Origin: a virus
Taxonomy: Duplodnaviria > Caudoviricetes
DNA: 60,108 nt
Virus record (IMG/VR): IMGVR_UViG_3300045000_000060
Span: 1-60,108 of that record
Strand: one strand, 5' to 3'
The notes under the pieces are model-generated. The model was not told where the DNA came from, ran no database searches, and worked only from the letters and a program-made list of their open reading frames with translations. Positions within the stretch are counted from its first letter, which is position 1. Each line of letters begins with the position of its first letter. The translations under genes were made by a program, and so were the position numbers. Below, piece after piece: positions 1 through 60,108 of the stretch.

Positions 1-45
1 GTCCCGGCCCCCCTTGGCTAGAGATTCGACCCCCCCTCCCCCTTA
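1..45 (-). other. probable cos/packaging-site region
   Basis: G-rich GGGGGAGGGGGGGTCGAATCTCTAG...GGGGGGCCGGGAC on the minus strand at the end of the HNH gene; terS runs off the other window end, which is the usual HNH-cos-terS order. Confidence 0.45.
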
Positions 46-365
46 CGTCCGAAGCCCTGATCCCTGGCTGTCCGGGCCGAGTGGTGCGGCTTGCAGAAGG
101 GGCGCAGGTTGGACCACACGAGACGCAGGTCCGGGCGCGCCTCTATCGAGAGGACGTGGTCGACATCCACAGTCGGCAGCCCGCACCCCTGCACACAACA
201 ATGGGGATGGGCGGCGATGAACTGCTTACGAACAGCCCGCCAAGCAGCGTCATAACCACGCTCTGCGGAGCTGGGTCTTTGCTTGTCGATGATCGCCTTG
301 CGTTCCCGCTCGTTGTTGTAGCGAGGCATCCAAGCGGGGCGAAAGACCGGCGGTCTGCCTGGCAT
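18..365 (-). CDS. terminase-associated HNH endonuclease
   Basis: RGYDAAW, CCVQGC, DVDH, NLRPFCKPHH motifs; precedes terS on the circle. Confidence 0.9.
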   Translation of the reverse strand: MPGRPPVFRPAWMPRYNNERERKAIIDKQRPSSAERGYDAAWRAVRKQFIAAHPHCCVQGCGLPTVDVDHVLSIEARPDLRLVWSNLRPFCKPHHSARTARDQGFGRKGEGGSNL

Positions 366-555
366 GGATGGAGCTCCCTGACGCGAATGCCCCGGTCACA
401 CGGGCGTGCGCCGGGGCTGGTTCCCTGTAAGCTTTGCGGCATGAGCCCGCATGCTCAATGGAATTACTTCATGGGGTTTGCTCCGATGGCGACCATGTTG
501 TGAATCGACATGAGGGTGCCTGTGGAAGGCGTACACCCTATGCCTATCGGAAATG

Positions 556-586
556 CGAAAGCCCCGCGCGTTGCCGGCGGGGCTTC
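556..586 (-). terminator. intrinsic terminator between nusG-like gene and late operon
   Basis: GCCCCGC/GCGGGGC stem followed by TTTCGCATTT on the minus strand. Confidence 0.55.
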
Positions 587-682
587 GGGTAGCGGCAGCA
601 CGGGCAAAGGCCCGATGCTGTGTCGAAGGGTTCGACGTTGGGCGCTTTGATCCCTGGTGGGCGGGAGACCGCTGACGGGGGA

Positions 683-1276
683 CTACATCGCCTCAATCTC
701 GGACGGCCACACCTCAACAGGCGTTGTCCGTCCTAACAGCTTCGCCACGTTAACGGTGATTCGCCCGTTCTTAGCAATAGCCTTCACAAGACCTTTCCCC
801 CAGAATTCGGCGAGATCGCGTTCTTTGAACCGAACTTTCTGCCCTATTTCGAACCTGAGAGCCGCGACCTTCGGGGCCGGCAGGTTCTCACGGGCCTCAA
901 GGTCACGGATCGTTTCGATATCTGCTTTGCTGATCAGGGCCGGCAGTCCATCTGTGGCATGCAAATAGCCGATGACGTGGCACAGTTCGAACATCTCGTC
1001 GCGCCGCGTCGTCTCCATCATCTCGACCGGTACGAACAGCATGCCGTGGATAATCGGATAGAGCTTCAGCCGGTTGTTGCGGCAACGCTGGCCGATCCGC
1101 TTGGCATAGGTCGGCAGGTAGGCAAAGACGTGGAGTCGCTGGAGCCGTTTCGCCGCCCGCTCTTCCTTGCCGCCCGGAACCAAAAGGGCGTGCCACCACG
1201 GATATCCGGAGTAGCGCGGGAGCGGGGTCGAAAGCCCGACGTTTCGCTCGGCCGCGCTACTGATTGCCATTTCCAT
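683..1276 (-). CDS. NusG/RfaH-family transcription antiterminator (late activator)
   Basis: NGN-like WHALLVPGGKE...YPIIHGMLFV; KOW-like FEIGQKVRF; occupies the lambda Q position. Confidence 0.85.
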   Translation of the reverse strand: MEMAISSAAERNVGLSTPLPRYSGYPWWHALLVPGGKEERAAKRLQRLHVFAYLPTYAKRIGQRCRNNRLKLYPIIHGMLFVPVEMMETTRRDEMFELCHVIGYLHATDGLPALISKADIETIRDLEARENLPAPKVAALRFEIGQKVRFKERDLAEFWGKGLVKAIAKNGRITVNVAKLLGRTTPVEVWPSEIEAM

Positions 1277-1294
1277 GTTTTCCCCGTGCGGTTT

Positions 1295-2140
1295 TCAGGT
1301 TTTGACGAAGTCGGAGGCGTCTTGATCGGAGAGCGGCTGAATCGGCGGCCCCGTCGACTGAGGCGGGAAAAGCGTTTTGAAATACCAGCCGCGTCGAAGC
1401 TTGCCGTTGATCGCATGCATCGAGACCAGCGTTTTCGCATGAGCGTTGAAGCCCGGCCTGGGCGTGGTCCAGGCCTCCCAGGCGCGCGTTCCCTCGAACA
1501 CGAAAACCGGGGCGCTTTTTCGCCGCGCCTCCTCGGCCTGCCTGTTCTGCTCGGCCTCTTCGACCGCGTCACGGCGATAGCCGACGGGGACTCGCGCGCT
1601 CGCTCGCGCTGAAGGTTCTACTCCTGACGGTTCCAAAGAAGACTCTTGCCGTGTGCCAACAGTGGCCGACGGACCGTGTGCCACGCTGGCACACGGTTGA
1701 GGCTTATCCACAGGGGTGGCGGTAGATTCACCGTGTGCCAAATTGGCAGACGGTTCATCTTCATGAATTGCGCCCGGACCACCATCGGGTGTGTTGCCGG
1801 CGGCATCAGCAGCCGCATCTTGCGTTTCATCGTCCGCAATGCCGTCGAGCCAATCCCAAGCGGCCGCTGGGCGGTCGAACAGAAGCCAATAGTCATTCGC
1901 TCGGTGTTTGCCGTCCTTTCCGCGCCGGTTGAGCACGCGGACATAGCCGTTGCGGCGTAGCGCTCCGACGTAGCGATACACGCTGCGCAGCGATGCCGAC
2001 GCCTCGCGCGCTATCGTCTCACCCGACGGCCAGCAATGCCCCGTGGTGTGGTCGGCATGGTTGGCGAGCGATACCAGGACAAGCTTCGCCGTCCCCGGTA
2101 TGTCCTGCTCGAGTGCCCATGCCACGGCTTGAATGCTCAT
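1295..2140 (-). CDS. phage replication initiator with N-terminal winged HTH
   Basis: MSIQAVAWA...AKLVLVSLANHAD...CWPS...IAREA...SLRSVYR...L typical of HTH_36 replisome organisers. Confidence 0.8.
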   Translation of the reverse strand: MSIQAVAWALEQDIPGTAKLVLVSLANHADHTTGHCWPSGETIAREASASLRSVYRYVGALRRNGYVRVLNRRGKDGKHRANDYWLLFDRPAAAWDWLDGIADDETQDAAADAAGNTPDGGPGAIHEDEPSANLAHGESTATPVDKPQPCASVAHGPSATVGTRQESSLEPSGVEPSARASARVPVGYRRDAVEEAEQNRQAEEARRKSAPVFVFEGTRAWEAWTTPRPGFNAHAKTLVSMHAINGKLRRGWYFKTLFPPQSTGPPIQPLSDQDASDFVKT

Positions 2141-2226
2141 GCGTTCAGTTCTTGCTTCCCAGACAAAATGAATCTCGGTCGACCAACCGAGGCCGACGAC
2201 CGCTCACCCACACAAACGCGGAGACG

Positions 2227-2430
2227 CTACTGACTGGCCGCGATCGGCTCCTCTGCGGGAACACACGGCGGCGTCGTACTCAACTGGATCTGAGGCGCGG
2301 TACCCTTCCGCCACTCGATCCATGGAAACCCATGCGGCGGATGAATCGTGATCTTCACCAGCCCGCAGCGCTGGCAGGTGCGCTCTGTTCCGGTGTCCAG
2401 GGGCACGCGCTCACCCCACTTGTGCGGCAT
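2227..2430 (-). CDS. small Zn-ribbon hypothetical protein
   Basis: HKW...RTCQRCG; TGATG coupling to the upstream ORF. Confidence 0.6.
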   Translation of the reverse strand: MPHKWGERVPLDTGTERTCQRCGLVKITIHPPHGFPWIEWRKGTAPQIQLSTTPPCVPAEEPIAASQ

Positions 2431-2717
2431 CAGCCCGGCCTCGTTTCTCGGTCGTCGTCGAGCTCTTGCGCCGTCATCGGGCGAACGGCGGCAGCGCGAA
2501 GCCATGCCAGCGCATGCTCTTGCACGGCGGCTTTTGCGGTCTCGGTATCTGTCGCCAGAATGTATCGGCGCTCGAATCCGCGCAGCCAGAAGCTCCACAT
2601 GGCCCGCATGCCTTCGACGCTGATCTTGTTGAGCGGAAGAATCTCGGCCGCCTCGATGAGGCCGAGCATGCAGGCGATGCGGTCCGTGCGGTCTTCGAAG
2701 ACGAGTGGGCCCTTCAT
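2430..2717 (-). CDS. hypothetical protein
   Basis: coupled overlaps on both sides. Confidence 0.65.
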   Translation of the reverse strand: MKGPLVFEDRTDRIACMLGLIEAAEILPLNKISVEGMRAMWSFWLRGFERRYILATDTETAKAAVQEHALAWLRAAAVRPMTAQELDDDRETRPG

Positions 2718-3790
2718 GGCGTACTCGCCGGGAAGCCGTTATGCTCGACGCCGTCGAGGAGGCGGCCGGCGCGCTTCTTGCCGACGCGGAATGTTAAGCG
2801 GCCATCGGCTGTAGCCGTGAATGCGACGCCCTTCTCAGCGAACGCGTGCTTCGGTGCTTGCTTAGGGGTTCCTGCATAGTGGAGCTTCATGCGGCCAGGC
2901 TTGACTGCCGTCGCGCCGTGGATCTTGCCAAATCCGGGCAAATGCTCGCCGACGGGTAAAAACTCGCCCCATTGCTTGAAGAAGAACGCCACGCCTGCGG
3001 CTTTGGATTGATCGCGAAGAGACCGCGCCCACTCTGGGTTCATCGGGCGCGCATTGGAGCCGGACTCACCTCCGACGATAACCCAATCGATCTCAGGCGG
3101 TGGCTCACTGAACTGCTTGCGCCAACCGCCATTCCCAGGAAGGCCCGTCTTCCAAAGGTGAAGCGGGCCAGAGCCCGTATAGTGCGACCCGCATCGCGAC
3201 AGATCGATCGGGCCAAGCAATGGTTCGAGGCTCACGAACCGCACTGCGGCCGGCGTCTGCTCCAGTAGTCGAATGCGCTCATCAGCTTCCTTCTGGCGCT
3301 CGCACGAGACGCCAACCCAGACGTTCGCGAGAGGCTTCCCGCCGTTAAGACCCGCCCGTTGTGCGCGCGAAAGATAATCCCGCATGCGCTCGGCGCGTTT
3401 CGTCAGCACTTGAAACGTATGCCACTCGGCCATCGCCATCATCGCGAAAGCTTGGTCGACCCACTCGTCGGGGATGGATTCGTGGAACAGGTCGCCCATC
3501 GAATTGACGAAGATGCGCCGGCCGCGTTGCCACGACAAAGGCCTCTGGAACAGCTTATCGGGTGCGAGCGCGACCTTGCCTGTCCATACCGCACCGGCTT
3601 TGGATTCCTGCGTCGTTCCGTCGTAATGGTTGATGTAGTCCGACCCGCTGCCGCCGGTGCGGTTCATCTTCTGAATCCGCGCCGCCATTTTCATGGCGTA
3701 GCAATTGGTGCAACCGGGAGAGACAATGCTGCAACCGACAATTGGATTCCAGGTCGCGTCGGTCCATTCGATTGCGCTCTTGTCGCTCAT
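2714..3790 (-). CDS. phage Gp37/Gp68 (DUF5131) family protein
   Basis: IEWTDATWNPIVGC..VSPGCTNCYA, FVNSMGDLFH, QVLTKR, SLEPLLG, WVIVGGESG, FFFKQWG. Confidence 0.93.
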   Translation of the reverse strand: MSDKSAIEWTDATWNPIVGCSIVSPGCTNCYAMKMAARIQKMNRTGGSGSDYINHYDGTTQESKAGAVWTGKVALAPDKLFQRPLSWQRGRRIFVNSMGDLFHESIPDEWVDQAFAMMAMAEWHTFQVLTKRAERMRDYLSRAQRAGLNGGKPLANVWVGVSCERQKEADERIRLLEQTPAAVRFVSLEPLLGPIDLSRCGSHYTGSGPLHLWKTGLPGNGGWRKQFSEPPPEIDWVIVGGESGSNARPMNPEWARSLRDQSKAAGVAFFFKQWGEFLPVGEHLPGFGKIHGATAVKPGRMKLHYAGTPKQAPKHAFAEKGVAFTATADGRLTFRVGKKRAGRLLDGVEHNGFPASTP

Positions 3791-4338
3791 GGCGCACCTG
3801 CCTTGCTGCGCATCTCCGCGAGGTCGATCGGCCTATCAGGCTTTCGCCTGCGCAGCCGATCGAAGCGCTCGATCTCAGCGAGGATGAGCGCGCCGGCCCG
3901 CACAAGATCGCGGCGGAACCCTTGCGGCTTCCACCAGTCGGCGTCCCAAGGCCACTCATTTGGCGGGACGTTCAGCATCGTGCCGGCCTTGCGGGCGTAG
4001 GCGCCGCCAGCGCGCGCGAGCTCGCCCGTCGCATGGGCATCGTCGTGCTCGGTCGTCCATCCTTCGGTGTCGACCTGCCGCCGCCGCTCGGCGATCACCG
4101 CCAACATCGCGGGCGACATCGGCACGCGGATATGCAGCGCCTCGAACACCCGGCGCAGAATGAAGGTCCGCCCGATCGACACGAAGGTCATGATCACGGC
4201 GAACAATAGGTTTTGCTGAAAGGTAATCGACACCCCGATCAAAGGCAGGAAAAACCATTGCGCCGCAAGCGAGATACCAAAGCCCGCCAGTGTGTTGAGA
4301 ACTGCCTCGGTGAGTGAGGCGCTGCGGGATTGTTTCAT
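3787..4338 (-). CDS. two-TM domain fused to a helical phage domain
   Basis: hydrophobic N-terminus; C-terminal AERRRQ...EGWT.EHDD...WPW...RRDLVRAGALILAEIER. Confidence 0.75.
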   Translation of the reverse strand: MKQSRSASLTEAVLNTLAGFGISLAAQWFFLPLIGVSITFQQNLLFAVIMTFVSIGRTFILRRVFEALHIRVPMSPAMLAVIAERRRQVDTEGWTTEHDDAHATGELARAGGAYARKAGTMLNVPPNEWPWDADWWKPQGFRRDLVRAGALILAEIERFDRLRRRKPDRPIDLAEMRSKAGAP

Positions 4339-5513
4339 GGGGCGGTATCCGCGATCTCGGGAGTTTCGGTCTTGACGATCTCTCCGGTCTTTGGATCGAA
4401 GGGTTCGTCGGAGGAAGGTGGCGGATTGAACGCGATCTCGTTTCCCCAGGTCAGCCAGCCCGGCCGCTCGCGCCTCGCATAGAGTTCGAGATATGGGCCG
4501 CCGACCAAGCGCTCGATGCGATCGTGGATCTCATCCGGCTTGCGGCTATGCTCCATCACCGGCGCGACGATGAGCTGCCGCACGTCGTGATGAATGCACT
4601 TCGGATGCCCGCGCGATGCGAGCCAGCAGTCTTCAGGGTTGGCGCGTGTCCAATAGCCTTGGCCAAAATGGAAATCGCGATCGGTAATGACGTCATCGAA
4701 ACGCGGCTTGCCATCATGGCCTTCGGTGAGTTTTGCCCATGTGAATGCCGTGGTCTTATGCGCGAAGCCCCAGGCCTCGATCACCTCGAGGGCGAGCTTC
4801 GGACACCAATCGACCATCCACATGAAGAGAACGCAGTCGGGCGCGGCTAGTTGAGCGACCGGGAGCGAGATGATCTCCTGCCAGCTTCGATCCGTCGTGT
4901 AGTGCTGGCCGGCGGATCGGCCCTCGCCTTTCTCGCTGCGGGCGACGAAGTGCCAAGGCGGGTCGGCAAGAATGGCGCTCGCACGGAAGCCAGATGCGAT
5001 GAGCGCGTGAAGATCATCTGCCGTGCCGCCAGCGAATGATCGCGCCGCGTGTTCGGCCTTGCGGCTGGCGTCAGCGGCATCTTTGGCAGCGGCCTTGATG
5101 GGGTCGACTACGATCGCACCAGATGCCGCGACATGCTCCCGCGTCGCCTCCACCAGCGCTTCGAACGCTCGGTCGGAGATTGATGCCGCTCTTTGCGCTC
5201 GCGCCGATAGCTTGCGATCGACGCCGGCCTCTTCCAGAGTGGCGCGTGGAAATTGTTCCGATTGAGAACTATTTCCAGGCTGGCGGCCCTGCCTGAAGTG
5301 ACCCGCCTCTTTCGCCGCCGCGATGATGATGCCGAGACGGCGCTCGGCCTTCATTTGAAAGGCGTTGGCTTCGGCGAGCAATTCGCGATCGGCGATCTGC
5401 TTGGCGTAGAGCTTGACGTGCTGGACTTCGTCAAGGATTGGAAGCACTTGGTCGATGCGGGTCGCATCCGCCAAGGCTACGCGGGCGCGGTCATATTGGG
5501 CGAGCGTCGTCAT
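4335..5513 (-). CDS. MT-A70 family N6-adenine methyltransferase
   Basis: ILADPPW, LFMW, AWGF, GYWTRANPE, HSRKP, LELYAR, WGNE. Confidence 0.92.
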   Translation of the reverse strand: MTTLAQYDRARVALADATRIDQVLPILDEVQHVKLYAKQIADRELLAEANAFQMKAERRLGIIIAAAKEAGHFRQGRQPGNSSQSEQFPRATLEEAGVDRKLSARAQRAASISDRAFEALVEATREHVAASGAIVVDPIKAAAKDAADASRKAEHAARSFAGGTADDLHALIASGFRASAILADPPWHFVARSEKGEGRSAGQHYTTDRSWQEIISLPVAQLAAPDCVLFMWMVDWCPKLALEVIEAWGFAHKTTAFTWAKLTEGHDGKPRFDDVITDRDFHFGQGYWTRANPEDCWLASRGHPKCIHHDVRQLIVAPVMEHSRKPDEIHDRIERLVGGPYLELYARRERPGWLTWGNEIAFNPPPSSDEPFDPKTGEIVKTETPEIADTAP

Positions 5514-6592
5514 TTACGATGCCCCGCCAACTCGACCACGTCGGCGCCGCCCATACCATCGCTCTCGCCTTGCTTGCGCCAACCTTCATCGAAGCGGGCG
5601 CGCCGGGCGTCACCAAATGGGAACGGATTATCGATGACGGGCTTGCCGTCGCGGGCCGCCTGGCGGCCGAGCGCCTCGGCGGATTCGATATCGATCGGCA
5701 CTTCCTCGACCACGTCGGCCGCGAGCTTGAGCGGCCAGGGCATGACCTTGACGGCGTGATCCTTCTCGCCTTCCGACCACAGCCGCGGCTTGCCCAAGTC
5801 TGGGTGCGGCTTGACGCTGGCGAGCAACCGGCCGATCAGCGCTTCGCGCCGCATGTCGAGATTTAGCTTGGGGCCGATGACGAGTTGGCGTTTTAGATTC
5901 TCACAGAACTGTCGCATGAGCGCGGGTGACGCGGTCTCAAAGGAGGTAGCAAGCTCGCCTAGCGCCCGCTTGGGCAAGCCGTAGGGCGCGAGATAGCGTG
6001 TGAGGATCTTCTCGCGCTCGGCCTGCCCCGGAAGCTCGATCGTGATGTGAATATCGAAGCGTCGCCAGATCGCCTGATCGATATGCGCCCCGAAGTTCGT
6101 CGCCGCGATCAGGAATCCGGTATGCTGCTCGATGCGCTGGAGCAGCGTGTTCACCTCTTCGTTGCGGCTGTCGTCGGCGGATTGGGTCGAGCGGCGGCGC
6201 TGGCGCGAATAGGCGTCGAACTCGTCGAGAAACAGAACGATCGGATCGTCCTTGTCGGCGGCAAGATCGAACATCTCGCCGATGCGCTCGCCGGTCTCGC
6301 CAACATATTTCGAGATCAGCCGTTCCGGCCGCACGGCCAGCATGCGCAAGCCCAGCCGGGCCGCCAGATGATGCGCGAGCGTCGTCTTCCCCACGCCAGG
6401 CACCCCATCGAACAGCGCCTTGCGCCGCGGCCCGATGCCGACTGCCTTCAATTCCTCCTCGGCCCAAACTTCGGTGAGCCATTCGAGCAGCGCGTTGCGG
6501 ACCGGACGCGCCAGAATTGGCTCGTCCGCTTCCTGCGGCTCGAAAACCTGCCCGAAGTCATCGAGCTTGGCGAGGCGGCGCGAAGGGAACAC
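5510..6592 (-). CDS. AAA+ ATPase with C-terminal Rmf-like domain
   Basis: Walker A GVPGVGKT, Walker B LFLDEFD, AATN, SRH DQAIWRRFD. Confidence 0.9.
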   Translation of the reverse strand: MFPSRRLAKLDDFGQVFEPQEADEPILARPVRNALLEWLTEVWAEEELKAVGIGPRRKALFDGVPGVGKTTLAHHLAARLGLRMLAVRPERLISKYVGETGERIGEMFDLAADKDDPIVLFLDEFDAYSRQRRRSTQSADDSRNEEVNTLLQRIEQHTGFLIAATNFGAHIDQAIWRRFDIHITIELPGQAEREKILTRYLAPYGLPKRALGELATSFETASPALMRQFCENLKRQLVIGPKLNLDMRREALIGRLLASVKPHPDLGKPRLWSEGEKDHAVKVMPWPLKLAADVVEEVPIDIESAEALGRQAARDGKPVIDNPFPFGDARRARFDEGWRKQGESDGMGGADVVELAGHRK

Positions 6593-6594
6593 GA

Positions 6595-7260
6595 TCAGTC
6601 ATCCCCCATGCCGTCGCCGCCGCTCTCGTCGCGCCAGCCCTTGTCCCAACGCGGGCGCCGTGCATCGCCATAGGGGAACGGATTGTCGATGATCGGTATG
6701 TCGGCGTTGAACGCATCGCGCCCGAGGGTTTCCGCGCCCTCCCCGTCGACATCCGGAACATCCGGCTTTGCGCGGGCTGGCTTCTTGCCGGATGGTTCCG
6801 ATGGCGACGCCATTGGCTTCTCGACCACTTCGGTGACCGCTACGTTGCCATCCTTGTCGCGCGAGAGCCGCACCTTGGGGCCGCCGCCCGCGTCGACCTC
6901 GATCGAGCCGCCCGATGGAACAAACTTCTTCATCGCCTCGATCACGGATTCGCGCGACGTGATGTCGACCTTCATCAGGCCGACCATGCGGAAGAGCGGA
7001 TTGTCCGCTGCCATGCCCATGGCGTGCAGATACATGTCCTTGAGCGAGTCATCCTCCGCCCGCTCGGATGGCTTCATTTTCCGCTTGGCGACGATGTAGC
7101 GAACGCCGGCCGGGATGATGTTGGCGGCCTTCGCTTCCGCCATCACGACGGCTTTGTCGTCGCGCAGCGCCTTCATTTGGGTGTCGATATTCTCGACGCG
7201 GTCGACGAAGCCGCGGAGCAGCTCGCCCGCGATCGTGTTCTTGCCGACAGTTTCGGTCAT
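6595..7260 (-). CDS. GapR (DUF2312)-like DNA-binding protein with C-terminal Rmf-like domain
   Basis: LRGFVDRVENI...AEAKA...RKMKPSERAE...YLHAMGM matches the GapR pattern. Confidence 0.8.
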   Translation of the reverse strand: MTETVGKNTIAGELLRGFVDRVENIDTQMKALRDDKAVVMAEAKAANIIPAGVRYIVAKRKMKPSERAEDDSLKDMYLHAMGMAADNPLFRMVGLMKVDITSRESVIEAMKKFVPSGGSIEVDAGGGPKVRLSRDKDGNVAVTEVVEKPMASPSEPSGKKPARAKPDVPDVDGEGAETLGRDAFNADIPIIDNPFPYGDARRPRWDKGWRDESGGDGMGDD

Positions 7261-7508
7261 GTGGTCGCTCCCGTTTGCTGTTGTGCCGATCGTTTCCGCA
7301 CCTGCTCGACTTGCAAATCGATCATCCGCTTTGCCTCGGCCGCGCCGCAGTCAGATCGAAGCCTCACATATTCGGCTTCATAACCGGGAGGCGCTCGCCA
7401 GCGTGATCTGGCGGCGACCGCGGCCCGAACGCTGGCGCCGATCTTGGCGCGGGTCTCCGCAGAGCGACGGGAGCCAAGCTGTCCGCCTCCTTTTCTGATG
7501 GCACTCAT
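7257..7508 (-). CDS. hypothetical protein (NUMOD3-like SAETRAKIG motif)
   Basis: coupled overlaps; RSAETRAKIGAS. Confidence 0.6.
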   Translation of the reverse strand: MSAIRKGGGQLGSRRSAETRAKIGASVRAAVAARSRWRAPPGYEAEYVRLRSDCGAAEAKRMIDLQVEQVRKRSAQQQTGATT

Positions 7509-7786
7509 GCGGCACCTGCGTGTGCCGCCGCCTCATCGTCGATCGATGCAGTGAGAATCCTCGACGCCAGCACGTCGGCAGGGACGCCGCGTTCGCGCGC
7601 CATATTGCCGAGCTGACGGCGATGGGATGCGGATATCTCGATGCGCAGGATTGCGGCGGCACCCCGCTCAAACGGGACCGGCGGCAAGTCGGCGTGACAG
7701 CTCCCACACAAGAATCCTATCTTGGCGCGGCAAGCGTCCGGCTTCTGACAGCCCGGGAGCAAGTTGACGTGGGGTGCGGGCGGCAT
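7505..7786 (-). CDS. hypothetical protein (Cys cluster plus RHH-like C-terminus)
   Basis: coupled overlaps. Confidence 0.55.
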   Translation of the reverse strand: MPPAPHVNLLPGCQKPDACRAKIGFLCGSCHADLPPVPFERGAAAILRIEISASHRRQLGNMARERGVPADVLASRILTASIDDEAAAHAGAA

Positions 7787-8055
7787 CAGATCAGCCCCTT
7801 CTCTTTCGCCAGCCATTCCGGGATGTGCGCCTTGATGACCGAAAACTTCTCCGCGCCGATACGCATGGAGACGTGCCGGCCGGTATCGCTGAATTTGATT
7901 TTGGACACCGGGAGCCAGAAGGTTTTGGCGCGGTCGCCGGTTTCCGAAACCAGGATGGCGAGACCGGAGGGCGCGGTGTCGTGATGGGCGAGCAGATACT
8001 CGCCTTCGTCAATATCGATCTCGGGGGATGGCGCGTGGCCGAAGAGATCGCTCAT
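7786..8055 (-). CDS. hypothetical phage protein
   Basis: WLPVS...IPEWLAKEKGLI phage motif. Confidence 0.75.
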   Translation of the reverse strand: MSDLFGHAPSPEIDIDEGEYLLAHHDTAPSGLAILVSETGDRAKTFWLPVSKIKFSDTGRHVSMRIGAEKFSVIKAHIPEWLAKEKGLI

Positions 8056-8259
8056 CGCCGCACCCGCTCGTTATCCACGGCGAGCACCGGCCGCGCTCGC
8101 GGCGGCGTGTTGCCGGCAAGCGCCGCGAGCGCCATGCGCAATTCCTGGGTCTCGCGCCCGCGCTGGCTTTCATCACCGTCAGGACTGACCTTTGGGAGAA
8201 TGACTACGATCGCGCTCATGGCTGCGGCCCGTTGCGTTTGGAGAAGGCAAGCCGATCGG

Positions 8260-8303
8260 AAAACCCAGCCGGAGCGAGACGCAAGGGTATCGCTCCGGCC
8301 GGG
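8260..8303 (-). terminator. intrinsic terminator in leftward early operon
   Basis: 14-bp stem 8264-8277/8290-8303 followed by TTTT on the minus strand. Confidence 0.65.
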
Positions 8304-8681
8304 AGTTGACGGACGCTGGGAGTGAGGGCGTCCGTAGGGTGGGATCGAAGCTGCTGCGTCGCGGCCACGTTCGCCAGCGTGGCGAGAATGAGCCCGATGG
8401 CCGCGAGGGCTTCGAGTGGGGTTTCCATGTCAGTCACGCGCCGGCTTGTGCTTTTGCGGCGGGCCCTGGAACAGGCTTGAAAAGTCGAGCACCGCGACCG
8501 TGTGGCCTTGCGGGTCCACGAGCGGGATCTGATCCGCGCCGTGGAAGGCGTCATCGGTGAGTAACGGGCGCGCTGCGGGCGCGTTTGTGGGAGGCGCAGA
8601 AATGCGCATGTCAAATCCCCGTGCGTGAAGTCGTTAGACGTTTTTACTTTTTACGCGACACGCTACAGGGACAAAGCGAAG

Positions 8682-8951
8682 TTAGGTTTGGTTCAGGAGA
8701 GAGCTTTCGTGCGGGATGGCGGTGCGATCACCATCGTTTGATTTTTGATCTCGGTATCTTCCGCGAGCACATCGTTTGCACTTGCGGCACCTCACGGTGC
8801 CACCTGAGTAGCGCTGGACTTGGGTATTTTCCGGGGTAAACGGATGCCCGCGAAGGCAATGTGTCGGATGTTCCCATCTGCCCCGGCGCTGCTGATTGTG
8901 AGGAACGGAGAGCTTTCCGAGCAGATCCTCTAAATCGTCAATCTCGCTCAT
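8682..8951 (-). CDS. small Zn-binding protein
   Basis: THCLRGHPFTPENT...RCRKC module, usually found appended to phage HNH nucleases. Confidence 0.65.
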   Translation of the reverse strand: MSEIDDLEDLLGKLSVPHNQQRRGRWEHPTHCLRGHPFTPENTQVQRYSGGTVRCRKCKRCARGRYRDQKSNDGDRTAIPHESSLLNQT

Positions 8952-9131
8952 CACTGGCGCACCTCCGGCCGGAGCCCGCCGGCCACGGCGGACCCCGGCC
9001 GAGTTGCCGACGGCCAACCGAAAACGCGGCACGGCTGGCAAGAGGCTTCGGCGCGGCGAGGAGCCGAGTGGGCGCACGGCTCAGTCTCTTGCGGGCACAA
9101 GAGAGGTATCGCATCGCCGCGCCGAATTGAA

Positions 9132-9536
9132 TTATTCCAGGGCGAGTTCAAACTGCTCGATGCGCTGGCGCTGGGCGTCGTAGGCGTCGGCGACGATGCG
9201 GGCGCGGCGAAGCTCGCGCCACCACGGTGCCGTCGCGCCCGCCATGACGAAGGCGAGCACACGGCCACCCTGGTCGCTGCGCAGAAGTGCGACCAGGACA
9301 GACGCCGACGGCTCGGAATCTCCCGATGCCCAGGCGCGGCATGTGCGCTCGCTGGCCCCAAGCAGGAAATGAAGGTGTGCCGCGACCTTGCGCTGCCAGA
9401 GATCGCGCGCCATTCGCATGAACCATCCGGCAGGCGGCAAGATGTTGCCGCGATCGTCGGGGGCGGCGATTTCGCGGCAAGATATTGCCGCGACGGAATT
9501 TGCACTCGACGCGACGATTGATTCTGATTCGCCCAT
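9132..9536 (-). CDS. HTH regulator (CII-like position)
   Basis: KVAAHLHFLLGASERTCRAWASGDSEP helix-turn-helix. Confidence 0.7.
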   Translation of the reverse strand: MGESESIVASSANSVAAISCREIAAPDDRGNILPPAGWFMRMARDLWQRKVAAHLHFLLGASERTCRAWASGDSEPSASVLVALLRSDQGGRVLAFVMAGATAPWWRELRRARIVADAYDAQRQRIEQFELALE

Positions 9537-9975
9537 GGAAATGCCCCTACATACGCCACACAACTACAAGAGATGCGGCATCCCCCTGCCGCTACGCGGG
9601 CTGGATCACCGAATGAGTACGCGTATCGGAGATCCAGCCCGTGACCTTTCGCCTCGCCAGACACGAAATGCTGAAATCGTTTGTTCTGATTTGGGGCAGA
9701 AAAGGTCGCAGATGCTGACCTTTCTGCCGCATTTACGCGTGACACACTGTGATAGATCATGCGTTCGGCGCGGCCCTGATCTGACATGTCAGAGTCATGA
9801 AATTCGCTTGCGCACAACGTGCATGTGTCGGAAACTGGGCACCATAGGGCGCATGAAGAAGCCCGTCCGCGAAGGGGTCCCCCATGGTGTTCCGCCGTCG
9901 GATGCCGGCCTTGGGCCGCAAACGGGACACCCGCAACGGCGGAAACATCCTGGTTTTTCGGAAGCCATCGCACTT

Positions 9976-10227
9976 TCACAGACGAGCCTCCGTCTCCGGG
10001 GCCCCAGCCGATGTTCGGCGAGACGCCAACTTCATAAGAAGTTCGGCGGACAGCCCAGCGGCCACGCCGGTAGCGGAAGCAACAACTGCCGCCCACCATT
10101 CCGGGGGAATGTTGTCGCGTTGCGGCCACTTCCGCGCTGCCGCGATCGTGGCGCCGATTTCAATCGCCATATCGTCGGGCGTCTTCCAGAGCCCGACCAC
10201 ATCGCGAAATGACGAGATCCCATTCAT
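9976..10227 (-). CDS. Cro-like repressor
   Basis: MAIEIGATIAAARKWPQRDNIPPEWW HTH; divergent from cI; operator just upstream. Confidence 0.8.
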   Translation of the reverse strand: MNGISSFRDVVGLWKTPDDMAIEIGATIAAARKWPQRDNIPPEWWAAVVASATGVAAGLSAELLMKLASRRTSAGAPETEARL

Positions 10228-10237
10228 GGAATCATCC

Positions 10238-10279
10238 TTAGGACAAATCGTCCTAAATAGCAAGGCCATCTTGTCCTAT
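10238..10279. promoter_or_regulatory. operator pair OR (TTAGGAC-N5-GTCCTAA)
   Basis: perfect 7-5-7 palindrome at 10238-10256; degenerate CAAGGCC-N5-GTCCTAT at 10261-10279. Confidence 0.85.
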
Positions 10280-10306
10280 GACTGTGGAGAGATGGTCGGC
10301 GACAAT
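10278..10306 (+). promoter_or_regulatory. PRM-like promoter for leaderless cI
   Basis: ATGACT-17nt-GACAAT, then 6 nt to the ATG at 10313. Confidence 0.55.
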
Positions 10307-10312
10307 GGCTCT

Positions 10313-10618
10313 ATGGCCAACCGCTTGTCCGAAACGGAAGAAAAGCTGGCATTCATCGGGCGAACTCGACTCGCTCGCCTGGCGCGTTTCAATACTCAAA
10401 AGCCGATATTGATAATTCTGGGCATCGATCAGGGAACTTATAAACAATACGAGAAACGGACGCCCCTACCCCATCGCTTCATTCCCAAGTTTTGCGCCGC
10501 GACGGGTGTAGACATCGACTGGCTGCTGACGGGCGAGGGTAATGGCCCCAAGATGGTAGAGGTCCCCAAACAAGAGCGCCGCCGCATAAAGAAGCCCGCC
10601 AAAATCAGGGTGGCGTAA
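10313..10618 (+). CDS. short XRE-type CI-like repressor (no peptidase domain)
   Basis: LGIDQGTYKQYEKR...FCAATGVDIDWLLTGEG. Confidence 0.82.
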   Translation: MANRLSETEEKLAFIGRTRLARLARFNTQKPILIILGIDQGTYKQYEKRTPLPHRFIPKFCAATGVDIDWLLTGEGNGPKMVEVPKQERRRIKKPAKIRVA

Positions 10619-10637
10619 AAGAGGCTCATGCACAGCC

Positions 10638-11078
10638 GTGGGTCATCATGCGGGATTAGCCGCGCTGTTGGGACTTACAGGCATTCTCTTGGCCGGCTGC
10701 GCCAGCGTAGAGACCGTAGCGGCCACCAAGCCCCTGATTGCTGATCAGGTCGCCCGTAAAATCATCCTCGATCATCGCTCGATATGGAAAGACCCGGATT
10801 CAATTCGGGACGCCCGGATCGGGCAGCCCTATGCCTGCACCGATGAATCGGTTGCGGCCCCCGGTCCTTACTCAATTGCGACGACAAAGTTGCCGGCCTC
10901 CTGCCTATGCATCGAATTGAATGCCAAAAACTCCTATGGCGGCTATACGGGCATACACCGGACCATTGCGGTGTTTCCTGAAACTGGCGATTTTAGCACC
11001 CTGGACGGCGGGACTAAGGGCTTCCAGGAGCATTGCCAGAACTTGCATCCATTTCCAGAGCTGAACGGCCGGCGCTAA
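10638..11078 (+). CDS. lipoprotein, possible superinfection exclusion
   Basis: lipobox LAGC; KDPDS...NAKNSYGGYTG; directly downstream of cI. Confidence 0.75.
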   Translation: MGHHAGLAALLGLTGILLAGCASVETVAATKPLIADQVARKIILDHRSIWKDPDSIRDARIGQPYACTDESVAAPGPYSIATTKLPASCLCIELNAKNSYGGYTGIHRTIAVFPETGDFSTLDGGTKGFQEHCQNLHPFPELNGRR

Positions 11079-11106
11079 GCGCCCCAATTCACACCCCCGG
11101 GATTGG

Positions 11107-11151
11107 TTAGGACATTTAGTCCTTGACAGTTAGGACGTAATGTCCTAATTT
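11107..11151 (+). promoter_or_regulatory. operator pair OL overlapping PL promoter
   Basis: TTAGGAC-N5-GTCCTTG at 11107-11125 and TTAGGAC-N5-GTCCTAA at 11130-11148; TTGACA(11123)-17-TAATTT(11146). Confidence 0.88.
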
Positions 11152-11192
11152 CGTTTCACGTGAAACATCGATTCACGGGAAGCGGGGCGGTC

Positions 11193-12203
11193 ATGCAACT
11201 CAGGGACCACGAAGGCGTCAAAGGCAAGCGGGACGCCTATCCGTTTGACCCGCGATTATTGAAAATAGATTTTTCGTACAACGTAAGGGACCTTTCGTCA
11301 CCCGACGCGGTCGAAAAGCTCGGGGAGCTGAAAGAGTCCATCCGCGCCAACGGGGTACGCATGCCCCTGGAGGTCCGTCTCGACGGCGACGACGTGTTCA
11401 TCGTCGCCGGCCATCGCCGGCACAAGGCGGTGATGGAACTCATCGACGAAGGGGCCGAAATAGAAACCGTTTTGGTCCTCCACGAGGCCAAGGGCACCAA
11501 CGACGCGGAACGCACCCTCAATCTCGTGGTGTCAAATTCGGGCGAGCCGCTCAAGCCGCTGGAAGTGGCCGAGGTGGTGCGGCGTCTGGTGAACTACGGC
11601 TGGACCGAAGCGCAGGTGATGGCCCGGCTGGGCTGGAAGTCGACAGCGACGGTGCGCCAGCATCTCGACATGCTGGCCATGCCGGCGGCGGTGCAGCAAC
11701 AGGTCCGGGACGGCGACGTATCGGCGACGCTAGCCGTCAAGATCACCAAGCAGGCCAAGGAAGCCAAGGCGGACCCGGAATTCGCTGCGCAACTGATCGC
11801 CGCCAACAAGGAAGAAAACAAGCGGCTGGGCGTCGGGGTGCGCCACAAGGTGACGCCCCGGACGATCAAGCGGGACGCCAAGCCAAAGCCGGCGGCACCG
11901 GCGGAGCCCGCCCCGCCGGTTGCCGTGTTCGCCCAGCCGCCCGAACCGGAATCGATTTCTCTCCCCGCCGCGATCGAGGAACTTGAGACGCATCCGGTCA
12001 ACGGCGTGAACGGCGACGCAGACGCGGTCGCATTCGATCCCCTCACCAACCAGGACATCATCGCAGCAATCCGGCCGATCGCGGGCCTCGCCGAACAATG
12101 GGATCTCAACGAGATCGCCGACGATCATCTGATCCCGGTTTTAGCCTCTGACATCAAACGGGTTGCGCTGGTTTATGCGCGGGTCACGGGGGGAGAGCGA
12201 TGA
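11193..12203 (+). CDS. ParB/Srx-domain protein
   Basis: NVR...LKESIRANGV..PL...IVAGHRRHKA, LKPLEVAE, HTH. Confidence 0.88.
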   Translation: MQLRDHEGVKGKRDAYPFDPRLLKIDFSYNVRDLSSPDAVEKLGELKESIRANGVRMPLEVRLDGDDVFIVAGHRRHKAVMELIDEGAEIETVLVLHEAKGTNDAERTLNLVVSNSGEPLKPLEVAEVVRRLVNYGWTEAQVMARLGWKSTATVRQHLDMLAMPAAVQQQVRDGDVSATLAVKITKQAKEAKADPEFAAQLIAANKEENKRLGVGVRHKVTPRTIKRDAKPKPAAPAEPAPPVAVFAQPPEPESISLPAAIEELETHPVNGVNGDADAVAFDPLTNQDIIAAIRPIAGLAEQWDLNEIADDHLIPVLASDIKRVALVYARVTGGER

Positions 12204-12379
12204 CCATCGAAGCCAAGCCCTTCGACCAGATGACGCTCGCCGAACTCTGCCACGAGCGCGCCTATTGGGATCAGATCATCACCAACGCGGCTGGCTGGGG
12301 CTCGGCCCGCCAGATCGCGATCGATTTCAGGACGGCCTGCGACGCGATGATCGCGCGGCGGGTGAAGGAAGCGGCCTGA
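12200..12379 (+). CDS. hypothetical protein
   Basis: ATGA-coupled to parB, 59 aa. Confidence 0.6.
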   Translation: MTIEAKPFDQMTLAELCHERAYWDQIITNAAGWGSARQIAIDFRTACDAMIARRVKEAA

Positions 12380-12423
12380 TTTTTTGTTGTGTTGTGTCGC
12401 GTTTGTAAAAGTGGAGTTGCGTC

Positions 12424-13029
12424 ATGGCCTTTGTGCAGTTGGGTGCGGTCCCGGCCGTCGAAGTCTTCCGGGCAGAAATCAAATCGATCACCGAGCGATC
12501 GGACGGCGAGAAGATGGCCCTATTAATACTACGGCGAGGCAATGATCTGGCGAAGGCGTGTCTTGCCATCGCCGTCACGGTTGGCTGGCCGCAACCGTCC
12601 AAGGCGGACTGGCGTTCGCTGATCGCGGACCGCCTCGTCATGCGCGGCGAGCTGACGGGCTTTCTTGTGCTGACGTCGACCGGGCTCATGCAGCAGCAGC
12701 GGTTGGCCGTCGCGATGGCGCGCGTCAGCAGCCTGCACTTCCTGCTCCCGTCGGGCGGCGATCGTTACAACGTCTATTGCCACTGCACCTGCGGCTGGAC
12801 CGCATCGCTCTCGCGCAATCAGGGCTATCTCGTCACCGGCCAATGGGCCGCCTTCACGGCGCACATGGATGCGGTCGCCAAGGGCATCTGGAAACGGCCG
12901 AGGTCGGTCGAGGAGACGGTCGCCGGGATTTGCTCGCCGACGGTGCCCTCCGACCGGCCTCCGGGTGATCCCACGGTCGCGCCCGAGACACTCCCCTCTC
13001 CTGAAACAATTCTGGCGCGCTCGTCATGA
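12424..13029 (+). CDS. hypothetical protein with CTCGW Zn motif
   Basis: RBS GGAG; CHCTCGW...H. Confidence 0.65.
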   Translation: MAFVQLGAVPAVEVFRAEIKSITERSDGEKMALLILRRGNDLAKACLAIAVTVGWPQPSKADWRSLIADRLVMRGELTGFLVLTSTGLMQQQRLAVAMARVSSLHFLLPSGGDRYNVYCHCTCGWTASLSRNQGYLVTGQWAAFTAHMDAVAKGIWKRPRSVEETVAGICSPTVPSDRPPGDPTVAPETLPSPETILARSS

Positions 13030-13244
13030 ACGCCACCGCCCGCAAACTCATCCTCGACATGGTGACGGCCGAATTCACCGCTGCCGATCCCGATGGATTC
13101 GAGGATGCAACGGCGGTCTACGGCGACGATATCGAAACCTCCTACGATCTTCTCGATGAGCACGACTGCGTTGAACCGGGCGGGCATCTGTTCCTGGCGA
13201 AGTGCGGGAACGTGCGGTGCATTCATTGCGGGAGGAAGGGATGA
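13026..13244 (+). CDS. small Zn-finger hypothetical protein
   Basis: ATGA overlap; CIHCG. Confidence 0.6.
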   Translation: MNATARKLILDMVTAEFTAADPDGFEDATAVYGDDIETSYDLLDEHDCVEPGGHLFLAKCGNVRCIHCGRKG

Positions 13245-13332
13245 AGTTTTTGCGGACTACGGCCGGAGTAACGAACGGATAGGCGCTCACGGTGAGCGAG
13301 GGCGGAGCAAGGTGCAACAAGGAGCGATAACC

Positions 13333-13563
13333 ATGTGGCTTTATGCAATTTATTGTGTTGGCGCCTTCAATGCCTGCCAAGGCTACTACAGGACGGAAGC
13401 TAATCCGCAGTTTGGTTACCGTGCCTCGGAAACCAAGCAAGAATGCGCCGACACGGCGATGAAGTCTGTCCAGGTTGAGCGGTTTCAAAATCCGGGCAGA
13501 GATATTCGGTGGAAGTGCATCGACATCTCGAAGGTCGACGCGCCGGAAGATACGCGGAAATAG
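13333..13563 (+). CDS. hypothetical protein
   Basis: RBS AAGGAG; paired Cys. Confidence 0.6.
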   Translation: MWLYAIYCVGAFNACQGYYRTEANPQFGYRASETKQECADTAMKSVQVERFQNPGRDIRWKCIDISKVDAPEDTRK

Positions 13564-13568
13564 TCCCC

Positions 13569-13967
13569 ATGCCCTTCCGCCGCCGCCTCACCACCACCCA
13601 ACGCCGCGCGCTCTATGACGCCGCGGTCAAAGTGGCGCGTGAAGCCGGCAAGGAATTTCCTGACTGCAATCTGTGCCGCCTCCCAATCCGGCCGGGCGAA
13701 CAGTGGGAGGAGAGCCACGTCGGGCGACCCGCCGCGTTCGGAGGGACAGATAGCGGCGTCGGCCATCGCCGTTGCAATAGGAAACACGGCTCGCAAGTCG
13801 TTGTGCCGATGGTCGCCAAGGCCAAGCGCACCGGCGACAAGTTTCTCGACATCAAGCGGACGCGGACGCCGCTTCCTGGCGGACGCGATGATCCGCGCAA
13901 ACGAACCATGGCAGGCGTCGTCGTCGATCGGAAAACCGGAGAACGATGGGGAGGCACACCAAGATGA
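13569..13967 (+). CDS. HNH endonuclease-like protein
   Basis: CNLC...WEESH...GHRRCN. Confidence 0.75.
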   Translation: MPFRRRLTTTQRRALYDAAVKVAREAGKEFPDCNLCRLPIRPGEQWEESHVGRPAAFGGTDSGVGHRRCNRKHGSQVVVPMVAKAKRTGDKFLDIKRTRTPLPGGRDDPRKRTMAGVVVDRKTGERWGGTPR

Positions 13968-14224
13968 GTGATCGAACGCAGCAACTTCTCGATGCCCTCG
14001 CGCCCCTCGCGCTCGCGGCAAAACAGCAGGCCGAACTCGATCGGTCGATCGCCGCTCTACGCAACGACGGCATCGAGCGGTCTTCGTATCTCGGCCGCGC
14101 CACCCGCTGGCAGGCGCTCTACGACGCCGCCGCCGCCGCCATGGAAGCGAGCATGTCGGAATCCGACGGCTATGCCATGCCCTCCCCGCCGCACGGCGCG
14201 GCACTTCAAATGGAGACAAGATGA
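13964..14224 (+). CDS. hypothetical protein
   Basis: RBS GGAGG; coupled. Confidence 0.6.
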   Translation: MSDRTQQLLDALAPLALAAKQQAELDRSIAALRNDGIERSSYLGRATRWQALYDAAAAAMEASMSESDGYAMPSPPHGAALQMETR

Positions 14225-14514
14225 TCACCGCTTCCGCCATCAATCGTCTACCGCAGCCAATGCGGGCCGCACTGCGCGACCTGATGGCCCATGGCCGGCT
14301 CCTGTTCATGGCCGGGCATTACGAAACCCCGACCGGCGAACGTCACCGCGCCGACACCGTTGGTGCGCTGGTGAGCCGCGGCATCGTCGCGCTCACGACG
14401 CCGCAGCCTCGCCACACCGTGGCGCGGCTCACGGCCCCCGGCCGTATTCTTGTGTGTGAGGCCGCCGGCTACGAGGCGGATGCGTTGGCTTCTGCGGCCC
14501 TAGTAAGCGCGTGA
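14221..14514 (+). CDS. hypothetical winged-helix-like protein
   Basis: TVGALVSRGIV...RLTAPG. Confidence 0.6.
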   Translation: MITASAINRLPQPMRAALRDLMAHGRLLFMAGHYETPTGERHRADTVGALVSRGIVALTTPQPRHTVARLTAPGRILVCEAAGYEADALASAALVSA

Positions 14515-14577
14515 GAACGGCCAAGGCGCGTTGACGCCTGCGGGCCGCGTTCAATCCGATCTTTCGGAGCACGAGCC

Positions 14578-14757
14578 ATGAGCCAGCTATTGAGCATCCG
14601 TGAAGCCGCTTCCGATCTGCACGAGCGGGCGGCCAGTCTCTGTGAATCCGAAATGGCGAACGCGTTTCCCCTCTTTCGCGGGCTGATGGTCGCCGCTCCA
14701 ATGAGCCTGGTGCTGTGGGCGCTGATCATTCTGGCGATAGGGTGGATGCTGGGATGA
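14578..14757 (+). CDS. small membrane protein
   Basis: C-terminal hydrophobic helix; coupled to xis. Confidence 0.55.
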   Translation: MSQLLSIREAASDLHERAASLCESEMANAFPLFRGLMVAAPMSLVLWALIILAIGWMLG

Positions 14758-15191
14758 ACGCCCCAACTACCGACTTTCGGCCGGATCTGCCCTTGCGGCT
14801 CGATATCGCCGCACGAACCGCCTTCCCCGATGGCTCGATGACGGCCAGTGGACTGCGCAAGGAAGCCGGCCGCGGCAACCTTGTCATCTCCCGCATGGCG
14901 GGCAAGGATTACACCACCTTGAACGCCATCGCCCGAATGAGGGAACTATGCCAACTCCCGCCAAAGGAACGCGCCTCTGGCTCCGCAAGGCCCGCCGGGA
15001 TCGGAGCGGCAGAATCACCCGCAAGTCGGTCTGGCTCATCCGCGATGGAAAGCGCGACAAGAGCACTGGCTGCGGCCCGGGCGAGCGTGCAGGCGCTGAA
15101 AAATCCCTCTCAGCCTACCTCAACCGCAAGCAAGTCACCGACGTCACCAAGGGGGTCCGTCATCCCTCTCAGATCCCGGTCGCCTCCGTGA
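14754..15191 (+). CDS. xis: excisionase
   Basis: PLRLDIAA...FPDGSMTASGLRKEA.RG.L...GKDYTTL..I..MR..C; overlaps the int start. Confidence 0.8.
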   Translation: MNAPTTDFRPDLPLRLDIAARTAFPDGSMTASGLRKEAGRGNLVISRMAGKDYTTLNAIARMRELCQLPPKERASGSARPAGIGAAESPASRSGSSAMESATRALAAARASVQALKNPSQPTSTASKSPTSPRGSVIPLRSRSPP

Positions 15192-16096
15192 TCGCGCTCT
15201 ACTCAGAAGCGAAAGCAGAAGGCCACGCCCGGCCGAAAGAGACCGGAGCGCGGTTTGATAATCTGCTGGATTTTTTCGGCGACAAGATGCTGTCGGATAT
15301 CAACGGCGATCTTTGCCGAAAATATGCTGCGGCCCGATCGACCGACGCGGCAGCACGGCGCGAGCTCGAAGATTTACGCGCAGCGGTCAACATGCACCTT
15401 CAGGAAGGCCAGTGCTCCGAGATCATCAAGATCGTTCTCCCAAGACGCCGGCCGCCGCGCGAGCGATGGCTGACCCGCCAGGAGGCCGCGCAGCTCATCC
15501 GCCACGCCTGGCACTACCGGGAGATTCAGAAGGGTAGCCCCACGGGCCGCTTCAGCCGACGGCACCTCGCAAAATTCAGTCTTGTGGCTGCTTACACCGG
15601 CACACGAGCATCGGCCATCTGCGGGGCCGCGCTGCAGCCGACACCGGGGAGCGGGTGGATCGACCTTGAGCGCGGCGTTTTCTACCGACGCCCGATCGGC
15701 AAGCAGCAGACCAAGAAGCGGCAACCCGCGATCCCACTCCCCGTCGGCCTGCTCACGCACCTGCGCCGCTGGAAACGCATGGGACAGCGTTATGCCGTCG
15801 AATGGAATGGACAGCCCGTGCGCTCGGTCAGCAAGGGGTTCCGAAATGCCGTTCGCGACGCCGGCCTGAGCGCCGATGTCACGCCGCACGTCTGGCGGCA
15901 CACGTGCGCGACGTGGATGCTCCAGCGCGGCACGCCGCCCTTCGAGGTCGCCGGCTACACCGGCATGACGCTGCAGACCGTCCAGGACATCTATGGCCAC
16001 CACAGCCCGGATCATCTGTCGAAGGCCCGCAAGAGCTTTTCGCAACATCGCGACGATGCTGTGGCCGATGCTGTGGCCCGGAGGGCTGCGAAATGA
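14948..16096 (+). CDS. int: tyrosine integrase
   Basis: YTGTR, K, HVWRH, Y(for H)TG, YGH catalytic set; next to attP. Confidence 0.93.
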   Translation: MPTPAKGTRLWLRKARRDRSGRITRKSVWLIRDGKRDKSTGCGPGERAGAEKSLSAYLNRKQVTDVTKGVRHPSQIPVASVIALYSEAKAEGHARPKETGARFDNLLDFFGDKMLSDINGDLCRKYAAARSTDAAARRELEDLRAAVNMHLQEGQCSEIIKIVLPRRRPPRERWLTRQEAAQLIRHAWHYREIQKGSPTGRFSRRHLAKFSLVAAYTGTRASAICGAALQPTPGSGWIDLERGVFYRRPIGKQQTKKRQPAIPLPVGLLTHLRRWKRMGQRYAVEWNGQPVRSVSKGFRNAVRDAGLSADVTPHVWRHTCATWMLQRGTPPFEVAGYTGMTLQTVQDIYGHHSPDHLSKARKSFSQHRDDAVADAVARRAAK

Positions 16097-16264
16097 GAAA
16101 AAGCTGGTCGGAGTGGCAGGATTTGAACCTGCGACCCCCTCGTCCCGAACGAGGTAGGCCACCTTACAATCATTGGATTATCTCGCTTTTTCGCCCACGT
16201 TCGGCGACGTTCGCCCTCATCCGTTTACGTTCGGTTCACGGGATGCTGTGGCCAAGCTGTGGCC
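16055..16264. repeat. integrase arm-type direct repeats flanking attP
   Basis: GCTGTGGCC x4 at 16058, 16070, 16245 and 16256. Confidence 0.75.
16105..16155 (-). mobile_element. attP core = 3' part of tRNA-Pro(CGG)
   Basis: reverse complement ACCTCGTTCGGGACGAGGGGGTCGCAGGTTCAAATCCTGCCACTCCGACCA has anticodon arm, T arm and CCA but no D arm or 5' acceptor strand. Confidence 0.92.
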
Positions 16265-16280
16265 CGCGGCCGGTGTCGCC

Positions 16281-16472
16281 ATGACCGCCTCCCAATCCGC
16301 CACCCCCGCCTTCGCCGACGCGAGCGAGACCGCGCTCGACCAGCCGCTCCCCGAACTCCCGCCCGGCAAGAAGTACGGCCCGCGCATCGGCGGCTGGGGC
16401 CCGTACTCGATTATCGACGATGTGGCCGTTGCGCGCGATCAGGCCGCTGAGAGGGGATCAGTAAATTCGTGA
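16281..16472 (+). CDS. hypothetical protein
   Basis: GTGA-coupled to methylase 1. Confidence 0.45.
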   Translation: MTASQSATPAFADASETALDQPLPELPPGKKYGPRIGGWGPYSIIDDVAVARDQAAERGSVNS

Positions 16473-17467
16473 ACTACTACAACGAGATTGACCCATATGC
16501 AGCGCAGTGGCTCCGCAACCTCATCGACGCCGGACACATCGCCAGAGGCGACGTTGACGAGCGGAGCATCGTCGACGTGCGATCAGGCGAGCTCGCCGGT
16601 TACACGCAATGCCATTTCTTCGCTGGCATCGGCGGATGGTCCGTCGCACTCCGCCTCGCCGGCTGGTCCGATGACAGACCTGTTTGGACAGGCTCATGCC
16701 CCTGCCAGCCCTTCAGTGCCGCCGGCGCGGGCAAGGCGGCCGATGACGAACGCCACCTGTGGCCTGCGTGGTTTTCTCTCATCGCCGAGTGCCGCCCTCC
16801 AATCGTCTTTGGAGAGCAGGTTGAAGCGGCGATTGGATGGGGCTGGCTCGACGCTGTTTTCGCTGACCTGGAGGGCGAAGGCTACGCCTGCGGGGCGGCC
16901 GTACTCCCAGCTTGCGGCGTCGGCGCTCCGCATATCCGACAGCGAACATGGTTCGTGGCCAACACCGATGGCCGGGACACCAGCGCAGAAGGGCTACAAC
17001 GAGGCGGGGAACACGGACAGCAGCCGCAAAATGGTCTCGCTATGCGCGGGCTGGGCGACGCCTCGAAGCACGGAAGCGGGTCACTCGACCGGCAACCCGG
17101 ATCGCGCGCTCAATCACCGGAGCCGGCTGGAGGATCAGATTTTCCTCGCGTCTTGGTCAACACCGCGGGCGAACAAGTGGGGATTCCCGGATGCACATGG
17201 CAGCCAGGAAGCCCCATGGGCAACGCCGACAGCGAACGAGAAACGGCGTCGGGAGGATTTTCAAGAGGGCCGATCACTCAACGCGCTCGAAGCTTTTGGT
17301 CCGAAGCCGAATGGATCGAATGTCGGGACGGCCAGCAGCGGCCAATTGAACCCGGATCATCCCCGCTGGCTCATGGGATACCGGCGCGACCATCTAAGCT
17401 TCGCGCCTACGGCAACGCGATCGTTCCGCAAGTCGCGGCTGAATTCATCAAAGCCGCCTGCGATTAA
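16469..17467 (+). CDS. C5-cytosine DNA methyltransferase 1 (alpha chain)
   Basis: FFAGIGG, TGSCPCQPFS, GEQV, PHIRQR, YGNAIVP. Confidence 0.92.
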   Translation: MNYYNEIDPYAAQWLRNLIDAGHIARGDVDERSIVDVRSGELAGYTQCHFFAGIGGWSVALRLAGWSDDRPVWTGSCPCQPFSAAGAGKAADDERHLWPAWFSLIAECRPPIVFGEQVEAAIGWGWLDAVFADLEGEGYACGAAVLPACGVGAPHIRQRTWFVANTDGRDTSAEGLQRGGEHGQQPQNGLAMRGLGDASKHGSGSLDRQPGSRAQSPEPAGGSDFPRVLVNTAGEQVGIPGCTWQPGSPMGNADSERETASGGFSRGPITQRARSFWSEAEWIECRDGQQRPIEPGSSPLAHGIPARPSKLRAYGNAIVPQVAAEFIKAACD

Positions 17468-17522
17468 ATCCAACTCTAGTACATGTGCGTCCGAGGTTTC
17501 ACCTGCAACCAAAGGAGAATGA
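16488..17522 (+). CDS. nested +1-frame ORF: putative methylase 1 beta chain (TRD repeats plus motif IX)
   Basis: 344 open codons; four WxTP repeats; GQLNPDHPRWLMGY; true start uncertain. Confidence 0.7.
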   Translation: MTHMQRSGSATSSTPDTSPEATLTSGASSTCDQASSPVTRNAISSLASADGPSHSASPAGPMTDLFGQAHAPASPSVPPARARRPMTNATCGLRGFLSSPSAALQSSLESRLKRRLDGAGSTLFSLTWRAKATPAGRPYSQLAASALRISDSEHGSWPTPMAGTPAQKGYNEAGNTDSSRKMVSLCAGWATPRSTEAGHSTGNPDRALNHRSRLEDQIFLASWSTPRANKWGFPDAHGSQEAPWATPTANEKRRREDFQEGRSLNALEAFGPKPNGSNVGTASSGQLNPDHPRWLMGYRRDHLSFAPTATRSFRKSRLNSSKPPAIKSNSSTCASEVSPATKGE

Positions 17523-17524
17523 AC

Positions 17525-17842
17525 ATGTATTTCGATCCGACACTGCGCACCGACGCGAAGCCGATCGAGACGAAGGCAGATCCTTTCAAGCTCGGCACGC
17601 TCATCGCGTGGCTAGAGAAGCAGCCGGCCGACAAGCCGTATTGCTATCTCAGTTGCGGCGAGTGCCTGCTGGCAAATTACTTTACGGCGCACGGCCTCAA
17701 GCGGGTCTCGCTTGGCTACAACGCGCTCCACCACTCAGGGGGCATCAGGCTATTGCCGCCGGATTTCAACGACATCGCCTACTACGGAACGCGGACCTAT
17801 GGCGCTGCGCTCGATCGCGCGCGGGCATTGGTGCAGCGGTGA
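17525..17842 (+). CDS. hypothetical protein
   Basis: RBS AAGGAG; LIAWLEKQP...CLLANY. Confidence 0.7.
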   Translation: MYFDPTLRTDAKPIETKADPFKLGTLIAWLEKQPADKPYCYLSCGECLLANYFTAHGLKRVSLGYNALHHSGGIRLLPPDFNDIAYYGTRTYGAALDRARALVQR

Positions 17843-17874
17843 CAGAACATTCTACAGTTACAGGAGAAACCACC

Positions 17875-18246
17875 ATGTCGGATATTCTTTGGTGCTGCCA
17901 CGTTCGCGGTCCTGACGACGTTTACGCCGCGCCGGATTACGACACCGCGCTCAAGTGGGCGGACATAACTAACGCCTTCAACTGGCGCGGACGGAAGGGG
18001 ACAGTCGCACCGCCAGTCTCCTACGAAGACTGTCTGCTGAAAGCCGCCCCTGCCATCTGGCCTTGGAGCGCGGAAGCGCATGCGGAGAACCTCCCGAAGT
18101 CGATCGCGGACTTCGCGCCGCGTGGGGCCGGCATCGCAGTCGGAGAGAGCAACACAATCGAACATGGCGACGGCAGCGTGACGACCGCAACACGGCTGCC
18201 GGATGCGCCGGATGGCACGCCGCAAATTGCTCTTAAAAGGCAATAA
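17875..18246 (+). CDS. hypothetical phage protein
   Basis: RBS AGGAG; LWCCHVRGPDDVYAAP...WPWSAEAH. Confidence 0.7.
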   Translation: MSDILWCCHVRGPDDVYAAPDYDTALKWADITNAFNWRGRKGTVAPPVSYEDCLLKAAPAIWPWSAEAHAENLPKSIADFAPRGAGIAVGESNTIEHGDGSVTTATRLPDAPDGTPQIALKRQ

Positions 18247-18255
18247 GGGCGCGGC

Positions 18256-18567
18256 ATGACAGAACAGCAAACAGATGGACCGATCCCGCGCGCAGTTCTT
18301 GACGCTGCACGGCGGCGTATGTGCCGGTCCTTAGCCGCCGTCATCGTGCAGGCCATGGCCGATACAGACACCAACTTCACGACGATGGCATTCCGCATCG
18401 GGCAGAAGGAGAGCACGGTTCGCAGGTGGCTCGAAAAGCTGATCGACGGCGAGGATGACGGTCTCGCCCTAAACAATCTCTCGGACATGACGCTTGCCAT
18501 GGGGTGTGAGATTGATTTCTCCGTCCGACCCAAAGAGGAAACTAAGGGCGCGTCACAAAACCTATGA
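18256..18567 (+). CDS. XRE-like HTH protein
   Basis: MAFRIGQKESTVRRWL...LNNLSDMTLAMG. Confidence 0.65.
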   Translation: MTEQQTDGPIPRAVLDAARRRMCRSLAAVIVQAMADTDTNFTTMAFRIGQKESTVRRWLEKLIDGEDDGLALNNLSDMTLAMGCEIDFSVRPKEETKGASQNL

Positions 18568-19559
18568 ACTACTACAACGAGATTGACCCTTATGCAGCGC
18601 AATGGCTCCGTAACCTCATCGACGCCGGACACATCGCCCGAGGCGACGTTGACGAGCGGAGCATCGCCGACGTGCAGCCAGGCGATCTCGCCAGCTACAC
18701 CCAATGTCATTTCTTCGCCGGCATCGGAGGATGGTCCCTCGCCCTGCGACTCGCCGGATGGCCTGATGCCCGAGCCGTCTGGACCGGCTCCTGTCCGTGT
18801 CAGCCGCTTTCGAGCGCGGGACAGCGCAAGGGCCATGCCGACCAACGACATCTCTGGCCCGCTTTTCACCGCCTCATCTCCGAGTGCTCGCCTTCAATTG
18901 TCTTTGGAGAGCAGGTTGCGAGCGCGGATGGGCGTGAATGGCTCGCCGGAGTACGCGCTGATCTGGAAGCATTGGGATATGCCTGCGGGGGTGCCGATCT
19001 GTGCGCTGCGGGCGTCGGCGCGCCCCACATCCGACAGCGCCTTTATTGGCTGGCCCACGCCGAACATGCCGAACGGCGGACGGTCAATAGCCCATGCGGA
19101 GATGCGTGGGCGCACGGCAATGCACAAAGGAAAGAAGGTCCAGGTCGGATTGGAGGCGGTATCGCGGATGGTCTTACTCGGCTGGGACACGCCGACATCG
19201 CCCGTCAACACCAACGGTCACCAAGCGGGCAACAATCGCTACGTGACCAACTCGCTGCGGGTCTTGAAGGGCTGGGCTACGCCGCGGGCGCGGGACCACA
19301 AGAACAACGGCGTGAGTATCGCCCGGGCGGCGAAAGGTGTGGCGGACTCGTTGGATTTGCAGTCGAAGCTGGTGTGCCTCAGTGGAATGGCCCGACCATC
19401 GCCGTTGAGTGCTCGGATGGATGGCGCCGCGTTTCCGCTCAACCCGATGCATTCCCTCTGGCTCATGGGGTACGGGCCAGAATGGGAAAGCTGCGCGGTG
19501 CAGGCAACGCGATCAATCCGCAACTCGCCGCCGAATTCATCAAAGCAGCCGTCGAATAA
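18564..19559 (+). CDS. C5-cytosine DNA methyltransferase 2 (alpha chain)
   Basis: FFAGIGG, TGSCPCQPLS, GEQV, PHIRQR, AGNAINP; paralogue of 16469. Confidence 0.92.
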   Translation: MNYYNEIDPYAAQWLRNLIDAGHIARGDVDERSIADVQPGDLASYTQCHFFAGIGGWSLALRLAGWPDARAVWTGSCPCQPLSSAGQRKGHADQRHLWPAFHRLISECSPSIVFGEQVASADGREWLAGVRADLEALGYACGGADLCAAGVGAPHIRQRLYWLAHAEHAERRTVNSPCGDAWAHGNAQRKEGPGRIGGGIADGLTRLGHADIARQHQRSPSGQQSLRDQLAAGLEGLGYAAGAGPQEQRREYRPGGERCGGLVGFAVEAGVPQWNGPTIAVECSDGWRRVSAQPDAFPLAHGVRARMGKLRGAGNAINPQLAAEFIKAAVE

Positions 19560-19575
19560 TGGCCAGCCGACCTAG
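18583..19575 (+). CDS. nested +1-frame ORF: putative methylase 2 beta chain
   Basis: 330 open codons; three GWxTP repeats; PLNPMHSLWLMGY. Confidence 0.7.
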   Translation: MTLMQRNGSVTSSTPDTSPEATLTSGASPTCSQAISPATPNVISSPASEDGPSPCDSPDGLMPEPSGPAPVRVSRFRARDSARAMPTNDISGPLFTASSPSARLQLSLESRLRARMGVNGSPEYALIWKHWDMPAGVPICALRASARPTSDSAFIGWPTPNMPNGGRSIAHAEMRGRTAMHKGKKVQVGLEAVSRMVLLGWDTPTSPVNTNGHQAGNNRYVTNSLRVLKGWATPRARDHKNNGVSIARAAKGVADSLDLQSKLVCLSGMARPSPLSARMDGAAFPLNPMHSLWLMGYGPEWESCAVQATRSIRNSPPNSSKQPSNNGQPT

Positions 19576-19911
19576 GAGGTCAACCAGATGTTTGATCGAT
19601 GCCCATGGTGCGGAGGGAATAACGCCGAAGGCCACTTCGTGACCTGTTGGTCCAACAACGAGGCACACAAGCGGGAAGCGGAAAGGCGTAAGCGCGATCC
19701 GGCGCCCGCTGATGGCCAGTTAGCGAAGGATTAAGGGCATGGAAGACCTTTTCGACGTGGCAATCTGGAATCACTACGGCGATGTGGTCAAAGCCTTCTG
19801 GGATGTCAGTGCCGACGAGGTGGACGAAATCCGCGCGCAGTATGAAGACGAGCCGGAGTTGGTCGTTGTCGTTACAGAGCGCTGAATCGCCAGTCACCGG
19901 GAGAACAAAAC

Positions 19912-20220
19912 ATGATGCCAGGACGAATACCCAATGCGACACGCCGTTTAGGAGCGCCGGCTGATTGGGATAAAGGAAAGCAAGGCGCGTGTGTTGGTCT
20001 CGCAATCCGCGACGACACGACCACGGCTGGCCCCGGGATGACGAGCGTATGGCACCCGACGCCAGAAGAACTGGAACGACTTAAGGCCGGCGCAGGCGTG
20101 TATCTGACGGTGCTCGGGATGATTCATCCGCCCATCTCAATGTCGGTCGGCAGCGCCCCGGATGAACAGCGCGGGCCGCCGCGCCCGAGCGCGCCGCCAT
20201 CGCATCACCCGGTTGGATAA
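19912..20220 (+). CDS. hypothetical phage protein
   Basis: APADWD...W.PTPEELERLKAG...HPP. Confidence 0.75.
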   Translation: MMPGRIPNATRRLGAPADWDKGKQGACVGLAIRDDTTTAGPGMTSVWHPTPEELERLKAGAGVYLTVLGMIHPPISMSVGSAPDEQRGPPRPSAPPSHHPVG

Positions 20221-20257
20221 CCGTCGCTGTGAACCCGACCAAACAGGAAAGCGCGCA

Positions 20258-20446
20258 ATGACGGACGGCGGCACGATCATGGGCTACATCCTCGGAATGC
20301 TTGGCGGTCTCGCGCTTGTCATTCTCGGACTCGGCCTCATCGCTTTCTGGGTTATCGGGACATGGATGAACTCGGTGCCCTATCTCAGCGCGGGCATCGC
20401 GTGCATCTGTGTCGGCGGTTACATCTTTTGGTATTTCGCGCGCTGA
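20258..20446 (+). CDS. small two-TM membrane protein
   Basis: two hydrophobic helices. Confidence 0.6.
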   Translation: MTDGGTIMGYILGMLGGLALVILGLGLIAFWVIGTWMNSVPYLSAGIACICVGGYIFWYFAR

Positions 20447-20476
20447 GAACCCGTCAGCGAAAGGAAATCAAACACT

Positions 20477-20698
20477 ATGATCGAGCGCTGCTACAAACGG
20501 TTTGGTCGGAACCTCCGCAACGTGCGGCTGGCTTGCGGTCTCTCACACCAGAAGCTTGCCGACCGCGTGGGCCTCGACCGCACGTCCATCGTTAATATTG
20601 AAGCCGGGCGGCAACGCATTCTCCTTAACGATATCCAGCGCTTCGCTGTCGCACTGCGGACAGATCGTAAATTTCTCCTAAAGGAGATCTGGTCATGA
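20477..20698 (+). CDS. XRE-family HTH regulator
   Basis: GRNLRNVR...GLSHQKLADRVGLDRTSIVNIEAGRQ. Confidence 0.88.
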   Translation: MIERCYKRFGRNLRNVRLACGLSHQKLADRVGLDRTSIVNIEAGRQRILLNDIQRFAVALRTDRKFLLKEIWS

Positions 20699-21081
20699 AA
20701 CTTCCAGACCCGGCAACGGTTAAACCGGCCGAATTAACCCAGGCGCTCACCGAGGTTGCGGAGGAAATGATTGCGCTCGATGGTGACCGCGACGACATGA
20801 ATCGAAGCGACCTGACGGTCGATATGACGATCAGGGCCGCAAAGCTCATGCTGGTAGCCGCGCTCATGATCGGTTCGGCTGCGCAGGCTTCGCAGAACGA
20901 ATGGCATCGCTGGTTCGCTTGGTATCCGGTCGAGGTCGACGCCTATGAGGTCAGCGAGATTCGCAACGGCAAGATGAGCTACCAAGTGTGGTGGGCCTGG
21001 GTCGACTACCGCTGGCACGAGTGGCAGGAAGTTGAGAACGACCGCGAATGGCACGGCTGGCGATACCGAATCGCGCGCTAA
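20695..21081 (+). CDS. hypothetical protein (Trp-rich C-terminus)
   Basis: coupled; WHRWFAWYPV. Confidence 0.65.
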   Translation: MKLPDPATVKPAELTQALTEVAEEMIALDGDRDDMNRSDLTVDMTIRAAKLMLVAALMIGSAAQASQNEWHRWFAWYPVEVDAYEVSEIRNGKMSYQVWWAWVDYRWHEWQEVENDREWHGWRYRIAR

Positions 21082-21134
21082 CTTCCTACGAGCATAAAGT
21101 ATCCAGAAATCGCGTCAGCACAAGGAATTGGCTC

Positions 21135-21329
21135 ATGTCAGATCAACACAGGCTTACCGATGGAACGCTGAAGCGACAGGAGGATGGGATTGTCGCCCGT
21201 TGTGCGTGCGGATGGATTTCGCGCGGACATTTTTCGTCCCTCGCCGCGTCGGCAGCATTTATCGACCACCAGGATGCGCATCAAGCCGACGTTCCGCATA
21301 GAGGAAAAACAGGACAGTGGATGAAATGA
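21135..21329 (+). CDS. small Zn-binding protein
   Basis: H...ARCACGW...H. Confidence 0.6.
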   Translation: MSDQHRLTDGTLKRQEDGIVARCACGWISRGHFSSLAASAAFIDHQDAHQADVPHRGKTGQWMK

Positions 21330-21373
21330 AACGTGATTAGCCGTGGCAACCAAAATGGTTTACAGTCCGAAAC

Positions 21374-21586
21374 ATGAAAGTTCTGACCGAATCCGACGTG
21401 CGGAAAATGCTCGCTGCGGCGGTAGCCAAGGCGGGGGGCGCCAGAGCTTTCGGGAGGGGTTGCGGGGTCAGCCACACCCATGTTGGCCGCGTATTGGCCG
21501 GGGAAAAGCTGAGCCCCGCGATCCTGAATGCTCTCAGGCTTGAAGTGGCGTCGACCGAGACGCTGTACCGGAGGAAGCGGAAATGA
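21374..21586 (+). CDS. Cro-like HTH protein
   Basis: AGGARAFGRGCGVSHTHVGRVLAG. Confidence 0.7.
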   Translation: MKVLTESDVRKMLAAAVAKAGGARAFGRGCGVSHTHVGRVLAGEKLSPAILNALRLEVASTETLYRRKRK

Positions 21587-21882
21587 GGAGCCACACCGTT
21601 ACGGTCCGAGAGGGCACGGACATGGGTCCCGTCGATTGGGAGCACCCGTCCGCCAAGGACAAGCCGCAAATCTGGCGCGAGGCTGAGAAGAATGTGAGCA
21701 GCTTTCTTTTCAACGGCCGTCAGCTCCTCGCCATGCGCATGTACGACGGCTGGCCGTATTGGAAGCCGACGCCTGCGGTCTACTTTGTCGGCCCGCTGAA
21801 CAGCGGGGAATGGGCGCACTTCAACAGCTATGGCGCGCACGGAAACAGCATCACCAGGAAACCAGAAGGAGCCACCCCATGA
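21583..21882 (+). CDS. hypothetical protein
   Basis: coupled overlaps. Confidence 0.65.
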   Translation: MRSHTVTVREGTDMGPVDWEHPSAKDKPQIWREAEKNVSSFLFNGRQLLAMRMYDGWPYWKPTPAVYFVGPLNSGEWAHFNSYGAHGNSITRKPEGATP

Positions 21883-22022
21883 GCCGCAAGCCCAACCCCG
21901 TCCCCATCGAGGCGCACGTCGACGACGACAAGGCGCAAGCCCGTACCGACCTCGCCACCTTCCGGCAGGCCGAGAACAAGCCCGATGTCGTCAAGCCGCC
22001 GACCGAAGGCAAGGCGAACTAG
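21879..22022 (+). CDS. hypothetical protein
   Basis: RBS AAGGAG; coupled. Confidence 0.5.
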   Translation: MSRKPNPVPIEAHVDDDKAQARTDLATFRQAENKPDVVKPPTEGKAN

Positions 22023-22259
22023 ACACCAGACGGGCGCGCCGGGCGTCCTCCAGCGTCGGCTTTAGGCGCACCCGGTATTTCCATCGCCCGCGTGTTGGGC
22101 ACGAAGAAGAAGGAGGACGAGGAATGATGAAGGACCGAACCGCCGATTTGCTCGGCATCCTTGTCGGGGGTGCGCTGGGACTTCTTTTAGTCGCGGCATT
22201 TCTTGGCGGCCTGCGGGCGTTCTTCGGCGGATAGAGGCAAAGCAAAGAAAGGAAATGCC

Positions 22260-22469
22260 ATGCTCACGATGGACGACATGGCGGCGATCGTAAAGCCGCA
22301 CAATGACAAGCTGATCGCGGAAGGGCGGCTTGCCGAAGCTGAGCGGCAGAACACCGCTCTCCGAAAAACTCTCGGCGAGATCGCTAGGTTGCAACTGGTC
22401 TCAGATGACAACGCCAATCGCATCACGCTGCACGCAGCCATCGAGATCGCGAAGGTGGGCCTTGAGTAA
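22260..22469 (+). CDS. hypothetical protein
   Basis: RBS AAGGA. Confidence 0.55.
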   Translation: MLTMDDMAAIVKPHNDKLIAEGRLAEAERQNTALRKTLGEIARLQLVSDDNANRITLHAAIEIAKVGLE

Positions 22470-22496
22470 TGATGCGCTGACCGCAGGGCATTGAAC

Positions 22497-22697
22497 ATGG
22501 CAAAAACGATCAAGCTTGATCTAATAGACCGCCTTCGTGGCATTCACAGCGCGCTTGACGATGCGCTCGGCGATTCGGACATCGAGTACATGAGCGAGGA
22601 TGAATTGCGGGATGCGCAGCCTGTTCAGTGGGCGGCGATGCAGCTCGCCGAAATCATCGACGAGTTCGGCGACAAAACAGGTCTACCATATCGATAG
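22497..22697 (+). CDS. hypothetical acidic protein
   Basis: plausible composition, in operon. Confidence 0.55.
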   Translation: MAKTIKLDLIDRLRGIHSALDDALGDSDIEYMSEDELRDAQPVQWAAMQLAEIIDEFGDKTGLPYR

Positions 22698-22727
22698 ATG
22701 ATCAATGATGGCGAGACAGCAAAGGAG

Positions 22728-22953
22728 ATGAATTTTGCGGAGCGGCGGCGTGGAAAGCAGACACGCATCGGAACCGCCGAGAAGCTGGGCCATAAGCCGA
22801 AGAGGGTGGCCGCGCTCGCGACGAAGACCACTGCACGGGCTCACCCGGAGGGTAGTGGGATGCTTGAGGCGGACCGTGAGCGGCGAGCTGATGGCTTCGA
22901 GCAAATGCCAGCTTCGAGCAGGGATAGCGTCCTGCCCGCTCCGCAAAGTTCAT
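22728..22953 (+). ncRNA. candidate tRNA-shaped structured RNA
   Basis: 18-bp terminal helix, D-like and T-like arms, multi-hairpin insert. Confidence 0.6.
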
Positions 22954-22980
22954 TCACATTCGACGAACGCGAGGAAAGCC

Positions 22981-23175
22981 ATGGTCGTAGGGATCAAGAT
23001 AAAGCCGCGTGAGTACGAATATCAGGTCATCCAAGATGGCGTCGTCGTGGCAAGCGCATGGGGGCTGGACGAACGGCGGGTACTTGCCGAAGCCTCGCAC
23101 TACGCCGCGCAATACGCCCAGGATGGCCCGGTAGAGCTGCGCATCAAACCAGATCGCCGGAAACGTAAACGTTAA
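22981..23175 (+). CDS. hypothetical protein
   Basis: RBS GAGGA; HYAAQYAQDGPV. Confidence 0.65.
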   Translation: MVVGIKIKPREYEYQVIQDGVVVASAWGLDERRVLAEASHYAAQYAQDGPVELRIKPDRRKRKR

Positions 23176-23200
23176 GTGTCATCACAACTGGGAGCAGAAT

Positions 23201-23431
23201 ATGACCGACCGCGCAGAGCTTGGAGTAGACGGAAATTGCGGCTTCGCTCTCTTGGGAGAGAACATCCAGGAAGGGGAAGCCGAGTTCGAGGAATTTGCGG
23301 GCGACGTTCGCACGTCTGAGGGCACGCGGCAGGCGAAGCTTGCCATCAATCGCGCCTTCCAACGGCTAAAAGCTCGCGTGGGCCGACCGATTTCCTACTA
23401 CATCGGGCCGAGCCATCCCGACCACTGCTGA
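23201..23431 (+). CDS. hypothetical protein
   Basis: RBS GGAG; DGN..FALLGENIQEG. Confidence 0.65.
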   Translation: MTDRAELGVDGNCGFALLGENIQEGEAEFEEFAGDVRTSEGTRQAKLAINRAFQRLKARVGRPISYYIGPSHPDHC

Positions 23432-23465
23432 TAAAGTTTGTTGGTATCAAATCGGAGAACAATCA

Positions 23466-23711
23466 ATGACCCCTATTGAATCCCTTCGGAAGCTGCCGTT
23501 TGGCACGGCGGGAGAGATCTTGAACCAGCTCGCGGCCGATGGCTTTGCGATAGTTCCTCGCGAGCCTACCGACGAAATGCTCAACGCCGCGCAATCTCGT
23601 CTATGCGAGATCGAAAACTTCACCAATTTTGTCGACTACAATCAAGCCGAGATGTTCAAGGCCATGGTGACTTCGGCGAGCGAGCCCAAGCGATACCTGA
23701 CCGAAGGATAA
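23466..23711 (+). CDS. hypothetical phage protein
   Basis: IVPREPTDEML..A...FKAMV motif. Confidence 0.7.
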   Translation: MTPIESLRKLPFGTAGEILNQLAADGFAIVPREPTDEMLNAAQSRLCEIENFTNFVDYNQAEMFKAMVTSASEPKRYLTEG

Positions 23712-23878
23712 GGCGCATTCACGATGACGGACTGGATCGATTGCGGCTGGATCTTACATGGCGACCGCACCGGCGGTTTCCGGGCCACGGTCGTCTGGTA
23801 CGGGATGCCCGGCGGCCCGAGCTACTCGGTGATGATGATCTTTACGCGCATTTACGGTGAGACAGTGGGAGAATCGAA

Positions 23879-24133
23879 ATGAGCGCGCTTGACCTGATAC
23901 AGACCATCGGGCGGGCGAGAGCGGGAACGCGCATGCTGGTCATTGACGCATTCGATGCGGTCAAGGCTGGCGAGGGCGGCCCGGTCCACCTTCCGCACGG
24001 AACGAAGCTAGAGATCATCGGGGCAAACGGCACGAGCCTAACGGCTGTGGCGGCGCTCGGTGATGGGCTGGCACGCATCTATCTTTTCGTCGAGCAATAT
24101 CCGAGCCTGGCGATTGAGGCGAGTGCTACCTGA
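23879..24133 (+). CDS. hypothetical protein
   Basis: RBS GGAG. Confidence 0.55.
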   Translation: MSALDLIQTIGRARAGTRMLVIDAFDAVKAGEGGPVHLPHGTKLEIIGANGTSLTAVAALGDGLARIYLFVEQYPSLAIEASAT

Positions 24134-24150
24134 ACAACGCGAGGAATCAG

Positions 24151-24414
24151 ATGCTCGATAGCAAGCTCACAGAGCTAGAGGCGTTTCTCCGGGAGCACGT
24201 CGATGATGACGACGCTAACACGGTCAAGGAGGCAATGGCCGAGATCGAGCGGCTGCGGCGTCGCGTGCAAGCTCTTGAGCATCTAATTGTGGAGGAATGC
24301 GATCCGCACGACATGGCGGATATTCCCAACGCCATGCTGGCGCAGACGGCACGCGATGCGGTTGCGAGACGCGCTACCGAGGCGTTCAGCGATGAGCAGA
24401 AAGCGAACCCATGA
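24151..24414 (+). CDS. hypothetical coiled-coil protein
   Basis: RBS GAGG; EAMAEIERLR. Confidence 0.6.
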   Translation: MLDSKLTELEAFLREHVDDDDANTVKEAMAEIERLRRRVQALEHLIVEECDPHDMADIPNAMLAQTARDAVARRATEAFSDEQKANP

Positions 24415-24744
24415 TGGCACGGATCGCCTACGAGCTTAGAGCGTCGCTTTGCGAGTTGCTGATCTCGTGGGCTCTGAAAGTGTGCCCGAAGGGCTATGTG
24501 CCATCAACCGTGGAGGCCTGCGTTAAGTTCTATAAACGCGGCCTCAAAGAGGCGAGTGCTAAACCATCATGAAACCGCTCAAGGAATGGACCGACGACGA
24601 GCTATCCACGAAGCTGGCGCTTTTGCATGGGCGTCATGGCTATCTCGACGATGCGGATTACAATCTAGCCCGCGACATCACGCGGGAGCAGCGCCTGCGG
24701 TACGTGGCACGGCTTTCGCCCTCCTATGGCCAATAGGTGACTAC

Positions 24745-24966
24745 ATGATCGAGGCAACGCGAGCGCTTGGGGTTTGGCTTGAGGCGAACGGCATCGACCC
24801 CAGGAAGGTGTCAATGACCCTCAGCGCCGACCCTGTAACGGCCGACAGGATCGGCCGCGCCATCGGTCAGATACATGACGCTCTTGTGTTCGGGGCGCCG
24901 ACCGCCGCCGGGCCGATACGGGAGGGGATTTTTCACGACATTCCGTTTCGGGTTGCCGATAGATGA
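24745..24966 (+). CDS. hypothetical protein
   Basis: RBS AGGTG. Confidence 0.55.
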   Translation: MIEATRALGVWLEANGIDPRKVSMTLSADPVTADRIGRAIGQIHDALVFGAPTAAGPIREGIFHDIPFRVADR

Positions 24967-24982
24967 TCACAGCGAGGAATAC

Positions 24983-25195
24983 ATGGCCGGCATAACCGAG
25001 ATGGTCTACGCGGACGCGCTTCGCGAGGCTAAGGCCGAGATCAGGCGCCTTCGGGCAGCATTGACCGAGTGTGCTGCCGAGTATCGTTCGCCACCCTGCA
25101 CTCTTGGAAGTGCCATGGGCTTTGTAGGAGCCGAGTTTAAGCGGCGGATGGAAGTCGCCCGCGATGCGCTCAACGTCAAGAGGTCAGCGACATGA
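24983..25195 (+). CDS. hypothetical protein
   Basis: RBS GAGG; EAKAEIRRLR. Confidence 0.6.
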   Translation: MAGITEMVYADALREAKAEIRRLRAALTECAAEYRSPPCTLGSAMGFVGAEFKRRMEVARDALNVKRSAT

Positions 25196-25440
25196 ATGAG
25201 ACGACCAACATCCGCCGGGAGCGCATCGAGAAGCTGCTTCACCAACTTCGCTATGAGATCGAGCGCGGAATGCTAGAGCGTGAGATCGGCGAGGAAATGA
25301 CGTTTAGGTTCGTGGTGCCCCTCTCCCAGAAGATCCCGGATGGCGTGGTGTTCTGCCAATTCAGCACCCGACCGTGCTTTCGACATGACGCGCTCGGATA
25401 CGAAGTCGATCTTGAGCCGCGCCTGCGATTGGTGAAGTGA
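25192..25440 (+). CDS. hypothetical protein
   Basis: coupled; ends PRLRLVK. Confidence 0.65.
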   Translation: MNETTNIRRERIEKLLHQLRYEIERGMLEREIGEEMTFRFVVPLSQKIPDGVVFCQFSTRPCFRHDALGYEVDLEPRLRLVK

Positions 25441-25446
25441 CGCTGG

Positions 25447-25755
25447 ATGACTGAAATGAAAACCATTGGCACCATCGCCCTACTATTAATGCTTTCCGGT
25501 TGCGGAGAAGATCGCCCTCGATATGGTTTCGAGTTCGTCATCTACTGCGGCGACGTTACAATGAGCTACATATCTGACAAAGACGGGCGGGTAAAAAGTC
25601 TCTTACCGCAAATATATTCCCGTGTGTTCTTCTCCTATGGAGGCGGGATGTTCCAAAACGGAATCCCGGTCCCGCTCGAATTGCGGGAAGACTGCCGCAT
25701 CCTGCGAGGTGGCCCGACAATCTGGGTGAACGGCTTTCCGTCCCCTGATGCCTAA
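25447..25755 (+). CDS. lipoprotein
   Basis: lipobox LSGC after a hydrophobic stretch. Confidence 0.65.
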   Translation: MTEMKTIGTIALLLMLSGCGEDRPRYGFEFVIYCGDVTMSYISDKDGRVKSLLPQIYSRVFFSYGGGMFQNGIPVPLELREDCRILRGGPTIWVNGFPSPDA

Positions 25756-26464
25756 ACAGATGAAAGATACCTACATGAACATTTCTCGCAGAGCCGCACT
25801 CGCGCAGATCACCGCGGCCGCGGCGCTTATTAATGGCGCGGCTGCGGCGGAATCTCCCGGCAACAAGCTGGTGATCACCGGCCACCGCGGCAACATCGGA
25901 TCTCGTTTCGTGCCCTACTACAAGGAGCGCGGCTACGACGTGGTGGGGATCGACAAGAAGGACGGCACGGAATCCGATCTGGCGATGCGCGGGGCCTGGG
26001 AAGCCTCACTGGCGGGGGCCGTCGCGATCCTTCATCTCGCGGGCGTCGGCACGCAGGACGCCTCGCAAGCTGACGTGAACCGGGACAACATCCTCGCGAC
26101 GCAAAACTTGCTCCGGGCGGCAAGCGCGGCTGATGTCGGGCGAATCATCTTCACAAGTTCGTGCTGGGTACGGCCCGCACACTACCGGGAAGACAACACC
26201 TCCGAATTGCCGGATCGGCCTTACGGCTGGGCGAAGGTCGCCAATGAACGCGCGGTGACAGAGTGGGTATTGGAGCGCCTAGAGCGTCGTGCCTTCATCA
26301 TCCGGGTCGGCTGGGCGCCACGTGAAGGAGTGCCTAGGCCGGAAGGTTGGGCGAGCAGGCTCTACAATTCGACCAACCATTTGGCGGATTATTTCAATCA
26401 CGCGCTAACCCATCAGACGGCGCAGTATTATTGCGTGGACATGGCGCAGCCGAAGGCTACATGA
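25748..26464 (+). CDS. NAD-dependent epimerase/dehydratase (extended SDR) with Tat-like leader
   Basis: VITGHRGNIG, ILHLAG, IIFTSS, YGWAK; SRRAAL leader. Confidence 0.85.
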   Translation: MPKQMKDTYMNISRRAALAQITAAAALINGAAAAESPGNKLVITGHRGNIGSRFVPYYKERGYDVVGIDKKDGTESDLAMRGAWEASLAGAVAILHLAGVGTQDASQADVNRDNILATQNLLRAASAADVGRIIFTSSCWVRPAHYREDNTSELPDRPYGWAKVANERAVTEWVLERLERRAFIIRVGWAPREGVPRPEGWASRLYNSTNHLADYFNHALTHQTAQYYCVDMAQPKAT

Positions 26465-26531
26465 GGCTGCGCGACGAAACCTAACCTGCGCCTCGAATCC
26501 AGCCTGTCCCCCTGCCCCGCCGCCCGCTACA

Positions 26532-26786
26532 ATGGTCGGCATGACCAAACCGCCGCTGTGTATCATTCGGGAAGGCGACGCTGTGCCCCAGTGGCCAGAG
26601 GAACTGCTTTACTCAGTCGATGCCTTCGATCCTCGCGAGAACTTGAGCAGAGTGCTCGCCCGCGTAAGCGATATTGACGTGGCGCTGGCGGCCTTCATGA
26701 CTGCCGTGGTGAAGTTCCCAAACAAGCGCATCACTTTGCGCGACGGCGCCCGCATAATCCGCCGCAGCGATGAGATGAGCCGGTGA
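26532..26786 (+). CDS. hypothetical protein
   Basis: VLARVSDIDVALAAF...ITLRDGARII. Confidence 0.65.
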   Translation: MVGMTKPPLCIIREGDAVPQWPEELLYSVDAFDPRENLSRVLARVSDIDVALAAFMTAVVKFPNKRITLRDGARIIRRSDEMSR

Positions 26787-27070
26787 CGTGGGACACGCCC
26801 CTCGCCCGCCCGCTTAAGCCGCGCGACCATGCTGCGCTTGAGACCCTGGCCGACGCCCGCGCCTACGTGTTCAAGCTGCCGCCGGCGATGGCCGGATGGC
26901 AAGCGTGGGTCCGCGCGATCGAGCTGCTGCTGGCAGCCGCCGCGAACCCGACCAAGGCGGCGATCGTCGCGGCGACCGAGCAGCTCGAGCTGGCAATGTT
27001 TCATTCCGCGCGGACCGACATGCCCGCTGACGAGGCCCTAAAACGCAAAAAAGCCCCGCCATCCGGTTAG
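26783..27070 (+). CDS. hypothetical protein
   Basis: WDTPL...LETLADARAYV...W..AIELLLAAA. Confidence 0.7.
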   Translation: MTWDTPLARPLKPRDHAALETLADARAYVFKLPPAMAGWQAWVRAIELLLAAAANPTKAAIVAATEQLELAMFHSARTDMPADEALKRKKAPPSG

Positions 27071-27117
27071 GGGCAGCGGGGCCAAGTCAGGGAGGAAACG
27101 CCCAAGGAGGGCAAGTC
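27047..27117 (-). ncRNA. MmgR/SuhB (alpha-r8)-like sRNA with intrinsic terminator
   Basis: reverse complement GCCCTCCTTGGGCGTTTCCTCCCTGACTTGGCCCCGC...GCGGGGCTTTTTT. Confidence 0.75.
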
Positions 27118-27323
27118 ACCGTCCGGCGAAGATGGTGATCAACCCCGGACGGCTTCTCGTGCGGCGGTGAACCGCCGAATTCAATACCCGAACAAAACGC
27201 GGAAGGCGGTACGCGCGGCCTTGCCGAAGACGCCGTTGGCGGTGCACACCGCCGCGACGGCCCAAGTGCTGAAGAAGATGCTCAAGCCGATCAGCGGCAC
27301 GTCGGGGCGCCAGGCGCGGATGT

Positions 27324-27539
27324 TCATCGAAGCCCCTCGAATAGGCGGGTACGGTCGGTGAGGTTGAGCGAGCGAGCATGGCGATTAATCTCGCGCCTCA
27401 CGTGCTCGCGGATCGCCCCGACGCAAACCGGGCAGCCGCGCGTCGGCGGCCAATCAGCGACGGGCGGGAACGAAACGAATTCGACGTCGTGGATGTGGCA
27501 GCGCAGGCCCGCCCGTCGGATCGTCTCGCCGCGCCCCAT
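27324..27539 (-). CDS. small hypothetical protein
   Basis: CHIH...CPVC; in the late operon tail. Confidence 0.45.
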   Translation of the reverse strand: MGRGETIRRAGLRCHIHDVEFVSFPPVADWPPTRGCPVCVGAIREHVRREINRHARSLNLTDRTRLFEGLR

Positions 27540-27543
27540 GGCG

Positions 27544-28161
27544 TCACCCGGCCGCGGCGTAGACGCGCCGGTGGTGCCGGTGTGCGACCTTGCGGCGATG
27601 ATCGCGGGCCGCGTAGCGGTGCACGCCCGCAAGCTCAAAATGCCCTTGGTCAGGGTTGCCCCAAACCGCCCCATGCGTGAGCCCGTGGCGCGCCGCCATC
27701 GCGGTCACGCCCGCCGGAAAGGCTCGCGTGACGCGATTGCGGCCGGTCTGGTTGATGTCGATCGCCAGGCCGCGCGGGTGCATGTCGCATCGCCGGCAGC
27801 TGCCATGCGCCCGCCAGCCGCCCATGAAGCTGATGCGATAGCCAGCTGAGACCAAGTCCGAAACAAAGCCGGTGAAATTGTCTGCAGCCTTCGCTGCAAC
27901 CGTGATCGAGATCCCGGCCGCCGTCTTGACAGTGACCAGGCTAGCAACGGCCCCACGATGATGGTCGCGAGCACGAGCGATGCGATGACCGCGAAAGGAC
28001 CGCGCCGAAGCGCGCGTCTCACTTCTGGTCCAACAGCGGACCCCCCTGCCGCCGGCTGGCGTCGTGTAGCTCCGGCAGACCTGATGAGAATTAGAATGGC
28101 GGGCGGCCGAAGCCGGCAAGGCGAACAGGCATAGGAATAGCGTGGCGATGAGATATCGCAT
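27544..28161 (-). CDS. M15-family Zn peptidase with signal peptide (second muralytic enzyme)
   Basis: MHPRGLAIDIN...DQGHFEL; Sec signal ending ASA. Confidence 0.8.
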   Translation of the reverse strand: MRYLIATLFLCLFALPASAARHSNSHQVCRSYTTPAGGRGVRCWTRSETRASARSFRGHRIARARDHHRGAVASLVTVKTAAGISITVAAKAADNFTGFVSDLVSAGYRISFMGGWRAHGSCRRCDMHPRGLAIDINQTGRNRVTRAFPAGVTAMAARHGLTHGAVWGNPDQGHFELAGVHRYAARDHRRKVAHRHHRRVYAAAG

Positions 28162-28208
28162 GTCGGTTTTCCCCGTGCTGTGAAGGTGACGCGGTTACAA
28201 AAAGCGGG

Positions 28209-28556
28209 TCAGCGCCAGTTGATATGCGCCGTGAACCAAGCCCAGACTTCCTTGAGAACGAAGCCGGCGGCGATCAGGACCAGCGAACCGAGCCCGACCA
28301 GCACGGCGACGCCGCCATTGATGCGCTGGCGCAATTGCTCGTGCTCGAGGACCGTGGGCTCCATGCTGGTCACGGTTGACTGCACCTGCTGCAGCGTCGC
28401 GTTCATGCTGTCTTGTTTTTCGTGCATCAACCGCCGCGAGACGCGGGCTTCGTCCTGCTCCGCCATGATGTTGGCATGCTGAGTCTGCATGATCCCGATC
28501 TCTTGCTTGATATCGAGCAGAAGATTGATCGGCGTTCGCGTCGTTTCATCCGTCAT
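28209..28556 (-). CDS. coiled-coil plus C-terminal TM protein (lysis cassette)
   Basis: single C-terminal hydrophobic helix. Confidence 0.7.
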   Translation of the reverse strand: MTDETTRTPINLLLDIKQEIGIMQTQHANIMAEQDEARVSRRLMHEKQDSMNATLQQVQSTVTSMEPTVLEHEQLRQRINGGVAVLVGLGSLVLIAAGFVLKEVWAWFTAHINWR

Positions 28557-28644
28557 CCGTGTTCCGCTCTGTCGGCGTCGACAGTTAGACGACGGGGACC
28601 GGCCTCACGGCCGGTCCCGATGGTGTCCCCGTGCATGTCGCCGA

Positions 28645-29010
28645 TCAGGCAGCCGGAGCGGCCGGTGCCGCCGCCGGCGTCGCATTCGCCGCGATCGCAT
28701 CCTTGGTGGCGGCGTTGTCGGTGCTGAGCTCGGCTGCGGCTTGGTCGAGATCGGCCTGCACTTGCGCCAGCGCTGCCGCATCCACGCCGGCCGCCTTGAG
28801 CTGCGCCGCCGTGTCGGCGAGAATCTTGTTTTGCTCTGCGGCTAATTTGCGCAGCGATGCGTTCTCGCTTCGCTCCTCGGCCACGGCCGCGAGAATCTTA
28901 CTCGTGTCGATCATTAAAGCCTCCAATGCTCTGAGGATTGCCACTCGGAATGATCGCTCGGCCTCAGAGTCCCGAGCGAAATGATAGTGGTGGTGGATCT
29001 CGACTGTCAT
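28645..29010 (-). CDS. Ala-rich coiled-coil hypothetical protein
   Basis: VEIHHHYHF...AANATPAAAP. Confidence 0.7.
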   Translation of the reverse strand: MTVEIHHHYHFARDSEAERSFRVAILRALEALMIDTSKILAAVAEERSENASLRKLAAEQNKILADTAAQLKAAGVDAAALAQVQADLDQAAAELSTDNAATKDAIAANATPAAAPAAPAA

Positions 29011-29237
29011 GATGCTGCGCCCCGCCGGCGCGGCCATCCGGCCTTCGGCAGCCGCGCCCACCAGATCATGTCGCGCGTTCCGTTATGCTCGCCCTCGCGC
29101 ACCCAGTTGGGCACGGTCGGCTTGCCGTCGAGATTGTAGGTGACACAGGACGCGATATAGACCTGCTCGCCGTCGCTGACCTGGTAGCGGCCATTGTCGG
29201 GCGGCAATTCGGAGGGCGGATACCGCTTCACGGTCAC
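29007..29237 (-). CDS. hypothetical protein
   Basis: coupled on both sides. Confidence 0.5.
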   Translation of the reverse strand: MTVKRYPPSELPPDNGRYQVSDGEQVYIASCVTYNLDGKPTVPNWVREGEHNGTRDMIWWARLPKAGWPRRRGAAS

Positions 29238-29473
29238 TTTGTCTTCTGGTGCGCTGCGCAAGCGCGCGCGATGTCGCGGTCGCCAATCGCTTCGACCACA
29301 ACGCGCGCGAGCGCGGAATCCTTTGCCGCTCGCAATTCCTTCGCCACCTGTTTCTGGAACGCAGGCGCCCAGGTCCGCACCGGCGGGCAGACGACGGCGG
29401 TCGCCTGCCCGTCCGGCAAGTTGCACGACATGACGATGCCGAGAAACCCGAAGCACATCACCCCGGCGCTCAT
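29234..29473 (-). CDS. o-spanin-like lipoprotein
   Basis: VMSC lipobox; CPP...RAC; follows the i-spanin. Confidence 0.6.
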   Translation of the reverse strand: MSAGVMCFGFLGIVMSCNLPDGQATAVVCPPVRTWAPAFQKQVAKELRAAKDSALARVVVEAIGDRDIARACAAHQKTK

Positions 29474-29724
29474 GCGGTGCCATCCTCGAGCCGCTTCAAG
29501 GCGTCGTCCGTGGTTTTCGGCGCATTGTGCTCGGCCGCGAGTTCGCGCTCGGCCGCATCACGGCCGGCCACGGCCTGGTCGCGATCGGACTGCGCGCGGC
29601 CGAGCGCGGTCTGGGTCTGGCTGGCCTGCCAGGAGTTGAAGCCGTCGAGCGCGAGCTTGACGACGGCGCCGAGAATGAGGCTCAGCCCCTGCGAGCCGAG
29701 CCAGCCGAGCGCCAAGCTAAGCAT
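29470..29724 (-). CDS. i-spanin-like protein
   Basis: N-terminal TM plus coiled coil. Confidence 0.6.
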   Translation of the reverse strand: MLSLALGWLGSQGLSLILGAVVKLALDGFNSWQASQTQTALGRAQSDRDQAVAGRDAAERELAAEHNAPKTTDDALKRLEDGTA

Positions 29725-30271
29725 TGCCGGCCGGCGGCGTCACGGTATTGGCGACCTGCGGCAGCTTGGCGACGATCTTCTGCGCGACCGACTCCGGCGT
29801 GATGCCGAAATGCGCGAGCGCGTCGGGCGCCGACTTGAGCACCAGGTTGACCGCAGAGGCGACGGCGGGGTTGCCGACCTCGATCGACTTGCCCTGCAAC
29901 GAATTGCCCAGCTTGTTGAGCGCCAGGCCCGCCCCGTTGGTCAGCGCGGTCTGCAGCGCGTCGCGATGGGAGGCGTCGATGTCGAGATTGAACTTGCTCT
30001 TGAGCAGCACCAGGAGCCAGCCGACGCCGAGCGTGATGAGCGAGCCGACGATGTCGACGATATAGGGGCGGAAGCCGCCGTAAATGCCGCCGACGTCGAC
30101 CGCCGTGGCCGACTGGGCGAGCGCGACGGTCGCGCCGAGCGTGAGCAGCATCAGGCCAACCGAGGCCCACGCCGCGAAGGCGAAGAAGCCGAAGAGCCCG
30201 GAGGCGGCGAAGCGATAGGCGATCGGATGCGGCGAAGCGAACGCCGCCGCGCGGCGAGCGAGGTACTTCAT
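29717..30271 (-). CDS. holin-like membrane protein
   Basis: TM helices; HRDALQTALTNGAG...APDALAHFG. Confidence 0.65.
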   Translation of the reverse strand: MKYLARRAAAFASPHPIAYRFAASGLFGFFAFAAWASVGLMLLTLGATVALAQSATAVDVGGIYGGFRPYIVDIVGSLITLGVGWLLVLLKSKFNLDIDASHRDALQTALTNGAGLALNKLGNSLQGKSIEVGNPAVASAVNLVLKSAPDALAHFGITPESVAQKIVAKLPQVANTVTPPAGNA

Positions 30272-30326
30272 GTGACACCTATGATCTTGGATTGGCCCGG
30301 CTTGACCCGGCCGGGAGACGGGGATT

Positions 30327-30530
30327 TTAACGGCTGATGCGGCGCGCGATCGCCCAGATCAGCGTGAACAGGAGCGCGAAGGCCATCAGCGGAATCGCGG
30401 GCAGGAATGCGAAGCCTGCAAAGGCGCCCCGCCCTGTCTCGCCGCCGCTCATCTGGAACAGCAGCACGATGCCGATCCATGCGGCGGCTAGAATCCAGAA
30501 CCCGATCGCGACGCCCTTGAGGAAGCTCAT
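30327..30530 (-). CDS. small two-TM protein (holin/antiholin candidate)
   Basis: two hydrophobic helices, basic C-terminus. Confidence 0.55.
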   Translation of the reverse strand: MSFLKGVAIGFWILAAAWIGIVLLFQMSGGETGRGAFAGFAFLPAIPLMAFALLFTLIWAIARRISR

Positions 30531-30540
30531 GCGATCTCCG

Positions 30541-30840
30541 TCAGGTGGCCTGGCGAGTATCGAGCCAGCGCTCCATCGCGTCGATGTCGCCGGTGAACTT
30601 GACCTCGTCGAACTTTCCGCAGCGCCAGCTGTAATCGGGTGCGAAGTAGATCGCATCGAACACCGGATCGAGTGCCATGAGGCGACCGTCCGGATCACGC
30701 TCGGGACCCATGAGGCACCGGATCGTGAGATCGTGGATCTGGACCTGACTCCCTCCGCGACCAACGCGCGCCCGCGCTTCGATAAGCACGAGTTCGGGGC
30801 GCACCTGACCAGGATCGACGGTGCGAAAGTGCCCAATCAT
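30541..30840 (-). CDS. hypothetical protein
   Basis: coupled to the endolysin gene. Confidence 0.55.
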   Translation of the reverse strand: MIGHFRTVDPGQVRPELVLIEARARVGRGGSQVQIHDLTIRCLMGPERDPDGRLMALDPVFDAIYFAPDYSWRCGKFDEVKFTGDIDAMERWLDTRQAT

Positions 30841-31673
30841 CCGTGCGCGGCCTTGGCGACCGCGAGGCGCGTTAGCGGCCCGGCGACGCCGTCAGGCACT
30901 AGGCCGTGCTTGAGCTGGAACTGGGTCACCGCCTCGCGCGTCGCCTCGCCGATCCTGCCGTCGACCGCGAGTTCCGGTTTCGCGCCTGCGCTGTTGAGAT
31001 GCGCCTGCAGCCAGGCCGGCGAGATCAGCTCGTTGGGCGCCAATGCCGACGTTGGCGCCGTATGCACGCCGGGCGCGATGTCCTCGTGGTCGCCGGGGTG
31101 CAGCCGCTCGATGTAGTCGGTCACGGCGGCCACCAGGTCGGCCTTCACCATATGGCGGCCCGGGCAGGACTTGTGGGTGGTGACCGGGTCCTCCTTGTGG
31201 AAGTGCAGCCCGCGCACGCCGAGCTTCTGGTCAGCCGGGTTGAGCCCGATGCGGGCGTGCAGGATGCCGAGCACCGCCACTAGGTTGTCGCGCGTGCCGC
31301 CGTCGAACGGCTCATGCTCGAACTCGCCGACCGTCTCGATCCCCCAGGTGCGCGAATTCCACGCTGGCGAATGGGTGCCCGGCATCGTGAAGGGCGTGAA
31401 CAGCAGGATGCCGTCGGGGGCGACGAAGGCGTGCGGCCCGCCGCTCCACCCCATGCCAGCGTAATAGCTCGCGAGATTGTGCGCCCATTGCTCCGGCGTC
31501 CAGTTGCCGTGCTTGCCCGGGTTGGCACGCCATTCGCGATAGAGCGCGAGGTCGGGCTCGCTGGTGTTGTGCACCACCACGAAGCTCGGCCGCCAGCCGG
31601 TGAACGTCAGGCTGTCGACATGGGCCTGGAAGCCCGCGACGTCGACGAATCTTCCGACAATGCCTTTCCACAT
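30837..31673 (-). CDS. endolysin: N-acetylmuramoyl-L-alanine amidase plus PG-binding domain
   Basis: VVVHNT, GPH, GIETVG, HFHKE, KSCPG; VDGRIGEATREAVTQFQ...PDGVAGPLT. Confidence 0.9.
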   Translation of the reverse strand: MWKGIVGRFVDVAGFQAHVDSLTFTGWRPSFVVVHNTSEPDLALYREWRANPGKHGNWTPEQWAHNLASYYAGMGWSGGPHAFVAPDGILLFTPFTMPGTHSPAWNSRTWGIETVGEFEHEPFDGGTRDNLVAVLGILHARIGLNPADQKLGVRGLHFHKEDPVTTHKSCPGRHMVKADLVAAVTDYIERLHPGDHEDIAPGVHTAPTSALAPNELISPAWLQAHLNSAGAKPELAVDGRIGEATREAVTQFQLKHGLVPDGVAGPLTRLAVAKAAHG

Positions 31674-31683
31674 GGTGGTTTCC

Positions 31684-32019
31684 TCAGTCGGTTAGCGGCG
31701 GCGCGAAGAAGCAGCGACGCGATCCATCCGGCCGCTTGCAGCGCCAATAGGCGCCATCCGGAGACGGCTGCGCCTCGGATTCCGGAATGACCTCGACCAC
31801 GAAGGGACGCACCGATCCACGCACCGGCGCGCTCCACAGCACAAAGGCGCCATCGGAGTTGCGGGTGACGTGCGCTCCGTGGACGAGGAAGCAGTCACCC
31901 TCCCCGCAGCAAAACTCGCCAGCGGCGTTGCGATGGGCGCCGCGGCTGATCCAGCTGTCGTGGGCTGACGCAACATTAAGAGCGCCGGCGAGCGCCAGCG
32001 CGGCAAGGATCATCCGCAT
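31684..32019 (-). CDS. secreted Cys-rich protein
   Basis: signal peptide; CCGEGDC...SPDG..WRC...RCFF. Confidence 0.75.
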   Translation of the reverse strand: MRMILAALALAGALNVASAHDSWISRGAHRNAAGEFCCGEGDCFLVHGAHVTRNSDGAFVLWSAPVRGSVRPFVVEVIPESEAQPSPDGAYWRCKRPDGSRRCFFAPPLTD

Positions 32020-32072
32020 GGGAGAGGTGCTCTCGGGGTGGTTGTCGTTTCCAAGCTGAGGCGCCGATCCAC

Positions 32073-34181
32073 CTACGGACCGATCCAGTGGCCGCCAAAA
32101 TATGTGACGTTGGTTGCGCCCTGGACGGTCGCCGTTCCCGCCGATGTCGTGATGAGGGCTTGTACGGTATAGACGTCCGAGCCATTGGCGGCGTCTTCCA
32201 CATAGACGCTAGCAGCGGCGTCATTTGTCGCGGCCGAATTCAGGTTTTGGCGAAGCGCCGACCCGTTCTTGTAGATCGCGATCGCGCATTGCGTGCCCGT
32301 CGTGATCGTTCCCGTTGCATTGAAGGCTGCAAAAAGACTGACCTTTCCAGCCGGCGGGGTCCAGGCATTGCTCGCGAAATTACCATTGACGTTGTAGACG
32401 ACCGTCGGCCAAGTGAGGGCCGTGAAGGTAGCGGTCACGATGCCGGTTTGATCCGTCCCGCCCTTGGTGACCGAGAATGCAGGAACCGCGCCGACGTTTC
32501 CAAACGGCAGGAGGCCGGTGATCGTCGCGCCCGCCCCGAGGTTGACGGTGAGCGCACCCGCCGCCGACAGCGCACCGGCACCGGACAGTGTTTTCGGTAG
32601 CGGATCAACGCCGGTCTGCCCAACTAAGACTTGCCCATCGGTCATCGCGGCGGTGGCCACCATCGCGGCGGTATTTGCGCCCAGCACGACGCCATGCGCC
32701 GTAAATGTGGCCGCCCCGGTACCCCCTTCGGCCACCGGCAACTTGGTTATGTTCCCCGTGCCCGCATCCGCGACCGGCGTTGCCGAGCAATTATAATAGC
32801 CGGGCGCTAACCGGACCGCCGCGGAGTTGCTGCGCAGGTTGATGCAGGTATTGGCGCCGCCGTTGTCGATTGTCAGGCCGCCGATGAACCCGCCCGAGAC
32901 CTTGCCGACGTCGACCATGTTGGTGACGCCGCCGAAGCCGGTCATTGTCACGCCGATGATGTTGATGTCGGTCAGCGCCGCTGCGGACGTGTTGTCGACC
33001 GTGATCGCGTTCGCACCGGTCGCCCCGGCAATCGATCCGCCGGTGATGTTCACGCGGGTGAGCGTCACCGCCGTGTTGATGAAGATACCGGTCGACGTGA
33101 AGCTCTCGATCGAGTTGTTGGTCAGGATCGGGTTGGCCGAGCCGCCCAGGTTCCAGTTGATGTAAATGCCGTATTTGCCGAACAAAAATTTGGAGTTTGA
33201 GATCTTCAAGCCGCCGCTGCTGTTGATCTGCAACGCCGCGCCGTTGGTGTTGTCGGTCGACAGGAACATGCTGTCGCTGATGAACGAGTCGCCGTAATCT
33301 GCGGAAAGCTGGTTCTCGACCAGCGCGCCGACCTTCGAGTTGGAATAGACGTGATCGAGATGCTGCTGCGCCGCATCGATCAGGTGGATGCCGTTGATGT
33401 GGTTGACCATCCACACGTCGCGGAAGGTGTTCTCCACATAGACGTTGCCGTATTTCGCGGCGACGCCGGCTCCGGGCGTGTTGCCGGCCGGCGGCGAGAC
33501 CGTGATGCTGCCGCCGCTCGCCTTGGCGGTGATGGTCGAGAACAGCGTGGCGCCGGCCGCCGCGCAGCTCGTGAGCGCGATGCGCTGGCCGATCGAGGCC
33601 CCCGTGAAGCCGAGCGACGCGCTGGTCACCGTGCCGCTGCCGTTGGTGCAGATCGCGTCCGCGAGGGCGCCCTGGTCGTCGCCCACCGCGATCGCGTCGT
33701 CGCCCGCCTGCGGGGTGCCGGCGCGGTTGAGGTAGCAGCCGGTCATCCGCGCGTAGCTCGCGCGGAAGGCGAACATCACCCCGCCGCCCTGGGCACCGTT
33801 GAAGGTGCCGCCGCTGGCGTTGAGGAAGGGCGCGCACCAGATGTCGATCGGGCCGTTGACGATGATCGGCGCGTTGATGTTGTAATTGCTGCGCGGCACC
33901 AGCAGCCGGCCCGCCGCGCCCGTGCTCGTGATCGAGTTGATGGCCGCCTGGATCGCCGCCGTATTGACCGCGGCGCTCGCGCTCGGCGAGGCCCCGAAGG
34001 TCTCGATGTTGACCGATAAAGTCGTGCCCGGGACGGAACTAAACCCGGCCTGTCCCGGGCCGCGGCCGATCGGAACGGCGCCGGCCGGCACCTGCACCTG
34101 CGCCGCGGCCGGCCCGATGAATCCGATCCAGGCATAGAACAGCACGGCGCAGGCGCGCGCGAGCGAGCTCACGATCTTCAT
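32073..34181 (-). CDS. tailspike/receptor-binding protein (beta-helix plus C1q-like C-terminus) with signal-like N-terminus
   Basis: SVNIETFGA...NTAAIQAAI pectate-lyase-3-like start; Asn/Gly/Ile-rich repeats. Confidence 0.8.
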   Translation of the reverse strand: MKIVSSLARACAVLFYAWIGFIGPAAAQVQVPAGAVPIGRGPGQAGFSSVPGTTLSVNIETFGASPSASAAVNTAAIQAAINSITSTGAAGRLLVPRSNYNINAPIIVNGPIDIWCAPFLNASGGTFNGAQGGGVMFAFRASYARMTGCYLNRAGTPQAGDDAIAVGDDQGALADAICTNGSGTVTSASLGFTGASIGQRIALTSCAAAGATLFSTITAKASGGSITVSPPAGNTPGAGVAAKYGNVYVENTFRDVWMVNHINGIHLIDAAQQHLDHVYSNSKVGALVENQLSADYGDSFISDSMFLSTDNTNGAALQINSSGGLKISNSKFLFGKYGIYINWNLGGSANPILTNNSIESFTSTGIFINTAVTLTRVNITGGSIAGATGANAITVDNTSAAALTDINIIGVTMTGFGGVTNMVDVGKVSGGFIGGLTIDNGGANTCINLRSNSAAVRLAPGYYNCSATPVADAGTGNITKLPVAEGGTGAATFTAHGVVLGANTAAMVATAAMTDGQVLVGQTGVDPLPKTLSGAGALSAAGALTVNLGAGATITGLLPFGNVGAVPAFSVTKGGTDQTGIVTATFTALTWPTVVYNVNGNFASNAWTPPAGKVSLFAAFNATGTITTGTQCAIAIYKNGSALRQNLNSAATNDAAASVYVEDAANGSDVYTVQALITTSAGTATVQGATNVTYFGGHWIGP

Positions 34182-34234
34182 GGTCGATTGTCCGTTGAGA
34201 TTGAGAGAGAGGTTGCGAAAACGCTAGCCGCAGC

Positions 34235-34690
34235 TCAGACGCCGACGATCCAGCCGGCCGGGGTGAGAGCGATGCTGGGATAGAACTTCTGGGAAATTCC
34301 CATGCCGACGCCGGCCGACGTCATGGTCCAGGCCGACGATCCCGTCAGTCCACCGATCTCATCCGTGCCGTTCGGCGTCAGCGTGATTGTCGCCGCGGCC
34401 GTCTTGGCGTAGTCGATGATCGTCAGCGGCGCCTTGTTTCTGTTTATGATCGCGCCGAGCGTGAGCGCGACGGTGCCGGCGACCGCGAGATTGATCACGA
34501 TCAGGACGTCCCCGTCCGCGACCGTATAAGGCCCCGCCACAGTGATGATGCGCGGCGCAGCGAGGCTCGCAGCTTCGATGGCGGCGGCCCAGTCTCGAAT
34601 GTCAGATTTGACCGGCTTGTTCGCGCCACTCGACGGAACACCGTCCGTCACGTAATCGCGCCAAATTTCGTTCGCCGTCTTGATCGGCAT
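34235..34690 (-). CDS. tail fibre/adaptor protein
   Basis: TANEIWRDYVTDGVPSSG..KP.K.DIR.W. Confidence 0.7.
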   Translation of the reverse strand: MPIKTANEIWRDYVTDGVPSSGANKPVKSDIRDWAAAIEAASLAAPRIITVAGPYTVADGDVLIVINLAVAGTVALTLGAIINRNKAPLTIIDYAKTAAATITLTPNGTDEIGGLTGSSAWTMTSAGVGMGISQKFYPSIALTPAGWIVGV

Positions 34691-34691
34691 G

Positions 34692-36596
34692 TTAAGGCCC
34701 CACTACCGTGACGGTCGTCGACGACGAGAATGCGGAGGGCGGCCCCGATGGTGCAAAACTTCTCACCTTCACCTCGTAAGTTGCCGGAAACGGCGCGGTA
34801 CGCCCCGCCTTGACCGAGACGCGGCCAGAGGCGAGCGTTCCGCCGGTGTTGGACTCGGTTAAAAACGACCCGCCCGATCCGTTGACGCGCCATTCCACCT
34901 GATAGAGCAGGTCGGACCGACCGGGATCGTCGAAAGAGACGATGAAGTTTCCGGCCAGGAAGACAGGATCGGGTATCGCAGCGACGTTCGCCGGCACGGG
35001 CGGCGGCGGAAACACAAGCTTGCCCGGGATCGAGGCGGCGCTGTTCTCTTCCGTGGCGGGATCCCACGCATCAATCGAGTTGGGATTCACCGACACGAAC
35101 TTGAACGTGACCGACGCATTGAGCAGATCGATGGTCATTGCCCGGATCTCGACCACCAGGCCGACGAGATCGGCCGTGATGTCGGGCACATCGACCAATA
35201 CCCAGCGCTCACCCAGCGCGCGCAACCCATAGAGCGTCGTGGTCAGCGTACCGCGCAGCGGCGCCCGAAATTGCGCCATCCGCCGTTTAGCGAGCCGGCG
35301 CGCCTGCGGATGGGAATACACCCAGGGCAGCGCAAAGCGCTGGGAGCGCGTCTTGCCGCGCGCCGAGATGTCGGTTTCATCGCGCCACGGCCGGCCGGGC
35401 ACCGTCTTATAATCGAGCTGCGGCTCCGTGTAGTCGAGCGTGAGCTCGTTCACGACCTCTTCGTCGGCGAGATCGTATTGCAGCGAGACGCCGCGCACGT
35501 GCTTCGACGACAGCGCGATCGTCGGGGCCCGGTATACCCCGACCTTGAGGGCGAGCGATCCGTCGCCGTTCTGCGATATCCAGCCGTCGCAGGTATCGAG
35601 GATCGAGCTGATCACGTCGGCCGGATCGGAATCGAGCGGAAAGCTGCCGTTGGAAGCGTAGCGCGGTTCGCTGCCGCCGTCGGCGCGGGCCACCCCTGCG
35701 TCGCAGAGATTGGCCTCCACAGTCAGCGCGGCGATGACCGGCGTGATCAGCGTCGCCCATGCAAGCCCCATCCCGCGGTCGGCATTGGTCAGGAAATCCA
35801 CCAGCTGAACGACCGGATTCGCACTGACCTTCCAGGTCGCCGAATTTCCGGCCGCCTGCGCGCCGTCGCGCCAATCATAAATCGGCGTGCAGTCCATCAC
35901 GGCGGAAGGAAGCGGCAATCCGCGGGGGAAGATGGTCGGAAAGTCGCCGATGGCGGCGACCGGATCACATTTCAGCATCAGGCTCGCGATACCGTCGCCG
36001 CGATGGGCCGCCGTCCAGATCGGAAACAGCCCGCTGATGATGGCGCCGAAGGCGGTCTCGGGATCGGTCCCGAGATGCGTCGCGATCGTGACCTTGCCGG
36101 TGCCGTAGCGCCCATCCGCCATCCCGTTGACCACGCCGCCGCCGCCGAGCGTGACCACGTCGTCATGAAGATAGAACCCGACGAACCCCGCAATGCGGCC
36201 GTGATGAAGCGCGATGACGTCATAGGAGACCTTGTTGGACGCCTCGAACAGCATATAGGCGCCGGCAAGTCGGACGCGGCCATAGCCCACGATGCGCGAC
36301 GCGCTGGTCTGACGCACCGGCTGGTGGCCGGCTTCCGGCGGCGGCAATGCGGGACCGCCCGGTATCGATGCCCGGTTCGGGCGATTGAGCAGAAGTTGCA
36401 GGCCGATCGAGCCGGCGAGGATGACCGCGGTGCCGACCGCGGTCGCTACAGTGAGGGTTCCGATGATGACCGTGCTGGCGAGCAGCTCGGCACCGATCGC
36501 CTCCAGGATGACGGCGCCGATCACTTCCGCGGCATGCTTCACGGCATGCAGAAGATCGGCATGGGCCTGCAGGGTGGCCAGAGCATCCTCAAGCAT
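34692..36596 (-). CDS. tail tip/central fibre protein (gpJ-like, C-terminal Fn3)
   Basis: YGRVRLAG, WKVSANP, EPRY, QARRLAK, YEVKVRS. Confidence 0.85.
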   Translation of the reverse strand: MLEDALATLQAHADLLHAVKHAAEVIGAVILEAIGAELLASTVIIGTLTVATAVGTAVILAGSIGLQLLLNRPNRASIPGGPALPPPEAGHQPVRQTSASRIVGYGRVRLAGAYMLFEASNKVSYDVIALHHGRIAGFVGFYLHDDVVTLGGGGVVNGMADGRYGTGKVTIATHLGTDPETAFGAIISGLFPIWTAAHRGDGIASLMLKCDPVAAIGDFPTIFPRGLPLPSAVMDCTPIYDWRDGAQAAGNSATWKVSANPVVQLVDFLTNADRGMGLAWATLITPVIAALTVEANLCDAGVARADGGSEPRYASNGSFPLDSDPADVISSILDTCDGWISQNGDGSLALKVGVYRAPTIALSSKHVRGVSLQYDLADEEVVNELTLDYTEPQLDYKTVPGRPWRDETDISARGKTRSQRFALPWVYSHPQARRLAKRRMAQFRAPLRGTLTTTLYGLRALGERWVLVDVPDITADLVGLVVEIRAMTIDLLNASVTFKFVSVNPNSIDAWDPATEENSAASIPGKLVFPPPPVPANVAAIPDPVFLAGNFIVSFDDPGRSDLLYQVEWRVNGSGGSFLTESNTGGTLASGRVSVKAGRTAPFPATYEVKVRSFAPSGPPSAFSSSTTVTVVGP

Positions 36597-37095
36597 TCGG
36601 CAGCGCCCAGGCCCGGATCACCGGAAAGTTTCCGAACGCCAATCCGGGTGCGTCCGATGGCTTGACGGCCCACAATTGGGGCCGACGGCAAATTGCGCCG
36701 ACGGGGCCGAGAATGATCCGGCGCCGCGGCGGCAACACATCCTCGACCAATCGCGGGAACACGAGAGAGGCTTGCGGGACCGCGCCGCGTCCGAAAACCA
36801 GCCTGACCAGCGCGACGTCGCCGGCTTTCGGATGCTCGGTCGCGACGCATCCCGCCCGACCCAGCAATGCGTCCGCAAAGGCGATCGGGCCGCCGTTGTC
36901 CTTGATGAGGCGCCGCGCCTCGCGCTCGCTCGTATAGGTGCCGCGATAGTCTCCCGCGCAGTCGATGCCGGTGATGCGCTCGACCCAATCGGCGACGAAC
37001 AAAAAGCAGTCGATCTCACCCCATGCCCAATGCCGACGGCCGGCCGCGCACAGATATTCGTCGAACGGCGCGCTCAGGGCCCGAACACCGGCCAT
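36589..37095 (-). CDS. NlpC/P60-like tail protein
   Basis: WAWGEIDC.LFVADW...RGTY...AGDVAL; the longer ORF-track start is rejected. Confidence 0.78.
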   Translation of the reverse strand: MAGVRALSAPFDEYLCAAGRRHWAWGEIDCFLFVADWVERITGIDCAGDYRGTYTSEREARRLIKDNGGPIAFADALLGRAGCVATEHPKAGDVALVRLVFGRGAVPQASLVFPRLVEDVLPPRRRIILGPVGAICRRPQLWAVKPSDAPGLAFGNFPVIRAWALPNA

Positions 37096-37682
37096 ACTTT
37101 CTCGAACTGGCTGTAGACCACCGTGCGCTCGCAAAACCTGTCTCCCGGATGCCGCGTCTGCTGGTCTTTGTCGGTGAGGTAGGAGAGCCCGCGACGTCGG
37201 CGACCGGTGAACAGCGAGCCGACCGACAATTCGATCACCCGCGTGATGCCATTGCCGCTCTTGTCGGACTGCTGGTTGAGCGTCACGAAATCGGCATGGC
37301 CGCTCCACAGCCATTTCGGAACGCCGAGCTGCTGCCAGGCCGCATCGAAAAACCCGATGCCGATCGCGATCGGCGTGTCCTTCACGCCCGGCGCCGCGGT
37401 CGACGCCAGGGCAAGCGTATCCTTCGATACGCCCGAGACGTAGAACGTCAGCCGCTCGGCCACGCCATTGATGAGCTGCTGGAACGCGGGAACGTCGCGG
37501 AGCTGGCCGCACCCGGAATAAATCTGTGCGCTCGCATCGAGCGCATTGATGTCGACCTTGCAGTCGCCGACGCCGAGCCACAGCCGCGAGACCGGGTTGG
37601 TCGCCATACGGAAGAAGACGCCGATGCGCTGGGTGTCCGAATTGAGCGCGTCGATCTCGGCGGCGGAAAGCGCGAGTGCCAT
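37074..37682 (-). CDS. tail hub protein
   Basis: RLWLGVG...INGVAERL...DQQTRHPGDRFC. Confidence 0.8.
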   Translation of the reverse strand: MALALSAAEIDALNSDTQRIGVFFRMATNPVSRLWLGVGDCKVDINALDASAQIYSGCGQLRDVPAFQQLINGVAERLTFYVSGVSKDTLALASTAAPGVKDTPIAIGIGFFDAAWQQLGVPKWLWSGHADFVTLNQQSDKSGNGITRVIELSVGSLFTGRRRRGLSYLTDKDQQTRHPGDRFCERTVVYSQFEKVWPVFGP

Positions 37683-37685
37683 GGC

Positions 37686-38411
37686 TCAGGCCGGAAACGG
37701 CGGGAAGGCTTCGACGAACATGGCGCTCTGAGTCCCGTTCCAAGCCGTCTCGAAGGTCGCGTCCATGCTGTCGGCCGCCGCAAGGCGCATCACGCATTTC
37801 GGCCGATCGAACTCGATGACGACGTTGGCGAGCACGTCCTCGCGCAGAGGGGGACGGATCGTGACCGCCCATGTGCCGTCGAGGTTCTTCACGGCGGTGC
37901 GGATGCGATAGAGCCGCCATCGGTTCGTCGCATGATCGATCGAAAAATATTCTCCACCGTGGAGATCATCGCCCGTGGTCACGCTGATGGTCAGAGACGT
38001 CGCCCGCAGCACTGCAGCCGCGGTAAGCTTCGCGGCGATCATTGAATTGTCATAGAGAGAGCCGTCGGAGAAAGATGAGTCGTCGCTATGTGGCACCGCC
38101 GGCAGGCTCATCTGCGCAATGCCGCCCACGAGCGGCCACGGCGCGTCGACCATTTCGCGGCACGGCACGATGATGGGCTGCACGCCGCCGTCACCAATCG
38201 CTGTGAGTGCGTGCCACGAACGCCGGCGATCGGGCGTGAACGTGGGGACACCGGTCATGGTGACCTTCCACAACCCGCCGCCATCGAGCCGGGACACGGG
38301 CATTATCCCCGACGCGGTCTGGCCGCCGCTGATCGCGGCGCCCCCGAGCTCCCATGACAACTTTGCCGGGCCGAGCAGCGCTTCGGGAAAATAGCGCAGG
38401 ATCTCCGTCAT
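37686..38411 (-). CDS. distal tail protein
   Basis: follows TMP; GGGLW, PHSDDSSFSDG, IRPPLRE. Confidence 0.8.
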   Translation of the reverse strand: MTEILRYFPEALLGPAKLSWELGGAAISGGQTASGIMPVSRLDGGGLWKVTMTGVPTFTPDRRRSWHALTAIGDGGVQPIIVPCREMVDAPWPLVGGIAQMSLPAVPHSDDSSFSDGSLYDNSMIAAKLTAAAVLRATSLTISVTTGDDLHGGEYFSIDHATNRWRLYRIRTAVKNLDGTWAVTIRPPLREDVLANVVIEFDRPKCVMRLAAADSMDATFETAWNGTQSAMFVEAFPPFPA

Positions 38412-40513
38412 GTTCCGAGCTGCTGATACCGAACCTGGCGGGCCGGCCCGCCGTTGTTCGCGATGGCGACCGCCTGCTGAACGCCGCGACTGGCCGCCGC
38501 TTGCGCGACCTGTTGCACGTCGTCGCGCGTCATGTAGCCGGCGAAGTCCATCTTCATCGTGATTTCGATCTTGCCCGGGCCCGATGCACCTCCCATCGCC
38601 GCCATCTGGGCCGGCGTGAAGACACCCTCGCCTTTGTGGGCGACGATCGGCACCTCGTCGGAGCCGATGACGCCGCCGCTGCCGAAGCGCGGGGCGCCGT
38701 CGAAATGCGCCGGGTGGACGATGCGCGTCGAAAACGTGTCGGCTCCCAGCATGCCGCCGGTATGGGCGACAATCGCAGCCTTGCCCAACTCGGCGCCCGC
38801 GCCGCCTGCGCCGCCGCCAAGTCCGAACAACGATCCGATATTGAACCCGCCCGTTGCCCCGCCGAGCGCATTCGCCATGAGCCTCCTGGCGGCCATGTCG
38901 ATCAGCGTATCCGTCAGCCGGTTCATCGCGTTCTGCAGCGCGGTCACCGCGGTCACGCCATGGGCAAGATCGGTGAAGAACCCGGACGCAAACGTCCCAC
39001 TGACGTCGTTGACCTTCTTGAGCGCGTCGTTGAAACGTATCTGCGCGGCCTCGGACGAGGCCAGCGCCGCCGGGATGTCGTTGCCGTAGAGCCCCCTGAG
39101 CTGGCTGGCAATCTGCACGTCCTCAGGCGCGAGGAATGCCGCGCCGCGCTCAAACTTAATCTTGTCGCTGATCTTGGCACGCTCGAGCGCCATGGCGGTT
39201 TCGCCGGCCTGCTTCGCCAGCGCCGCAAGAGCCGCGCGCCGCGCCTCGGTGTCCTTGACGCCGTCCCGCTCCAGGACGGATTCGCCCTCAAGCTGAATTT
39301 TCAATTGCGCGTGCGCCTGCGCGGTCAGGCCGATCGTCTGTATGCTGGCGACCATCGCGGCGTCGGCTTTTTTGGTCTGGTCGACAAACTTCGTCCAGGC
39401 GTCGGCCGCATCTTCCGTGGCCTTCTTTTCGCCGCCCGCCAGATCCTTGATCGCCCCACTGAAACGCGCCGCGAAGCTCCCCCCGATGGGTGCGCCGTCC
39501 TTGTCGAGATTGGCAACGCCCATTCCAGCCGAGAGATTTCCGCGCGCCGCTTTCATCGCTGCGGCTGCGGGATCGAGATCGAGCCGGTCGCCTTTGGGGC
39601 TCGGAAGCGATGAACCTCGCGGGAAGAAACTGCCACCCGCGGATATCTGCGCCAGAGTGCCCATCGTTGAAAAGAAATTTGTCGGGAGTTTATCGAGCAA
39701 TGCTGTCAACCCGCGCGTTGCCGATGCGATCGCCTCGACGGTCCCGACCCATGCCCCCTGCAGCTTGAGCGCCATGTTTGTGACGTCGATCTGCACCTTA
39801 AAAAAGTCGCTGATTGCAGATTTGGCGGATGCGAGACGCATGCCCAAGTCGGTGGCCAGTTGCACCTGGTCGGCGGAGATCGAATCCTGCTGGAACTTGG
39901 TCAGCTTCTCCAGATTTGCGGTCAAATCGGAGGAAAACAACCTCCGCTCCGCGCCGGCATATTGTTCGAGCAGCGAAGATCCCCGGTCCCAGACCGCATT
40001 CAACGCCTTGAAGGCTTCCACGACGAGGAAAATAGGAATGGAGAGGCGGCCGACCAGAGATAAGGCCGGCAACAGCCGAGCGCCGATCGAGGTCGCCACT
40101 TCGGCCGCGGCCGGCCCCATGGCTTTCAGTGCCACACCCGTCGCGCCCACGGCCGCCGTGATCGCCGGATTGGCGAAGCTGCGAAACGCGGGCGAGAGCG
40201 CATAGGCCGCCACGGCCGCGAACTTGATCGCGTTCGTGTGCGCCAGGAGTTCCGTTCCGGTCGAGCGAAACGCATCGCCGGCCCCGCGCACATCGTCGTT
40301 TGCCGCGCTGTAGCTGCGCGACAGGTTGTCATTGGCAGCCGCCATTTGGCGCGAGCTTTGGTCCGTTAATTCCAGGGCGCGCTGTTGACGCAAGAGCGCC
40401 TGCTCGACTTTGTCGGAGGAAACGGAAAGTTTCTCCAAGGACTGCTGCGCCTGATCGACGCCGTCCGTCCGGCCCTGGATCGTGATTTTCTTGATGACTT
40501 CGAGCGAGGGCAT
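38408..40513 (-). CDS. tape measure protein
   Basis: Ala-rich helical 701 aa; HTGG...DEVPIVAHKGEGV. Confidence 0.88.
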   Translation of the reverse strand: MPSLEVIKKITIQGRTDGVDQAQQSLEKLSVSSDKVEQALLRQQRALELTDQSSRQMAAANDNLSRSYSAANDDVRGAGDAFRSTGTELLAHTNAIKFAAVAAYALSPAFRSFANPAITAAVGATGVALKAMGPAAAEVATSIGARLLPALSLVGRLSIPIFLVVEAFKALNAVWDRGSSLLEQYAGAERRLFSSDLTANLEKLTKFQQDSISADQVQLATDLGMRLASAKSAISDFFKVQIDVTNMALKLQGAWVGTVEAIASATRGLTALLDKLPTNFFSTMGTLAQISAGGSFFPRGSSLPSPKGDRLDLDPAAAAMKAARGNLSAGMGVANLDKDGAPIGGSFAARFSGAIKDLAGGEKKATEDAADAWTKFVDQTKKADAAMVASIQTIGLTAQAHAQLKIQLEGESVLERDGVKDTEARRAALAALAKQAGETAMALERAKISDKIKFERGAAFLAPEDVQIASQLRGLYGNDIPAALASSEAAQIRFNDALKKVNDVSGTFASGFFTDLAHGVTAVTALQNAMNRLTDTLIDMAARRLMANALGGATGGFNIGSLFGLGGGAGGAGAELGKAAIVAHTGGMLGADTFSTRIVHPAHFDGAPRFGSGGVIGSDEVPIVAHKGEGVFTPAQMAAMGGASGPGKIEITMKMDFAGYMTRDDVQQVAQAAASRGVQQAVAIANNGGPARQVRYQQLGT

Positions 40514-40516
40514 GTA

Positions 40517-40783
40517 TCACTTGCTTCCCTGAGGCGGATTGAGGCTTTTGACGTGCTCGCAATAGGCACTATCCATCGCTTGCATCAACTGGCGGAACCG
40601 ATCGAACTCATCGGGGTCGTCGATGGCATGACGCACCGCGTAGCGATCCAGCGAAGTCCAAGGGATTGGACCGATGCCGAAGCCTTGCTGCCGATCCGTT
40701 GACAGATCGCGAAAGGCGCGCCACTCGAATTGCAGATGCTCGGCGAGTTCCGGCTCATTCTCGAGAAATGGAAGCGGCGGCAC
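40517..40783 (-). CDS. tail assembly chaperone, C-terminal (gpT-like) frame
   Basis: AFRDLSTDR..G.G.GPIPW...MDSAY; reached by -1 frameshift. Confidence 0.8.
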   Translation of the reverse strand: MPPLPFLENEPELAEHLQFEWRAFRDLSTDRQQGFGIGPIPWTSLDRYAVRHAIDDPDEFDRFRQLMQAMDSAYCEHVKSLNPPQGSK

Positions 40784-40851
40784 TATCCCGCCGCCCGGGC
40801 CGGCCGCGTCTCTGATTTTCTCAGCTATCTCGCCCCAATCGAGAGACCAGA

Positions 40852-41277
40852 CTAGGGCGTCAGTGAGTTTTTTACGTCGGCCTCGAGATCAACCGCGGCC
40901 TGCTCGCCGACGACCGTCGCCGCATAAAGCACGCCGTCGCGAAACGCGCGAAATTCCGGATTCGTGAGAAGCTCGGCCGCCTTCTCCTTCGAATAGGCGA
41001 CCGGCGCGCCATCGTCGCCTTGCAGGTTCTCCCAATCCAGCAGGCACGCGCTTTGCAGGCAGATCGACATGATGCGATCCTGCTCGTCGGCGACGATGCG
41101 GCCATTGACGCGCTTAGTGCGCGGCACGGATTGAATCATCATCGTTTGAACGCGGCGCCAGTCCGCGTTGTTGATGCCGCGAACCTTCAGACGAAGATCG
41201 CCCATGTCGGGAATATTCTCGACCCAGGCGCCCTGCTCCACCTTGACGGCGTCGACCTTGAGATCACTGAGCTTCAT
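40852..41277 (-). CDS. tail assembly chaperone (gpG-like)
   Basis: GAWV...LLDWENL...YSKE.A..LL. Confidence 0.85.
   Translation of the reverse strand: MKLSDLKVDAVKVEQGAWVENIPDMGDLRLKVRGINNADWRRVQTMMIQSVPRTKRVNGRIVADEQDRIMSICLQSACLLDWENLQGDDGAPVAYSKEKAAELLTNPEFRAFRDGVLYAATVVGEQAAVDLEADVKNSLTP
40867..40873 (-). other. -1 ribosomal frameshift heptamer A AAA AAC
   Basis: GTA AAA AAC at the end of gpG; the -1 frame is open into the 40517 ORF. Confidence 0.8.
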
Positions 41278-41319
41278 GAAAACTCCTGCGAGAGGAAAGA
41301 GCTTCGCTATGCCGCGCCG

Positions 41320-42798
41320 TTACGGCAGGAACCAGAAGCGCCCGACAGACGCGGTATAGCCGAGCGTCGAGTCGCGGAGCGCCTGGAAGTTCGCCTGCAG
41401 CATGACGTCGGCATTCTTGCCCGAGACCGACGGCGATCCGCTCGCCAGCTTGATGCTCGGGAAATCGAACACCAGCGTTTCGTTGTTGGAATCGGTGCGG
41501 CCGAGCCGGATATCGAACGACGTGAGCGTATTGTTGATGATCTTGTCGAGCACCGTCTTGTCGCCGAAATAGGTGCTGAGCGTGCCGGTCACGGCAAACT
41601 CGCCGTCGCCGATGCCGACCGCGCCGAGCGTACCGACCGCGATCTGCCGGCGCAGGTTGTTGGCGTAGCTGAAATCGGCCCTGGTCACATAGTTCGGCCC
41701 GATGATCGCGGCGCCGGCAAAGCCGATGCGGCCGACATTCGATGCGGCGTTGAGCACGTCGTTGGTCGGCGCCACGATGTCGGTCGCGCCGGCAAAGCGC
41801 GTGGTCTGCACGACCGCGTCCGACCCCATATAGGTCTTGGTGAAGGTCGCGACCTTCTGCGCATCGGCCGCGATGGCGAACTTGTCGATCGTCTGGCCGC
41901 GCAGATATTCGTAGGTGACCGGGCTGTGGTCGAGATATTGCCGCTCGATGGTGTTCGAGCGCTTGGTAGATCCGTTGATCAGGAAGTCGCCGATGAAGAC
42001 CTGCAGCGTCTTGGCGGCGCCGGCATCCGCCACCCAGCCCACCGGCACGCGATCGAAAGAGAGGCGCGTCGCCGTGATGGCCGAGATGCGGCACCAGTCG
42101 TTGTCGACGGCGGTCGCGAGCTGGTTGCCGGCCGCGCTGCCGCCGACCAGCACCCATTGGCCGATCGCCAGGCCGAGCGTGGTGAAGTCGAGCGCCGTCG
42201 ACGTCAGGCCGTTTCCGCCTGCAGTGACTGCGACCAGATCGCCTGCGGCGCCCTGGAAACCCACGACGCGCATCGCCGCCCCGACCGGGATCGCCGCGAC
42301 TTCAGCCGTGAAGCTGGCAGCCGGAAAGACGACCGTCGTGGCGGTCGACGACGCCACCCGCGACACGATGGCGTTGTTCGCCGCCGTCGGAAAGCCGCTG
42401 GTCAGAACCAGCATGCCGGTCTTGAACGGCGTGCCGAGCGGCGTGAGCACCGTCGCGGTCGTGGTCGACAGCGCGCTGATCTCGGTCGCCTGCGTCACGA
42501 CGGTGATCAAGGGGTTGCTGACCCAGGTTCCCTGCAGCGCCTCTTCCAGATCGTCGTCCATGCTGAGAAACGACATCTCGCCGCCGACATCGCCGCCGGC
42601 CTGATAGCCGACCAGGATGAGATCGGGCACCTGGCGATCGGAGCGGATTTCCTGCGAGGTGACGGTCTGCGGATTGAGCGCCAGCGAGCTCGACGTCTGC
42701 CGGATCGCCTTGAAGGCCGGCGTCGCCGGCGTGACGCCGAAGGTCGCCTCGCGCGCGCGGCCCAGTTTCACGCGGTTCGTCGATTGCAGGTCAACCAT
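41320..42798 (-). CDS. major tail tube protein
   Basis: REATFGVTP...SQEIRSDRQ...VTGTLSTYF. Confidence 0.88.
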   Translation of the reverse strand: MVDLQSTNRVKLGRAREATFGVTPATPAFKAIRQTSSSLALNPQTVTSQEIRSDRQVPDLILVGYQAGGDVGGEMSFLSMDDDLEEALQGTWVSNPLITVVTQATEISALSTTTATVLTPLGTPFKTGMLVLTSGFPTAANNAIVSRVASSTATTVVFPAASFTAEVAAIPVGAAMRVVGFQGAAGDLVAVTAGGNGLTSTALDFTTLGLAIGQWVLVGGSAAGNQLATAVDNDWCRISAITATRLSFDRVPVGWVADAGAAKTLQVFIGDFLINGSTKRSNTIERQYLDHSPVTYEYLRGQTIDKFAIAADAQKVATFTKTYMGSDAVVQTTRFAGATDIVAPTNDVLNAASNVGRIGFAGAAIIGPNYVTRADFSYANNLRRQIAVGTLGAVGIGDGEFAVTGTLSTYFGDKTVLDKIINNTLTSFDIRLGRTDSNNETLVFDFPSIKLASGSPSVSGKNADVMLQANFQALRDSTLGYTASVGRFWFLP

Positions 42799-42816
42799 GG
42801 TGGCTGTTCCTTCGGC

Positions 42817-43242
42817 TTAGCCGTTGATGTCGAAGTAGTAGAGGGCCACGAAAGCCAGCGTCCAATAGTTGCCGGCATCGTTGCTGTTATCGAGCACGGG
42901 TGATGAAACGCCCCAGGTCTTTACGCCGCCGAATTTCTTGCCGCGGAACAAGGCGCGCAGCTCGTCAGCCCAGCCCATGCCCTGCGCGACGCCCAAGCCG
43001 CGGCGAATGTTCAAGACGAAACGGATGCCGCCGCTTTCGCGGAAGATATTGGCGCCTGGCGCGCCGATCGTGATCTGATTTTCGTTGGCGACCGGATACT
43101 GCACTTCGATGAAGGGGGAGCCGTCGATCGGCGTTTGCCCGTTCGTGTTGATCCCGAACACCGGAACCGAGGTGCCGTCAAGGGATGTCCATGTCGCGCC
43201 GAGGCGCGCCTCGACGGCGTCGATGACGGCCTTCGCGACCAT
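42817..43242 (-). CDS. tail terminator protein
   Basis: position; FRESG...G.G...ADELRALFRG. Confidence 0.8.
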   Translation of the reverse strand: MVAKAVIDAVEARLGATWTSLDGTSVPVFGINTNGQTPIDGSPFIEVQYPVANENQITIGAPGANIFRESGGIRFVLNIRRGLGVAQGMGWADELRALFRGKKFGGVKTWGVSSPVLDNSNDAGNYWTLAFVALYYFDING

Positions 43243-43243
43243 G

Positions 43244-43864
43244 TTATTTTACCGTGATGATGATCGCGGGCGTGCGATTGGCCGATTTGTTTCCGGCATG
43301 TCCCGTGAGGAACGCCCCGCTGACCGGCGCGCGATAGCCGAAGGTGATCCTAGCGAGATTGCCGAAGCGCTGCTGCGCCATCGTGGCGACGACTTGGAAC
43401 ACGCCGTCCGGCGCCTGGGGAGATTCGCCGCGCTCTATTTTCGAGGCATAAGGCTGGGTATTCAGAAACACATACTGCGACGCATCCGGGAGTTCCGTTC
43501 CGACCTCGACCTCGGAGCCATCGGCGAAGAAGGCGAAGGACTTGCTGAATTGGCCCGACTTGACCGGCGCGTGTGTTTCGAGCTGCTGCGCAATCCACTC
43601 GAACAGGTCGGTGATGAGCTCGAACTCGTAGACGATCAAGCCATCGGGCCGAACGCCGTATTCGGACGCGCCCTCGCTTCCATCCACGATGGTCTTGTGC
43701 GCAGGAACGTACTTTAGCGCGCTTTGATTGGTCTGATCGGCCTCCGCCAGTTGAGTCCGCGCGACGAGCGCCAAAGCGAGACTGCGAGCGGCTGGCGAAA
43801 ACATCTCGCTGATGAAAAGCTCAATGTCCTTATCGATCGGCTCGACTTGCGTGACGATAGGCAT
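43244..43864 (-). CDS. tail completion protein (HK97 gp10-like)
   Basis: APVKSGQF..S...NTQPYASKIE.G.SPQAPDGV. Confidence 0.8.
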   Translation of the reverse strand: MPIVTQVEPIDKDIELFISEMFSPAARSLALALVARTQLAEADQTNQSALKYVPAHKTIVDGSEGASEYGVRPDGLIVYEFELITDLFEWIAQQLETHAPVKSGQFSKSFAFFADGSEVEVGTELPDASQYVFLNTQPYASKIERGESPQAPDGVFQVVATMAQQRFGNLARITFGYRAPVSGAFLTGHAGNKSANRTPAIIITVK

Positions 43865-44244
43865 CAGCCGCTCACCCGCAATTCGATCCGCACCAGCGTG
43901 CCGTTCAAAGAGATCGGGTTGACCGGGGCTTCGACATTGCGCACCCGTCCGTCCACGATGATCTTGTCATTCACCTGCGGCAGTGAAGGAATGGCGACGG
44001 TGCTGCTGGCAGGTTGCCCGCCCGGCCATTGCGCATTGGCGATCTGGGTCGGCGACATGATGACGCGCGAATCCGTCTGCGAGATTCCGCCGACCAACTC
44101 GTGCGACTGGAACGGCCGCACGACCGCCCGCACCGTCACGTCGACATTCAGAGTATTGGGCGCGCGGCCGACGATGCGCCGCAGCACGACGTCCTGGCCC
44201 GCCGACGCGAGGGCCTGATCCAGCGCTGCTATTGCCGGGTGCAT
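43864..44244 (-). CDS. head closure protein
   Basis: GQDVVLRR...LPQVNDKIIVDG; position. Confidence 0.75.
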   Translation of the reverse strand: MHPAIAALDQALASAGQDVVLRRIVGRAPNTLNVDVTVRAVVRPFQSHELVGGISQTDSRVIMSPTQIANAQWPGGQPASSTVAIPSLPQVNDKIIVDGRVRNVEAPVNPISLNGTLVRIELRVSG

Positions 44245-44255
44245 CGGTCAGAATC

Positions 44256-44732
44256 TCACTTATTGGCGCCCCAGCTCGCGCTCGGCTCCTTCGGCAGCTG
44301 CGGATCGAGCGCGACCTGCGAGCCCGGCGAAGGCGCGGGCGATGGCGGCGGCGCGTCCTGCAAAGGGCCGGGAGGCGGACCGTTGGTCGTCGGGGCGAAC
44401 TCGGCCCGGATGTCACGGATTTCTTTCTTGGTGAGCTCAAGCTCGGCGCGTGGTAACTTCGCGGCTTCCAGGCCGTCGGCGCGCGTCGCATGGACCTCGA
44501 CCGTCACGCTGTCGATCTCCGCCGAGATGTCGGCGACCATCCTTGTCCGCGCCGCCCGTAGCTCCTCCATCTTCTTGCGGATCTCGCCAGCCATAGGTTC
44601 CTCTTCCTTCTCACGGCGCGCCAAGCGCTTGCGCACGATCCTTCGCTCCACGATCGCGAAGGCGATCCGGCGCATAGTTTCGCGCTCGACCTTGGCCTGC
44701 GCGATCAGGATCGCGACGCGCAGGCGGTCCAT
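44256..44732 (-). CDS. hypothetical coiled-coil protein (alternative start 44594)
   Basis: in operon; RBS before MAGEIRKK. Confidence 0.6.
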   Translation of the reverse strand: MDRLRVAILIAQAKVERETMRRIAFAIVERRIVRKRLARREKEEEPMAGEIRKKMEELRAARTRMVADISAEIDSVTVEVHATRADGLEAAKLPRAELELTKKEIRDIRAEFAPTTNGPPPGPLQDAPPPSPAPSPGSQVALDPQLPKEPSASWGANK

Positions 44733-44733
44733 C

Positions 44734-45135
44734 TCATCGCACGTTGACTCTCACCGCGAGCGCGGACCCGGCATAAGAGCCGGTCCAACTCGGGACCGCC
44801 CGCAACTGCGTTCCCATGACGCCGTCGTAGACGTTCTCTGCGGAGAGTGGCGCATAGACCGTGACGCCTTTCGACAGCAGGAATTCGAGGTTGGCGTGCT
44901 TGACGAAAGAGGCCTGCGCGAAGTCGAAGCGCGCCACATCGCGCCAGGTCGTGCCACCGTCAAAGCTGGTCTGCACCTTCACGTTCCCGGTCGGCGTCGC
45001 CGGGCTGGCGAACTTGAAGTCGACGTCGATCGTGACCGAGACCGCGCCTTCAATGCCGGTGATCGGGGTCAATGGCGTCCCGGAGGCCCCGGTGAAATCG
45101 AGGTTTGCCAGGGTGTAGGGGCTGGGATTGTTCAT
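44734..45135 (-). CDS. beta-sandwich virion protein
   Basis: VKVQTSFDGGTTWRDVARFDF. Confidence 0.7.
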   Translation of the reverse strand: MNNPSPYTLANLDFTGASGTPLTPITGIEGAVSVTIDVDFKFASPATPTGNVKVQTSFDGGTTWRDVARFDFAQASFVKHANLEFLLSKGVTVYAPLSAENVYDGVMGTQLRAVPSWTGSYAGSALAVRVNVR

Positions 45136-45273
45136 GGCTTAGGTCCAAACCCGCGGATTGAGGGGGAGGCCACGCGGCCCTAACTTGATACCGATCAAGG
45201 GCTTAGGGCGGGGGGCAATGATGTTCCGTTAGTGGGCTTGACCGCAGGTTGGCCCGGAGGGTGTAATAGAGCC

Positions 45274-45885
45274 ATGAACCAGCTAGTCCATTATGTGCGT
45301 CGGGTCCGCGATGTTTTCCGGGAGCACCGACTAGGCGTCGTCACTTCCGAGTGGCACGAACAGCACGACACCGCGCGACCTGATTTCCGGGGCTATTCCC
45401 CAACGTCATATCGTGATTGGTGGGTAATTCGTCGCCACATCACCGTCTCTCCGCAGTCGGCATTCATCGACTACGGCGCAGGACTCGGCCGAGTGACTGT
45501 GCTTGCGGCCCGCATGCCATTTACCCGCGTCATCGGTCTCGAATTGGATGAGGGACTGGCTGAGCGCGCCAACGCGAACTTACGGAATGCGCGCGGAATG
45601 ATCGCTGCCGCGCAAATTGTCTGCCGCAATGCCGCGAGCTTCGAAGTGCCCCCCGATGCAACAACGTTCTATTTCTGCAATCCCTTTGCCGGGTCAGTTC
45701 TGTTTGCTGTCGTAGATAGGATTCGGGATTCACTTACCACACATCCTAGGCTCACGCAGTTAGTCTGCAACCTGCCGGAATCCAGTGCATTCGAAGTTGA
45801 AATCAAGGGCGTCCCGTGGCTCTGTCTGCGAAAGACGTTTGCGCTATATGAACGGCGAAAGTGCCTGATATTTGAGGCCGGCTAA
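45274..45885 (+). CDS. class I SAM-dependent methyltransferase (moron, antisense to late operon)
   Basis: YSPT, FIDYGAGLGR, IGLELD, YFCNPF; TTGACC/TGTAAT promoter-like at 45238-45267. Confidence 0.85.
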   Translation: MNQLVHYVRRVRDVFREHRLGVVTSEWHEQHDTARPDFRGYSPTSYRDWWVIRRHITVSPQSAFIDYGAGLGRVTVLAARMPFTRVIGLELDEGLAERANANLRNARGMIAAAQIVCRNAASFEVPPDATTFYFCNPFAGSVLFAVVDRIRDSLTTHPRLTQLVCNLPESSAFEVEIKGVPWLCLRKTFALYERRKCLIFEAG

Positions 45886-48290
45886 GCCGCCTTATTGAGC
45901 CACATTGGCGTGTTGTCGTTCGATGCCGGATCGAGGTCGCGCTTGAGCAGATACGGCAGGTTGTTGATGACGCCTTGGTTAGTGATGAACTCCACAGTAG
46001 CGGTGAACGGATCGCCTGATCCTGCAATATTCGCGCTGCACTCCGGCGAAAATTGATTCGACAACACCCACGCTCCGACTCCCGCCGCCGTCAATGTGTC
46101 GCCACTTTGCGCCCCCGATGTCGTCGTTGGCGTTATGGTGCGGGCAGTCGCATTTGCGACCTTCGCATTGATGATGGGGTTAATGCCTGTAGAAGAACTC
46201 GACGAACCAAGAATCTGGATATGCGCAATCTGATCAAGCTGAACGTTGAGAGAAACGCCTGTATATGCAGATGAAACCACAGTGTTCATGCTAGTTAGTT
46301 GTCCCCAGATGGGCACTATAGGTGTGACAGGCGCGCAGTTGGCCGCCGTCAATGTCCGCTTCGAATATGACCATAAAGGTGCCCCGGCTGGTGCTTGATT
46401 TAAATCTAATGCATCGGCGCTGCCACTACAATTCACGCATGTAAATTGCGGGGCGCTAACGACAACTACACTCGCTTGTCCTCCAGATAAAGGCATCGTT
46501 GGAAAGCCACCTGCCAACGATGTATCAATGTACGTATTAGTTGCGTCCTGCCTCAAATCGAGAACTTGAAACACCGGACCCTGACGCGGAAAAGCACCAC
46601 CAAACGAAACGTTGGCACCCGGTACGGCCCACACCATCGGCAAAGAGCCGCCATTTCCGTTGCATGCAAGGAAGTGTTGGCCGGACTGGCTCCCCGACGT
46701 ATTGACTGGAGCACCTCCGTCGCTCAGCGAAAATTGAAATGTATTAGCTGTGAGCCCTGCAGCCAGAACGAAGTAGCTCGTCCCCGCCGTCACACCAGTC
46801 GGAAGCGCCCCACTCGTGCCAAACACAATGCGGTAACTAGCTAGTAAGCCGTGAGCGGTTTTTGTCACAACCGCTGGAGACGCGATCGACATAGTCAAGT
46901 TGTTGACCGATTGCGTCGTTCCCTGAACATCGAAGTGCGTGCCATCTACAACAGTAATTGTTGCTGCGTGCGCTCCGCAGTTCGCATGTGTTAAGATGGT
47001 TATGTCGGTCACTAACCCCGTCGAATAACCAGCAGTAGAATCAACTAGAATACGCGAAAGGCCGGAGCCATTGTCAGCCGATCCGAGGATCTGAAAATTA
47101 TGCGGCACGGTAAAGGTGCCGCCCGACCATGCCCCACGAAGGTTGACTGCGTCGGCTTGGGCGGCAGTAGCGGTGATGCTGCCCATCGATGTATTAGAGA
47201 CCGATGTAAGCCCCATCGATGCGCCGTAAGCATGCGGACCGAAGCCAGCGTTCGTAATTGTTGAGTTCGTGATTGTATTTGCGAAAGCGGTCCCGTTAAG
47301 CGTAGTCAGTGTCACAGTATCGAGCGTCAAGCTTTGCACGCTCGCGCTTTGAAAGTTTAGCTGGCGAATAGGCAGGTTTTGATAAAGAACCGTTCCAATT
47401 ATCTTGTCGATTTCAATCGTACACCCTGACATGTCGCCGCCGATTACGCGGTACCGCATATTCTGGGTCGGAAAGGTACAATTGCCTCCAACAAAAGAGG
47501 GATTCCTCCAAGTTATGTCCCGCCCAATTGCCTGAGTTGGTGCGATTGTTTGGCTAATGCGAAGATTAGCGTATTCTTGTACTGTATCCCAATTTTGCTG
47601 CATCGCGTAGAGGGTCGCCGGGCCTCCTTGGTCCGAATGAAACGCATCGCCCCCATTATAAAGCGGCCACGTCGATTTATAGGTGTGGGCGAGAACATTG
47701 GTAAAACAAACTGTTCCGACACCCTTGGACGCAACCTTAGTCCATTCGTAAATCATTGGGTTTGCCGGGTCTCCGAAGCCCATCGGATCTATCCCGCCCA
47801 TCAGCACCCATTCGCCGACATTGTATAGACTTGTCTGTCCAGCCGTGATTAGCGTGACACACGATGAACCTTTAGCCGCGGTCTGCGTGCGGGCGGAGTG
47901 TACGTTGTCAAAATAGGTGCCGGCTGCTGATCCGCCGCCGAGAAAATACCCCCCAACGCCGCCACCATCGCTGAATGTTGCCCCGTTCGCGTCGAGGAGA
48001 AAGTTCTTCAGACCAGCAAAAATTGACTGCCCTAATCCGGGCGTCAAGAATGAGCAGGTATTCGCAGATGATGGAACGGTGAGTTTTATCAGTCCGCCCG
48101 GATGCCCGGACTGGAACGTAAGCGCATCACTCAGCCATGTTGTGAAGCCCGGCCCGTCATTTACGATGCCGTTGCAGGCGGTGTAGGTCGTGATGTTGTA
48201 GGTGATCGCAGGCTGCTGGCCAGCGCCATGCGTCCAAGCCAACAAAAACGTTAGCGATATGGCGCATAGAAGAAGCCGAGCCCATTTCAA
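45882..48290 (-). CDS. large signal-peptide-bearing beta-rich fibre/spike-like protein
   Basis: Sec-like leader; Thr/Asn/Gly-rich beta-helix-like body; paired Cys. Confidence 0.75.
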   Translation of the reverse strand: MKWARLLLCAISLTFLLAWTHGAGQQPAITYNITTYTACNGIVNDGPGFTTWLSDALTFQSGHPGGLIKLTVPSSANTCSFLTPGLGQSIFAGLKNFLLDANGATFSDGGGVGGYFLGGGSAAGTYFDNVHSARTQTAAKGSSCVTLITAGQTSLYNVGEWVLMGGIDPMGFGDPANPMIYEWTKVASKGVGTVCFTNVLAHTYKSTWPLYNGGDAFHSDQGGPATLYAMQQNWDTVQEYANLRISQTIAPTQAIGRDITWRNPSFVGGNCTFPTQNMRYRVIGGDMSGCTIEIDKIIGTVLYQNLPIRQLNFQSASVQSLTLDTVTLTTLNGTAFANTITNSTITNAGFGPHAYGASMGLTSVSNTSMGSITATAAQADAVNLRGAWSGGTFTVPHNFQILGSADNGSGLSRILVDSTAGYSTGLVTDITILTHANCGAHAATITVVDGTHFDVQGTTQSVNNLTMSIASPAVVTKTAHGLLASYRIVFGTSGALPTGVTAGTSYFVLAAGLTANTFQFSLSDGGAPVNTSGSQSGQHFLACNGNGGSLPMVWAVPGANVSFGGAFPRQGPVFQVLDLRQDATNTYIDTSLAGGFPTMPLSGGQASVVVVSAPQFTCVNCSGSADALDLNQAPAGAPLWSYSKRTLTAANCAPVTPIVPIWGQLTSMNTVVSSAYTGVSLNVQLDQIAHIQILGSSSSSTGINPIINAKVANATARTITPTTTSGAQSGDTLTAAGVGAWVLSNQFSPECSANIAGSGDPFTATVEFITNQGVINNLPYLLKRDLDPASNDNTPMWLNKAA

Positions 48291-49414
48291 CAGCCGGCTC
48301 CCGTTGCGGCCAGAGTATGGCGACAGGTCGCCCCGCCGGTCGGCGTATAAGTCAGGACGATGATGCCTTGAGCGCCCGCAGCACCACTCCCACCCGCTCC
48401 TACGGAGGCGCCATAGGCACCGCCTCCACCTCCATACAAACCGCCGGCCCCAGGAACCCCTGATACCGTAGCGGCATTAGTTCCACCGGCTGCGCCGCCC
48501 CCACCGCCCGATCCATGCGTGGCGTCCCAGTCGATGCCGGCGCCGCCGGTTCCGCCGGTTCCAGTCGCGGCAGCAGCAGCGGTATTTCCTCCACCGCCAC
48601 CGCCGCCCGATCCGTGAGATCCATTGCCGCCAGCTGTGGGAGTTGTTGCGCTGGCTGTCCCTCCAATGCCGCCCGCGGTTGTGTCTAAAGCCGTTCCGCC
48701 GGCAGAACCATTATCAAGCCCTGCATCGCTTGCAGCATTTCCACCGCCGCCATTTCCACCGCCGCCCGAACCACCGTGAAGAGTGCCAGAAGCGCCACCC
48801 CCTGCGCCGCCGTTCCCGCCCGGTCCCGCAGCACCGCCGCCACCTGTGTTGCCAAAAGCGCTATTAATTGGAGCCCCGCCTGCGCCTCCACTAAATTTGG
48901 TTACCCCAACACCTGACGCCGCAACGCCACCGGAACCCGCCACCGGGCTGCCACTGCTGCCGCCAACACCCCCACCGCCAGCTTTTGCACCTACTTGGAC
49001 CGCTGTTCCAGCGATGCTGGCACAATTCGTTGTCGCGTTACAGACAAAGGTATCAGTGCCGCTATTTCCTGTTCCTGCCCCGCTCCCAGCTCCTCCGGTG
49101 CCGACTGCAATACCTATTTGCCCGCTAAGGGCGATTCCGGTTGACTTGGAATAGGCTCCGCCGCCGCCACCCGCGCCATTGTTGACTGAATTCGAGCCAG
49201 AACCCGCGCCACCCCCACCGATAGTCTCGACCGTGCCGGTGCCGGGCCAGTCGCCCGGCATCGTGATCGTGGTCGCAGTCGTATCAGTACAGACAATGAT
49301 CTTGGGCGGACCGGCAACGATGGTCGACAGCGTGCAATCCGCCGCTTGCGCATCCGACCAGCCAAAGCCGATCAGTGCAATCAGCGCGGCAAGTATCCTG
49401 AATGCCCTGGCCAT
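48287..49414 (-). CDS. glycine-rich fibre protein with signal peptide
   Basis: AQA cleavage site; GGGG repeats; GAQGIIVLTY. Confidence 0.8.
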   Translation of the reverse strand: MARAFRILAALIALIGFGWSDAQAADCTLSTIVAGPPKIIVCTDTTATTITMPGDWPGTGTVETIGGGGAGSGSNSVNNGAGGGGGAYSKSTGIALSGQIGIAVGTGGAGSGAGTGNSGTDTFVCNATTNCASIAGTAVQVGAKAGGGGVGGSSGSPVAGSGGVAASGVGVTKFSGGAGGAPINSAFGNTGGGGAAGPGGNGGAGGGASGTLHGGSGGGGNGGGGNAASDAGLDNGSAGGTALDTTAGGIGGTASATTPTAGGNGSHGSGGGGGGGNTAAAAATGTGGTGGAGIDWDATHGSGGGGGAAGGTNAATVSGVPGAGGLYGGGGGAYGASVGAGGSGAAGAQGIIVLTYTPTGGATCRHTLAATGAGC

Positions 49415-49433
49415 AGCGTTCGCTGTGTACTGG

Positions 49434-50216
49434 TTATTGCTGGACGTAGGTGATGACGCCCGACACGCGACTGGTCGTGTTCTGCGTCAGGCAGACATTG
49501 TCGGCATTTGCGGCGCTGGCGATCGCGACTGCGCCCAGGCCGTTGCCGGAGGTCAGACCGCCGTTCGCGGCGAGGCTTTGGCCGTTGGCCGCCGTTGTGC
49601 TGCCCAGCACGGCCGACGAGCCCGTCGCGCATACCGCGCCGGTGCCGGCGATGAGGTTCACGATCTCGGCTGCGCCGACAATCAGGTTGATCGAGCAGAT
49701 GTAGGTTTTCTTCGCTGAGGTCCCAGCGATGATCTGCGTGCTGGTCGCCTGGCTGATCGGGACGTTCGTCTTGGCGATCTGGCTGCACGGGTCCGGCGTC
49801 GTAAAGCCGATCAGGTTGGCGCCAGCCGGAATTGAAGCGCTGACCGACGTGTTGAGGGTCGAGAGGTTCTGGTTGGTCCGCTTGACCAGCTGCCCGATCG
49901 TGCAGGTTCCGTTGTCGGTCGCACAGGCGGCATCGGCGAGGCCGGTCACAATATCTGGATTACGCGTCACCAGCGCGAGGTCGGTCTGCGCGGCGGCCGA
50001 CGAGGCGGCTTTCACGGTGACGCAGTTGGCGCCGGCGACGCCGTCGCACAGGACACCGGCCGCGAGGTTATTGGTGCTGCCGTCGGTCACCGTGGTAAAG
50101 GTGATGGTCGCGCCCGCGGCGTTTTTCGTCGTGATCGTACCAGCCCCGGCCCATGCGAGGGACGGGACCAGCGCGCTTGCAAGCAGCGCGGCGCGACAGA
50201 TGCGAAGCGCGATCAT
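49434..50216 (-). CDS. signal-peptide-bearing head fibre-like protein
   Basis: MIALRICRAALLASALVPSLAWA; IPAGANLIG; paired Cys. Confidence 0.75.
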   Translation of the reverse strand: MIALRICRAALLASALVPSLAWAGAGTITTKNAAGATITFTTVTDGSTNNLAAGVLCDGVAGANCVTVKAASSAAAQTDLALVTRNPDIVTGLADAACATDNGTCTIGQLVKRTNQNLSTLNTSVSASIPAGANLIGFTTPDPCSQIAKTNVPISQATSTQIIAGTSAKKTYICSINLIVGAAEIVNLIAGTGAVCATGSSAVLGSTTAANGQSLAANGGLTSGNGLGAVAIASAANADNVCLTQNTTSRVSGVITYVQQ

Positions 50217-50470
50217 TTCGGCGGCTCCTGTGTGTTCTTCAGTTCGACGTCCGGTGTGGCGGGCGTTTGCTGCGTCACCTCCGGGGCGGCGTCGAGCAGC
50301 GTCTTGAGCTGCACCGTGACCGACGCAACCTGCAGCCCATAGGCCTTGGTGGCGAGGTCGAGGACCTGCGCCAGCGCGGCCCGGTTCTGGTCGTTGAGGA
50401 TCAGCGCCACGTCCTTGGCGCTGGTCGGCACTGGGGCGAGCAGGAGGAGCGCGAGGAAGAATCGGCTCAT
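50213..50470 (-). CDS. small signal-peptide protein
   Basis: MSRFFLALLLLAPVPTSA; coupled. Confidence 0.65.
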   Translation of the reverse strand: MSRFFLALLLLAPVPTSAKDVALILNDQNRAALAQVLDLATKAYGLQVASVTVQLKTLLDAAPEVTQQTPATPDVELKNTQEPPK

Positions 50471-50679
50471 CGGAGAACCACCATGTATTGGATCGTGCCG
50501 CATGCCGTGGTGAAGTCGAGACCAACTGCGCCGCAAGGCGTGCTGGGGGCCGCCGCGCCGCCCCCGCTGCGGCCCGTCAGCGTGATCCCCATCCCGCTCA
50601 TCGAGCGCTGCGCATGCGCACAGGCCACAAGGCCGATGAGGGCTGCGGCAGCCGAGAGGCAGAGCCAGGTGCGGGACAT
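50467..50679 (-). CDS. small signal-peptide protein (spike adaptor candidate)
   Basis: AHA cleavage site; GMGITL; PCG...ACG. Confidence 0.6.
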   Translation of the reverse strand: MSRTWLCLSAAAALIGLVACAHAQRSMSGMGITLTGRSGGGAAAPSTPCGAVGLDFTTACGTIQYMVVLR

Positions 50680-50686
50680 CGCGACC

Positions 50687-51019
50687 TCAATAGAGCCCGG
50701 AGATGCTGGTCGCGGTCGTCCCGGTCGCCAGTACCTTGTCGACCCGGATGGGAAGAAGGAATCCCGTTGGAACGCCGACGATCGTGTCGGTCGTCCCGTC
50801 GATGTAGCGCACCGCGAGATTGCCGGTTCCCCCGACCCAGACGGCGCGCGTTGGCTGGGTAAAGACGGTCGCATCGCTCGCGGTGACCGCGAAGCCGCCG
50901 GTCGCCGGGCTGTCGAGGCTGACGGTGTAGCTCGCGAACTTGTCGGCGGCGAAGCAGACCCCGCCAAACGCGAGCAGCAGCGAACCCACCAGGAAGCTTC
51001 GCCGAGTCGACATAGACAA
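50687..51019 (-). CDS. head spike base protein (RcGTA Rcc01079-like) with Tat-like leader
   Basis: SPATGGFAVTASD...TRAVWVGGTGNLAV...LPIRVDKVLATGTTA; STRRSFL. Confidence 0.8.
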   Translation of the reverse strand: MSMSTRRSFLVGSLLLAFGGVCFAADKFASYTVSLDSPATGGFAVTASDATVFTQPTRAVWVGGTGNLAVRYIDGTTDTIVGVPTGFLLPIRVDKVLATGTTATSISGLY

Positions 51020-51046
51020 TCCTCCAGCGCTTTCGCCCGACGGGAA

Positions 51047-51700
51047 TCAGGTGAGCGGATTGATGTAGGGGCCGAGATCGTCCATCACGTCTTGCGAGAT
51101 GGAGGGATCATTGGACGCGCCGATCCAGCGCTGCACTTCCATCACCCCGGGGATGTTGATCTGCCGAACGTTCGGATCGCGACCGTCTTTGAACCAATAC
51201 AGGCGCATCAGCTTCTCAGCGGCGCGCTTGAGGCCTTCCGGAACGGTGTCCCAGCCGGCGTCATAGCTGACGACGACCAGGCCACGTGCCCACTCCATCG
51301 GGTTGCCGTTGAATAGGCGCATCAGTCCGCCGCTACCCGCCCGGACCTCGTAGTCCGCAGCGACCAATGTCGTCCCGGCTTCCACAACGGACGTGATCGC
51401 GACAATCGGGCGGCGAGAGAGATAGAGAACGGTCCGGTCGCCCTGATGCTCGCTGCGACCCCACCAGCGATTGAGCCGGAAGGTGTCGGTCAGGCTTTCC
51501 TTGCGCAGCGTCGCGGGTGTCGCCCCGTCGGTCGCCACCTTGCAGGCCTGCGTGATCGCGTCGGCGACGCGCCGGCCCAACCGCGCCAGATCAACATCTT
51601 TGCTGCCGTCGGTAACGCCAACTGCAGTGCGCAACTCGGCACTCGTCAACAGCGTCAGATCATTCGCGGCGGTGGCGACGCGGAGAACGGGCGATAGCAC
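51047..51700 (-). CDS. head-tail adaptor
   Basis: LLTSAEL...LSRRPIVAITSV.E...VVSYDAGW..VPEGLK.A. Confidence 0.85.
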   Translation of the reverse strand: MLSPVLRVATAANDLTLLTSAELRTAVGVTDGSKDVDLARLGRRVADAITQACKVATDGATPATLRKESLTDTFRLNRWWGRSEHQGDRTVLYLSRRPIVAITSVVEAGTTLVAADYEVRAGSGGLMRLFNGNPMEWARGLVVVSYDAGWDTVPEGLKRAAEKLMRLYWFKDGRDPNVRQINIPGVMEVQRWIGASNDPSISQDVMDDLGPYINPLT

Positions 51701-51712
51701 GGGCGGAACCGC

Positions 51713-52219
51713 TTATTCGATCGAATAGCTGAAGTTGAAGTCGATGTTGGTCGCCGTCGTAATCGCGGATCCCGTGATGTTGGCCGTGATCGCCGTGCCG
51801 GCGTCATTGGCCGTGTACGATGCGCCATCGGCGAGCACCGCGGCGCCCGCGCCACCGTCCTTCAGAACCGCGCTTTGCGTCAGAGACGCCTGCGCGAACG
51901 CGACGAGCTTGCGCGAGGTTCCGACCGTGCCGAGCACGTCGACCGTGGTCACAGCCGCAGCGGCGCCGCCAACCGCAATCGCCGAACAACTCACCATGCG
52001 GATCGACTTGCCCGCAACGGCGGGCACGAGCGTGATGCCGGCATTGACCTGCGCGATCGTAAAACGCTGGCGCACATTGTGCACCACGGCGCCGTTCGCA
52101 TCGGCGACGATTCCGCCGGCCTCGATCACCAGCTGACCGCCGCTCTTGACGACAAGCGCGTCGCCGTTGCTGACATGCTGCACTTTTGTAGCAATCGTGG
52201 GATCGGAAGCGGCGACCAT
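51713..52219 (-). CDS. head-associated structural protein
   Basis: GDALVVKSGGQLVIEAGG head-fibre-like N-terminus. Confidence 0.7.
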   Translation of the reverse strand: MVAASDPTIATKVQHVSNGDALVVKSGGQLVIEAGGIVADANGAVVHNVRQRFTIAQVNAGITLVPAVAGKSIRMVSCSAIAVGGAAAAVTTVDVLGTVGTSRKLVAFAQASLTQSAVLKDGGAGAAVLADGASYTANDAGTAITANITGSAITTATNIDFNFSYSIE

Positions 52220-52221
52220 GG

Positions 52222-52998
52222 CTACGGTTCCTTCGTCAGAGGGTTGGGATGCTTGGAGTGGTCATAACGCGCCTCGATCTCATCGGCGCTCGGCAGCTTA
52301 TCGCGCGGCGTAAAGGCCACGCGCACCGGCTGGTCGCCCCCGCCTGTCAGGTCGAGATCGAGGGTGTCGTAGCCGTAAATGCGATCCTGCTCGTCGCACA
52401 TCGCGTCCATCAGCGACGTCTTGTCTGGAATGCCGATGCGAATCCCGCGCGCCTTGGCGATGCCAAGATGGAATTCGGTGCAGGCGCGGCCCTTCTCGGC
52501 GTCATGCGCGTTCGGATAGGTGTAGTCGCAGCCGAACATGGTGATGCGCTTGACACCGATATGGACCGCATAGGCGACCGCGTAGGCCGCCGTATTGTTG
52601 AAATAGGCGATGCCGCAGGAATTGATCACGTCCTCGAGCGGGAACGCGACCAAGCCGGGATAGTCCGGATGCGTACGGCTGGTGTAGACCGGGCCCGGAT
52701 GCTTGCGCAGCCAGGCGAGCATGGCGGCGATATTGCTTCGCGGACGGGCGGCCGCTCGGATTTCCTGGATGCGCACGTCGTCCATGTGGAAGATGCGGTC
52801 GCATTGCAGCACGTCGCCGAGCGCATTGATCGCCCACACCTCGTCGGCGAACCAGCGCCGATTGCCGATCCGCTTGACGCGATCCATGTAGGCTTCGGCC
52901 GAGGGGCCGAGCCCGATGATCACGACATGGGCGGGTGGCGCAGGTGCCGCCGGCGGCTTGACTGATACCGCCCGCCGACGGCTCTTGCGTCGCGCCAC
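52222..52998 (-). CDS. glycosyltransferase-like protein (GT29/GT42/Maf-type fold)
   Basis: VVIIGLGPS, VWAIN, NTAAYAVAYAVHIGVKRITMFGCDY. Confidence 0.7.
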   Translation of the reverse strand: MARRKSRRRAVSVKPPAAPAPPAHVVIIGLGPSAEAYMDRVKRIGNRRWFADEVWAINALGDVLQCDRIFHMDDVRIQEIRAAARPRSNIAAMLAWLRKHPGPVYTSRTHPDYPGLVAFPLEDVINSCGIAYFNNTAAYAVAYAVHIGVKRITMFGCDYTYPNAHDAEKGRACTEFHLGIAKARGIRIGIPDKTSLMDAMCDEQDRIYGYDTLDLDLTGGGDQPVRVAFTPRDKLPSADEIEARYDHSKHPNPLTKEP

Positions 52999-53000
52999 GG

Positions 53001-53423
53001 TCAGGTCGCGACCGGGGCGTTGACCGGAGCGCCGAGCAGGACGTCGGCGCCGTTGATGGCGGCCGCGGTGACGGTCTGCAGCGTGTTGACGCTGACATAC
53101 CGCTTGGCGCCCTTGTAGCCGAGACGCTTGGTGACGTTCTTCGATACGCCCGAGGTCCGCGTCGCGGCCTGGCCAATGCTGGCATTGAGTTCCAGCCCGA
53201 TCATGTCGCCGTCGGCGACCGACGTCATGGTGCCGGTGACGTCGCCCTCCTTGAGCACCGGGATGATGGTCGCGTTGGTGGCGGTGACGGCGCCGTAGCT
53301 CATGAGTATCTCGACGCCGGCAAAGCCGGAGCGGTCGATGATTTTTCCGGTCGCCGCGCCCGCCACTGGCGAGATCGAGCGAACGGCCTTGATGTTGTCG
53401 TGAAGATCGTATTGTCCACCCAT
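53001..53423 (-). CDS. capsid decoration/cement protein
   Basis: follows MCP; DLHDNI...IDRSGF...LGYKGAKRYV. Confidence 0.75.
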   Translation of the reverse strand: MGGQYDLHDNIKAVRSISPVAGAATGKIIDRSGFAGVEILMSYGAVTATNATIIPVLKEGDVTGTMTSVADGDMIGLELNASIGQAATRTSGVSKNVTKRLGYKGAKRYVSVNTLQTVTAAAINGADVLLGAPVNAPVAT

Positions 53424-53467
53424 GGGGATGCTCCGCTTGCTGAGTGCCAAAATGTGAGTCCGAGGGA

Positions 53468-53492
53468 AACGGCGCCGCCTTGCGGCGGCGCC
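53468..53492 (-). terminator. hairpin after capsid gene (terminator/stabiliser)
   Basis: GGCGCCGCC-GCAA-GGCGGCGCC followed by GTTT. Confidence 0.55.
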
Positions 53493-53508
53493 TTCACGTC
53501 GCGGGCGC

Positions 53509-54813
53509 TTAGCTCGCGGCCTGCTGGAGATACTTGATCGGGTGCGTGCCGGCGTCGACGAGCTGGCCGTCCCAACGCTGGAAGGCGAGGAACCCCACCT
53601 GGTTGAAGTCGGCGTAACGCTCGGTGAGGCGGAGCACCTGCACACCCGCCACGCGGCGGATGAAATAGTTGGTGAAGTCGCCGAACAGCACGCTCTTCGA
53701 CGAAGCCGCCAATGCCGCCATGTCCTGGTTGATGGCGTAGGGATAGGCGTTGATCGTATCCGGCTCCTTGACGGCGAGACCCGCCATCCACAGTGGCCGG
53801 CCCATGCCGTCCTTGAGCTTCTTGATGACCTTGAGCGTGCCGTCGGCCATCATGAAGCGCGCGGCTTTGCGATAGGCCGGGTCGACCGAATGCTCGAGTT
53901 CGACCAGGTCGTCGAAGTTGAGCGTCGTGGTCGAGCCGGTCGTGGTCGACGTGCCACCCGACACGTTGCCGGCGGTGAAGCCAAGGGTCGCGCCGGTCAC
54001 CACGCCGCCGGGCTTGCTGGCGGCGTCGCCGGTCGTGAAGTGCGTGTTGGTCGCCCGCGCGATGCGGGTGCCGAGCTTGCCGGAGAGCCAAGCGTCGAGC
54101 GGGAACGCCGAGTCCTGCAGGAGCTGGTTCGACACCAGCACGAGCTTGGACGTATAGACATAGGCGTTCATCGTGATCGCGCCGAACGTCACGTCCTGCG
54201 TTCCGGTCTGGACGTTCTCGCCGAGGATCGCGCCCGAGTTGTTGGTGTCGTTGTCGGTCGGGATCGGCAGGGCGTTTCCGCCAGCGGTATCGAACACAAA
54301 GGCCGCGTCGATCATGCCGCCATACGCCTTCTGGGCATCGATCAGGCGGGCATAGAAGCCTTCCGGCACGGTGAACCCGCCGCCGGTATCGGTGCCGACG
54401 CCAAGCGCCGCTTGAGGCCGTGCGCCGAGGCGCCAGCCGGCGGGAGCGCCGCCGGCGTCATTCGCGGGCGCCTCGAAGCAGCGCGCAAAGATGGCGCGCT
54501 GTGCCTCATTGAGCGCCGCAGGACCACGGCGCATCCAGGTCGCGAATGCGCCATCCTCCACCAGGAGGAGCTCGCGCTCCTGGTCGGGATCGGTGCCGTT
54601 GCGCTGCGCGGCGTTGCGCAGCACCTCGTTCTGCTCATTGGCCAATGTATCGGCACGCTCGATGCGGTCGATCTGCGCCTTGAGGCCGTCAGCCTCGGTC
54701 ATCATCGCATCGAATTGCGCCGTCTGCTCGGCAGTCGGTGCATCGCCAGCGATCAGCGCTCGCGCATCCTCGATCAGCTTGAAGCGCTTGGCACGCAGCT
54801 CCTTCGATTTCAT
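53509..54813 (-). CDS. HK97-fold major capsid protein
   Basis: coiled-coil delta domain; GGFTVPE, LLQDS, KLKDGMGRPLW, FGDF, RWDG. Confidence 0.95.
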   Translation of the reverse strand: MKSKELRAKRFKLIEDARALIAGDAPTAEQTAQFDAMMTEADGLKAQIDRIERADTLANEQNEVLRNAAQRNGTDPDQERELLLVEDGAFATWMRRGPAALNEAQRAIFARCFEAPANDAGGAPAGWRLGARPQAALGVGTDTGGGFTVPEGFYARLIDAQKAYGGMIDAAFVFDTAGGNALPIPTDNDTNNSGAILGENVQTGTQDVTFGAITMNAYVYTSKLVLVSNQLLQDSAFPLDAWLSGKLGTRIARATNTHFTTGDAASKPGGVVTGATLGFTAGNVSGGTSTTTGSTTTLNFDDLVELEHSVDPAYRKAARFMMADGTLKVIKKLKDGMGRPLWMAGLAVKEPDTINAYPYAINQDMAALAASSKSVLFGDFTNYFIRRVAGVQVLRLTERYADFNQVGFLAFQRWDGQLVDAGTHPIKYLQQAAS

Positions 54814-54941
54814 GTTGGGCTCCATCAGGTGGCAATGGCGCGTCTTACGACGGGCCGTGGGTAGCGCCTTGCCCAAGAGCGCGCGTCGAAGGGCGTCGGC
54901 CGGTCACGGCGAGAGCCGTGGCGCAGCCAAATTCATCAATC

Positions 54942-55262
54942 TCAGTCGCGCGGCGGCCAGCGCCAGGTGATCGCGCCGGCGCTCGGCGAATCGACGTGGT
55001 GAACGGATTGCACCGGATAGGACGGCTCGCCCGCCGGGAATATCGTCACGTCGATCTCGGTATCGCTGGTCACGCCTGTGATCATCGCGGCATGTTCGGT
55101 GCGGCCGCGGATCGAACCGGTCGTCTTCACCAACACCGCACCGGTGAGCGCCGGCTTCGCGATCGGTGCGAGCGGAAGCTCGGCCTTCGCCACGCCAGAA
55201 CCGGACGCGGGTGTGCTCGGGCGCGGCGCGGGTTGCGGCTGGTGACCGTGCCGACCCATCAC
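54942..55262 (-). CDS. hypothetical protein
   Basis: EHAAMIT.V...IDVTIF...TWRWPPR. Confidence 0.7.
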   Translation of the reverse strand: MMGRHGHQPQPAPRPSTPASGSGVAKAELPLAPIAKPALTGAVLVKTTGSIRGRTEHAAMITGVTSDTEIDVTIFPAGEPSYPVQSVHHVDSPSAGAITWRWPPRD

Positions 55263-56308
55263 GCGGTTTCCGCGGCGGCGAGGCGCAGGCGGCGCTGCTG
55301 GGCGGCGCGCAGGTCTTGGGCAGCAACAGCCTGAAGGCGCGCCGTCTCTTCCGCCGCAGCGGCCGCAATATCAGTGTCGGATTGTGCGCCAGGAACAATC
55401 GGGACATTGGTCGTGGCGGTATCATCACCGCCCTCGGCCTCGTCGTCGGGCTCCCCCGACAGCGATCCGGCCGCCTCCCCGAGCAGCACCATCGCGGCGT
55501 TGATCATGCCGAGCGCTTCTTCGGCATCGTTATCACCGTCGCCGTCCGGGTCGTAAGCCGGCAGCGCCGCCGCGATGTTCCGCGCCAACGTCTTGACGCG
55601 GCCCTCGATCTTGAGTCGGACCGCATTGCTCGCCGTCTGCGTCGGCGGCGTCACGATCGCATCGCACATTCCGGCCGCCTTGGCTTCGCTCGACGTGAAC
55701 CAGGTCTCGGCATCCATCATCGTGCTGATGTCGCCAGCCGGCTTGCCGCTCTTGGTCGCGTAGATCGAGGCCAACTGGCCGTCGATCTTTTCCATCACGG
55801 CGGCGGTCTCGAGCATGTCGTTGCGGTCGCCGATCACGATGCCCCAGGCATTGTGGATCATGAGCATCGACTGCTCCGCCATGGTCAGCGTGGTGCCCGC
55901 CATGGCGATGAAGGAAGCGGCCGATGCCGCCAGCCCATCGACCACGACATTGACCGGCGACGTTCGCGCCCGCAACGCGTTGTAGATCGCGAGCCCGTCG
56001 AAGACGTCGCCGCCCGGCGAATTGATCCGCAACGTGATCGGCCCGTCGCCGGCTTGCGCGAGCGCCAGGACAAAGTCCTTGGCCGTTACGCCCCAGAAGC
56101 CAATCTCATCGTACAAAAGTATCTCGACCGGCTTGTCGCCTTCCGCCGCCGCCATGGCGAATGTCGGATTCAGTCGCGCGGCGACATAATTGCGCAGCGT
56201 GCGGTTGGAGAACCGCGCGTCGGGCGATTTGGTGCGCCGCCAGCCTTCGGAATAGTTGTGCATCACGCGGCTGGAGAACAGCATCGAGACGGGCGTGCGT
56301 TCGTTCAT
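55259..56308 (-). CDS. ClpP-type prohead protease
   Basis: LRINSPGGDVFDG, DGLAASAAS, LMIHN, ETWF. Confidence 0.93.
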   Translation of the reverse strand: MNERTPVSMLFSSRVMHNYSEGWRRTKSPDARFSNRTLRNYVAARLNPTFAMAAAEGDKPVEILLYDEIGFWGVTAKDFVLALAQAGDGPITLRINSPGGDVFDGLAIYNALRARTSPVNVVVDGLAASAASFIAMAGTTLTMAEQSMLMIHNAWGIVIGDRNDMLETAAVMEKIDGQLASIYATKSGKPAGDISTMMDAETWFTSSEAKAAGMCDAIVTPPTQTASNAVRLKIEGRVKTLARNIAAALPAYDPDGDGDNDAEEALGMINAAMVLLGEAAGSLSGEPDDEAEGGDDTATTNVPIVPGAQSDTDIAAAAAEETARLQAVAAQDLRAAQQRRLRLAAAETA

Positions 56309-57684
56309 TTCTGCTCTCCAGCGGGAGGTGAGCCGGGCTCGGGCGTTGGCGCGATTGGATCGGCCTGCAGTGGGTCCTGCCGCGGCTGGGCACCGGGCTC
56401 GAAGACTTTGCGCAGCGGGATCATGGTCGAATTGATCAATGGCTCATCGCCGTTCGCGACCGGCGGCCGGTTCTTGTGGCGGCGCCGCTCGTTGATCAGA
56501 AGCGACCCGGTATTGATTTCGGCTTGCGCGACTTGCGCGGCCTTGAGCGGGTCCATCGCCATCAAGGCGTCGCGATCGAACTCGACGTAGAACTCCGAGC
56601 CGTAGAACAGCTTATAATTCAGCTCGGCTTCGATGCGCCCGAGATCGTTGTCGATGGTGTAAATCTGGAACGCGAGGGTCTGCTCGGAGAGGCCGGTGCC
56701 CCAGCTCGTCGACTTGTCCGTCTCATTGAGCAGATGCAGCGGCACGCCGAAGAACCGTGAGATGTCGGCGACCTGGAACCGCCGGAACTCCAGCGTGTTG
56801 AGGTCCTCCTGCGACATCTGGAACGGCGTATAGGTCGTGTCCTTGTCGCCGAAGACGACGCGGCCGGCATTGAAGCGGCCGGTGTTCTGATCGTTGAACT
56901 GCGCCTTGAACAGATCGAAACCGTCCTTAGAGATTCCGGGCGGCACGGTCGCGAGCCCCGAGGGCTTCGCCGCGTTCTCATGCACGCGGCCCGTCTGCTC
57001 TTCGAGCAGCGTTGCCAACGACACTGCGTTTCGCGCGAATGCACGTATCCGCGACACCCCCGCGACCCCGTTGAAACCGAGCCCGGGTATGTGGATGATG
57101 TCCTCTTGATCGTGCCATTCGACCCGTTGCGCCAGCCCGGCATCGGTCGAACCGAAGGACGAGTCCCACAATACGCAGCGATATATGTTCCGATTGTTGC
57201 GGCGGTAGATCTCCACATCCCACGGCATGACCGGCTCGAACCCGATGACGCGCATGGCATTGTCGTAGCGGATGACCGAGACGTGATTGCCCCACAGATC
57301 GGTATTGATCATCCAGAGTTCGCGCCAGATGAACGACGTCATGGCGCGGCCGGGAAACGGCGTCACCTGGAACATCGGCTGCAGGCGATGTGTTCCGGCT
57401 TCCTCGCGACCGTCGATCGTGCGCTTGTAGATTTTGAGCGGAAGCCCGGCCACCACGCCCGATCGTATCGCCACCGAACGATGAACAGCCGAACAGCACA
57501 TCGACGTGCGCTCGGACACATGCGGGCCGAACGGTCCCGGATGTCCGCCGCTCGCCCAATCCGTCAACCATGACGCCGGGTCGGCGAGATTGGTCGACGG
57601 GTTCTCCGGCGAGGCATTCAGAAGCCGAGGCTCGATCCGTTCCGCGACGGCCGTAGCGTCAGGCCTTCGCTGGAACGGCCACAT
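56305..57684 (-). CDS. portal protein (HK97 family)
   Basis: LPLKIY, WGN, IIHI...G.GVS.I, ISRFFGVP.HLL, INERR. Confidence 0.93.
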   Translation of the reverse strand: MWPFQRRPDATAVAERIEPRLLNASPENPSTNLADPASWLTDWASGGHPGPFGPHVSERTSMCCSAVHRSVAIRSGVVAGLPLKIYKRTIDGREEAGTHRLQPMFQVTPFPGRAMTSFIWRELWMINTDLWGNHVSVIRYDNAMRVIGFEPVMPWDVEIYRRNNRNIYRCVLWDSSFGSTDAGLAQRVEWHDQEDIIHIPGLGFNGVAGVSRIRAFARNAVSLATLLEEQTGRVHENAAKPSGLATVPPGISKDGFDLFKAQFNDQNTGRFNAGRVVFGDKDTTYTPFQMSQEDLNTLEFRRFQVADISRFFGVPLHLLNETDKSTSWGTGLSEQTLAFQIYTIDNDLGRIEAELNYKLFYGSEFYVEFDRDALMAMDPLKAAQVAQAEINTGSLLINERRRHKNRPPVANGDEPLINSTMIPLRKVFEPGAQPRQDPLQADPIAPTPEPGSPPAGEQK

Positions 57685-59500
57685 CCGGAATGCTCCAATG
57701 CTGGACGAGATCGCGCCGGTCAAAGATCGATTTCGGAACGGTCGAGTTCATCGCAGCGGCCTCGTCCATCACCGCCGCCACAATGCCGTCGATCGACAGC
57801 TCGGACTTCTTTTTCGCCGGAACGAAGTTCATGTTCTCGTCGAAGCGGATATGGCAGTGGCCCGCCATCCATCGCGCGACGGGATGGCGACCATGATCAA
57901 GCTCGCCGGCCAACACCTTGCGCTCGAATTCCTTCGACGCCGCCCCAAGGCTCTTCGTTCCGAACCGCATCTGCTCAAACAAGTCTTCCGGCAGCGGCCG
58001 CTCGTCATCATCGGCGGACGGCGTGACAAGCGCGTTGTAGAACTCCATCGCCTGCCAAGGGTCCCACACGATCTTTTTGATCTTGAACTTCGCGTTGAAC
58101 TCGCGTGCCGCCTTGACGGCCCACGCGAGAACAAACACGCCGCCCGGGATCTCGGTGATGGCGCCTTCGTCGCGCCAGCGGTCGAACGCGACGCGCTCTT
58201 CCTTGACGCGACGCTCGATCGTCTCAGAGGGGAGCCAGAAGCGCCAGATGAACTTGGTTTTTTCGTCCTTGTCCTTCGGCGCAAACCGCAGGCACATCGC
58301 GGCGAAGTCGTTGCCCTTGGTCGAATCGAAAGAGAGGATGCAGTCGCGCCCGTTGAGTTCATCCGTTTCGAGCCGACGTTTCCAAGCCGGCGATTCAGAC
58401 GCTTTCGCAACCTCGGCGCATCCATCCCAATGCTTCAGCGACAGCCATCGCGTGATGTCCTCAACCCATTGGTTGAGGTGATAGCGTCGGAACGCCGCCT
58501 CGCCGCTCGGCGTCTGCGCCTTGGCAAATTCTCCGCGCAGGAATTGCAGCGTCGGTGAAAGCCCTAGTGATGGATTCGCAAACGCCCAGGTTTTTTCTGA
58601 GCGCCAGTCGGCATCCTCACCGGCCGCAAACACGACGACGAGCGTGGTCGCATCGTTGATCCGGCCGTCGAGGATAGAAAGGCTTTCGTCGAACAACCCC
58701 TTGCCGACGTGTTGGGTCTTCAGGCCGGCCGTCGACGCGTAGAGCCGGATCGGCTGGAGCGAGGTTCCCTCGCCTTGGCGCAGCGTGTCGGCGAGATCGC
58801 GCGACTTCCATTCGTGCATCTCGTCGCCGACCGTGACGCTCGGCGCGCGCCCGTGCTTTCCTTTTGCCTTGCCCGAGATCAGCCGGAATGGAGACTTGAG
58901 CGTCTGAATCCACAGCGACTTCGCCATGACCTTGACGCCCTTCGCGAGCGTCGGGGAATAGCCGACCATGTCGGCGACCTTGTCGAAGACCTCGCGCGCT
59001 TGGTTCTCATCCGATGCGAATGCAAAGCCCTGGCCGCGGACCTCGCCCTCAATCGCCCAGAACAACAGCGCAAGCGCCGCGAGGAATTCCGACTTGCCGT
59101 TCTTGCGCGGAATCCAGAGCCGCAGTTCCTGGAACAGCCGGACAAAGATCGTGATCGGTTTTCCTGTCACCTCGTCGATGATGCTGACAGGGACCTTCCA
59201 GCCGATCAGCAGCCGGACAATGACCTCTTGCCAAAAACGAAGATTGAACGGCTTGCCGGCAAAGCGCTTGGTCGTGAGCCTGAAGACCTTGGGCCAGAGC
59301 GCGACGACCTTCTCGGCCTTCGCGCTATCGAACCATGCGCCTTCGATCCCGGCCGCGCGGTGCCAAGCAAGCCGCGCCCACGCATAGCCGTAGTCCTCAG
59401 CGGCGCGAGTAATCCATTCGGGTTCGGGATGAGTCGATGCGCCGGCGCCGCGCTGCAACGCCGACAGCGCCGCTGCGGTCTCCGGAAGATAAACATCCAT
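57659..59500 (-). CDS. terL: terminase large subunit
   Basis: IPRKNGKS, GDEMH, ASTAG, ANPSLG, YHLNQW, IDGIVA. Confidence 0.95.
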   Translation of the reverse strand: MDVYLPETAAALSALQRGAGASTHPEPEWITRAAEDYGYAWARLAWHRAAGIEGAWFDSAKAEKVVALWPKVFRLTTKRFAGKPFNLRFWQEVIVRLLIGWKVPVSIIDEVTGKPITIFVRLFQELRLWIPRKNGKSEFLAALALLFWAIEGEVRGQGFAFASDENQAREVFDKVADMVGYSPTLAKGVKVMAKSLWIQTLKSPFRLISGKAKGKHGRAPSVTVGDEMHEWKSRDLADTLRQGEGTSLQPIRLYASTAGLKTQHVGKGLFDESLSILDGRINDATTLVVVFAAGEDADWRSEKTWAFANPSLGLSPTLQFLRGEFAKAQTPSGEAAFRRYHLNQWVEDITRWLSLKHWDGCAEVAKASESPAWKRRLETDELNGRDCILSFDSTKGNDFAAMCLRFAPKDKDEKTKFIWRFWLPSETIERRVKEERVAFDRWRDEGAITEIPGGVFVLAWAVKAAREFNAKFKIKKIVWDPWQAMEFYNALVTPSADDDERPLPEDLFEQMRFGTKSLGAASKEFERKVLAGELDHGRHPVARWMAGHCHIRFDENMNFVPAKKKSELSIDGIVAAVMDEAAAMNSTVPKSIFDRRDLVQHWSIPDVAVPAKA

Positions 59501-59506
59501 GTGGCA

Positions 59507-60108
59507 TCAGTTCAATTTTCCCGGCGTCGGCGTGTCGAGCGTATTGAGCGTGCCGATCAAGCCTTCAGTTCCCTCGCCCGCATCACCTTCGTTGCTCGCC
59601 GGTTGGTTCGCCGGCCGCGGTCGATCGTGCCCGAATAAGGTCTCGGCATCGAATTGCATCGCGTGATCGCGGATGAGCTTCGAGCGGTCATGCGGCGTGA
59701 AGCCGAATTTCTCGGCGAGATCGAGCATCATCTTGGCGGCGAAGTCGCGGCGGTCGACCGACGGGTTGTCGCGCAGCATCGATCCCGGCTTGCCGCGCTC
59801 GTCCTTGGCGATCGTCGGGACCGCGAGCGAATAGCCCTTGTCGAGGATGTCCTTGTTCGCCAGCACGAACTCGGCCGCGTAGATACAGAACATCGCGAAG
59901 GTGTGTCGATCGAGCGTGGTGAGCAGGTGCAGCTTGTCGAGCCGCGGCGCATATTCGCGCCAGATCATCGTGGCCGGGGCGAGTCGTTGATCGTTCAGAA
60001 AGATCGGAAGTGCCTGGAGATCGTCGCCGTCGCCCGCCGCGGCGAACAACTTGGCATCGCGCTCGGCCGCCGCGGCCATCGCCACCCGCTCGCGATCGGG
60101 CTTGGATT
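59507..60108 (-). CDS. terS: terminase small subunit (P27 family), 5' end outside window
   Basis: IWREYAP.L...LDRHTFAMFC...NPSV...KFGFTPHDRSK; frame open to the window edge. Confidence 0.88.
   Translation of the reverse strand, partial: SKPDRERVAMAAAAERDAKLFAAAGDGDDLQALPIFLNDQRLAPATMIWREYAPRLDKLHLLTTLDRHTFAMFCIYAAEFVLANKDILDKGYSLAVPTIAKDERGKPGSMLRDNPSVDRRDFAAKMMLDLAEKFGFTPHDRSKLIRDHAMQFDAETLFGHDRPRPANQPASNEGDAGEGTEGLIGTLNTLDTPTPGKLN

Follow-up and report, generated by a model that had tools for sequence, protein, structure and literature searches.

Two cytosine-5 methyltransferase genes of a tailed phage hold a second, selected reading frame that may encode a DNA-recognition chain

Two genes for the catalytic chain of a DNA cytosine-5 methyltransferase (C5-MTase), alpha1 and alpha2, lie in the window, the whole stretch of 60,108 nucleotides analysed here (IMG/VR virus record IMGVR_UViG_3300045000_000060, Caudoviricetes; 62% GC), and each contains a second long reading frame in the +1 register, beta1 and beta2 (Table 1). 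As the initial annotation had described, and as the ORF calls agree in extent and coordinates, both +1 ORFs are open from 19 nt 3' of the alpha start and end past the alpha stop. The two frames of the first locus cover 0.94 of each other. Among the 60 long ORFs of the 60-kb record, the longest +1 open stretch makes up 0.99 of alpha2, with the next-best ORF for this measure at 0.73 and the majority at 0.15-0.5; near-complete +1 openness at both loci is more than expected by chance. Both nested frames stop, as had equally been stated, at the ribosome-binding site or start of the next gene, and the ATG of alpha2 in turn shares nucleotides with the TGA of ORF 18256-18567 upstream. The window can be seen as two diverged copies of a dual-frame locus in one genome, the two alpha chains being 55% identical.

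Table 1. Coordinates of the genes and sequence features at the two methyltransferase loci
Feature	Position	Strand	Description
alpha1	16469..17467	+	C5-MTase catalytic chain (ORF), 332 aa, GTG start; motifs I, IV, VI, VIII, then linker, then motif X
alpha2	18564..19559	+	paralogous catalytic chain (ORF), 331 aa
beta1	16488..17522	+	maximal +1-frame ORF, 344 codons
beta2	18583..19575	+	maximal +1-frame ORF, 330 codons
FAGIGG	16619-16636 (alpha1), 18714-18731 (alpha2)	+	
PCQP	16700-16711 (alpha1), 18795-18806 (alpha2)	+	
GEQV	16811-16822 (alpha1), 18906-18917 (alpha2)	+	
HIRQR	16931-16945 (alpha1), 19026-19040 (alpha2)	+	
GNAIVP/GNAINP	17411-17428 (alpha1), 19503-19520 (alpha2)	+	
alpha1 linker, codons 166-276	16964..17296	+	frame 0 open, unconserved, predicted disordered
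beta1 candidate starts	TTG 16488, ATG 16497, ATG 16671, ATG 16743	+	
beta2 candidate starts	TTG 18583, ATG 18592, ATG 18766, ATG 18835	+	
beta1 constrained core	~16779 to ~17440	+	homologues avoid stops and show synonymous constraint
beta1 N-terminal helix and beta-hairpin domain	16779..16940	+	SAALQSSLESRL...LTWR...TPAGR...
SLESRL	16806-16823 (beta1), 18901-18918 (beta2)	+	same nucleotides as GEQV
beta1 WxTP modules	16956..17228	+	WPTP 16956, WATP 17052, WSTP 17154, WATP 17217
beta2 WxTP modules	19051, 19183, 19273	+	
beta1 motif IX-like element	17346-17381	+	LNPDHPRWLMGY; overlaps alpha1 RPIEPGSSPLAHG segment
beta2 motif IX-like element	19438-19473	+	LNPMHSLWLMGY
beta1 stop	TGA 17520-17522	+	overlaps next ORF's ATG (17519-17521); ATGA 17519..17522
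ORF after beta1	17519-17842	+	preceded by AAAGGAGA
beta2 stop	TAG 19573-19575	+	within TAGGAGG, upstream of ATG 19588

Both alpha chains hold at the expected places the strings which we take, following the motif names of the C5-MTase literature (I, IV, VI, VIII, IX, X), to be motifs I, IV, VI, VIII and X, in line with the initial annotation. All 39 alphas aligned have the catalytic residues C79, E116, R157 and R159. The match to Pfam PF00145 is limited to residues 74-172 in each chain (E 4.8e-15 for alpha1, 5.6e-15 for alpha2), residues 73-167 of alpha1 match M.HhaI by sequence, and the phage family phrog_363 matches alpha1 over its full length (E 1.1e-83) and alpha2 with E 8.9e-80. Between motifs VIII and X conservation ceases, as had been noticed: no column from 164 to 277 of the 39-alpha alignment is conserved to at least 90%, and the frame-0 pN/pS of the linker is 1.12. 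In the AF2 model of alpha1, residues 1-165 and the helix 320-331 are confident, with 187-271 below pLDDT 50 and devoid of secondary structure; the top Foldseek matches, M.HaeIII and M.HhaI, cover only about 172-193 columns. Neither conserved nor folded between VIII and X, alpha thus lacks a recognition domain of its own. The linker is nevertheless kept open, since of 49 loci found through beta peptides only (47 complete, linkers of 100-970 nt), 44 of the 47 hold motifs I-VIII and X in one stop-free frame.

Beta is without a match in searches of Pfam, NCBIfam and PDB sequences; it matches phrog_1008 (E 8.5e-23 for beta1, 5.5e-16 for beta2). Among the putative starts, a +1-frame ATG stands at alpha codon 36 in 64 of 95 homologues, with both window loci lacking it, and at codon 92 in 39 of 95. 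The helix-hairpin domain of beta1, sharing its nucleotides with alpha1 motifs VI-VIII, is modelled by AF2 as a helix (15-34) and two strands (39-47 and 53-61, numbered from 16743) at a pLDDT of 82-90 for the block. The +1 strings that had been quoted, SLESRL, WxTP and the motif IX-like LNPxHxxWLMGY, are present in both loci. There are four WxTP units in locus 1 and three in locus 2; W72, T74, W104, W138 and T140 are invariant or at least 90% conserved in 37 beta sequences, and module types recur at differing positions among 360 beta proteins. While the units that had been termed recognition modules do exist, their role in recognition is something we infer, which makes the array a candidate target-recognition region. 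In the motif IX-like element, G200, L202, N203, P204, W209, L210 and M211 are invariant or nearly so in the 37 sequences, and the element reads LNPxHxxWLMGY or LNPxHxxWLMGxPxxW.

Inspection of homologues for +1 stops and of substitutions per frame had been proposed, and both speak for a coding +1 frame. With expected counts taken from synonymous-codon shuffles, there are 0 stops within alpha codons 43-310 of 95 aligned homologues versus about 267 expected (0 vs 29.1 in codons 43-100, 121.0 in 101-165, 82.9 in 166-276 and 33.6 in 277-310). All +1 stops are confined to codons up to 42 and from 311 onwards (116 vs 149.3 expected in codons 1-42; 97 vs 64.3 in 311-332). Across 100 distinct homologues of alpha (GC 0.55-0.69), the +1 open run spans 230-389 codons, and the +2 frame carries 4-36 stops. 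The open run of a single gene is only modestly unusual: with 200 synonymous shuffles per gene, 53 of the 95 genes had one or more (up to 45) that reached its length. As the homologues are related, combining their probabilities exaggerates the evidence.

Equally, synonymous choice in alpha is reduced. At conserved alpha residues of 78 sequences less than 75% identical, the codon entropy relative to gene-wide usage is 0.90 in codons 1-35, 0.86 in 36-60 and 0.83 in 61-100, and drops to 0.48 in 101-175 and 0.37 in 270-310, with codons fixed (V118 GTT 75/75; G142 GGG 61/61; I156 ATC 64/64) or nearly fixed (F114 TTT 59/60; A301 GCT 69/70); this loss coincides exactly with the conserved +1 protein stretches. 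The pN/pS in frames 0/+1/+2 (250 of 724 pairs) is 0.20/1.76/1.63 in codons 1-35, 0.21/1.53/1.47 in 44-100, where the +1 frame is without protein-level constraint, 0.47/0.85/1.50 in 101-164 and 0.48/0.71/1.17 in 277-325. For the linker the values of 1.12/0.71/1.00 come from alignments built in the +1 frame, a choice that favours it, and in frame-symmetric global alignments of distant pairs the frames are hardly distinguishable (identity 0.21/0.24/0.24; score per residue -0.11/0.18/-0.02). The map of constraint thus comprises alpha only in codons 1-100, both proteins in 101-164 and 277-325, and no constraint on alpha in the linker. The +1 frame is genuine coding sequence under selection; across the family, purifying selection acts on both frames and both are open.

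A complex of the two chains is predicted on alignments built in this analysis. On its own beta folds poorly in AF2 (pTM 0.24); with alpha, an ipSAE of 0.91, 0.91 and 0.92 is reached versus 0.00 for the best control, so that the multimer prediction suggested earlier passed its controls, the mark for ipSAE being one that 58 of 80 solved complexes attain, as do 2 of 110 mismatched pairs. Between runs, 58% or more of the contacts agree, the partner pLDDT is at least 56 in the complex and 31 with alpha replaced, and the pLDDT of alpha is 71 with beta versus 53 with unrelated partners. The predicted interface includes the helix-hairpin domain (beta residues 13-59), and the motif IX-like element contacts alpha 314-321 and 153-155. 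Alpha and beta resemble the two domains of solved single-chain C5-MTases, and this likeness may account in part for the pass. For alpha 144-147 and beta 54-57, among the most confident predicted contacts, coupling via the shared DNA is possible because the nucleotides are adjacent or shared.

The dual-frame layout is common to a very large, largely unstudied phage family. A search with the beta profile yields 31,598 cluster representatives at E<=1e-3 (8,048 at E<=1e-30), and in every one of the 211 phage records that tblastn matched, the beta and alpha hits coincide in position. The initial annotation had expected gene callers to miss the nested genes, which is partly true: some GenBank records list both frames, some only the beta frame, and beta-frame proteins are abundant in databases. 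Homologous proteins in the same layout are Paenibacillus phage Diva gp49/gp50 (gp50, 'g49 internal gene', vs the beta profile 99% probability, E 8.7e-18), Escherichia phage K1G ORF31/ORF30 ('Mte8-like') and two 'DNA methyltransferase' CDS of Xanthomonas phage PhiXhv-28, with the PHROG families 363 and 1008 as homologues of alpha and beta, respectively. In the sections of the publications considered, the K1G, PhiXhv-28 and Diva loci figure as annotations only, with no analysis or experiment found (PMC5582158, PMC6070908, PMC5056774). Mycobacterium phage Madiba gp71 carries in one frame motifs I-VIII, five LPTP units, FPEWMMGWPAGW and GNGVCP. Like the window pair, it thus runs from I-VIII through repeated xPTP units and an EWMMGxPxGW element to motif X; it differs in having all parts in one frame and no nested gene for the region. 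It matches phrog_363 (1.9e-78) and, with residues 319-478, phrog_1008 (7.6e-70); directly compared with beta the match is weak (BLASTP E 0.36), as is that of the beta1 motif IX-like element to the FPEWMMGWPAGW site (hhalign 72% probability, 23 columns).

How the second frame is used can be explained differently. That the +1 ORF is untranslated and its openness a by-product of the alpha sequence, of GC-rich codons or of constraint at the nucleic-acid level might be argued from a genome of 62% GC, at which long shadow ORFs are common, from the shuffles that reach the observed run in 53 of 95 genes and from the non-coding behaviour of the +1 frame upstream of codon 100. This is, however, very improbable in view of 0 vs ~267 stops in codons 43-310 of the 95 genes, with flanks and +2 frame not depleted, of the layout in phage Diva, belonging to Paenibacillus phages given as ~42% G+C in the part of the source considered (PMC4472882), and of the match of the region to an in-frame segment of the single-chain Madiba enzyme. 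Furthermore, the strongest +1 conservation (WxTP, GQLNP..WLMG) includes a stretch of unconserved alpha and is therefore not the shadow of alpha. Hardly credible is a single polypeptide by two programmed shifts, from frame 0 to +1 after motif VIII and back before motif X, which would restore the order I-VIII, modules, IX, X of single-chain actinophage enzymes. Madiba gp71, with that exact order in one frame and matches to both PHROG families, lends itself to this idea; on the other hand, beta-specific constraint rests on the nucleotides of alpha VI-VIII (entropy ratio 0.48; SLESRL over GEQV) and therefore both frames must be read there. A double shift needs neither +1 openness from codon 43 nor a linker open in frame 0 (44/47 loci), X_XXY_YYZ heptamers and homopolymer runs are not conserved, no 10-codon bin having them in more than 8 of 95 genes, and a frame-0 stop to drive the +1 shift is absent. 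The frameshifted fusion, named at the outset as the alternative, is accordingly disfavoured by the shared-nucleotide constraint, the open linker and the want of a conserved slippery site.

Beta might also be translated and selected yet serve as a DNA-binding protein, regulator or anti-defence protein that merely shares the locus. The empty Pfam, NCBIfam and PDB searches and the poor fold predicted for beta alone suit such a role, as does the fact that nested +1 ORFs occur in methyltransferases that are complete as a single chain and lack no part, for instance in Streptococcus phage 5093. It is nonetheless unlikely, as alpha has no conserved or folded region between VIII and X, exactly where a single-chain enzyme has beta-type sequence, the predicted complex sets the IX-like element against alpha X and VIII, each chain gains prediction confidence only with the other, and beta sits at the alpha locus in 211 of 211 matched phage records.

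With a probability of about 0.78, two polypeptides are encoded by the same DNA at each locus and jointly make up a single DNA (cytosine-5) methyltransferase whose recognition region lies on beta, and the proposal of two split methylases from overlapped genes is supported by the stop, substitution and multimer tests. We infer that beta is translated, that the heterodimer forms, that the WxTP array recognizes DNA and that the two loci have different targets. No RNA run was found to contain the stretch. Alpha would represent the catalytic large domain with the N-terminal segment, motifs I, IV, VI and VIII and the motif X helix, the latter linked by a spacer of about 110 residues whose sequence would be unselected and whose frame is kept open. 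Beta would start internally, upstream of about alpha codon 92, at a putative site that varies across the family, and would consist of the helix-hairpin domain encoded over alpha motifs VI-VIII, the variable WxTP array over the spacer and the LNPxHxxWLMGxPxxW motif IX-like element over the conserved hairpin preceding alpha motif X. Docking on alpha near motifs VIII and X in the model, beta may provide the small (DNA-recognition) domain absent from alpha. As beta1 and beta2 share no module type (three motif-defined types scored) and are 36% identical over the aligned core, the two loci probably methylate different sequences; if so, the phage would gain two protective methylation specificities.

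Totally overlapping C5-MTase ORFs are reported, in the section of the source considered, from Streptococcus thermophilus 5093-group phages, S. pneumoniae phage MM1 and Tn5252 (PMC5601072), likewise with a same-strand ORF in another frame inside the methyltransferase gene. The phage 5093 methyltransferase is, unlike window alpha, complete in one chain, RKLTPRECWRLQGFPD and GNSVTVNV included; its +1 ORF (141 codons, phrog_16143) gives a weak phrog_1008 match (E 1.2e-4) and no hhalign match to the beta profile. M.AquI, a natural two-chain C5-MTase split in the variable region, holds motifs IX and X on its small chain according to the part of the report considered (PMC3404938), whereas in the window motif X is on alpha and the genes overlap completely. 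The nearest precedent, as had been recognized, is M.EcoHK31I (E. coli, YGGCCR), an alpha/beta C5-MTase whose beta, with motif IX, is encoded in another frame inside the alpha gene (PMC2836561, PMC3404938), the likeness being one of layout. In the sections of these reports considered, the M.EcoHK31I target-recognition domain (TRD) is on alpha and beta carries only motif IX, whereas the window has its candidate recognition modules on beta and an alpha VIII-X segment that is unconserved and predicted disordered; unlike in M.EcoHK31I, the window beta ORFs cover nearly all of alpha and extend 16-55 nt beyond its stop. M.EcoHK31I is part of a restriction-modification system, and no nuclease partner was seen among the scanned neighbours of the window loci. 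The principle is already known, as one E. coli enzyme works as a two-frame pair, and the window layout is no new principle; the loci are best read as coding for a pair of M.EcoHK31I-like alpha/beta heterodimers in which the recognition region would lie on beta instead.

Two C5-methyltransferase loci lie in the record, which is complete at 60,108 bases and has an integrase gene at 14948-16096. Each locus consists of a frame-0 ORF, alpha, the candidate catalytic chain, and of an overlapping +1-frame ORF, beta, the candidate DNA-recognition chain, with beta beginning 19 nt past the alpha start and finishing 55 nt (beta1) or 16 nt (beta2) past the alpha stop; alpha1 and alpha2 are paralogous and the only alpha copies in the record. 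The dual coding of both loci described in the initial annotation has been confirmed with respect to the ORFs, the open +1 run and the quoted motif strings, all of which were found where they had been placed, and SLESRL of the +1 frame and GEQV of motif VI in frame 0 share identical nucleotides. Among 60 long ORFs of the record compared, the longest +1 open run at locus 2 equals 0.99 of alpha2 and the mutual coverage of the two frames at locus 1 is 0.94, the best other long ORF reaching a +1 open run of 0.73, so that the two loci are outliers within the genome.

Coordinates of the methyltransferase ORFs and of the candidate beta starts
Feature	Position	Strand or frame	Remark
alpha1	16469-17467	same strand as integrase, downstream	332 aa; ORF
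alpha2	18564-19559	same strand as integrase, downstream	331 aa; ORF
beta1	16488-17522	+1 frame over alpha1	344 codons; ORF
beta2	18583-19575	+1 frame over alpha2	330 codons; ORF
candidate beta1 starts	16497, 16671, 16743	+	+1-frame positions
candidate beta2 starts	18592, 18766, 18835	+	+1-frame positions

The small ORFs flanking the two loci are mostly without a PHROG match; a PHROG search gave none for the neighbouring ORFs 16173-16472, 17519-17842, 17872-18246, 18256-18567, 19588-19734, 20695-21081 and 21830-22234, and among the neighbours scanned, only the integrase and 25748-26464 matched and no restriction nuclease partner was identified. The beta1 stop and the start of the next ORF overlap in an ATGA at 17519-17522, as do the stop of the upstream ORF 18256-18567 and the alpha2 start at 18564-18567; phage K1G differs at the junction in that a downstream helicase gene overlaps the end of alpha. 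Despite the integrase, ARAGORN reported no tRNA or tmRNA gene in positions 1-60108. The sequencing runs listed with the stretch include no RNA run, have a share of at most 0.21 in all cases and say nothing on expression. At the DNA level, the loci are 92-93% identical over the first 120 nt (16469-16588 versus 18564-18683), then 62-75% as far as motif VIII and close to 50% where the linker and the modules are encoded, a sequence gradient which suggests gene conversion or a recent duplication with subsequent replacement of the middle.

The alpha products can be assigned as catalytic chains with a missing part. PF00145 scores 56.2 bits on alpha1 and 56.0 bits on alpha2 (cut-off 22) with the match limited to residues 74-172, TIGR00675 remains under its cut-off of 100.65 (28.5 and 37 bits), and phrog_363 matches both over the full length (1.1e-83 and 8.9e-80). 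The catalytic Cys of PCQ (C79), the Glu of the ENV-type element of motif VI (E116) and the two Arg of RxR in motif VIII (R157, R159) do not vary among 39 alphas and are present in both window copies. The sequence match to M.HhaI is restricted to motifs IV-VIII, and Foldseek aligned the AF2 model with M.HaeIII and M.HhaI over approximately 172-193 columns corresponding to the catalytic domain. This model is confident at residues 1-165 and in the C-terminal helix 320-331, and without structure at 187-271 (pLDDT <50); equally, no column between positions 164 and 277 reaches 90% conservation in the 39 alphas. A small domain with target recognition domain (TRD) and motif IX, sought in the same chain, is absent from alpha, and the LNPxHxxWLMGY-type element likened to motif IX (the IX-like element) sits in the +1 frame. 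The N-terminal organization is also unusual, with motif I (FAGIGG, aa 51-56) just 21 residues ahead of PCQ and preceded by some 45 conserved residues that the model folds with confidence, NYYNEIDPYAAQWLRNLI...GDVDERSI (16469-16711, 18564-18806); in the alpha of Paenibacillus phage Diva, motif I is located at residues 7-12, 66 residues ahead of PCQ. As TIGR00675 aligns alpha2 residues 3-167 on profile positions 25-163, the part resembling motifs II and III may have moved, by permutation, ahead of motif I.

The beta products match phrog_1008 (8.5e-23 for beta1, 5.5e-16 for beta2) and phrog_31772, both labelled 'DNA methyltransferase'. Searches of beta1 and beta2 against Pfam and NCBIfam gave no match, and a sequence search of the PDB retrieved only LptG at chance level (E 0.08 or worse). 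Predicted alone by AF2, beta has low overall confidence (pTM 0.24), the better-predicted parts being an N-terminal helix with a hairpin and two short helices at LNP..WLMG. Conservation in 37 beta sequences is 90% or higher, up to invariance, at W72, T74, W104, W138 and T140. Repeated WxTP units, four in beta1 and three in beta2, number 0-10 per protein among 360 beta proteins, with the same unit types recurring at differing positions; a WPTPMAGTPAQ-type unit is present in 114 of the 360 at unit index 1 to 6. Scored on three motif-defined types, beta1 and beta2 have 0/3 module types in common, and their cores are 36% identical. The beta profile retrieved 31,598 cluster representatives (E<=1e-3) from 1.84 billion proteins; the source names of the family members read 'hypothetical', and Pfam found no domain in ten of the longest matches. 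Three beta relatives of 572-583 aa (P0005, P0013, P0110) contain about ten or more WxTP units; the existence of alpha-frame ORFs of more than 400 aa at four homologous loci (L077, L086, L103, L105) points to an alpha linker (the stretch from motif VIII to motif X) able to grow with beta; and in six loci (L111, L123, L124, L126, L128, L129) a very short linker of 100-109 nt leaves beta room for few or no modules. At one locus (L042:1492-3801), alpha is fused in frame to DUF2800 (PF10926) in a protein of 770 aa.

The rival explanation of the +1 ORF as a by-product of alpha was examined in homologues. A tblastn search located alpha in 471 and beta in 211 phage records, with coinciding positions. 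In 100 distinct alpha ORFs from two IMG/VR scans and three named phages, the +1 frame is open for 230-389 codons in every case, with 4-36 stops in the +2 frame. The initial annotation had proposed that homologues be inspected for +1 stops and for substitution per frame. In the 95 alignable alphas of at most 400 aa (approximately 45-62% alpha identity), +1 stops are confined to codons <=42 or >=311 and none falls between codons 43 and 310, as compared with synonymous-codon shuffles preserving each alpha protein, which predict 29.1 (codons 43-100), 121.0 (101-165), 82.9 (166-276) and 33.6 (277-310); the flanks show no depletion (116 observed versus 149.3 expected and 97 versus 64.3). The signal of a single gene is modest: in 53 of 95 genes, one or more of the 200 shuffles reached the observed open length. 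Because the genes are also related, the weight rests on the consistency throughout the family. Codon choice at conserved alpha residues is nearly free in codons 1-100 (entropy 0.83-0.90 of the gene-wide value), and the ratio drops to 0.48 in codons 101-175 and to 0.37 in codons 270-310, with codons such as GTT (75/75), GGG (61/61), ATC (64/64), TTT (59/60) and GCT (69/70) fixed in a GC-rich gene.

Pairwise pN/pS separates zones of alpha-only, joint and +1 constraint along the gene: frame 0 is constrained alone in codons 1-100 (0.20-0.21 versus 1.5-1.8 in the +1 frame), both frames are constrained in codons 101-164 (0.47 and 0.85) and 277-325 (0.48 and 0.71), and in the linker, aligned in the +1 frame, frame 0 is unconstrained (1.12) versus 0.71 for the +1 frame. 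A frame-symmetric alignment of the linker in distant pairs failed to separate the frames and is not used as support, so that the case for the linker rests on stop avoidance and motif conservation. Taken together, shuffles, codon entropy and per-frame pN/pS reject the by-product explanation for codons 101-310; the rejection does not extend to codons 44-100, where the avoidance of stops is the sole sign of translation.

A single product of alpha and beta fused by frameshifting was the alternative named at the outset. It is rejected as the main mechanism: no X_XXY_YYZ heptamer or homopolymer run is conserved across the 95 genes, with a maximum of 8/95 genes per 10-codon bin, alpha motifs VI-VIII and constrained beta sequence share the same nucleotides, and the +1 frame stays open well upstream of that region. 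Furthermore, in loci retrieved through beta peptides alone, frame 0 stays open across the linker in 44 of 47 complete loci, two further loci being cut by contig ends, although these linkers of 100-970 nt are unselected in sequence. In three loci (L114, L116, L121), the motif I-VIII and motif X parts of alpha are in different frames; gene breakage, faulty assembly or a different arrangement may account for this.

Two separate chains would have to associate. In the multimer prediction proposed for alpha and beta, ipSAE values of 0.91, 0.91 and 0.92 were obtained, with 0.00 for the best control; in the benchmark of the ipSAE mark, it was reached by 58/80 solved complexes and 2/110 mismatched pairs. 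At least 58% of the contacts agree between runs, alpha pLDDT rises from 53 to 71 with beta, and partner pLDDT is at least 56 and drops to 31 once alpha is swapped out. The predicted contacts place beta 198-225, the IX-like element, against alpha 297-321 (motif X) and 153-155 (motif VIII). The prediction thus favours binding of alpha and beta, short of demonstrating it, since with author-built alignments the pass may mirror likeness to solved single-chain C5 methyltransferases and a few of the best-scoring contacts (alpha 144-147 with beta 54-57) are written on adjacent nucleotides. Concerning the start of beta, a +1-frame ATG is found at alpha codon 36 in 64/95 and at codon 92 in 39/95 family members, preceded by a Shine-Dalgarno-like 4-mer in 45/61 and 39/39, respectively (in-ORF occurrences scored); the codon-36 ATG is absent from both window loci.

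Relatives indicate what beta might stand for. Mycobacterium phage Madiba gp71 (479 aa) combines motifs I-VIII, five LPTP units, FPEWMMGWPAGW and GNGVCP in one frame and matches phrog_363 (1.9e-78) as well as phrog_1008 (7.6e-70, best stretch 319-478). BLASTP of beta1 against gp71 was not significant; hhalign of gp71 with the beta profile aligned 23 columns at the IX-like site with 72% probability. The two-frame layout recurs in Paenibacillus phage Diva as gp49 and gp50, the latter annotated as 'g49 internal gene', and the Diva beta matches the beta profile with 99% probability. By comparison with Madiba and Diva, beta would correspond to the small recognition domain that single-chain relatives have between motif VIII and motif X. 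At both window loci, frame 0 matches phrog_363 and the +1 frame of the same DNA phrog_1008, which defines the dual-frame family. Streptococcus phage 5093 encodes a complete single-chain C5 methyltransferase (L135:6067-7026) with a +1 ORF of 141 codons over motifs IV-VIII (L135:6218-6643; phrog_16143, E 6.1e-59). This ORF also weakly matches the N-terminal part of phrog_1008 (E 1.2e-4), which could be a by-product of alpha homology; hhalign with the beta profile gave no match.

Selection on both frames and the predicted complex support the interpretation as split alpha/beta methylases. At a probability of roughly 40%, we consider a wider reading: among the families of prokaryotic viruses in which long genes overlap on the same strand, this one would rank with the largest, and one segment would give a folded, modular recognition chain in the +1 frame and merely an open, sequence-free tether returning motif X in frame 0. 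Recognition would lie in exchangeable modules, the WxTP units, whose shuffling re-targets methylation and leaves alpha function untouched, and the two paralogues would provide the phage with at least two independent specificities. A short nested +1 gene already present over motifs IV-VIII, of the phage 5093 type, may have given rise to the layout by capturing TRD and motif IX via two frameshifts that compensate each other.

In most records, a single frame is annotated, the product is given as hypothetical, or both frames carry the name 'DNA methyltransferase' with no further comment, and several GenBank records list both frames of the phrog_363/phrog_1008 family in this way. A two-frame analysis of this family was not found in the literature searched, which mostly left out subscription journals and did not include supplementary files, and the papers searched on phages with both frames annotated do not discuss the layout. 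Methylome predictions for phages from alpha alone would miss the recognition part. Approximately 800 nt of dual-coded sequence with alpha-only, beta-only and joint constraint side by side in thousands of diverged homologues offer an unusually rich natural data set on the sharing of codons by two proteins. That one temperate phage has two copies of a modular recognition chain suggests an inexpensive way of acquiring new protective methylation specificities against restriction systems. Naturally split C5 methyltransferases already serve as targeted-methylation platforms according to passages in PMC2836561, and a family with a separate, modular recognition chain would extend these.

Among known systems, a passage citing MM1 and Tn5252 notes that C5-methyltransferase ORFs overlap totally in Streptococcus thermophilus 5093-group phages (PMC5601072). 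The phage 5093 arrangement is different from that in the window, with a shorter +1 ORF and a methyltransferase complete in itself. Multispecific phage C5 methyltransferases of the SPR/phi3T type carry tandem TRDs with one target each, which the WxTP arrays of beta resemble, in resemblance only. The nested-frame principle is already known, with a precedent of the M.EcoHK31I type reportedly from 1995, and the layout is already visible in annotations. As described in passages of two sources, M.EcoHK31I has its beta chain, which provides motif IX, in another frame inside alpha, which holds motifs I-VIII, X and the TRD (PMC2836561, PMC3404938). The likeness is drawn on layout and motifs: the window beta ORFs equally lie in an alternative frame over alpha, open in 95/95 homologues, and alpha has motifs I-VIII and X with the IX-like element on beta, the identity of which rests on the 72% hhalign probability to the single-chain site and the shared PHROG profile. 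Unlike in M.EcoHK31I with its TRD on alpha, the window alphas lack conservation in the VIII-X segment, for which disorder is predicted, beta carries the conserved WxTP modules, and the two ORFs overlap almost totally. Sequence and model evidence support reading the two loci as a further, doubled case of a very large family of dual-coded phage methyltransferases, M.EcoHK31I-like with the labour divided differently.

What the first reader, a model, noticed from the sequence alone, without database searches (positions are those of the whole stretch)
16945..19400. Tandem WxTP modules in the nested chains suggest swappable, multispecific target recognition
Seen: nested chain 1 has four repeats (SWPTP, GWATP, SWSTP, PWATP) and chain 2 has three (GWPTP, GWDTP, GWATP). 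Each is followed by a divergent 15-30 aa segment, often ending near S/G-L. Known: multispecific Bacillus phage C5 methylases use tandem TRDs. Inference: each repeat is a mini-TRD. The alpha frame only has to stay open across this region, so modules could be gained or lost in multiples of 3 nt. Cross-pairing of alpha1/alpha2 with beta1/beta2 could widen anti-restriction coverage.
Basis: inference. Interest (0 to 1): 0.7.

Follow-up and report, generated by a model that had tools for sequence, protein, structure and literature searches.

The report
Swappable recognition cassettes in two-frame methylase
Two neighbouring phage DNA cytosine-methylase genes are each read in two overlapping frames, and the hidden second protein carries a string of short WxTP-anchored cassettes that related phages add, drop and exchange, probably to change which DNA sites the phage methylates to escape host restriction enzymes.

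Summary
Beta1 has four W-x-T-P anchors and beta2 has three, against about 0.05 expected by composition. Selection acts on the beta frame, not on alpha.

Across 64 related loci the anchors head cassettes with a median length of 36 aa. Each has conserved ends and a variable middle, and there are 0-4 per protein. Twenty-eight of 30 locus pairs with at least 85% identical catalytic DNA carry different cassette sets. One pair differs by exactly one 33-aa cassette. Four cultured Xanthomonas phages with 99-100% identical catalytic halves carry 2 or 3 cassettes.

Both frames are kept open. Alpha is the catalytic large domain, with an unconstrained, disordered linker. Beta's conserved ends are predicted to dock on alpha (ipSAE 0.92, best control 0.00). 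This places the cassettes where a target-recognition domain belongs.

"Swappable" is therefore shown. "Each cassette is a mini-TRD giving multispecificity" remains inference. No methylome exists, the cassette region is modelled at low confidence, and no DNA model could be made.

The nested alpha/beta layout is known from M.EcoHK31I. Tandem TRDs are known from Bacillus phages. This scan has already met the same two-frame family, including WxTP arrays, on other DNA.

The parts
16469..17467 (+). alpha1: C5 cytosine methyltransferase catalytic chain. F-x-A-G-x-G-G at nt 16616, PCQ 16700, GEQV 16811, RQR 16937, GNAI 17411. Residues about 170-271 form an unconstrained linker.
   Evidence: PF00145 56.2 bits against cut-off 22, phrog_363 1.1e-83. 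AF2 pLDDT is 80-97 for residues 1-167 and 35-48 for 170-271. M.HhaI match Z 13.4, rmsd 3.0, 164 aligned.
16488..17522 (+). beta1: nested +1-frame chain, open from 16473. Likely start is TTG 16554 behind AGAGG, or ATG 16497 without a Shine-Dalgarno sequence.
   Evidence: No Pfam hit; phrog_1008 8.5e-23. No stop in frame. Start survey.
16782..16955 (+). beta1 conserved N-side core: helix 101-118 and hairpin 125-145. It overlaps alpha motifs VI-VIII, so this stretch is dually constrained.
   Evidence: pLDDT 72-92. Interface residues 99-144 and 152-162. Alpha third-position entropy falls to about 0.9-1.0 here.
16956..17051 (+). beta1 cassette 1 (WPTP, 32 aa, type P). The same type occurs in L064, L082 and the Xanthomonas phages PhiXhv-1, -5, -7 and -28.
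17052..17153 (+). beta1 cassette 2 (WATP, 34 aa, singleton in the sample)
17154..17216 (+). beta1 cassette 3 (WSTP, 21 aa, type V, shared with L032)
17217..17342 (+). beta1 cassette 4 (WATP, 42 aa, terminal)
17346..17378 (+). beta1 motif-IX-like LNPDHPRWLMG. It overlaps alpha's conserved C.DG..RP.EPG..PLAHG, so this stretch is dually constrained.
   Evidence: W, L, M and G are invariant in 64 betas. All three codon positions have low entropy. Interface residues 284-313.
18564..19559 (+). alpha2: paralogous catalytic chain, 51% identical to alpha1, with the middle unalignable
18583..19575 (+). beta2: nested +1-frame chain. Likely start is TTG 18649 behind GAGG.
19051..19182 (+). beta2 cassette 1 (WPTP, 44 aa)
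19183..19272 (+). beta2 cassette 2 (WDTP, 30 aa)
19273..19434 (+). beta2 cassette 3 (WATP, 54 aa, terminal)
19438..19470 (+). beta2 motif-IX-like LNPMHSLWLMG

Best explanation
Each locus most likely encodes a two-chain cytosine-5 DNA methyltransferase from one stretch of DNA. [quoted passage not shown] Its middle is only a stop-free linker. Beta is started separately about 30-40 codons into alpha, in the +1 frame. It has a conserved helix-hairpin and first WPTP on one side and a motif-IX-like LNP..WLMG on the other. Both sides dock on alpha. Between them lies a string of WxTP-anchored cassettes. Each has the form W-P/A-T-P-x-x-x-D..G at the start, a variable loop, and L...A.LAG at the end. The string occupies the topological place of the target-recognition domain. 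Phages exchange these cassettes as whole units at the LAG|W junction, and any unit must be stop-free in both frames. The cassettes most likely decide which DNA sequences are methylated. Extra cassettes most likely add recognition capacity, so the phage is protected against more restriction systems. Shown here: dual coding, the placement of selection, the cassette anatomy and the natural cassette turnover. Predicted: alpha-beta docking. Inferred: DNA recognition by the cassettes and one target per cassette.
For: Dual coding. In 64 of 66 intact loci the +1 frame has no stop between alpha codon 40 and the last 20 codons. Synonymous shuffles give a mean of 3.2 stops per gene, and the +2 frame has 748 stops in total. 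Beta-frame stops in alpha codons 40-105 number 0 against 28.2 expected in 63 loci. Alpha-frame stops across the beta-only middle number 0 against 117.3 expected in 49 loci. Codon-position entropy passes constraint from alpha (residues 3-167) to beta (168-283), to both (284-313) and back to alpha (314-328).

Docking. ipSAE 0.92 (runs 0.93, 0.92, 0.91) against a best of 3 controls of 0.00. That mark was reached by 58 of 80 solved complexes and 2 of 110 mismatched pairs. The runs share at least 50% of contacts, and partner pLDDT is at least 49. The beta interface is 99-144, 152-162, 179, 182-189 and 284-313.

Cassettes. There are 153 in 64 betas, giving 29 recurring types and 57 singletons. The same type is found at different positions. 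Conserved positions: W 100%, T 98%, P 90%, D 65% at +7, L 70% at -9, L 62% at -3. Counts per protein are 0:1, 1:16, 2:20, 3:11 and 4:16, with r = 0.83 against alpha length.

Turnover. Twenty-eight of 30 pairs with at least 85% identical catalytic DNA differ in architecture. L076 and L080 are identical except for one 33-aa cassette. L043 and L046 differ by one cassette replaced and one added. PhiXhv-7, -5, -1 and -28 carry 2, 3, 3 and 3 cassettes with 99-100% identical catalytic halves.

Precedents. M.EcoHK31I (passages of PMC2836561). Tandem TRDs of Bacillus phages (passage of PMC12707154).
Against: No methylation data exist for any member that I could find (paper searches). The cassette region is modelled at pLDDT 38-52 alone, and cassettes 2-4 make no confident contact in the complex. 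A folded mini-TRD is therefore not supported by the models. Cassette composition is poor in hydrophobic residues (G 12%, A 12%, T 10%, S 8%, P 7.5%). The beta profile finds no solved structure by sequence (0 hits at E up to 10) and has no Pfam hit. The motif-IX likeness rests on my reading of the sequence against a recalled consensus. The complex pass may reflect likeness to solved single-chain C5 methyltransferases, because halves of a split enzyme tend to pass. Taken alone, the window's two loci are only marginally significant for frame openness: the share of shuffles with no stop is 0.065 and 0.022, and 0.044 and 0.122. The 64 loci are related to each other, so the expected-stop sums overstate independence.
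Confidence: 0.62

Rival explanations
1. Strict multispecificity. Each cassette is an independent mini-TRD with its own target sequence, as in M.SPRI or M.Phi3TI. On this view the number of methylated motifs equals the number of cassettes.
For: One-cassette enzymes exist (16 of 64), so one cassette seems to be enough. Cassettes are inserted, appended or replaced next to unchanged neighbours in otherwise identical enzymes. That argues the units work independently. Every cassette keeps the same anchors, as expected if each must engage the same core. Cassette size, median 36 aa, is close to the TRD size I recall for the Bacillus phage enzymes; that figure is recalled and was not checked because PMC450048 is not held.
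Against: There is no methylome. No model confidence supports a fold. Similarity to SPR-type TRDs was not tested. The first anchor is part of the invariant core.
Confidence: 0.3
2. Composite reader. All cassettes together form one extended DNA-binding surface or clamp. Cassette number and type then tune footprint length, degeneracy or affinity of a single, possibly relaxed, specificity, and do not add separate targets.
For: The cassettes are loop-rich and low in hydrophobic residues, and are predicted to be unstructured alone. That fits folding on DNA. Some types keep fixed positions: O is first in 3 of 3 cases, and M and a26 are last in 3 of 3 and 2 of 2. Semi-specific orphan methylases of mobile elements are described in a passage of PMC12707154.
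Against: Frequent insertion or replacement of a single unit between unchanged neighbours would disturb a cooperative surface. Many types occur at any position; type B is seen at 1/1, 1/3, 2/3, 3/3, 1/4 and 3/4.
Confidence: 0.25
3. The cassettes do not read DNA. They are a flexible spacer carrying short linear motifs that bind other phage or host proteins, or that regulate the enzyme.
For: The region is predicted disordered and shows rapid turnover typical of conflict interfaces.
Against: The cassettes sit exactly between the two beta segments that dock on the catalytic chain, where the TRD lies in single-chain enzymes. Alpha itself has no constrained recognition region, so the enzyme would otherwise lack one.
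Confidence: 0.07
4. One polypeptide is made by two programmed frameshifts (alpha motifs I-VIII, then beta cassettes and motif IX, then alpha motif X), or the second frame is an annotation shadow of the first.
For: Read that way, the motif order matches a canonical C5 methyltransferase.
Against: Both frames are kept open well outside the parts such a product would use. Most loci have an ATG behind a Shine-Dalgarno-like core at alpha codons -20, -14 or -10 relative to motif I. Synonymous variation at the anchors follows the beta frame, so beta is not a shadow.
Confidence: 0.03

Closest known systems
M.EcoHK31I (E. coli HK31, YGGCCR), alpha/beta C5 methyltransferase; Lee, Kam and Shaw 1995, as described in PMC2836561 (passages read)
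   Same: There are two polypeptides, and the beta gene lies in another reading frame inside the alpha gene. [quoted passage not shown] The N-terminal part of beta is dispensable in that enzyme and unconstrained here.
   Different: In that paper's account alpha also holds the TRD and beta is small. Here alpha's middle is unconstrained and the whole variable, cassette-bearing region is on beta. That enzyme belongs to a restriction-modification system; these are phage genes with no nuclease seen nearby.
Multispecific C5 methyltransferases of temperate Bacillus phages (M.SPRI, M.Phi3TI and relatives); passage in PMC12707154 and titles in reference lists
   Same: A phage-borne orphan enzyme carries several tandem short variable units between the catalytic motifs and motif IX. 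The idea is the same: one enzyme protects against several restriction systems.
   Different: Those enzymes are single polypeptides whose TRD specificities were mapped experimentally. Here the units are on a separate nested chain, are bounded by WxTP and LAG anchors, must stay open in two frames, and have no measured specificity. Sequence likeness to those TRDs was not tested.
M.AquI, a two-subunit C5 methyltransferase (recalled; only a search listing seen)
   Same: A C5 methyltransferase split into two chains within the variable region.
   Different: As I recall, its two genes overlap only slightly and lie end to end. They are not nested over about 1 kb.

Membership tests
C5 cytosine DNA methyltransferase (PF00145), alpha chain | Pfam model above its gathering score | tested here: met
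   56.2 and 56.0 bits against cut-off 22, covering residues 74-172 only
C5 cytosine DNA methyltransferase (PF00145), alpha chain | Catalytic motifs: F-x-G-x-G, P-C-Q, E-N-V-like, Q/R-x-R-x-R, G-N-x-x | tested here: met
   FAGIGG, PCQ, GEQV, RQR and GNAI are present in both copies. The motif names come from general knowledge of the family.
C5 cytosine DNA methyltransferase (PF00145), alpha chain | Large-domain fold like M.HhaI | tested here: met
   2z6a_A Z 13.4, rmsd 3.0, 164 aligned, model 1..332 against chain 35..320. Foldseek E 1.5e-6.
C5 cytosine DNA methyltransferase (PF00145), alpha chain | TRD and motif IX in the same polypeptide | tested here: not met
   Alpha 168-283 shows no amino-acid constraint and pLDDT 35-48. 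The conserved variable region lies in the +1 frame.
M.EcoHK31I-type nested alpha/beta methyltransferase | Beta reading frame lies inside the alpha gene in another frame and is conserved | tested here: met
   In this window beta runs 55 and 16 nt past the alpha stop.
M.EcoHK31I-type nested alpha/beta methyltransferase | Beta supplies motif IX | tested here: inconclusive
   LNP..WLMG.P..W is invariant in 64 betas and looks like motif IX by eye against a recalled consensus. There is no Pfam or PDB sequence hit.
M.EcoHK31I-type nested alpha/beta methyltransferase | Both chains associate and both are needed for activity | tested here: inconclusive
   Association is predicted only: ipSAE 0.92 against control 0.00. 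Activity cannot be tested with these tools.
M.EcoHK31I-type nested alpha/beta methyltransferase | TRD on alpha, as described for M.EcoHK31I | tested here: not met
M.EcoHK31I-type nested alpha/beta methyltransferase | Sequence homology to M.EcoHK31I alpha and beta | not tested
   No tool gave me that sequence.
Multispecific phage C5 methyltransferases (SPR type) | Several tandem recognition units between motif VIII and motif IX | tested here: inconclusive
   Zero to four cassettes lie in the equivalent place, but on beta. That they recognise DNA is inferred.
Multispecific phage C5 methyltransferases (SPR type) | Each unit confers one target specificity, and units can be removed without loss of the others | not testable with these tools
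   Natural single-unit indels in otherwise identical enzymes exist, but no methylomes.
Multispecific phage C5 methyltransferases (SPR type) | Single polypeptide | tested here: not met
   Two frames. No PF00145-bearing fused form among 9 longer relatives or the best 120 of 2411 relatives of similar length.

The most novel reading that the evidence does not exclude
Register-shifting multispecific enzyme. Every cassette carries the same docking anchors, WxTP at its start and L...A.LAG at its end. Any one cassette can therefore seat itself in the single pocket formed by alpha and the beta core and present its own variable loop to the DNA, while the other cassettes loop out. On this reading specificity is a library of alternative registers on a disordered chain, and phages edit the library by recombination at the conserved LAG|WPTP junction. 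Every cassette must also read stop-free in the alpha frame.
Probability: 0.2. Interest if true: 0.8.

Novelty: new variant of a known kind. Interest (0 to 1): 0.6.

Why it matters
If the cassettes set target choice, this very common phage enzyme would be a natural, easily re-shuffled kit for DNA recognition. I counted at least 580 IMG/VR stretches, 211 phage records and 2411 protein clusters. The kit is written under the unusual rule that every part must be readable in two frames. It would explain how one small gene lets phages keep pace with changing host restriction systems. Natural pairs that differ by a single cassette are ready-made experiments. It would also correct annotation, which usually lists one frame only or calls beta 'hypothetical'. 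The layout and the tandem-TRD idea each have a precedent, so the new points are their combination and the scale.

Tried and rejected
- Beta alone against solved structures. The sequence profile gave 0 hits at E up to 10. The fold search with VIA-align gave a best Z of 3.9, on the helix-hairpin only. This says nothing about the cassette fold.
- ESM Atlas. The nearest clusters are viral 'hypothetical protein' with no Pfam family, and no structure search was possible.
- First cassette clustering by single linkage lumped 106 of 153 cassettes into one cluster through the shared anchors. I replaced it with average linkage on identity outside the anchor.
- Test for recent horizontal transfer of cassettes. 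Cassette nucleotide identity against catalytic-core identity has medians of 0.77 and 0.74. Only 12 of 179 pairs exceed the core by 0.10 or more. There is no strong signal beyond positional reshuffling.
- DNA-level repeats. Only the roughly 20-nt anchors recur, and TRF finds nothing.
- Fused single-chain forms. Nine longer relatives were found and none carries PF00145. This is weak evidence, as the tool itself warns.
- Literature on measured specificities of this family, or on WPTP cassettes. Nothing was found. The classic TRD papers PMC457134 and PMC450048 are not held, so TRD sizes and consensus are recalled only.
Full report
**What is in the window.** The window is a whole temperate siphovirus-type record. 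It has terminase, portal, capsid and tail genes on the minus strand, an integrase at 14948-16093, and a third methyltransferase (phrog_359) at 4335-5510. Downstream of the integrase lie two paralogous loci. Each has two almost co-extensive open frames on the + strand. They are alpha1 16469-17467 with beta1 16488-17522, and alpha2 18564-19559 with beta2 18583-19575. Alpha matches PF00145 (56 bits against cut-off 22, residues 74-172 only) and phrog_363 over its full length. Beta has no Pfam family but matches phrog_1008.

**The observation.** Beta1 carries SWPTP, GWATP, SWSTP and PWATP. Beta2 carries GWPTP, GWDTP and GWATP. Composition predicts about 0.05 such motifs per protein, and the alpha frames have none. 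Spacings are 21-54 aa. At DNA level only the roughly 20-nt anchor recurs, and there is no tandem repeat. The motif is selected in the beta frame. In 137 distinct anchor contexts the Thr and Pro codons use all four third bases, while the alpha frame reads the same bases as 61 different tetrapeptides.

**Are both frames genes?** I fetched alpha relatives without regard to beta.
- In those 80 loci, +1-frame stops lie only in alpha codons 0-39 and in the last few codons. The exceptions are L054, which has many stops after codon 264, and L035, where alpha reads on. The +2 frame has 4-26 stops per locus.
- Seventy-seven of the 80 loci had an alpha stop inside the locus. With the two window loci that makes 79.
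- Sixty-six passed my intactness test: GN[AGS][IVLW] near the alpha C-terminus, W[LM]MG in beta, and beta ending within -120 to +60 nt of the alpha stop. Thirteen were dropped: L012, L020, L023, L024, L029, L034, L035, L054, L055, L070, L074, L077 and L081. The WLMG criterion presupposes some openness of beta.
- In 64 of the 66 the +1 frame has no stop between codon 40 and the last 20 codons. A thousand synonymous shuffles per gene give 3.2 stops on average, with a median chance of zero stops of 0.013.
- For the window's own two loci that chance is 0.065 and 0.022. The case therefore rests on the family, whose members are related and not fully independent.

**Where selection acts.** I used 64 non-redundant loci.
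- Alpha residues 3-167: alpha's third codon position is the most variable. Its entropy falls to about 0.9-1.0 over residues 108-152.
- Residues 168-283: the most variable position is alpha position 1, which is beta position 3.
- Residues 284-313: all three positions are quiet.
- Residues 314-328 (motif X): the pattern returns to alpha only.

Two further tests speak against a single chain made by two frameshifts.
- Beta-frame stops in alpha codons 40-105 number 0 against 28.2 expected. This used 63 loci; L084 was dropped for lack of a motif match.
- Alpha-frame stops across the beta-only middle number 0 against 117.3 expected, and the third frame has 238 stops there. This used 49 loci; 13 were dropped for lack of the C.DG landmark and L072 because the region was too short.

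Most loci have an ATG behind a Shine-Dalgarno-like core at alpha codon -20, -14 or -10 relative to motif I. The window's two copies have TTG at -21 (nt 16554 and 18649) behind AGAGG and GAGG.

**Structure.**
- AlphaFold2 folds alpha1 well at residues 1-167 (pLDDT 80-97, apart from the catalytic loop 80-88). The last helix is also confident. Residues 170-271 score 35-48.
- The model superposes on M.HhaI at Z 13.4, rmsd 3.0, 164 residues aligned, model 1..332 on chain 35..320. Foldseek gives E 1.5e-6. Alpha is therefore the large domain only.
- Beta1 alone is confident only at helix 101-118, hairpin 125-145 and residues 285-305. The cassette region 155-284 scores 38-52.
- The alpha1+beta1 complex scored ipSAE 0.92 (runs 0.93, 0.92, 0.91) against a best of three controls of 0.00. 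That mark was reached by 58 of 80 solved complexes and 2 of 110 mismatched pairs. The runs share at least 50% of their contacts. Partner pLDDT is at least 49, so beta's own fold is uncertain.
- My own alignments were used, and single-chain C5 methyltransferases are solved. The pass may therefore reflect likeness to those structures.
- The confident interface uses beta 99-144, 152-162 (including the first WPTP), 179, 182-189 and 284-313. On alpha it uses 9-23, 54-59, 122-167 and 272-332.
- Cassettes 2-4 make no confident contact. The cassette string thus lies between the two docking segments of beta, in the place a TRD has in a one-chain enzyme. Whether it touches DNA could not be modelled.

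**The cassettes across the family.**
- In 64 betas I cut 160 units at relaxed anchors and dropped 7 that were the conserved core.
- Conserved positions at the start are W 100%, P 61% or A 17%, T 98%, P 90% and D 65% at +7, followed by a G-rich stretch. At the end they are L 70% at -9, A 57% at -5, L 62% at -3, A 63% at -2 and G 56% or S 24% at -1. The interior is variable. The median internal length is 36 aa.
- Counts per protein are 0:1, 1:16, 2:20, 3:11 and 4:16, and they correlate with alpha length at r = 0.83.
- Average-linkage clustering on identity outside the anchor gives 29 recurring types and 57 singletons. The same type occurs at different positions. Type B, for example, is seen at 1/1, 1/3, 2/3, 3/3, 1/4 and 3/4.
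- Beta1 reads P-.-V-., and its cassettes 1 and 3 recur in other loci. Beta2's three cassettes are singletons in this sample.

**Turnover.**
- Of 30 locus pairs with at least 85% identity over 330 nt around PCQ, 28 have different architectures.
- L076 and L080 are identical apart from one 33-aa cassette inserted exactly at ...LA|GW... and a single substitution.
- L043 and L046 (96% core identity) have one cassette replaced and one 38-aa cassette added.
- Four cultured Xanthomonas phages have catalytic halves 99-100% identical over 160 aa. PhiXhv-7 has two cassettes, PhiXhv-5 has the same two plus one on the C side, and PhiXhv-1 and -28 have the same two plus one on the N side. One shared cassette is the type of beta1's first cassette.
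- A test for very recent lateral transfer of cassettes gave little. Median nucleotide identities are 0.77 for cassettes and 0.74 for the core.

**Reading.** The 'mini-TRD, multispecific' half fits several facts: the position of the cassettes, one-cassette enzymes, unit-wise indels beside unchanged neighbours, and each unit keeping the same anchors. It is still unproven, and the models give the cassettes no fold. A composite reader is the main rival. Cross-pairing of the paralogues is open: predicted interface residues are 53 of 86 and 39 of 78 identical.

**What is known.**
[quoted passage not shown] Alpha holds motifs I-VIII, X and the TRD, and beta holds motif IX (passages of PMC2836561).
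- Bacillus temperate phages array several target recognition domains in one polypeptide (passage of PMC12707154).
- My searches found no description of this phage family or of WxTP cassettes. The library lacks most subscription journals. PMC11855218 (passages) concerns a nuclease hidden out of frame in an actinophage methylase, not these cassettes.
- Beta relatives are plentiful and unnamed. There are 2411 clusters at E up to 1e-5 among 3435 candidates, and the best 120 have no Pfam family. tblastn finds 211 phage records, 81 of which cover at least 80% of beta1.
- Annotation is inconsistent. Both frames are annotated in PhiXhv-5 and PhiXhv-28, beta only in Cr-LKS3 and PhiXhv-7, and alpha only in eiAU and PhiXhv-1.
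- Earlier notes of this scan report the same two-frame family on other DNA at least 44 times, three of them with WxTP arrays. I treated these as leads only. I had reached M.EcoHK31I from recall and checked it before looking them up.

**Verdict.** This is a real feature with a well-supported anatomy. It is a new variant that combines two known ideas, and its function remains to be measured.

Noticed in passing
window 16469-16720 and 18564-18815 (alpha N-termini): The motif order in alpha is unusual. NEID (motif-II-like) and DERSI.DV (motif-III-like) come before F-x-A-G-x-G-G, which sits only 23 residues ahead of PCQ. The model's first residue aligns to M.HhaI residue 35. The strand carrying the AdoMet loop therefore seems to be moved between strands 3 and 4, a permuted large domain.
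   Followed up: partly
window 16469-16590 against 18564-18685: The two paralogues are 93% identical in DNA over the first 120 nt. Identity is 65-75% over the rest of the catalytic part and about 50% over the cassettes. This suggests gene conversion or a recombination breakpoint near the 5' end.
   Followed up: partly
window 4335-5510 (-): There is a third DNA methyltransferase (phrog_359, 2.5e-76) in the same phage, beside an ATPase-like gene and a ParB-like gene at 11160-12200.
   Followed up: no
L004 1600-3018 (Edwardsiella phage eiAU): The beta frame runs on without a stop into the annotated N6-adenine methyltransferase gene downstream, giving a 472-codon open frame. L023 beta also runs 472 nt past the alpha stop. 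These may be beta-Dam fusions or merely a missing stop.
   Followed up: no
L020, L070, L074, L077 (IMG/VR loci): In these loci the alpha frame is cut short (103-212 codons from the match start) while the +1 frame stays open far beyond it. They could be frameshifted copies, sequencing errors or another arrangement.
   Followed up: no
L075 (IMG/VR locus): This is the one beta without any W-anchored cassette. It has GSPTP where the others have G/S-WPTP.
   Followed up: no
window 17483-18564: Three small open frames of unknown function (119, 128 and 103 aa; no PHROG hit) separate the two methylase loci.
   Followed up: no

Follow-up and report, generated by a model that had tools for sequence, protein, structure and literature searches.

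Six consecutive genes directly behind the head-tail adaptor gene of a soil phage encode proteins with predicted export signals, and the first of them is a head spike base whose leader occupies exactly the stretch before the Met1 position of leaderless relatives. The window, meaning the whole 60,108-nt stretch of DNA that was analysed, is a complete temperate siphovirus from soil with integrase and repressor genes. The six genes (A–F, 45882–51013, minus strand) are tightly packed and co-oriented, and they abut a methyltransferase gene; in the list below, arrows mark predicted cleavage sites.

50687..51013, minus strand: gene A, 108 aa, head spike base (Rcc01079 family) with a leader; matches NF048002, 6tb9 and phrog_12296
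50948..51013, minus strand: leader of A, MSTRRSFLVGSLLLAFGGVCFA, 22 residues, with a twin-arginine-like TRRSFL and the cut CFA↓ADKF
50467..50679, minus strand: gene B, 70 aa, leader and small domain in which a Cys pair is conserved; homologues in L024, L026 and L016
50213..50470, minus strand: gene C, 85 aa, leader (TSA↓KDV) and helical part, no Cys; homologues in L024, L026 and L058
49434..50216, minus strand: gene D, 260 aa, leader (AWA↓GAGTITTK), Cys loops, helix and knob
48287..49414, minus strand: gene E, 375 aa, leader (AQA↓ADC), glycine-rich, 6 Cys; GC3 0.54
45882..48290, minus strand: gene F, 802 aa, leader, beta-helix, fibre module and C-terminal domain; TTG start, GC3 0.56
45232..45885, plus strand: convergent methyltransferase gene with weak Pfam methyltransferase matches, abutting F and not part of the exported set; GC3 0.61

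Gaps of 33, 7 and 19 nt separate the adaptor from A, A from B and D from E, while the B/C and C/D pairs share ATGA overlaps and the E/F pair a TTGA overlap. The earlier note had placed six leader-bearing ORFs between the adaptor and the head-closure gene. The six genes and their leaders are confirmed, but the span was drawn too simply, as three further genes (the methyltransferase and those for proteins of 133 and 158 aa) lie between F and head closure. When the cassette was assessed for the marks of a moron, namely its own promoter or terminator and a foreign composition, there was no excess of sites over shuffled sequence (3 promoter-like sites versus 2.3 expected, and 5 terminator-like sites versus 7.6). 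Codon composition was foreign only for E, F and the methyltransferase, which form a low-GC3 block (0.54–0.61 versus about 0.8–0.88), and that of A–D was native to the phage.

Sec signals combine a positively charged n-region, an h-region of about 8–16 hydrophobic residues and small residues at positions -3 and -1, and Tat signals carry the motif S/T-R-R-x-F-L-K. Leaders were called with an in-house heuristic that scores n-, h- and c-regions together with the -3/-1 residues, rather than with SignalP, and its background rate is about 12% of ORFs (150/1228). At called starts it flagged 13 of the 91 gene models (17 when internal Met starts were allowed), including all six of A–F, each of which satisfies the Sec/Tat rule and is thus predicted to be exported. 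The same heuristic flagged none of the small and large terminase subunits (TerS, TerL), portal, protease, major capsid protein (MCP), adaptor, head-closure, neck, terminator, tube, TMP and J-like proteins, in agreement with the claim that core head and tail proteins lack leaders. The leader ends listed in the earlier note (STRRSFL..CFA, ACAHA, PTSA, SLAWA, AQA and MKWARLLLCAISLTFLLA) were all present in the ORFs, as were the cysteine motifs CDGVAGANC and CATDNGTC (D), CNATTNC (E), CVNC (F) and PCG..ACG (B). Cysteines in the mature parts were even in number throughout, with 2 in B, 8 in D, 6 in E and 12 in F, and none in A or C. They make up 1.6–5.7% of residues in B, D, E and F, versus 0–0.6% in core structural proteins.

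It is highly improbable that these leaders are an artefact, with real starts lying downstream or with hydrophobic N-termini that are not export signals. The calls do come from a single in-house heuristic, the start codon of F is TTG, and no clear Shine-Dalgarno sequence precedes E. Against this, the leader/mature junction of A contains no in-frame start codon, and leaders are found across the families of A (5 of 42 proteins), D (107 of 120) and F (69 of 150). These differ in sequence but keep their position, ending at AxA exactly where leaderless homologues begin, and Cys pairs accompany them. This comparative evidence is strong, and it bears out the proposal of the earlier note that these are exported, disulfide-bearing proteins of appendage type. 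At the level of sequence, the predicted export of A–F is therefore well supported; that the proteins are actually exported, cleaved and oxidised, and above all that they dock on virions, is what we infer from it.

Gene A, which starts with ATG behind an upstream GGAGGA, was identified with confidence as a spike base, as had been suspected from its likeness to the head spike base of the RcGTA gene transfer agent. Residues 24–108 align with the whole NF048002 profile (positions 1–85 of 85; 93.7 bits, cut-off 28), the match to PDB 6tb9 chain E3 had an E-value of 1e-11, and no other gene in the record matched a spike base. Leaders were found in 5 of 18 aligned homologues; they differ in sequence and end in A/S-x-A/S just before (A/D)DKF, while leaderless homologues in the same alignment begin M(A/T)DKF. 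Leader-bearing and leaderless homologues have 28 invariant columns in common, including those of the N-terminal D-K-F arm. In RcGTA (base Rcc01079 and fibre Rcc01080; PDB 6TB9), the base is described as binding the capsid via its N-terminus, with an arm, free at residue 2, that contacts two capsid proteins of one penton (PMC7296036). As encoded, A has 22 residues ahead of this arm, so only a cut at AxA↓ADKF would recreate its working end. A is thus a full-length member of the same family, encoded, as in RcGTA, in the head module with fibre-type genes next to it. It differs from RcGTA in its 22-aa leader, since Rcc01079 and every other inspected base but six start at the domain, and in that the proteins encoded downstream are all leader-bearing and, apart from C, Cys-rich.

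Comparison with a sister contig (L150; identity to the phage of 73% for the MCP, 65% for the adaptor and 76% for g258) bears on how A came to its position. In L150, g168 and the adaptor flank a leaderless base, the g133 gene comes directly after the adaptor and there is no cassette; L092 has the same gene order. The phage, by contrast, has no leaderless base, and between adaptor and g133 it carries the leader-bearing A, B–F and the methyltransferase. The leader-bearing base has therefore replaced the cytoplasmic one here, rather than being added to it. A leader-bearing base also occurs in a distant second lineage (L173), in the usual place between head genes and adaptor and with a GTGA-coupled start. 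A scan of genome contigs with the A sequence alone gave no match; with the alignment as query it gave 10 A-family loci, all leaderless. Metagenomes yielded 5 loci, most of them short; L103 and L104 among these lack a leader. Further leader-bearing bases (P0002, P0003, P0004 and P0008) stand on contigs of 0.8–1.7 kb.

As far as sequence comparison goes, these features are consistent with addition to capsids at lysis or later, since A is in other respects an orthodox capsid-docking protein and stands in place of the sister's leaderless copy. We tentatively favour, at somewhat less than even confidence, a reading in which A–F form an exported appendage cassette whose products join virions once holin opens the inner membrane. 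A–F would be translated late with the structural operon and would cross the inner membrane, A perhaps by Tat and B–F by Sec; signal peptidase would trim them and periplasmic disulfides would stabilise them. They would meet DNA-filled capsids only when holin opens the inner membrane. With its N-terminal arm (ADKF...) freed, A would then bind the capsid pentons as a pentamer, in the way of Rcc01079 on RcGTA, and the D knob fibre, the glycine-rich E and/or the putative F depolymerase would ride on A or bind elsewhere on the particle.

B has a predicted cut at AHA↓Q, although LVAC is also compatible with a lipobox, and its homologues conserve a PC..LDF..C motif. The RcGTA fibre N-terminus is described as a repeat of Leu/Ile that plugs the base pentamer (PMC7296036), and the mature start of B (GMGITL) had been thought to recall this anchor. 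The likeness turned out to be weak, as hydrophobic residues alternate at 3 positions in the predicted mature start QRSMSGMGITL and at 5 in IALGLGLGL. B-family genes, moreover, occur in cassettes lacking a spike base, so the idea of B as a plug of A is unsupported, and the phage showed no fibre like Rcc01080 with its IALGLGLGL-type N-terminus. The A↓KDV junction of C is common to its homologues. E has relatives in L046 and L044 only and matched nothing in Pfam, PHROG, NCBIfam or PDB. More broadly, A–F had no Pfam match, including to the S74 chaperone domain, B–F matched nothing in Pfam, PHROGs or NCBIfam, and B, D, E and F had no significant match to PDB by sequence.

In mature D, a pair of short Cys loops and a helix precede a jelly-roll knob at the C-terminus. 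The protein belongs to a large viral family without a name (at least 304 members), and the knob holds four Cys that are invariant among its relatives. The best fold match of the knob was 7a02_A, a subunit of Ena endospore appendages (Z 7.6, rmsd 4.1 over 104 residues, in the generic range); Ena subunits (DUF3992) are jelly rolls with an N-terminal Cys connector, and D has no Pfam match. C-terminal domains of Bdellovibrio Bd2133 were also among the matches (Z 6.0), which raises the alternative that the proteins are fibres displayed on the lysogen surface (lysogenic conversion), expressed from the prophage in the manner of the MAT proteins of that genus. MAT fibres are described as phage-fibre-like, with signal peptides on 21 of 21 (PMC10769870), and the phage is temperate. 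They are, however, described there as cellular proteins on display at the surface, in which a beta-rich domain is conserved at the N-terminus and an S74 chaperone is often present; neither domain was seen in A–F. A match at Z 6.0 is what jelly rolls give in general, the genes are translationally coupled within the late operon with no promoter excess, and no component for secretion across or anchoring in the outer membrane was identified. Display on lysogens is accordingly improbable.

In many uncultivated phages, the structural modules contain blocks of exported genes homologous to B, C, D and F, and D-family genes adjoin a portal, MCP, protease or TerL gene in 6 of 12 annotated loci. None of 80 viral D-family loci had a spike base within 10 kb, which indicates that the cassette does not need A. 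Its junctions also vary (between TerL and portal, between portal and scaffold, after the MCP, near the endolysin), as they do for cargo genes. D-family members were not found in 401 genomes of one alphaproteobacterial order, with a method that recovers the phage's own D copy; this blank is weak, as 5 candidates per genome were scored. No RNA sequencing run containing this phage was found, and four soil metagenome runs of one study gave small shares (0.06–0.10).

The predicted model of F (pLDDT 83.9) is a right-handed parallel beta-helix with 21 PDB matches at E<=0.001, the best of which are phage tailspikes and capsule depolymerases, and on this model F is of tailspike-depolymerase fold. AP22 gp54 (4y9v), LKA1 gp49 (4ru4), phi297 gp61 (4ru5) and the Klebsiella K1 lyase (7w1c) have the same beta-helix fold, with E-values from 1.4e-7 to 1e-4 and probability 1.00. 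PF12708 was matched by 4 of 50 F relatives. The leader ends LAWTHG, with the cut predicted at LLA↓W or THG↓A, and the fibre module spans residues 460–547. Unlike phage tailspike depolymerases, F has a leader in place of an N-terminal particle-binding domain, which is absent, the beta-helix motif beginning about 8 residues past the leader. A further difference lies in additional Cys pairs, conserved in and limited to leader-bearing F relatives (C39 in 94% of leader-bearing versus 6% of leaderless members, C79 in 94% versus 0%). The family had 5085 matches. Among 150 F-family representatives, 31 have W(T/I/V)HG or FAIFQ at the junction of leader and mature part, whereas the two motifs occur 0 and 1 times in the remaining 104,632 residues, a pattern that fits with a docking peptide created by cleavage.

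Two other genes near the endolysin gene also encode leader-bearing proteins.

32073..34181, minus strand: 702-aa protein in the tail-fibre slot, with leader, C1q-like knob and pectate-lyase-like sequence features
31684..32019, minus strand: 111-aa protein with leader and 5 Cys, encoded between the genes for endolysin and the 702-aa protein

D, F and the 702-aa protein are of fibre or tailspike type. The idea of a split tailspike, with a 151-aa protein as cytoplasmic anchor stub and the 702-aa protein as exported distal part, was dropped because the relative P0316 has a leader and then a similar motif in one chain. The first 32–34 residues of the 151-aa protein match the N-termini of two tailspike or fibre proteins, phage 16-3 p023 (803 aa) and BiPBO1 gp30 (621 aa), and a complex prediction with three copies each of the 151-aa protein and residues 28–150 of the 702-aa protein returned 'no answer' (score 0.00), which counts neither way.

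An alternative to capsid addition is that the proteins are exported and never virion-bound, as late cargo acting in the periplasm or released at lysis. Host capsule, EPS or O-antigen would be cleaved by F and the 702-aa protein, D and E would bind glycans, and A would have been recruited as the pentameric hub of a free complex. Such activities would ease release, destroy receptors on debris or exclude other phages. The phage genes lom, bor and cor of lambda offer a parallel, as leader-bearing genes in or beside the structural operons of lambdoid phages. Each of them encodes one small lipoprotein or outer-membrane protein that has no kinship with virion parts, whereas here six leader-bearing genes stand in a row and show homology to spike and fibre proteins. 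WceF of Pantoea stewartii is described as a Tat-exported tailspike-like beta-helix depolymerase of exopolysaccharide (PMC7949094); like F it lies behind an export signal, but as a single chromosomal gene of an EPS cluster, and F lies in a phage late operon together with the genes for a spike base and a further four exported proteins.

Exported tailspike-like enzymes without a virion role, such as WceF (PMC7949094), count against the virion reading, together with the heuristic's background rate, the cassettes without a base at varied junctions and the foreign GC3 of E, F and the methyltransferase. The opposite orientation of the methyltransferase in that block and the missing particle-binding domain of F likewise suit cargo. 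Cargo, on the other hand, leaves unexplained the leader on the sole spike-base gene and the loss of the sister's leaderless copy, as well as the retention of the capsid-binding arm and all invariant residues. Separate promoters or terminators were not seen, and a decoy or receptor-destroying function would call for a leaderless tailspike of the same type, which the phage lacks. Cargo is a serious possibility, if not a probable one: secreted effectors or decoys, which the earlier note had also suggested, are nearly as likely as capsid addition. We favour the virion reading because the genes are tightly coupled with promoter- and terminator-like sites no more frequent than in shuffles, because A is a full spike base that keeps its arm beside fibre- or tailspike-type proteins, because Cys pairs track leaders in the F family and four Cys are invariant in D, and because the base was replaced, a second lineage has a leader-bearing base and D-family genes lie beside head genes.

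In the accepted view, assembly of tailed-phage particles takes place entirely in the reducing cytoplasm. A spike base with a grafted export signal, beside exported proteins of disulfide-bearing fibre type, challenges that view, and the export signals and paired cysteines of the set suggest particle parts that mature outside the cytoplasm. Assembly might even proceed in two compartments, with head and tail made in the cytoplasm while base, knob fibres and depolymerase spikes are exported, trimmed, locked by disulfides and attached after holin action, and with the same system in uncultivated soil phages and in Bradyrhizobium phage ppBdUSDA122-1; we regard this wider picture as possible, though less likely than not. 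At the level of titles and abstracts, the literature searched contained no account of export or periplasmic maturation of tailed-phage virion appendages, nor any paper naming ppBdUSDA122-1. If the proteins are instead cargo, they would represent a widespread and so far nameless class of late-expressed secreted phage proteins, as neither the D and F families nor the B and C homologues in other cassettes have a Pfam or PHROG name. Either way, the findings bear on how phages build stable adhesins for soil and on the search for receptor-binding proteins and depolymerases in viromes, where annotation pipelines call such genes 'tail fiber' and overlook the leader. Bradyrhizobium diazoefficiens USDA 122 is described as releasing siphophage ppBdUSDA122-1 spontaneously in culture (PMC10127595, a text in which neither proteomics nor signal peptides are mentioned). 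This phage has two leader-bearing 'tail fibre' proteins, WAX24263.1 (865 aa, 18 Cys) and WAX24264.1 (482 aa), and its availability makes the choice between virion-bound and secreted proteins testable.

The window comprises the whole IMG/VR virus record (completeness 100%, CheckV) of a temperate siphovirus that encodes both an integrase and a repressor. Its late operon, on the minus strand, is laid out as follows:

Start of the operon, minus strand: TerS, TerL, portal, ClpP-type protease, HK97-type major capsid protein (MCP)
After the MCP, minus strand: phrog_5707 protein, DUF115/MptE-like g258, 168-aa g168
51047-51700, minus strand: head-tail adaptor, followed by A-F
50687-51013, minus strand: A, spike base with leader
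50467-50679, minus strand: B, small protein
50213-50470, minus strand: C, small protein
49434-50216, minus strand: D, knob fibre
48287-49414, minus strand: E, glycine-rich protein
45882-48290, minus strand: F, beta-helix depolymerase-like protein
After A-F: plus-strand methyltransferase, then a 133-aa gene (g133) and a 158-aa gene
Next: Hc1 head closure, neck, tail terminator, tube, chaperones, TMP, distal tail proteins, J-like fibre
End of the operon: 151-aa protein, 702-aa protein, 111-aa protein, amidase endolysin

The earlier note had six ORFs between adaptor and head closure; A-F do lie there, but the methyltransferase, 133-aa and 158-aa genes intervene as well. Its description of their start codons, spacing and leaders agrees with ours: A starts at an ATG at 51013 with a GGAGGA motif upstream, and four-base overlaps (ATGA or TTGA) join B/C, C/D and E/F. 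Signal peptides have small residues at -3/-1 behind a positive n-region and a hydrophobic stretch, and leaders were called by our own heuristic on this rule (the stretch being uncharged), not by SignalP. It was positive at the called start for 13 of 91 window gene models, including all of A-F. The other seven include the 702-aa, 111-aa, M15-peptidase-like and Tat-like epimerase proteins; flagged g258 and a 92-aa protein are probable false positives. In agreement with the earlier note, which had core head and tail-tube proteins without leaders, 0 core head, neck and tail proteins were flagged. Since the heuristic flags 12% of ORFs outside cassettes in 75 other viral loci (150 of 1228), six flagged genes in a row are far beyond chance. 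It is most improbable that the leaders are an artefact, and very probable that A-F are exported, most by Sec and A perhaps by Tat, as its TRRSFL fits the Tat consensus S/T-R-R-x-F-L-K.

The cysteines are mostly paired, as first described, with even counts in the mature proteins (B 2, D 8, E 6, F 12). Cysteine makes up 1.6-5.7% of B, D, E and F, versus 0-0.6% of the MCP, portal, tube, TMP, adaptor and J-like proteins. The A-F cluster is composite, given that GC3 is 0.80-0.88 in A-D, the same as the phage, versus 0.54-0.61 in E, F and the methyltransferase. The latter three lie side by side at 45232-49414 as a low-GC3 block in a genome of about 0.8-0.88, with the methyltransferase convergent to F and the two genes' stop codons overlapping at 45882-45885.

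The proposed resemblance of A to the head spike base of RcGTA, a gene transfer agent, was confirmed by a match to 6tb9 (E 1e-11) and by 93.7 bits (cut-off 28) against the NCBIfam equivalog 'spike base protein, RCAP_Rcc01079 family', all 85 positions of which are spanned by residues 24-108. Relatives numbered 42, mostly of 78-90 aa, and 18 were aligned. Five aligned sequences bear leaders (the window's protein, P0002, P0003, P0004 and P0008); these are 22-25 residues long and differ in sequence, and all end in A/S-x-A/S immediately ahead of (A/D)DKF, while leaderless relatives start M(A/T)DKF. In a closer set (n=16), the 5 leader-bearing and 11 leaderless sequences have 28 invariant columns in common. 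The RcGTA base pentamer is described as attaching to the capsid via its N-termini (PMC7296036), so that a cut at the predicted site in A would restore the working end, which an uncut leader would block. Leaders are rare in the spike-base family: in one alphaproteobacterial order, where 60 of 401 genomes gave a match, 0 of 32 genomic places had one; nor did any of 13 further loci, and among 33 further viral loci there was one. This exception (L173, 4283-4630), a distantly related base whose hydrophobic leader MKWLIDRITAVMIGLAIASPFIFSAAFA precedes QSQ, occupies the usual place between head genes and adaptor, with a GTGA-coupled start and no cassette behind it. In a quick, poorly resolved tree of the 85-residue domain it falls far from the window's group, inside which leader-bearing and leaderless forms are interleaved; its leader looks like an independent gain.

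Viral contig L150, with an MCP 73%, g258 76% and adaptor 65% identical to those of the window, is by these identities a sister phage. It carries, in order, MCP, decorator, g258, g168, leaderless base, adaptor, g133, Hc1; an alphaproteobacterial MAG (L092) has base, adaptor, g133, and two further loci (L103, L104) have a g168-like gene, then a leaderless base. In the window, the g168-adaptor gap is only 12 nt, the whole record holds a single spike-base match, and leader-bearing A, B-F and the methyltransferase lie between adaptor and g133. Judged from gene order, leader-bearing A replaced the leaderless base and was not added to it.

The suggestion that 'GMGITL' in B is a GTA-fibre-type anchor was dropped. 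The RcGTA fibre anchor is given as IALGLGLGL, with five alternating hydrophobic residues (PMC7296036), versus three in the mature start of B, QRSMSGMGITL; conservation within the B family lies in a C-terminal Cys loop, and relatives occur at loci without a spike base.

For D, at least 304 relatives were found (E<=1e-3, among 8000 scored candidates); 107 of the 120 listed were flagged for leaders, and several of the remaining 13 look N-terminally truncated. Conservation lies in the C-terminal ~120 residues, with invariant C144, C174, C196 and C242, while N-terminal parts vary. The AF2 model (mean pLDDT 69.9) is good only at residues 137-260, which it depicts as a jelly-roll knob; top structural hits were Ena1B (Z 7.6) and XepA (Z 7.3), then TNF/C1q-like and phage knob domains, all within the Z range that the search tool calls generic. 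As a lead only, D falls in ESM Atlas into clusters that are unnamed and labelled 100% viral (scores 0.92-0.94).

An IMG/VR scan with the D alignment retained 80 loci, where 69 of 83 D-family ORFs had a leader, counted from the longest-ORF start or from an internal Met. B and C homologues lay upstream of D in L024, L026, L016 and L058, and F homologues one gene downstream in L025, L075, L084, L066, L076 and L050. Runs of 3-7 consecutive flagged, co-oriented genes including the D gene occurred at 31 of 75 loci; 29 scored zero, partly through crude ORF picking that lost the D gene. Cassette sites varied among 12 PHROGs-annotated loci:

Between portal and scaffold/MCP: L012
After MCP: L014, L034, L053
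Between TerL and a portal-like gene: L051
After portal and head-morphogenesis genes: L058
Before TerL: L031
Near lysis or baseplate genes: L033, L020

No spike base lay within 10 kb of the D-family gene at any of the 80 loci. This independence, the variable position, the foreign composition of E and F, and the precedent of WceF as described in PMC7949094 all favour export of A-F without incorporation into the virion, a serious but still doubtful alternative. A cell-surface display role is improbable.

A 50%-identity library yielded 5085 relatives of F (E<=1e-3). Its model (pLDDT 83.9) gave 21 matches at E<=0.001, led by 4y9v (E 1.4e-7), then 4ru4, 4ru5, 7w1c and 8bke, with phage tailspikes and capsule depolymerases matched. 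PF12708 matched 4 of 50 relatives, and residues 460-547 form a module common to tail-fibre proteins in 21 phage records. Among the best 150 representatives, 69 were flagged for a leader, and many others begin right at the beta-helix motif. F was aligned with 49 of the 150 (34 flagged and 16 unflagged sequences).

Cysteine at F alignment columns, in sequences with versus without a leader
C39: 94% versus 6%
C79: 94% versus 0%
C271: 79% versus 0%
C290: 79% versus 25%
C618: 82% versus 6%

That these columns track the leader is the strongest indication of working leaders, and of proteins that would fold in an oxidising compartment. At the leader junction, 31 of the best 150 representatives (P0163-P0312) carry a motif, W(T/I/V)HG in 14 and F(A/G/T)I(F/Y)(Q/R) in 17; outside the junction these occur 0 times and once, respectively, in 104,632 residues of those proteins. 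The junction of F reads LAWTHG (WTHG at 48219-48230), and the motif may act as a peptide for docking or sorting.

We tentatively place first, ahead of the non-virion reading, docking of the exported proteins on virions, which would occur after the holin opens the inner membrane, leader cleavage exposing A's capsid-binding arm. This is favoured because the exported base is the only base gene in the window, because the arm is kept and would be precisely exposed by the predicted cleavage, and because the base used by the sister capsid is leaderless. Late spike addition is physically possible, as shown by P22 tailspikes, which bind heads in vitro. With canonical holins, large membrane lesions arise ahead of outer-membrane failure, and the leaderless window endolysin needs such lesions.

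Several further window genes were noted. The g258 gene (52222-52998, minus; weak PF01973 match, E 0.0022, below cut-off) belongs to the head module, where a decorator-like gene and g168 flank it, is kept in L150 at 76% identity, and may encode a glycosyltransferase-like enzyme acting on virion proteins; DUF115/MptE-like genes adjoin D-family genes in L017, L062 and L063. An NAD-dependent epimerase/dehydratase (25748-26464, plus; PF01370, E 2e-21) with the twin-arginine-like start ISRRAAL would be a phage-encoded exported sugar-nucleotide-type enzyme. A leader-bearing 205-aa protein (27544-28161, minus; weak Peptidase_M15_4 match) is separate from the leaderless amidase endolysin (30837-31673), and a lipoprotein-like gene (LLAGC; 10638-11078, plus) adjoining a repressor-like gene is a candidate superinfection-exclusion protein.

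The J-like central fibre (34692-36596, minus; 634 aa) matches only positions 8-622 of the 873-position phrog_5616, and its usual C-terminal part seems to be missing. In the following 151-aa protein (34235-34690, minus), the first 32-34 residues match the N-termini of long tail-fibre/tailspike proteins, Rhizobium phage 16-3 p023 (803 aa) and Brucella phage BiPBO1 gp30 (621 aa); here only a small beta domain follows that motif, and the 702-aa protein comes next, after a 53-nt gap. The latter has a leader (heuristic), as by eye do its three closest relatives (3/3), and Atlas leads indicate pectate-lyase-like sequence features (score 0.84) and, by structure search, a C1q-like knob. Bradyrhizobium phage ppBdUSDA122-1 is described as produced in culture (PMC10127595), and a term search of that paper's text found no mention of signal peptides, tail fibres or proteomics. 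The two genes after its J-like tail protein encode WAX24264.1 (482 aa) and WAX24263.1 (865 aa, 18 Cys; annotated 'tail fiber protein'), both leader-bearing. These Cys-rich fibre-type genes (L177, OP596612.1, 5285-9366) are followed by an oppositely oriented acyltransferase gene and an endolysin gene, the same layout as in the window.
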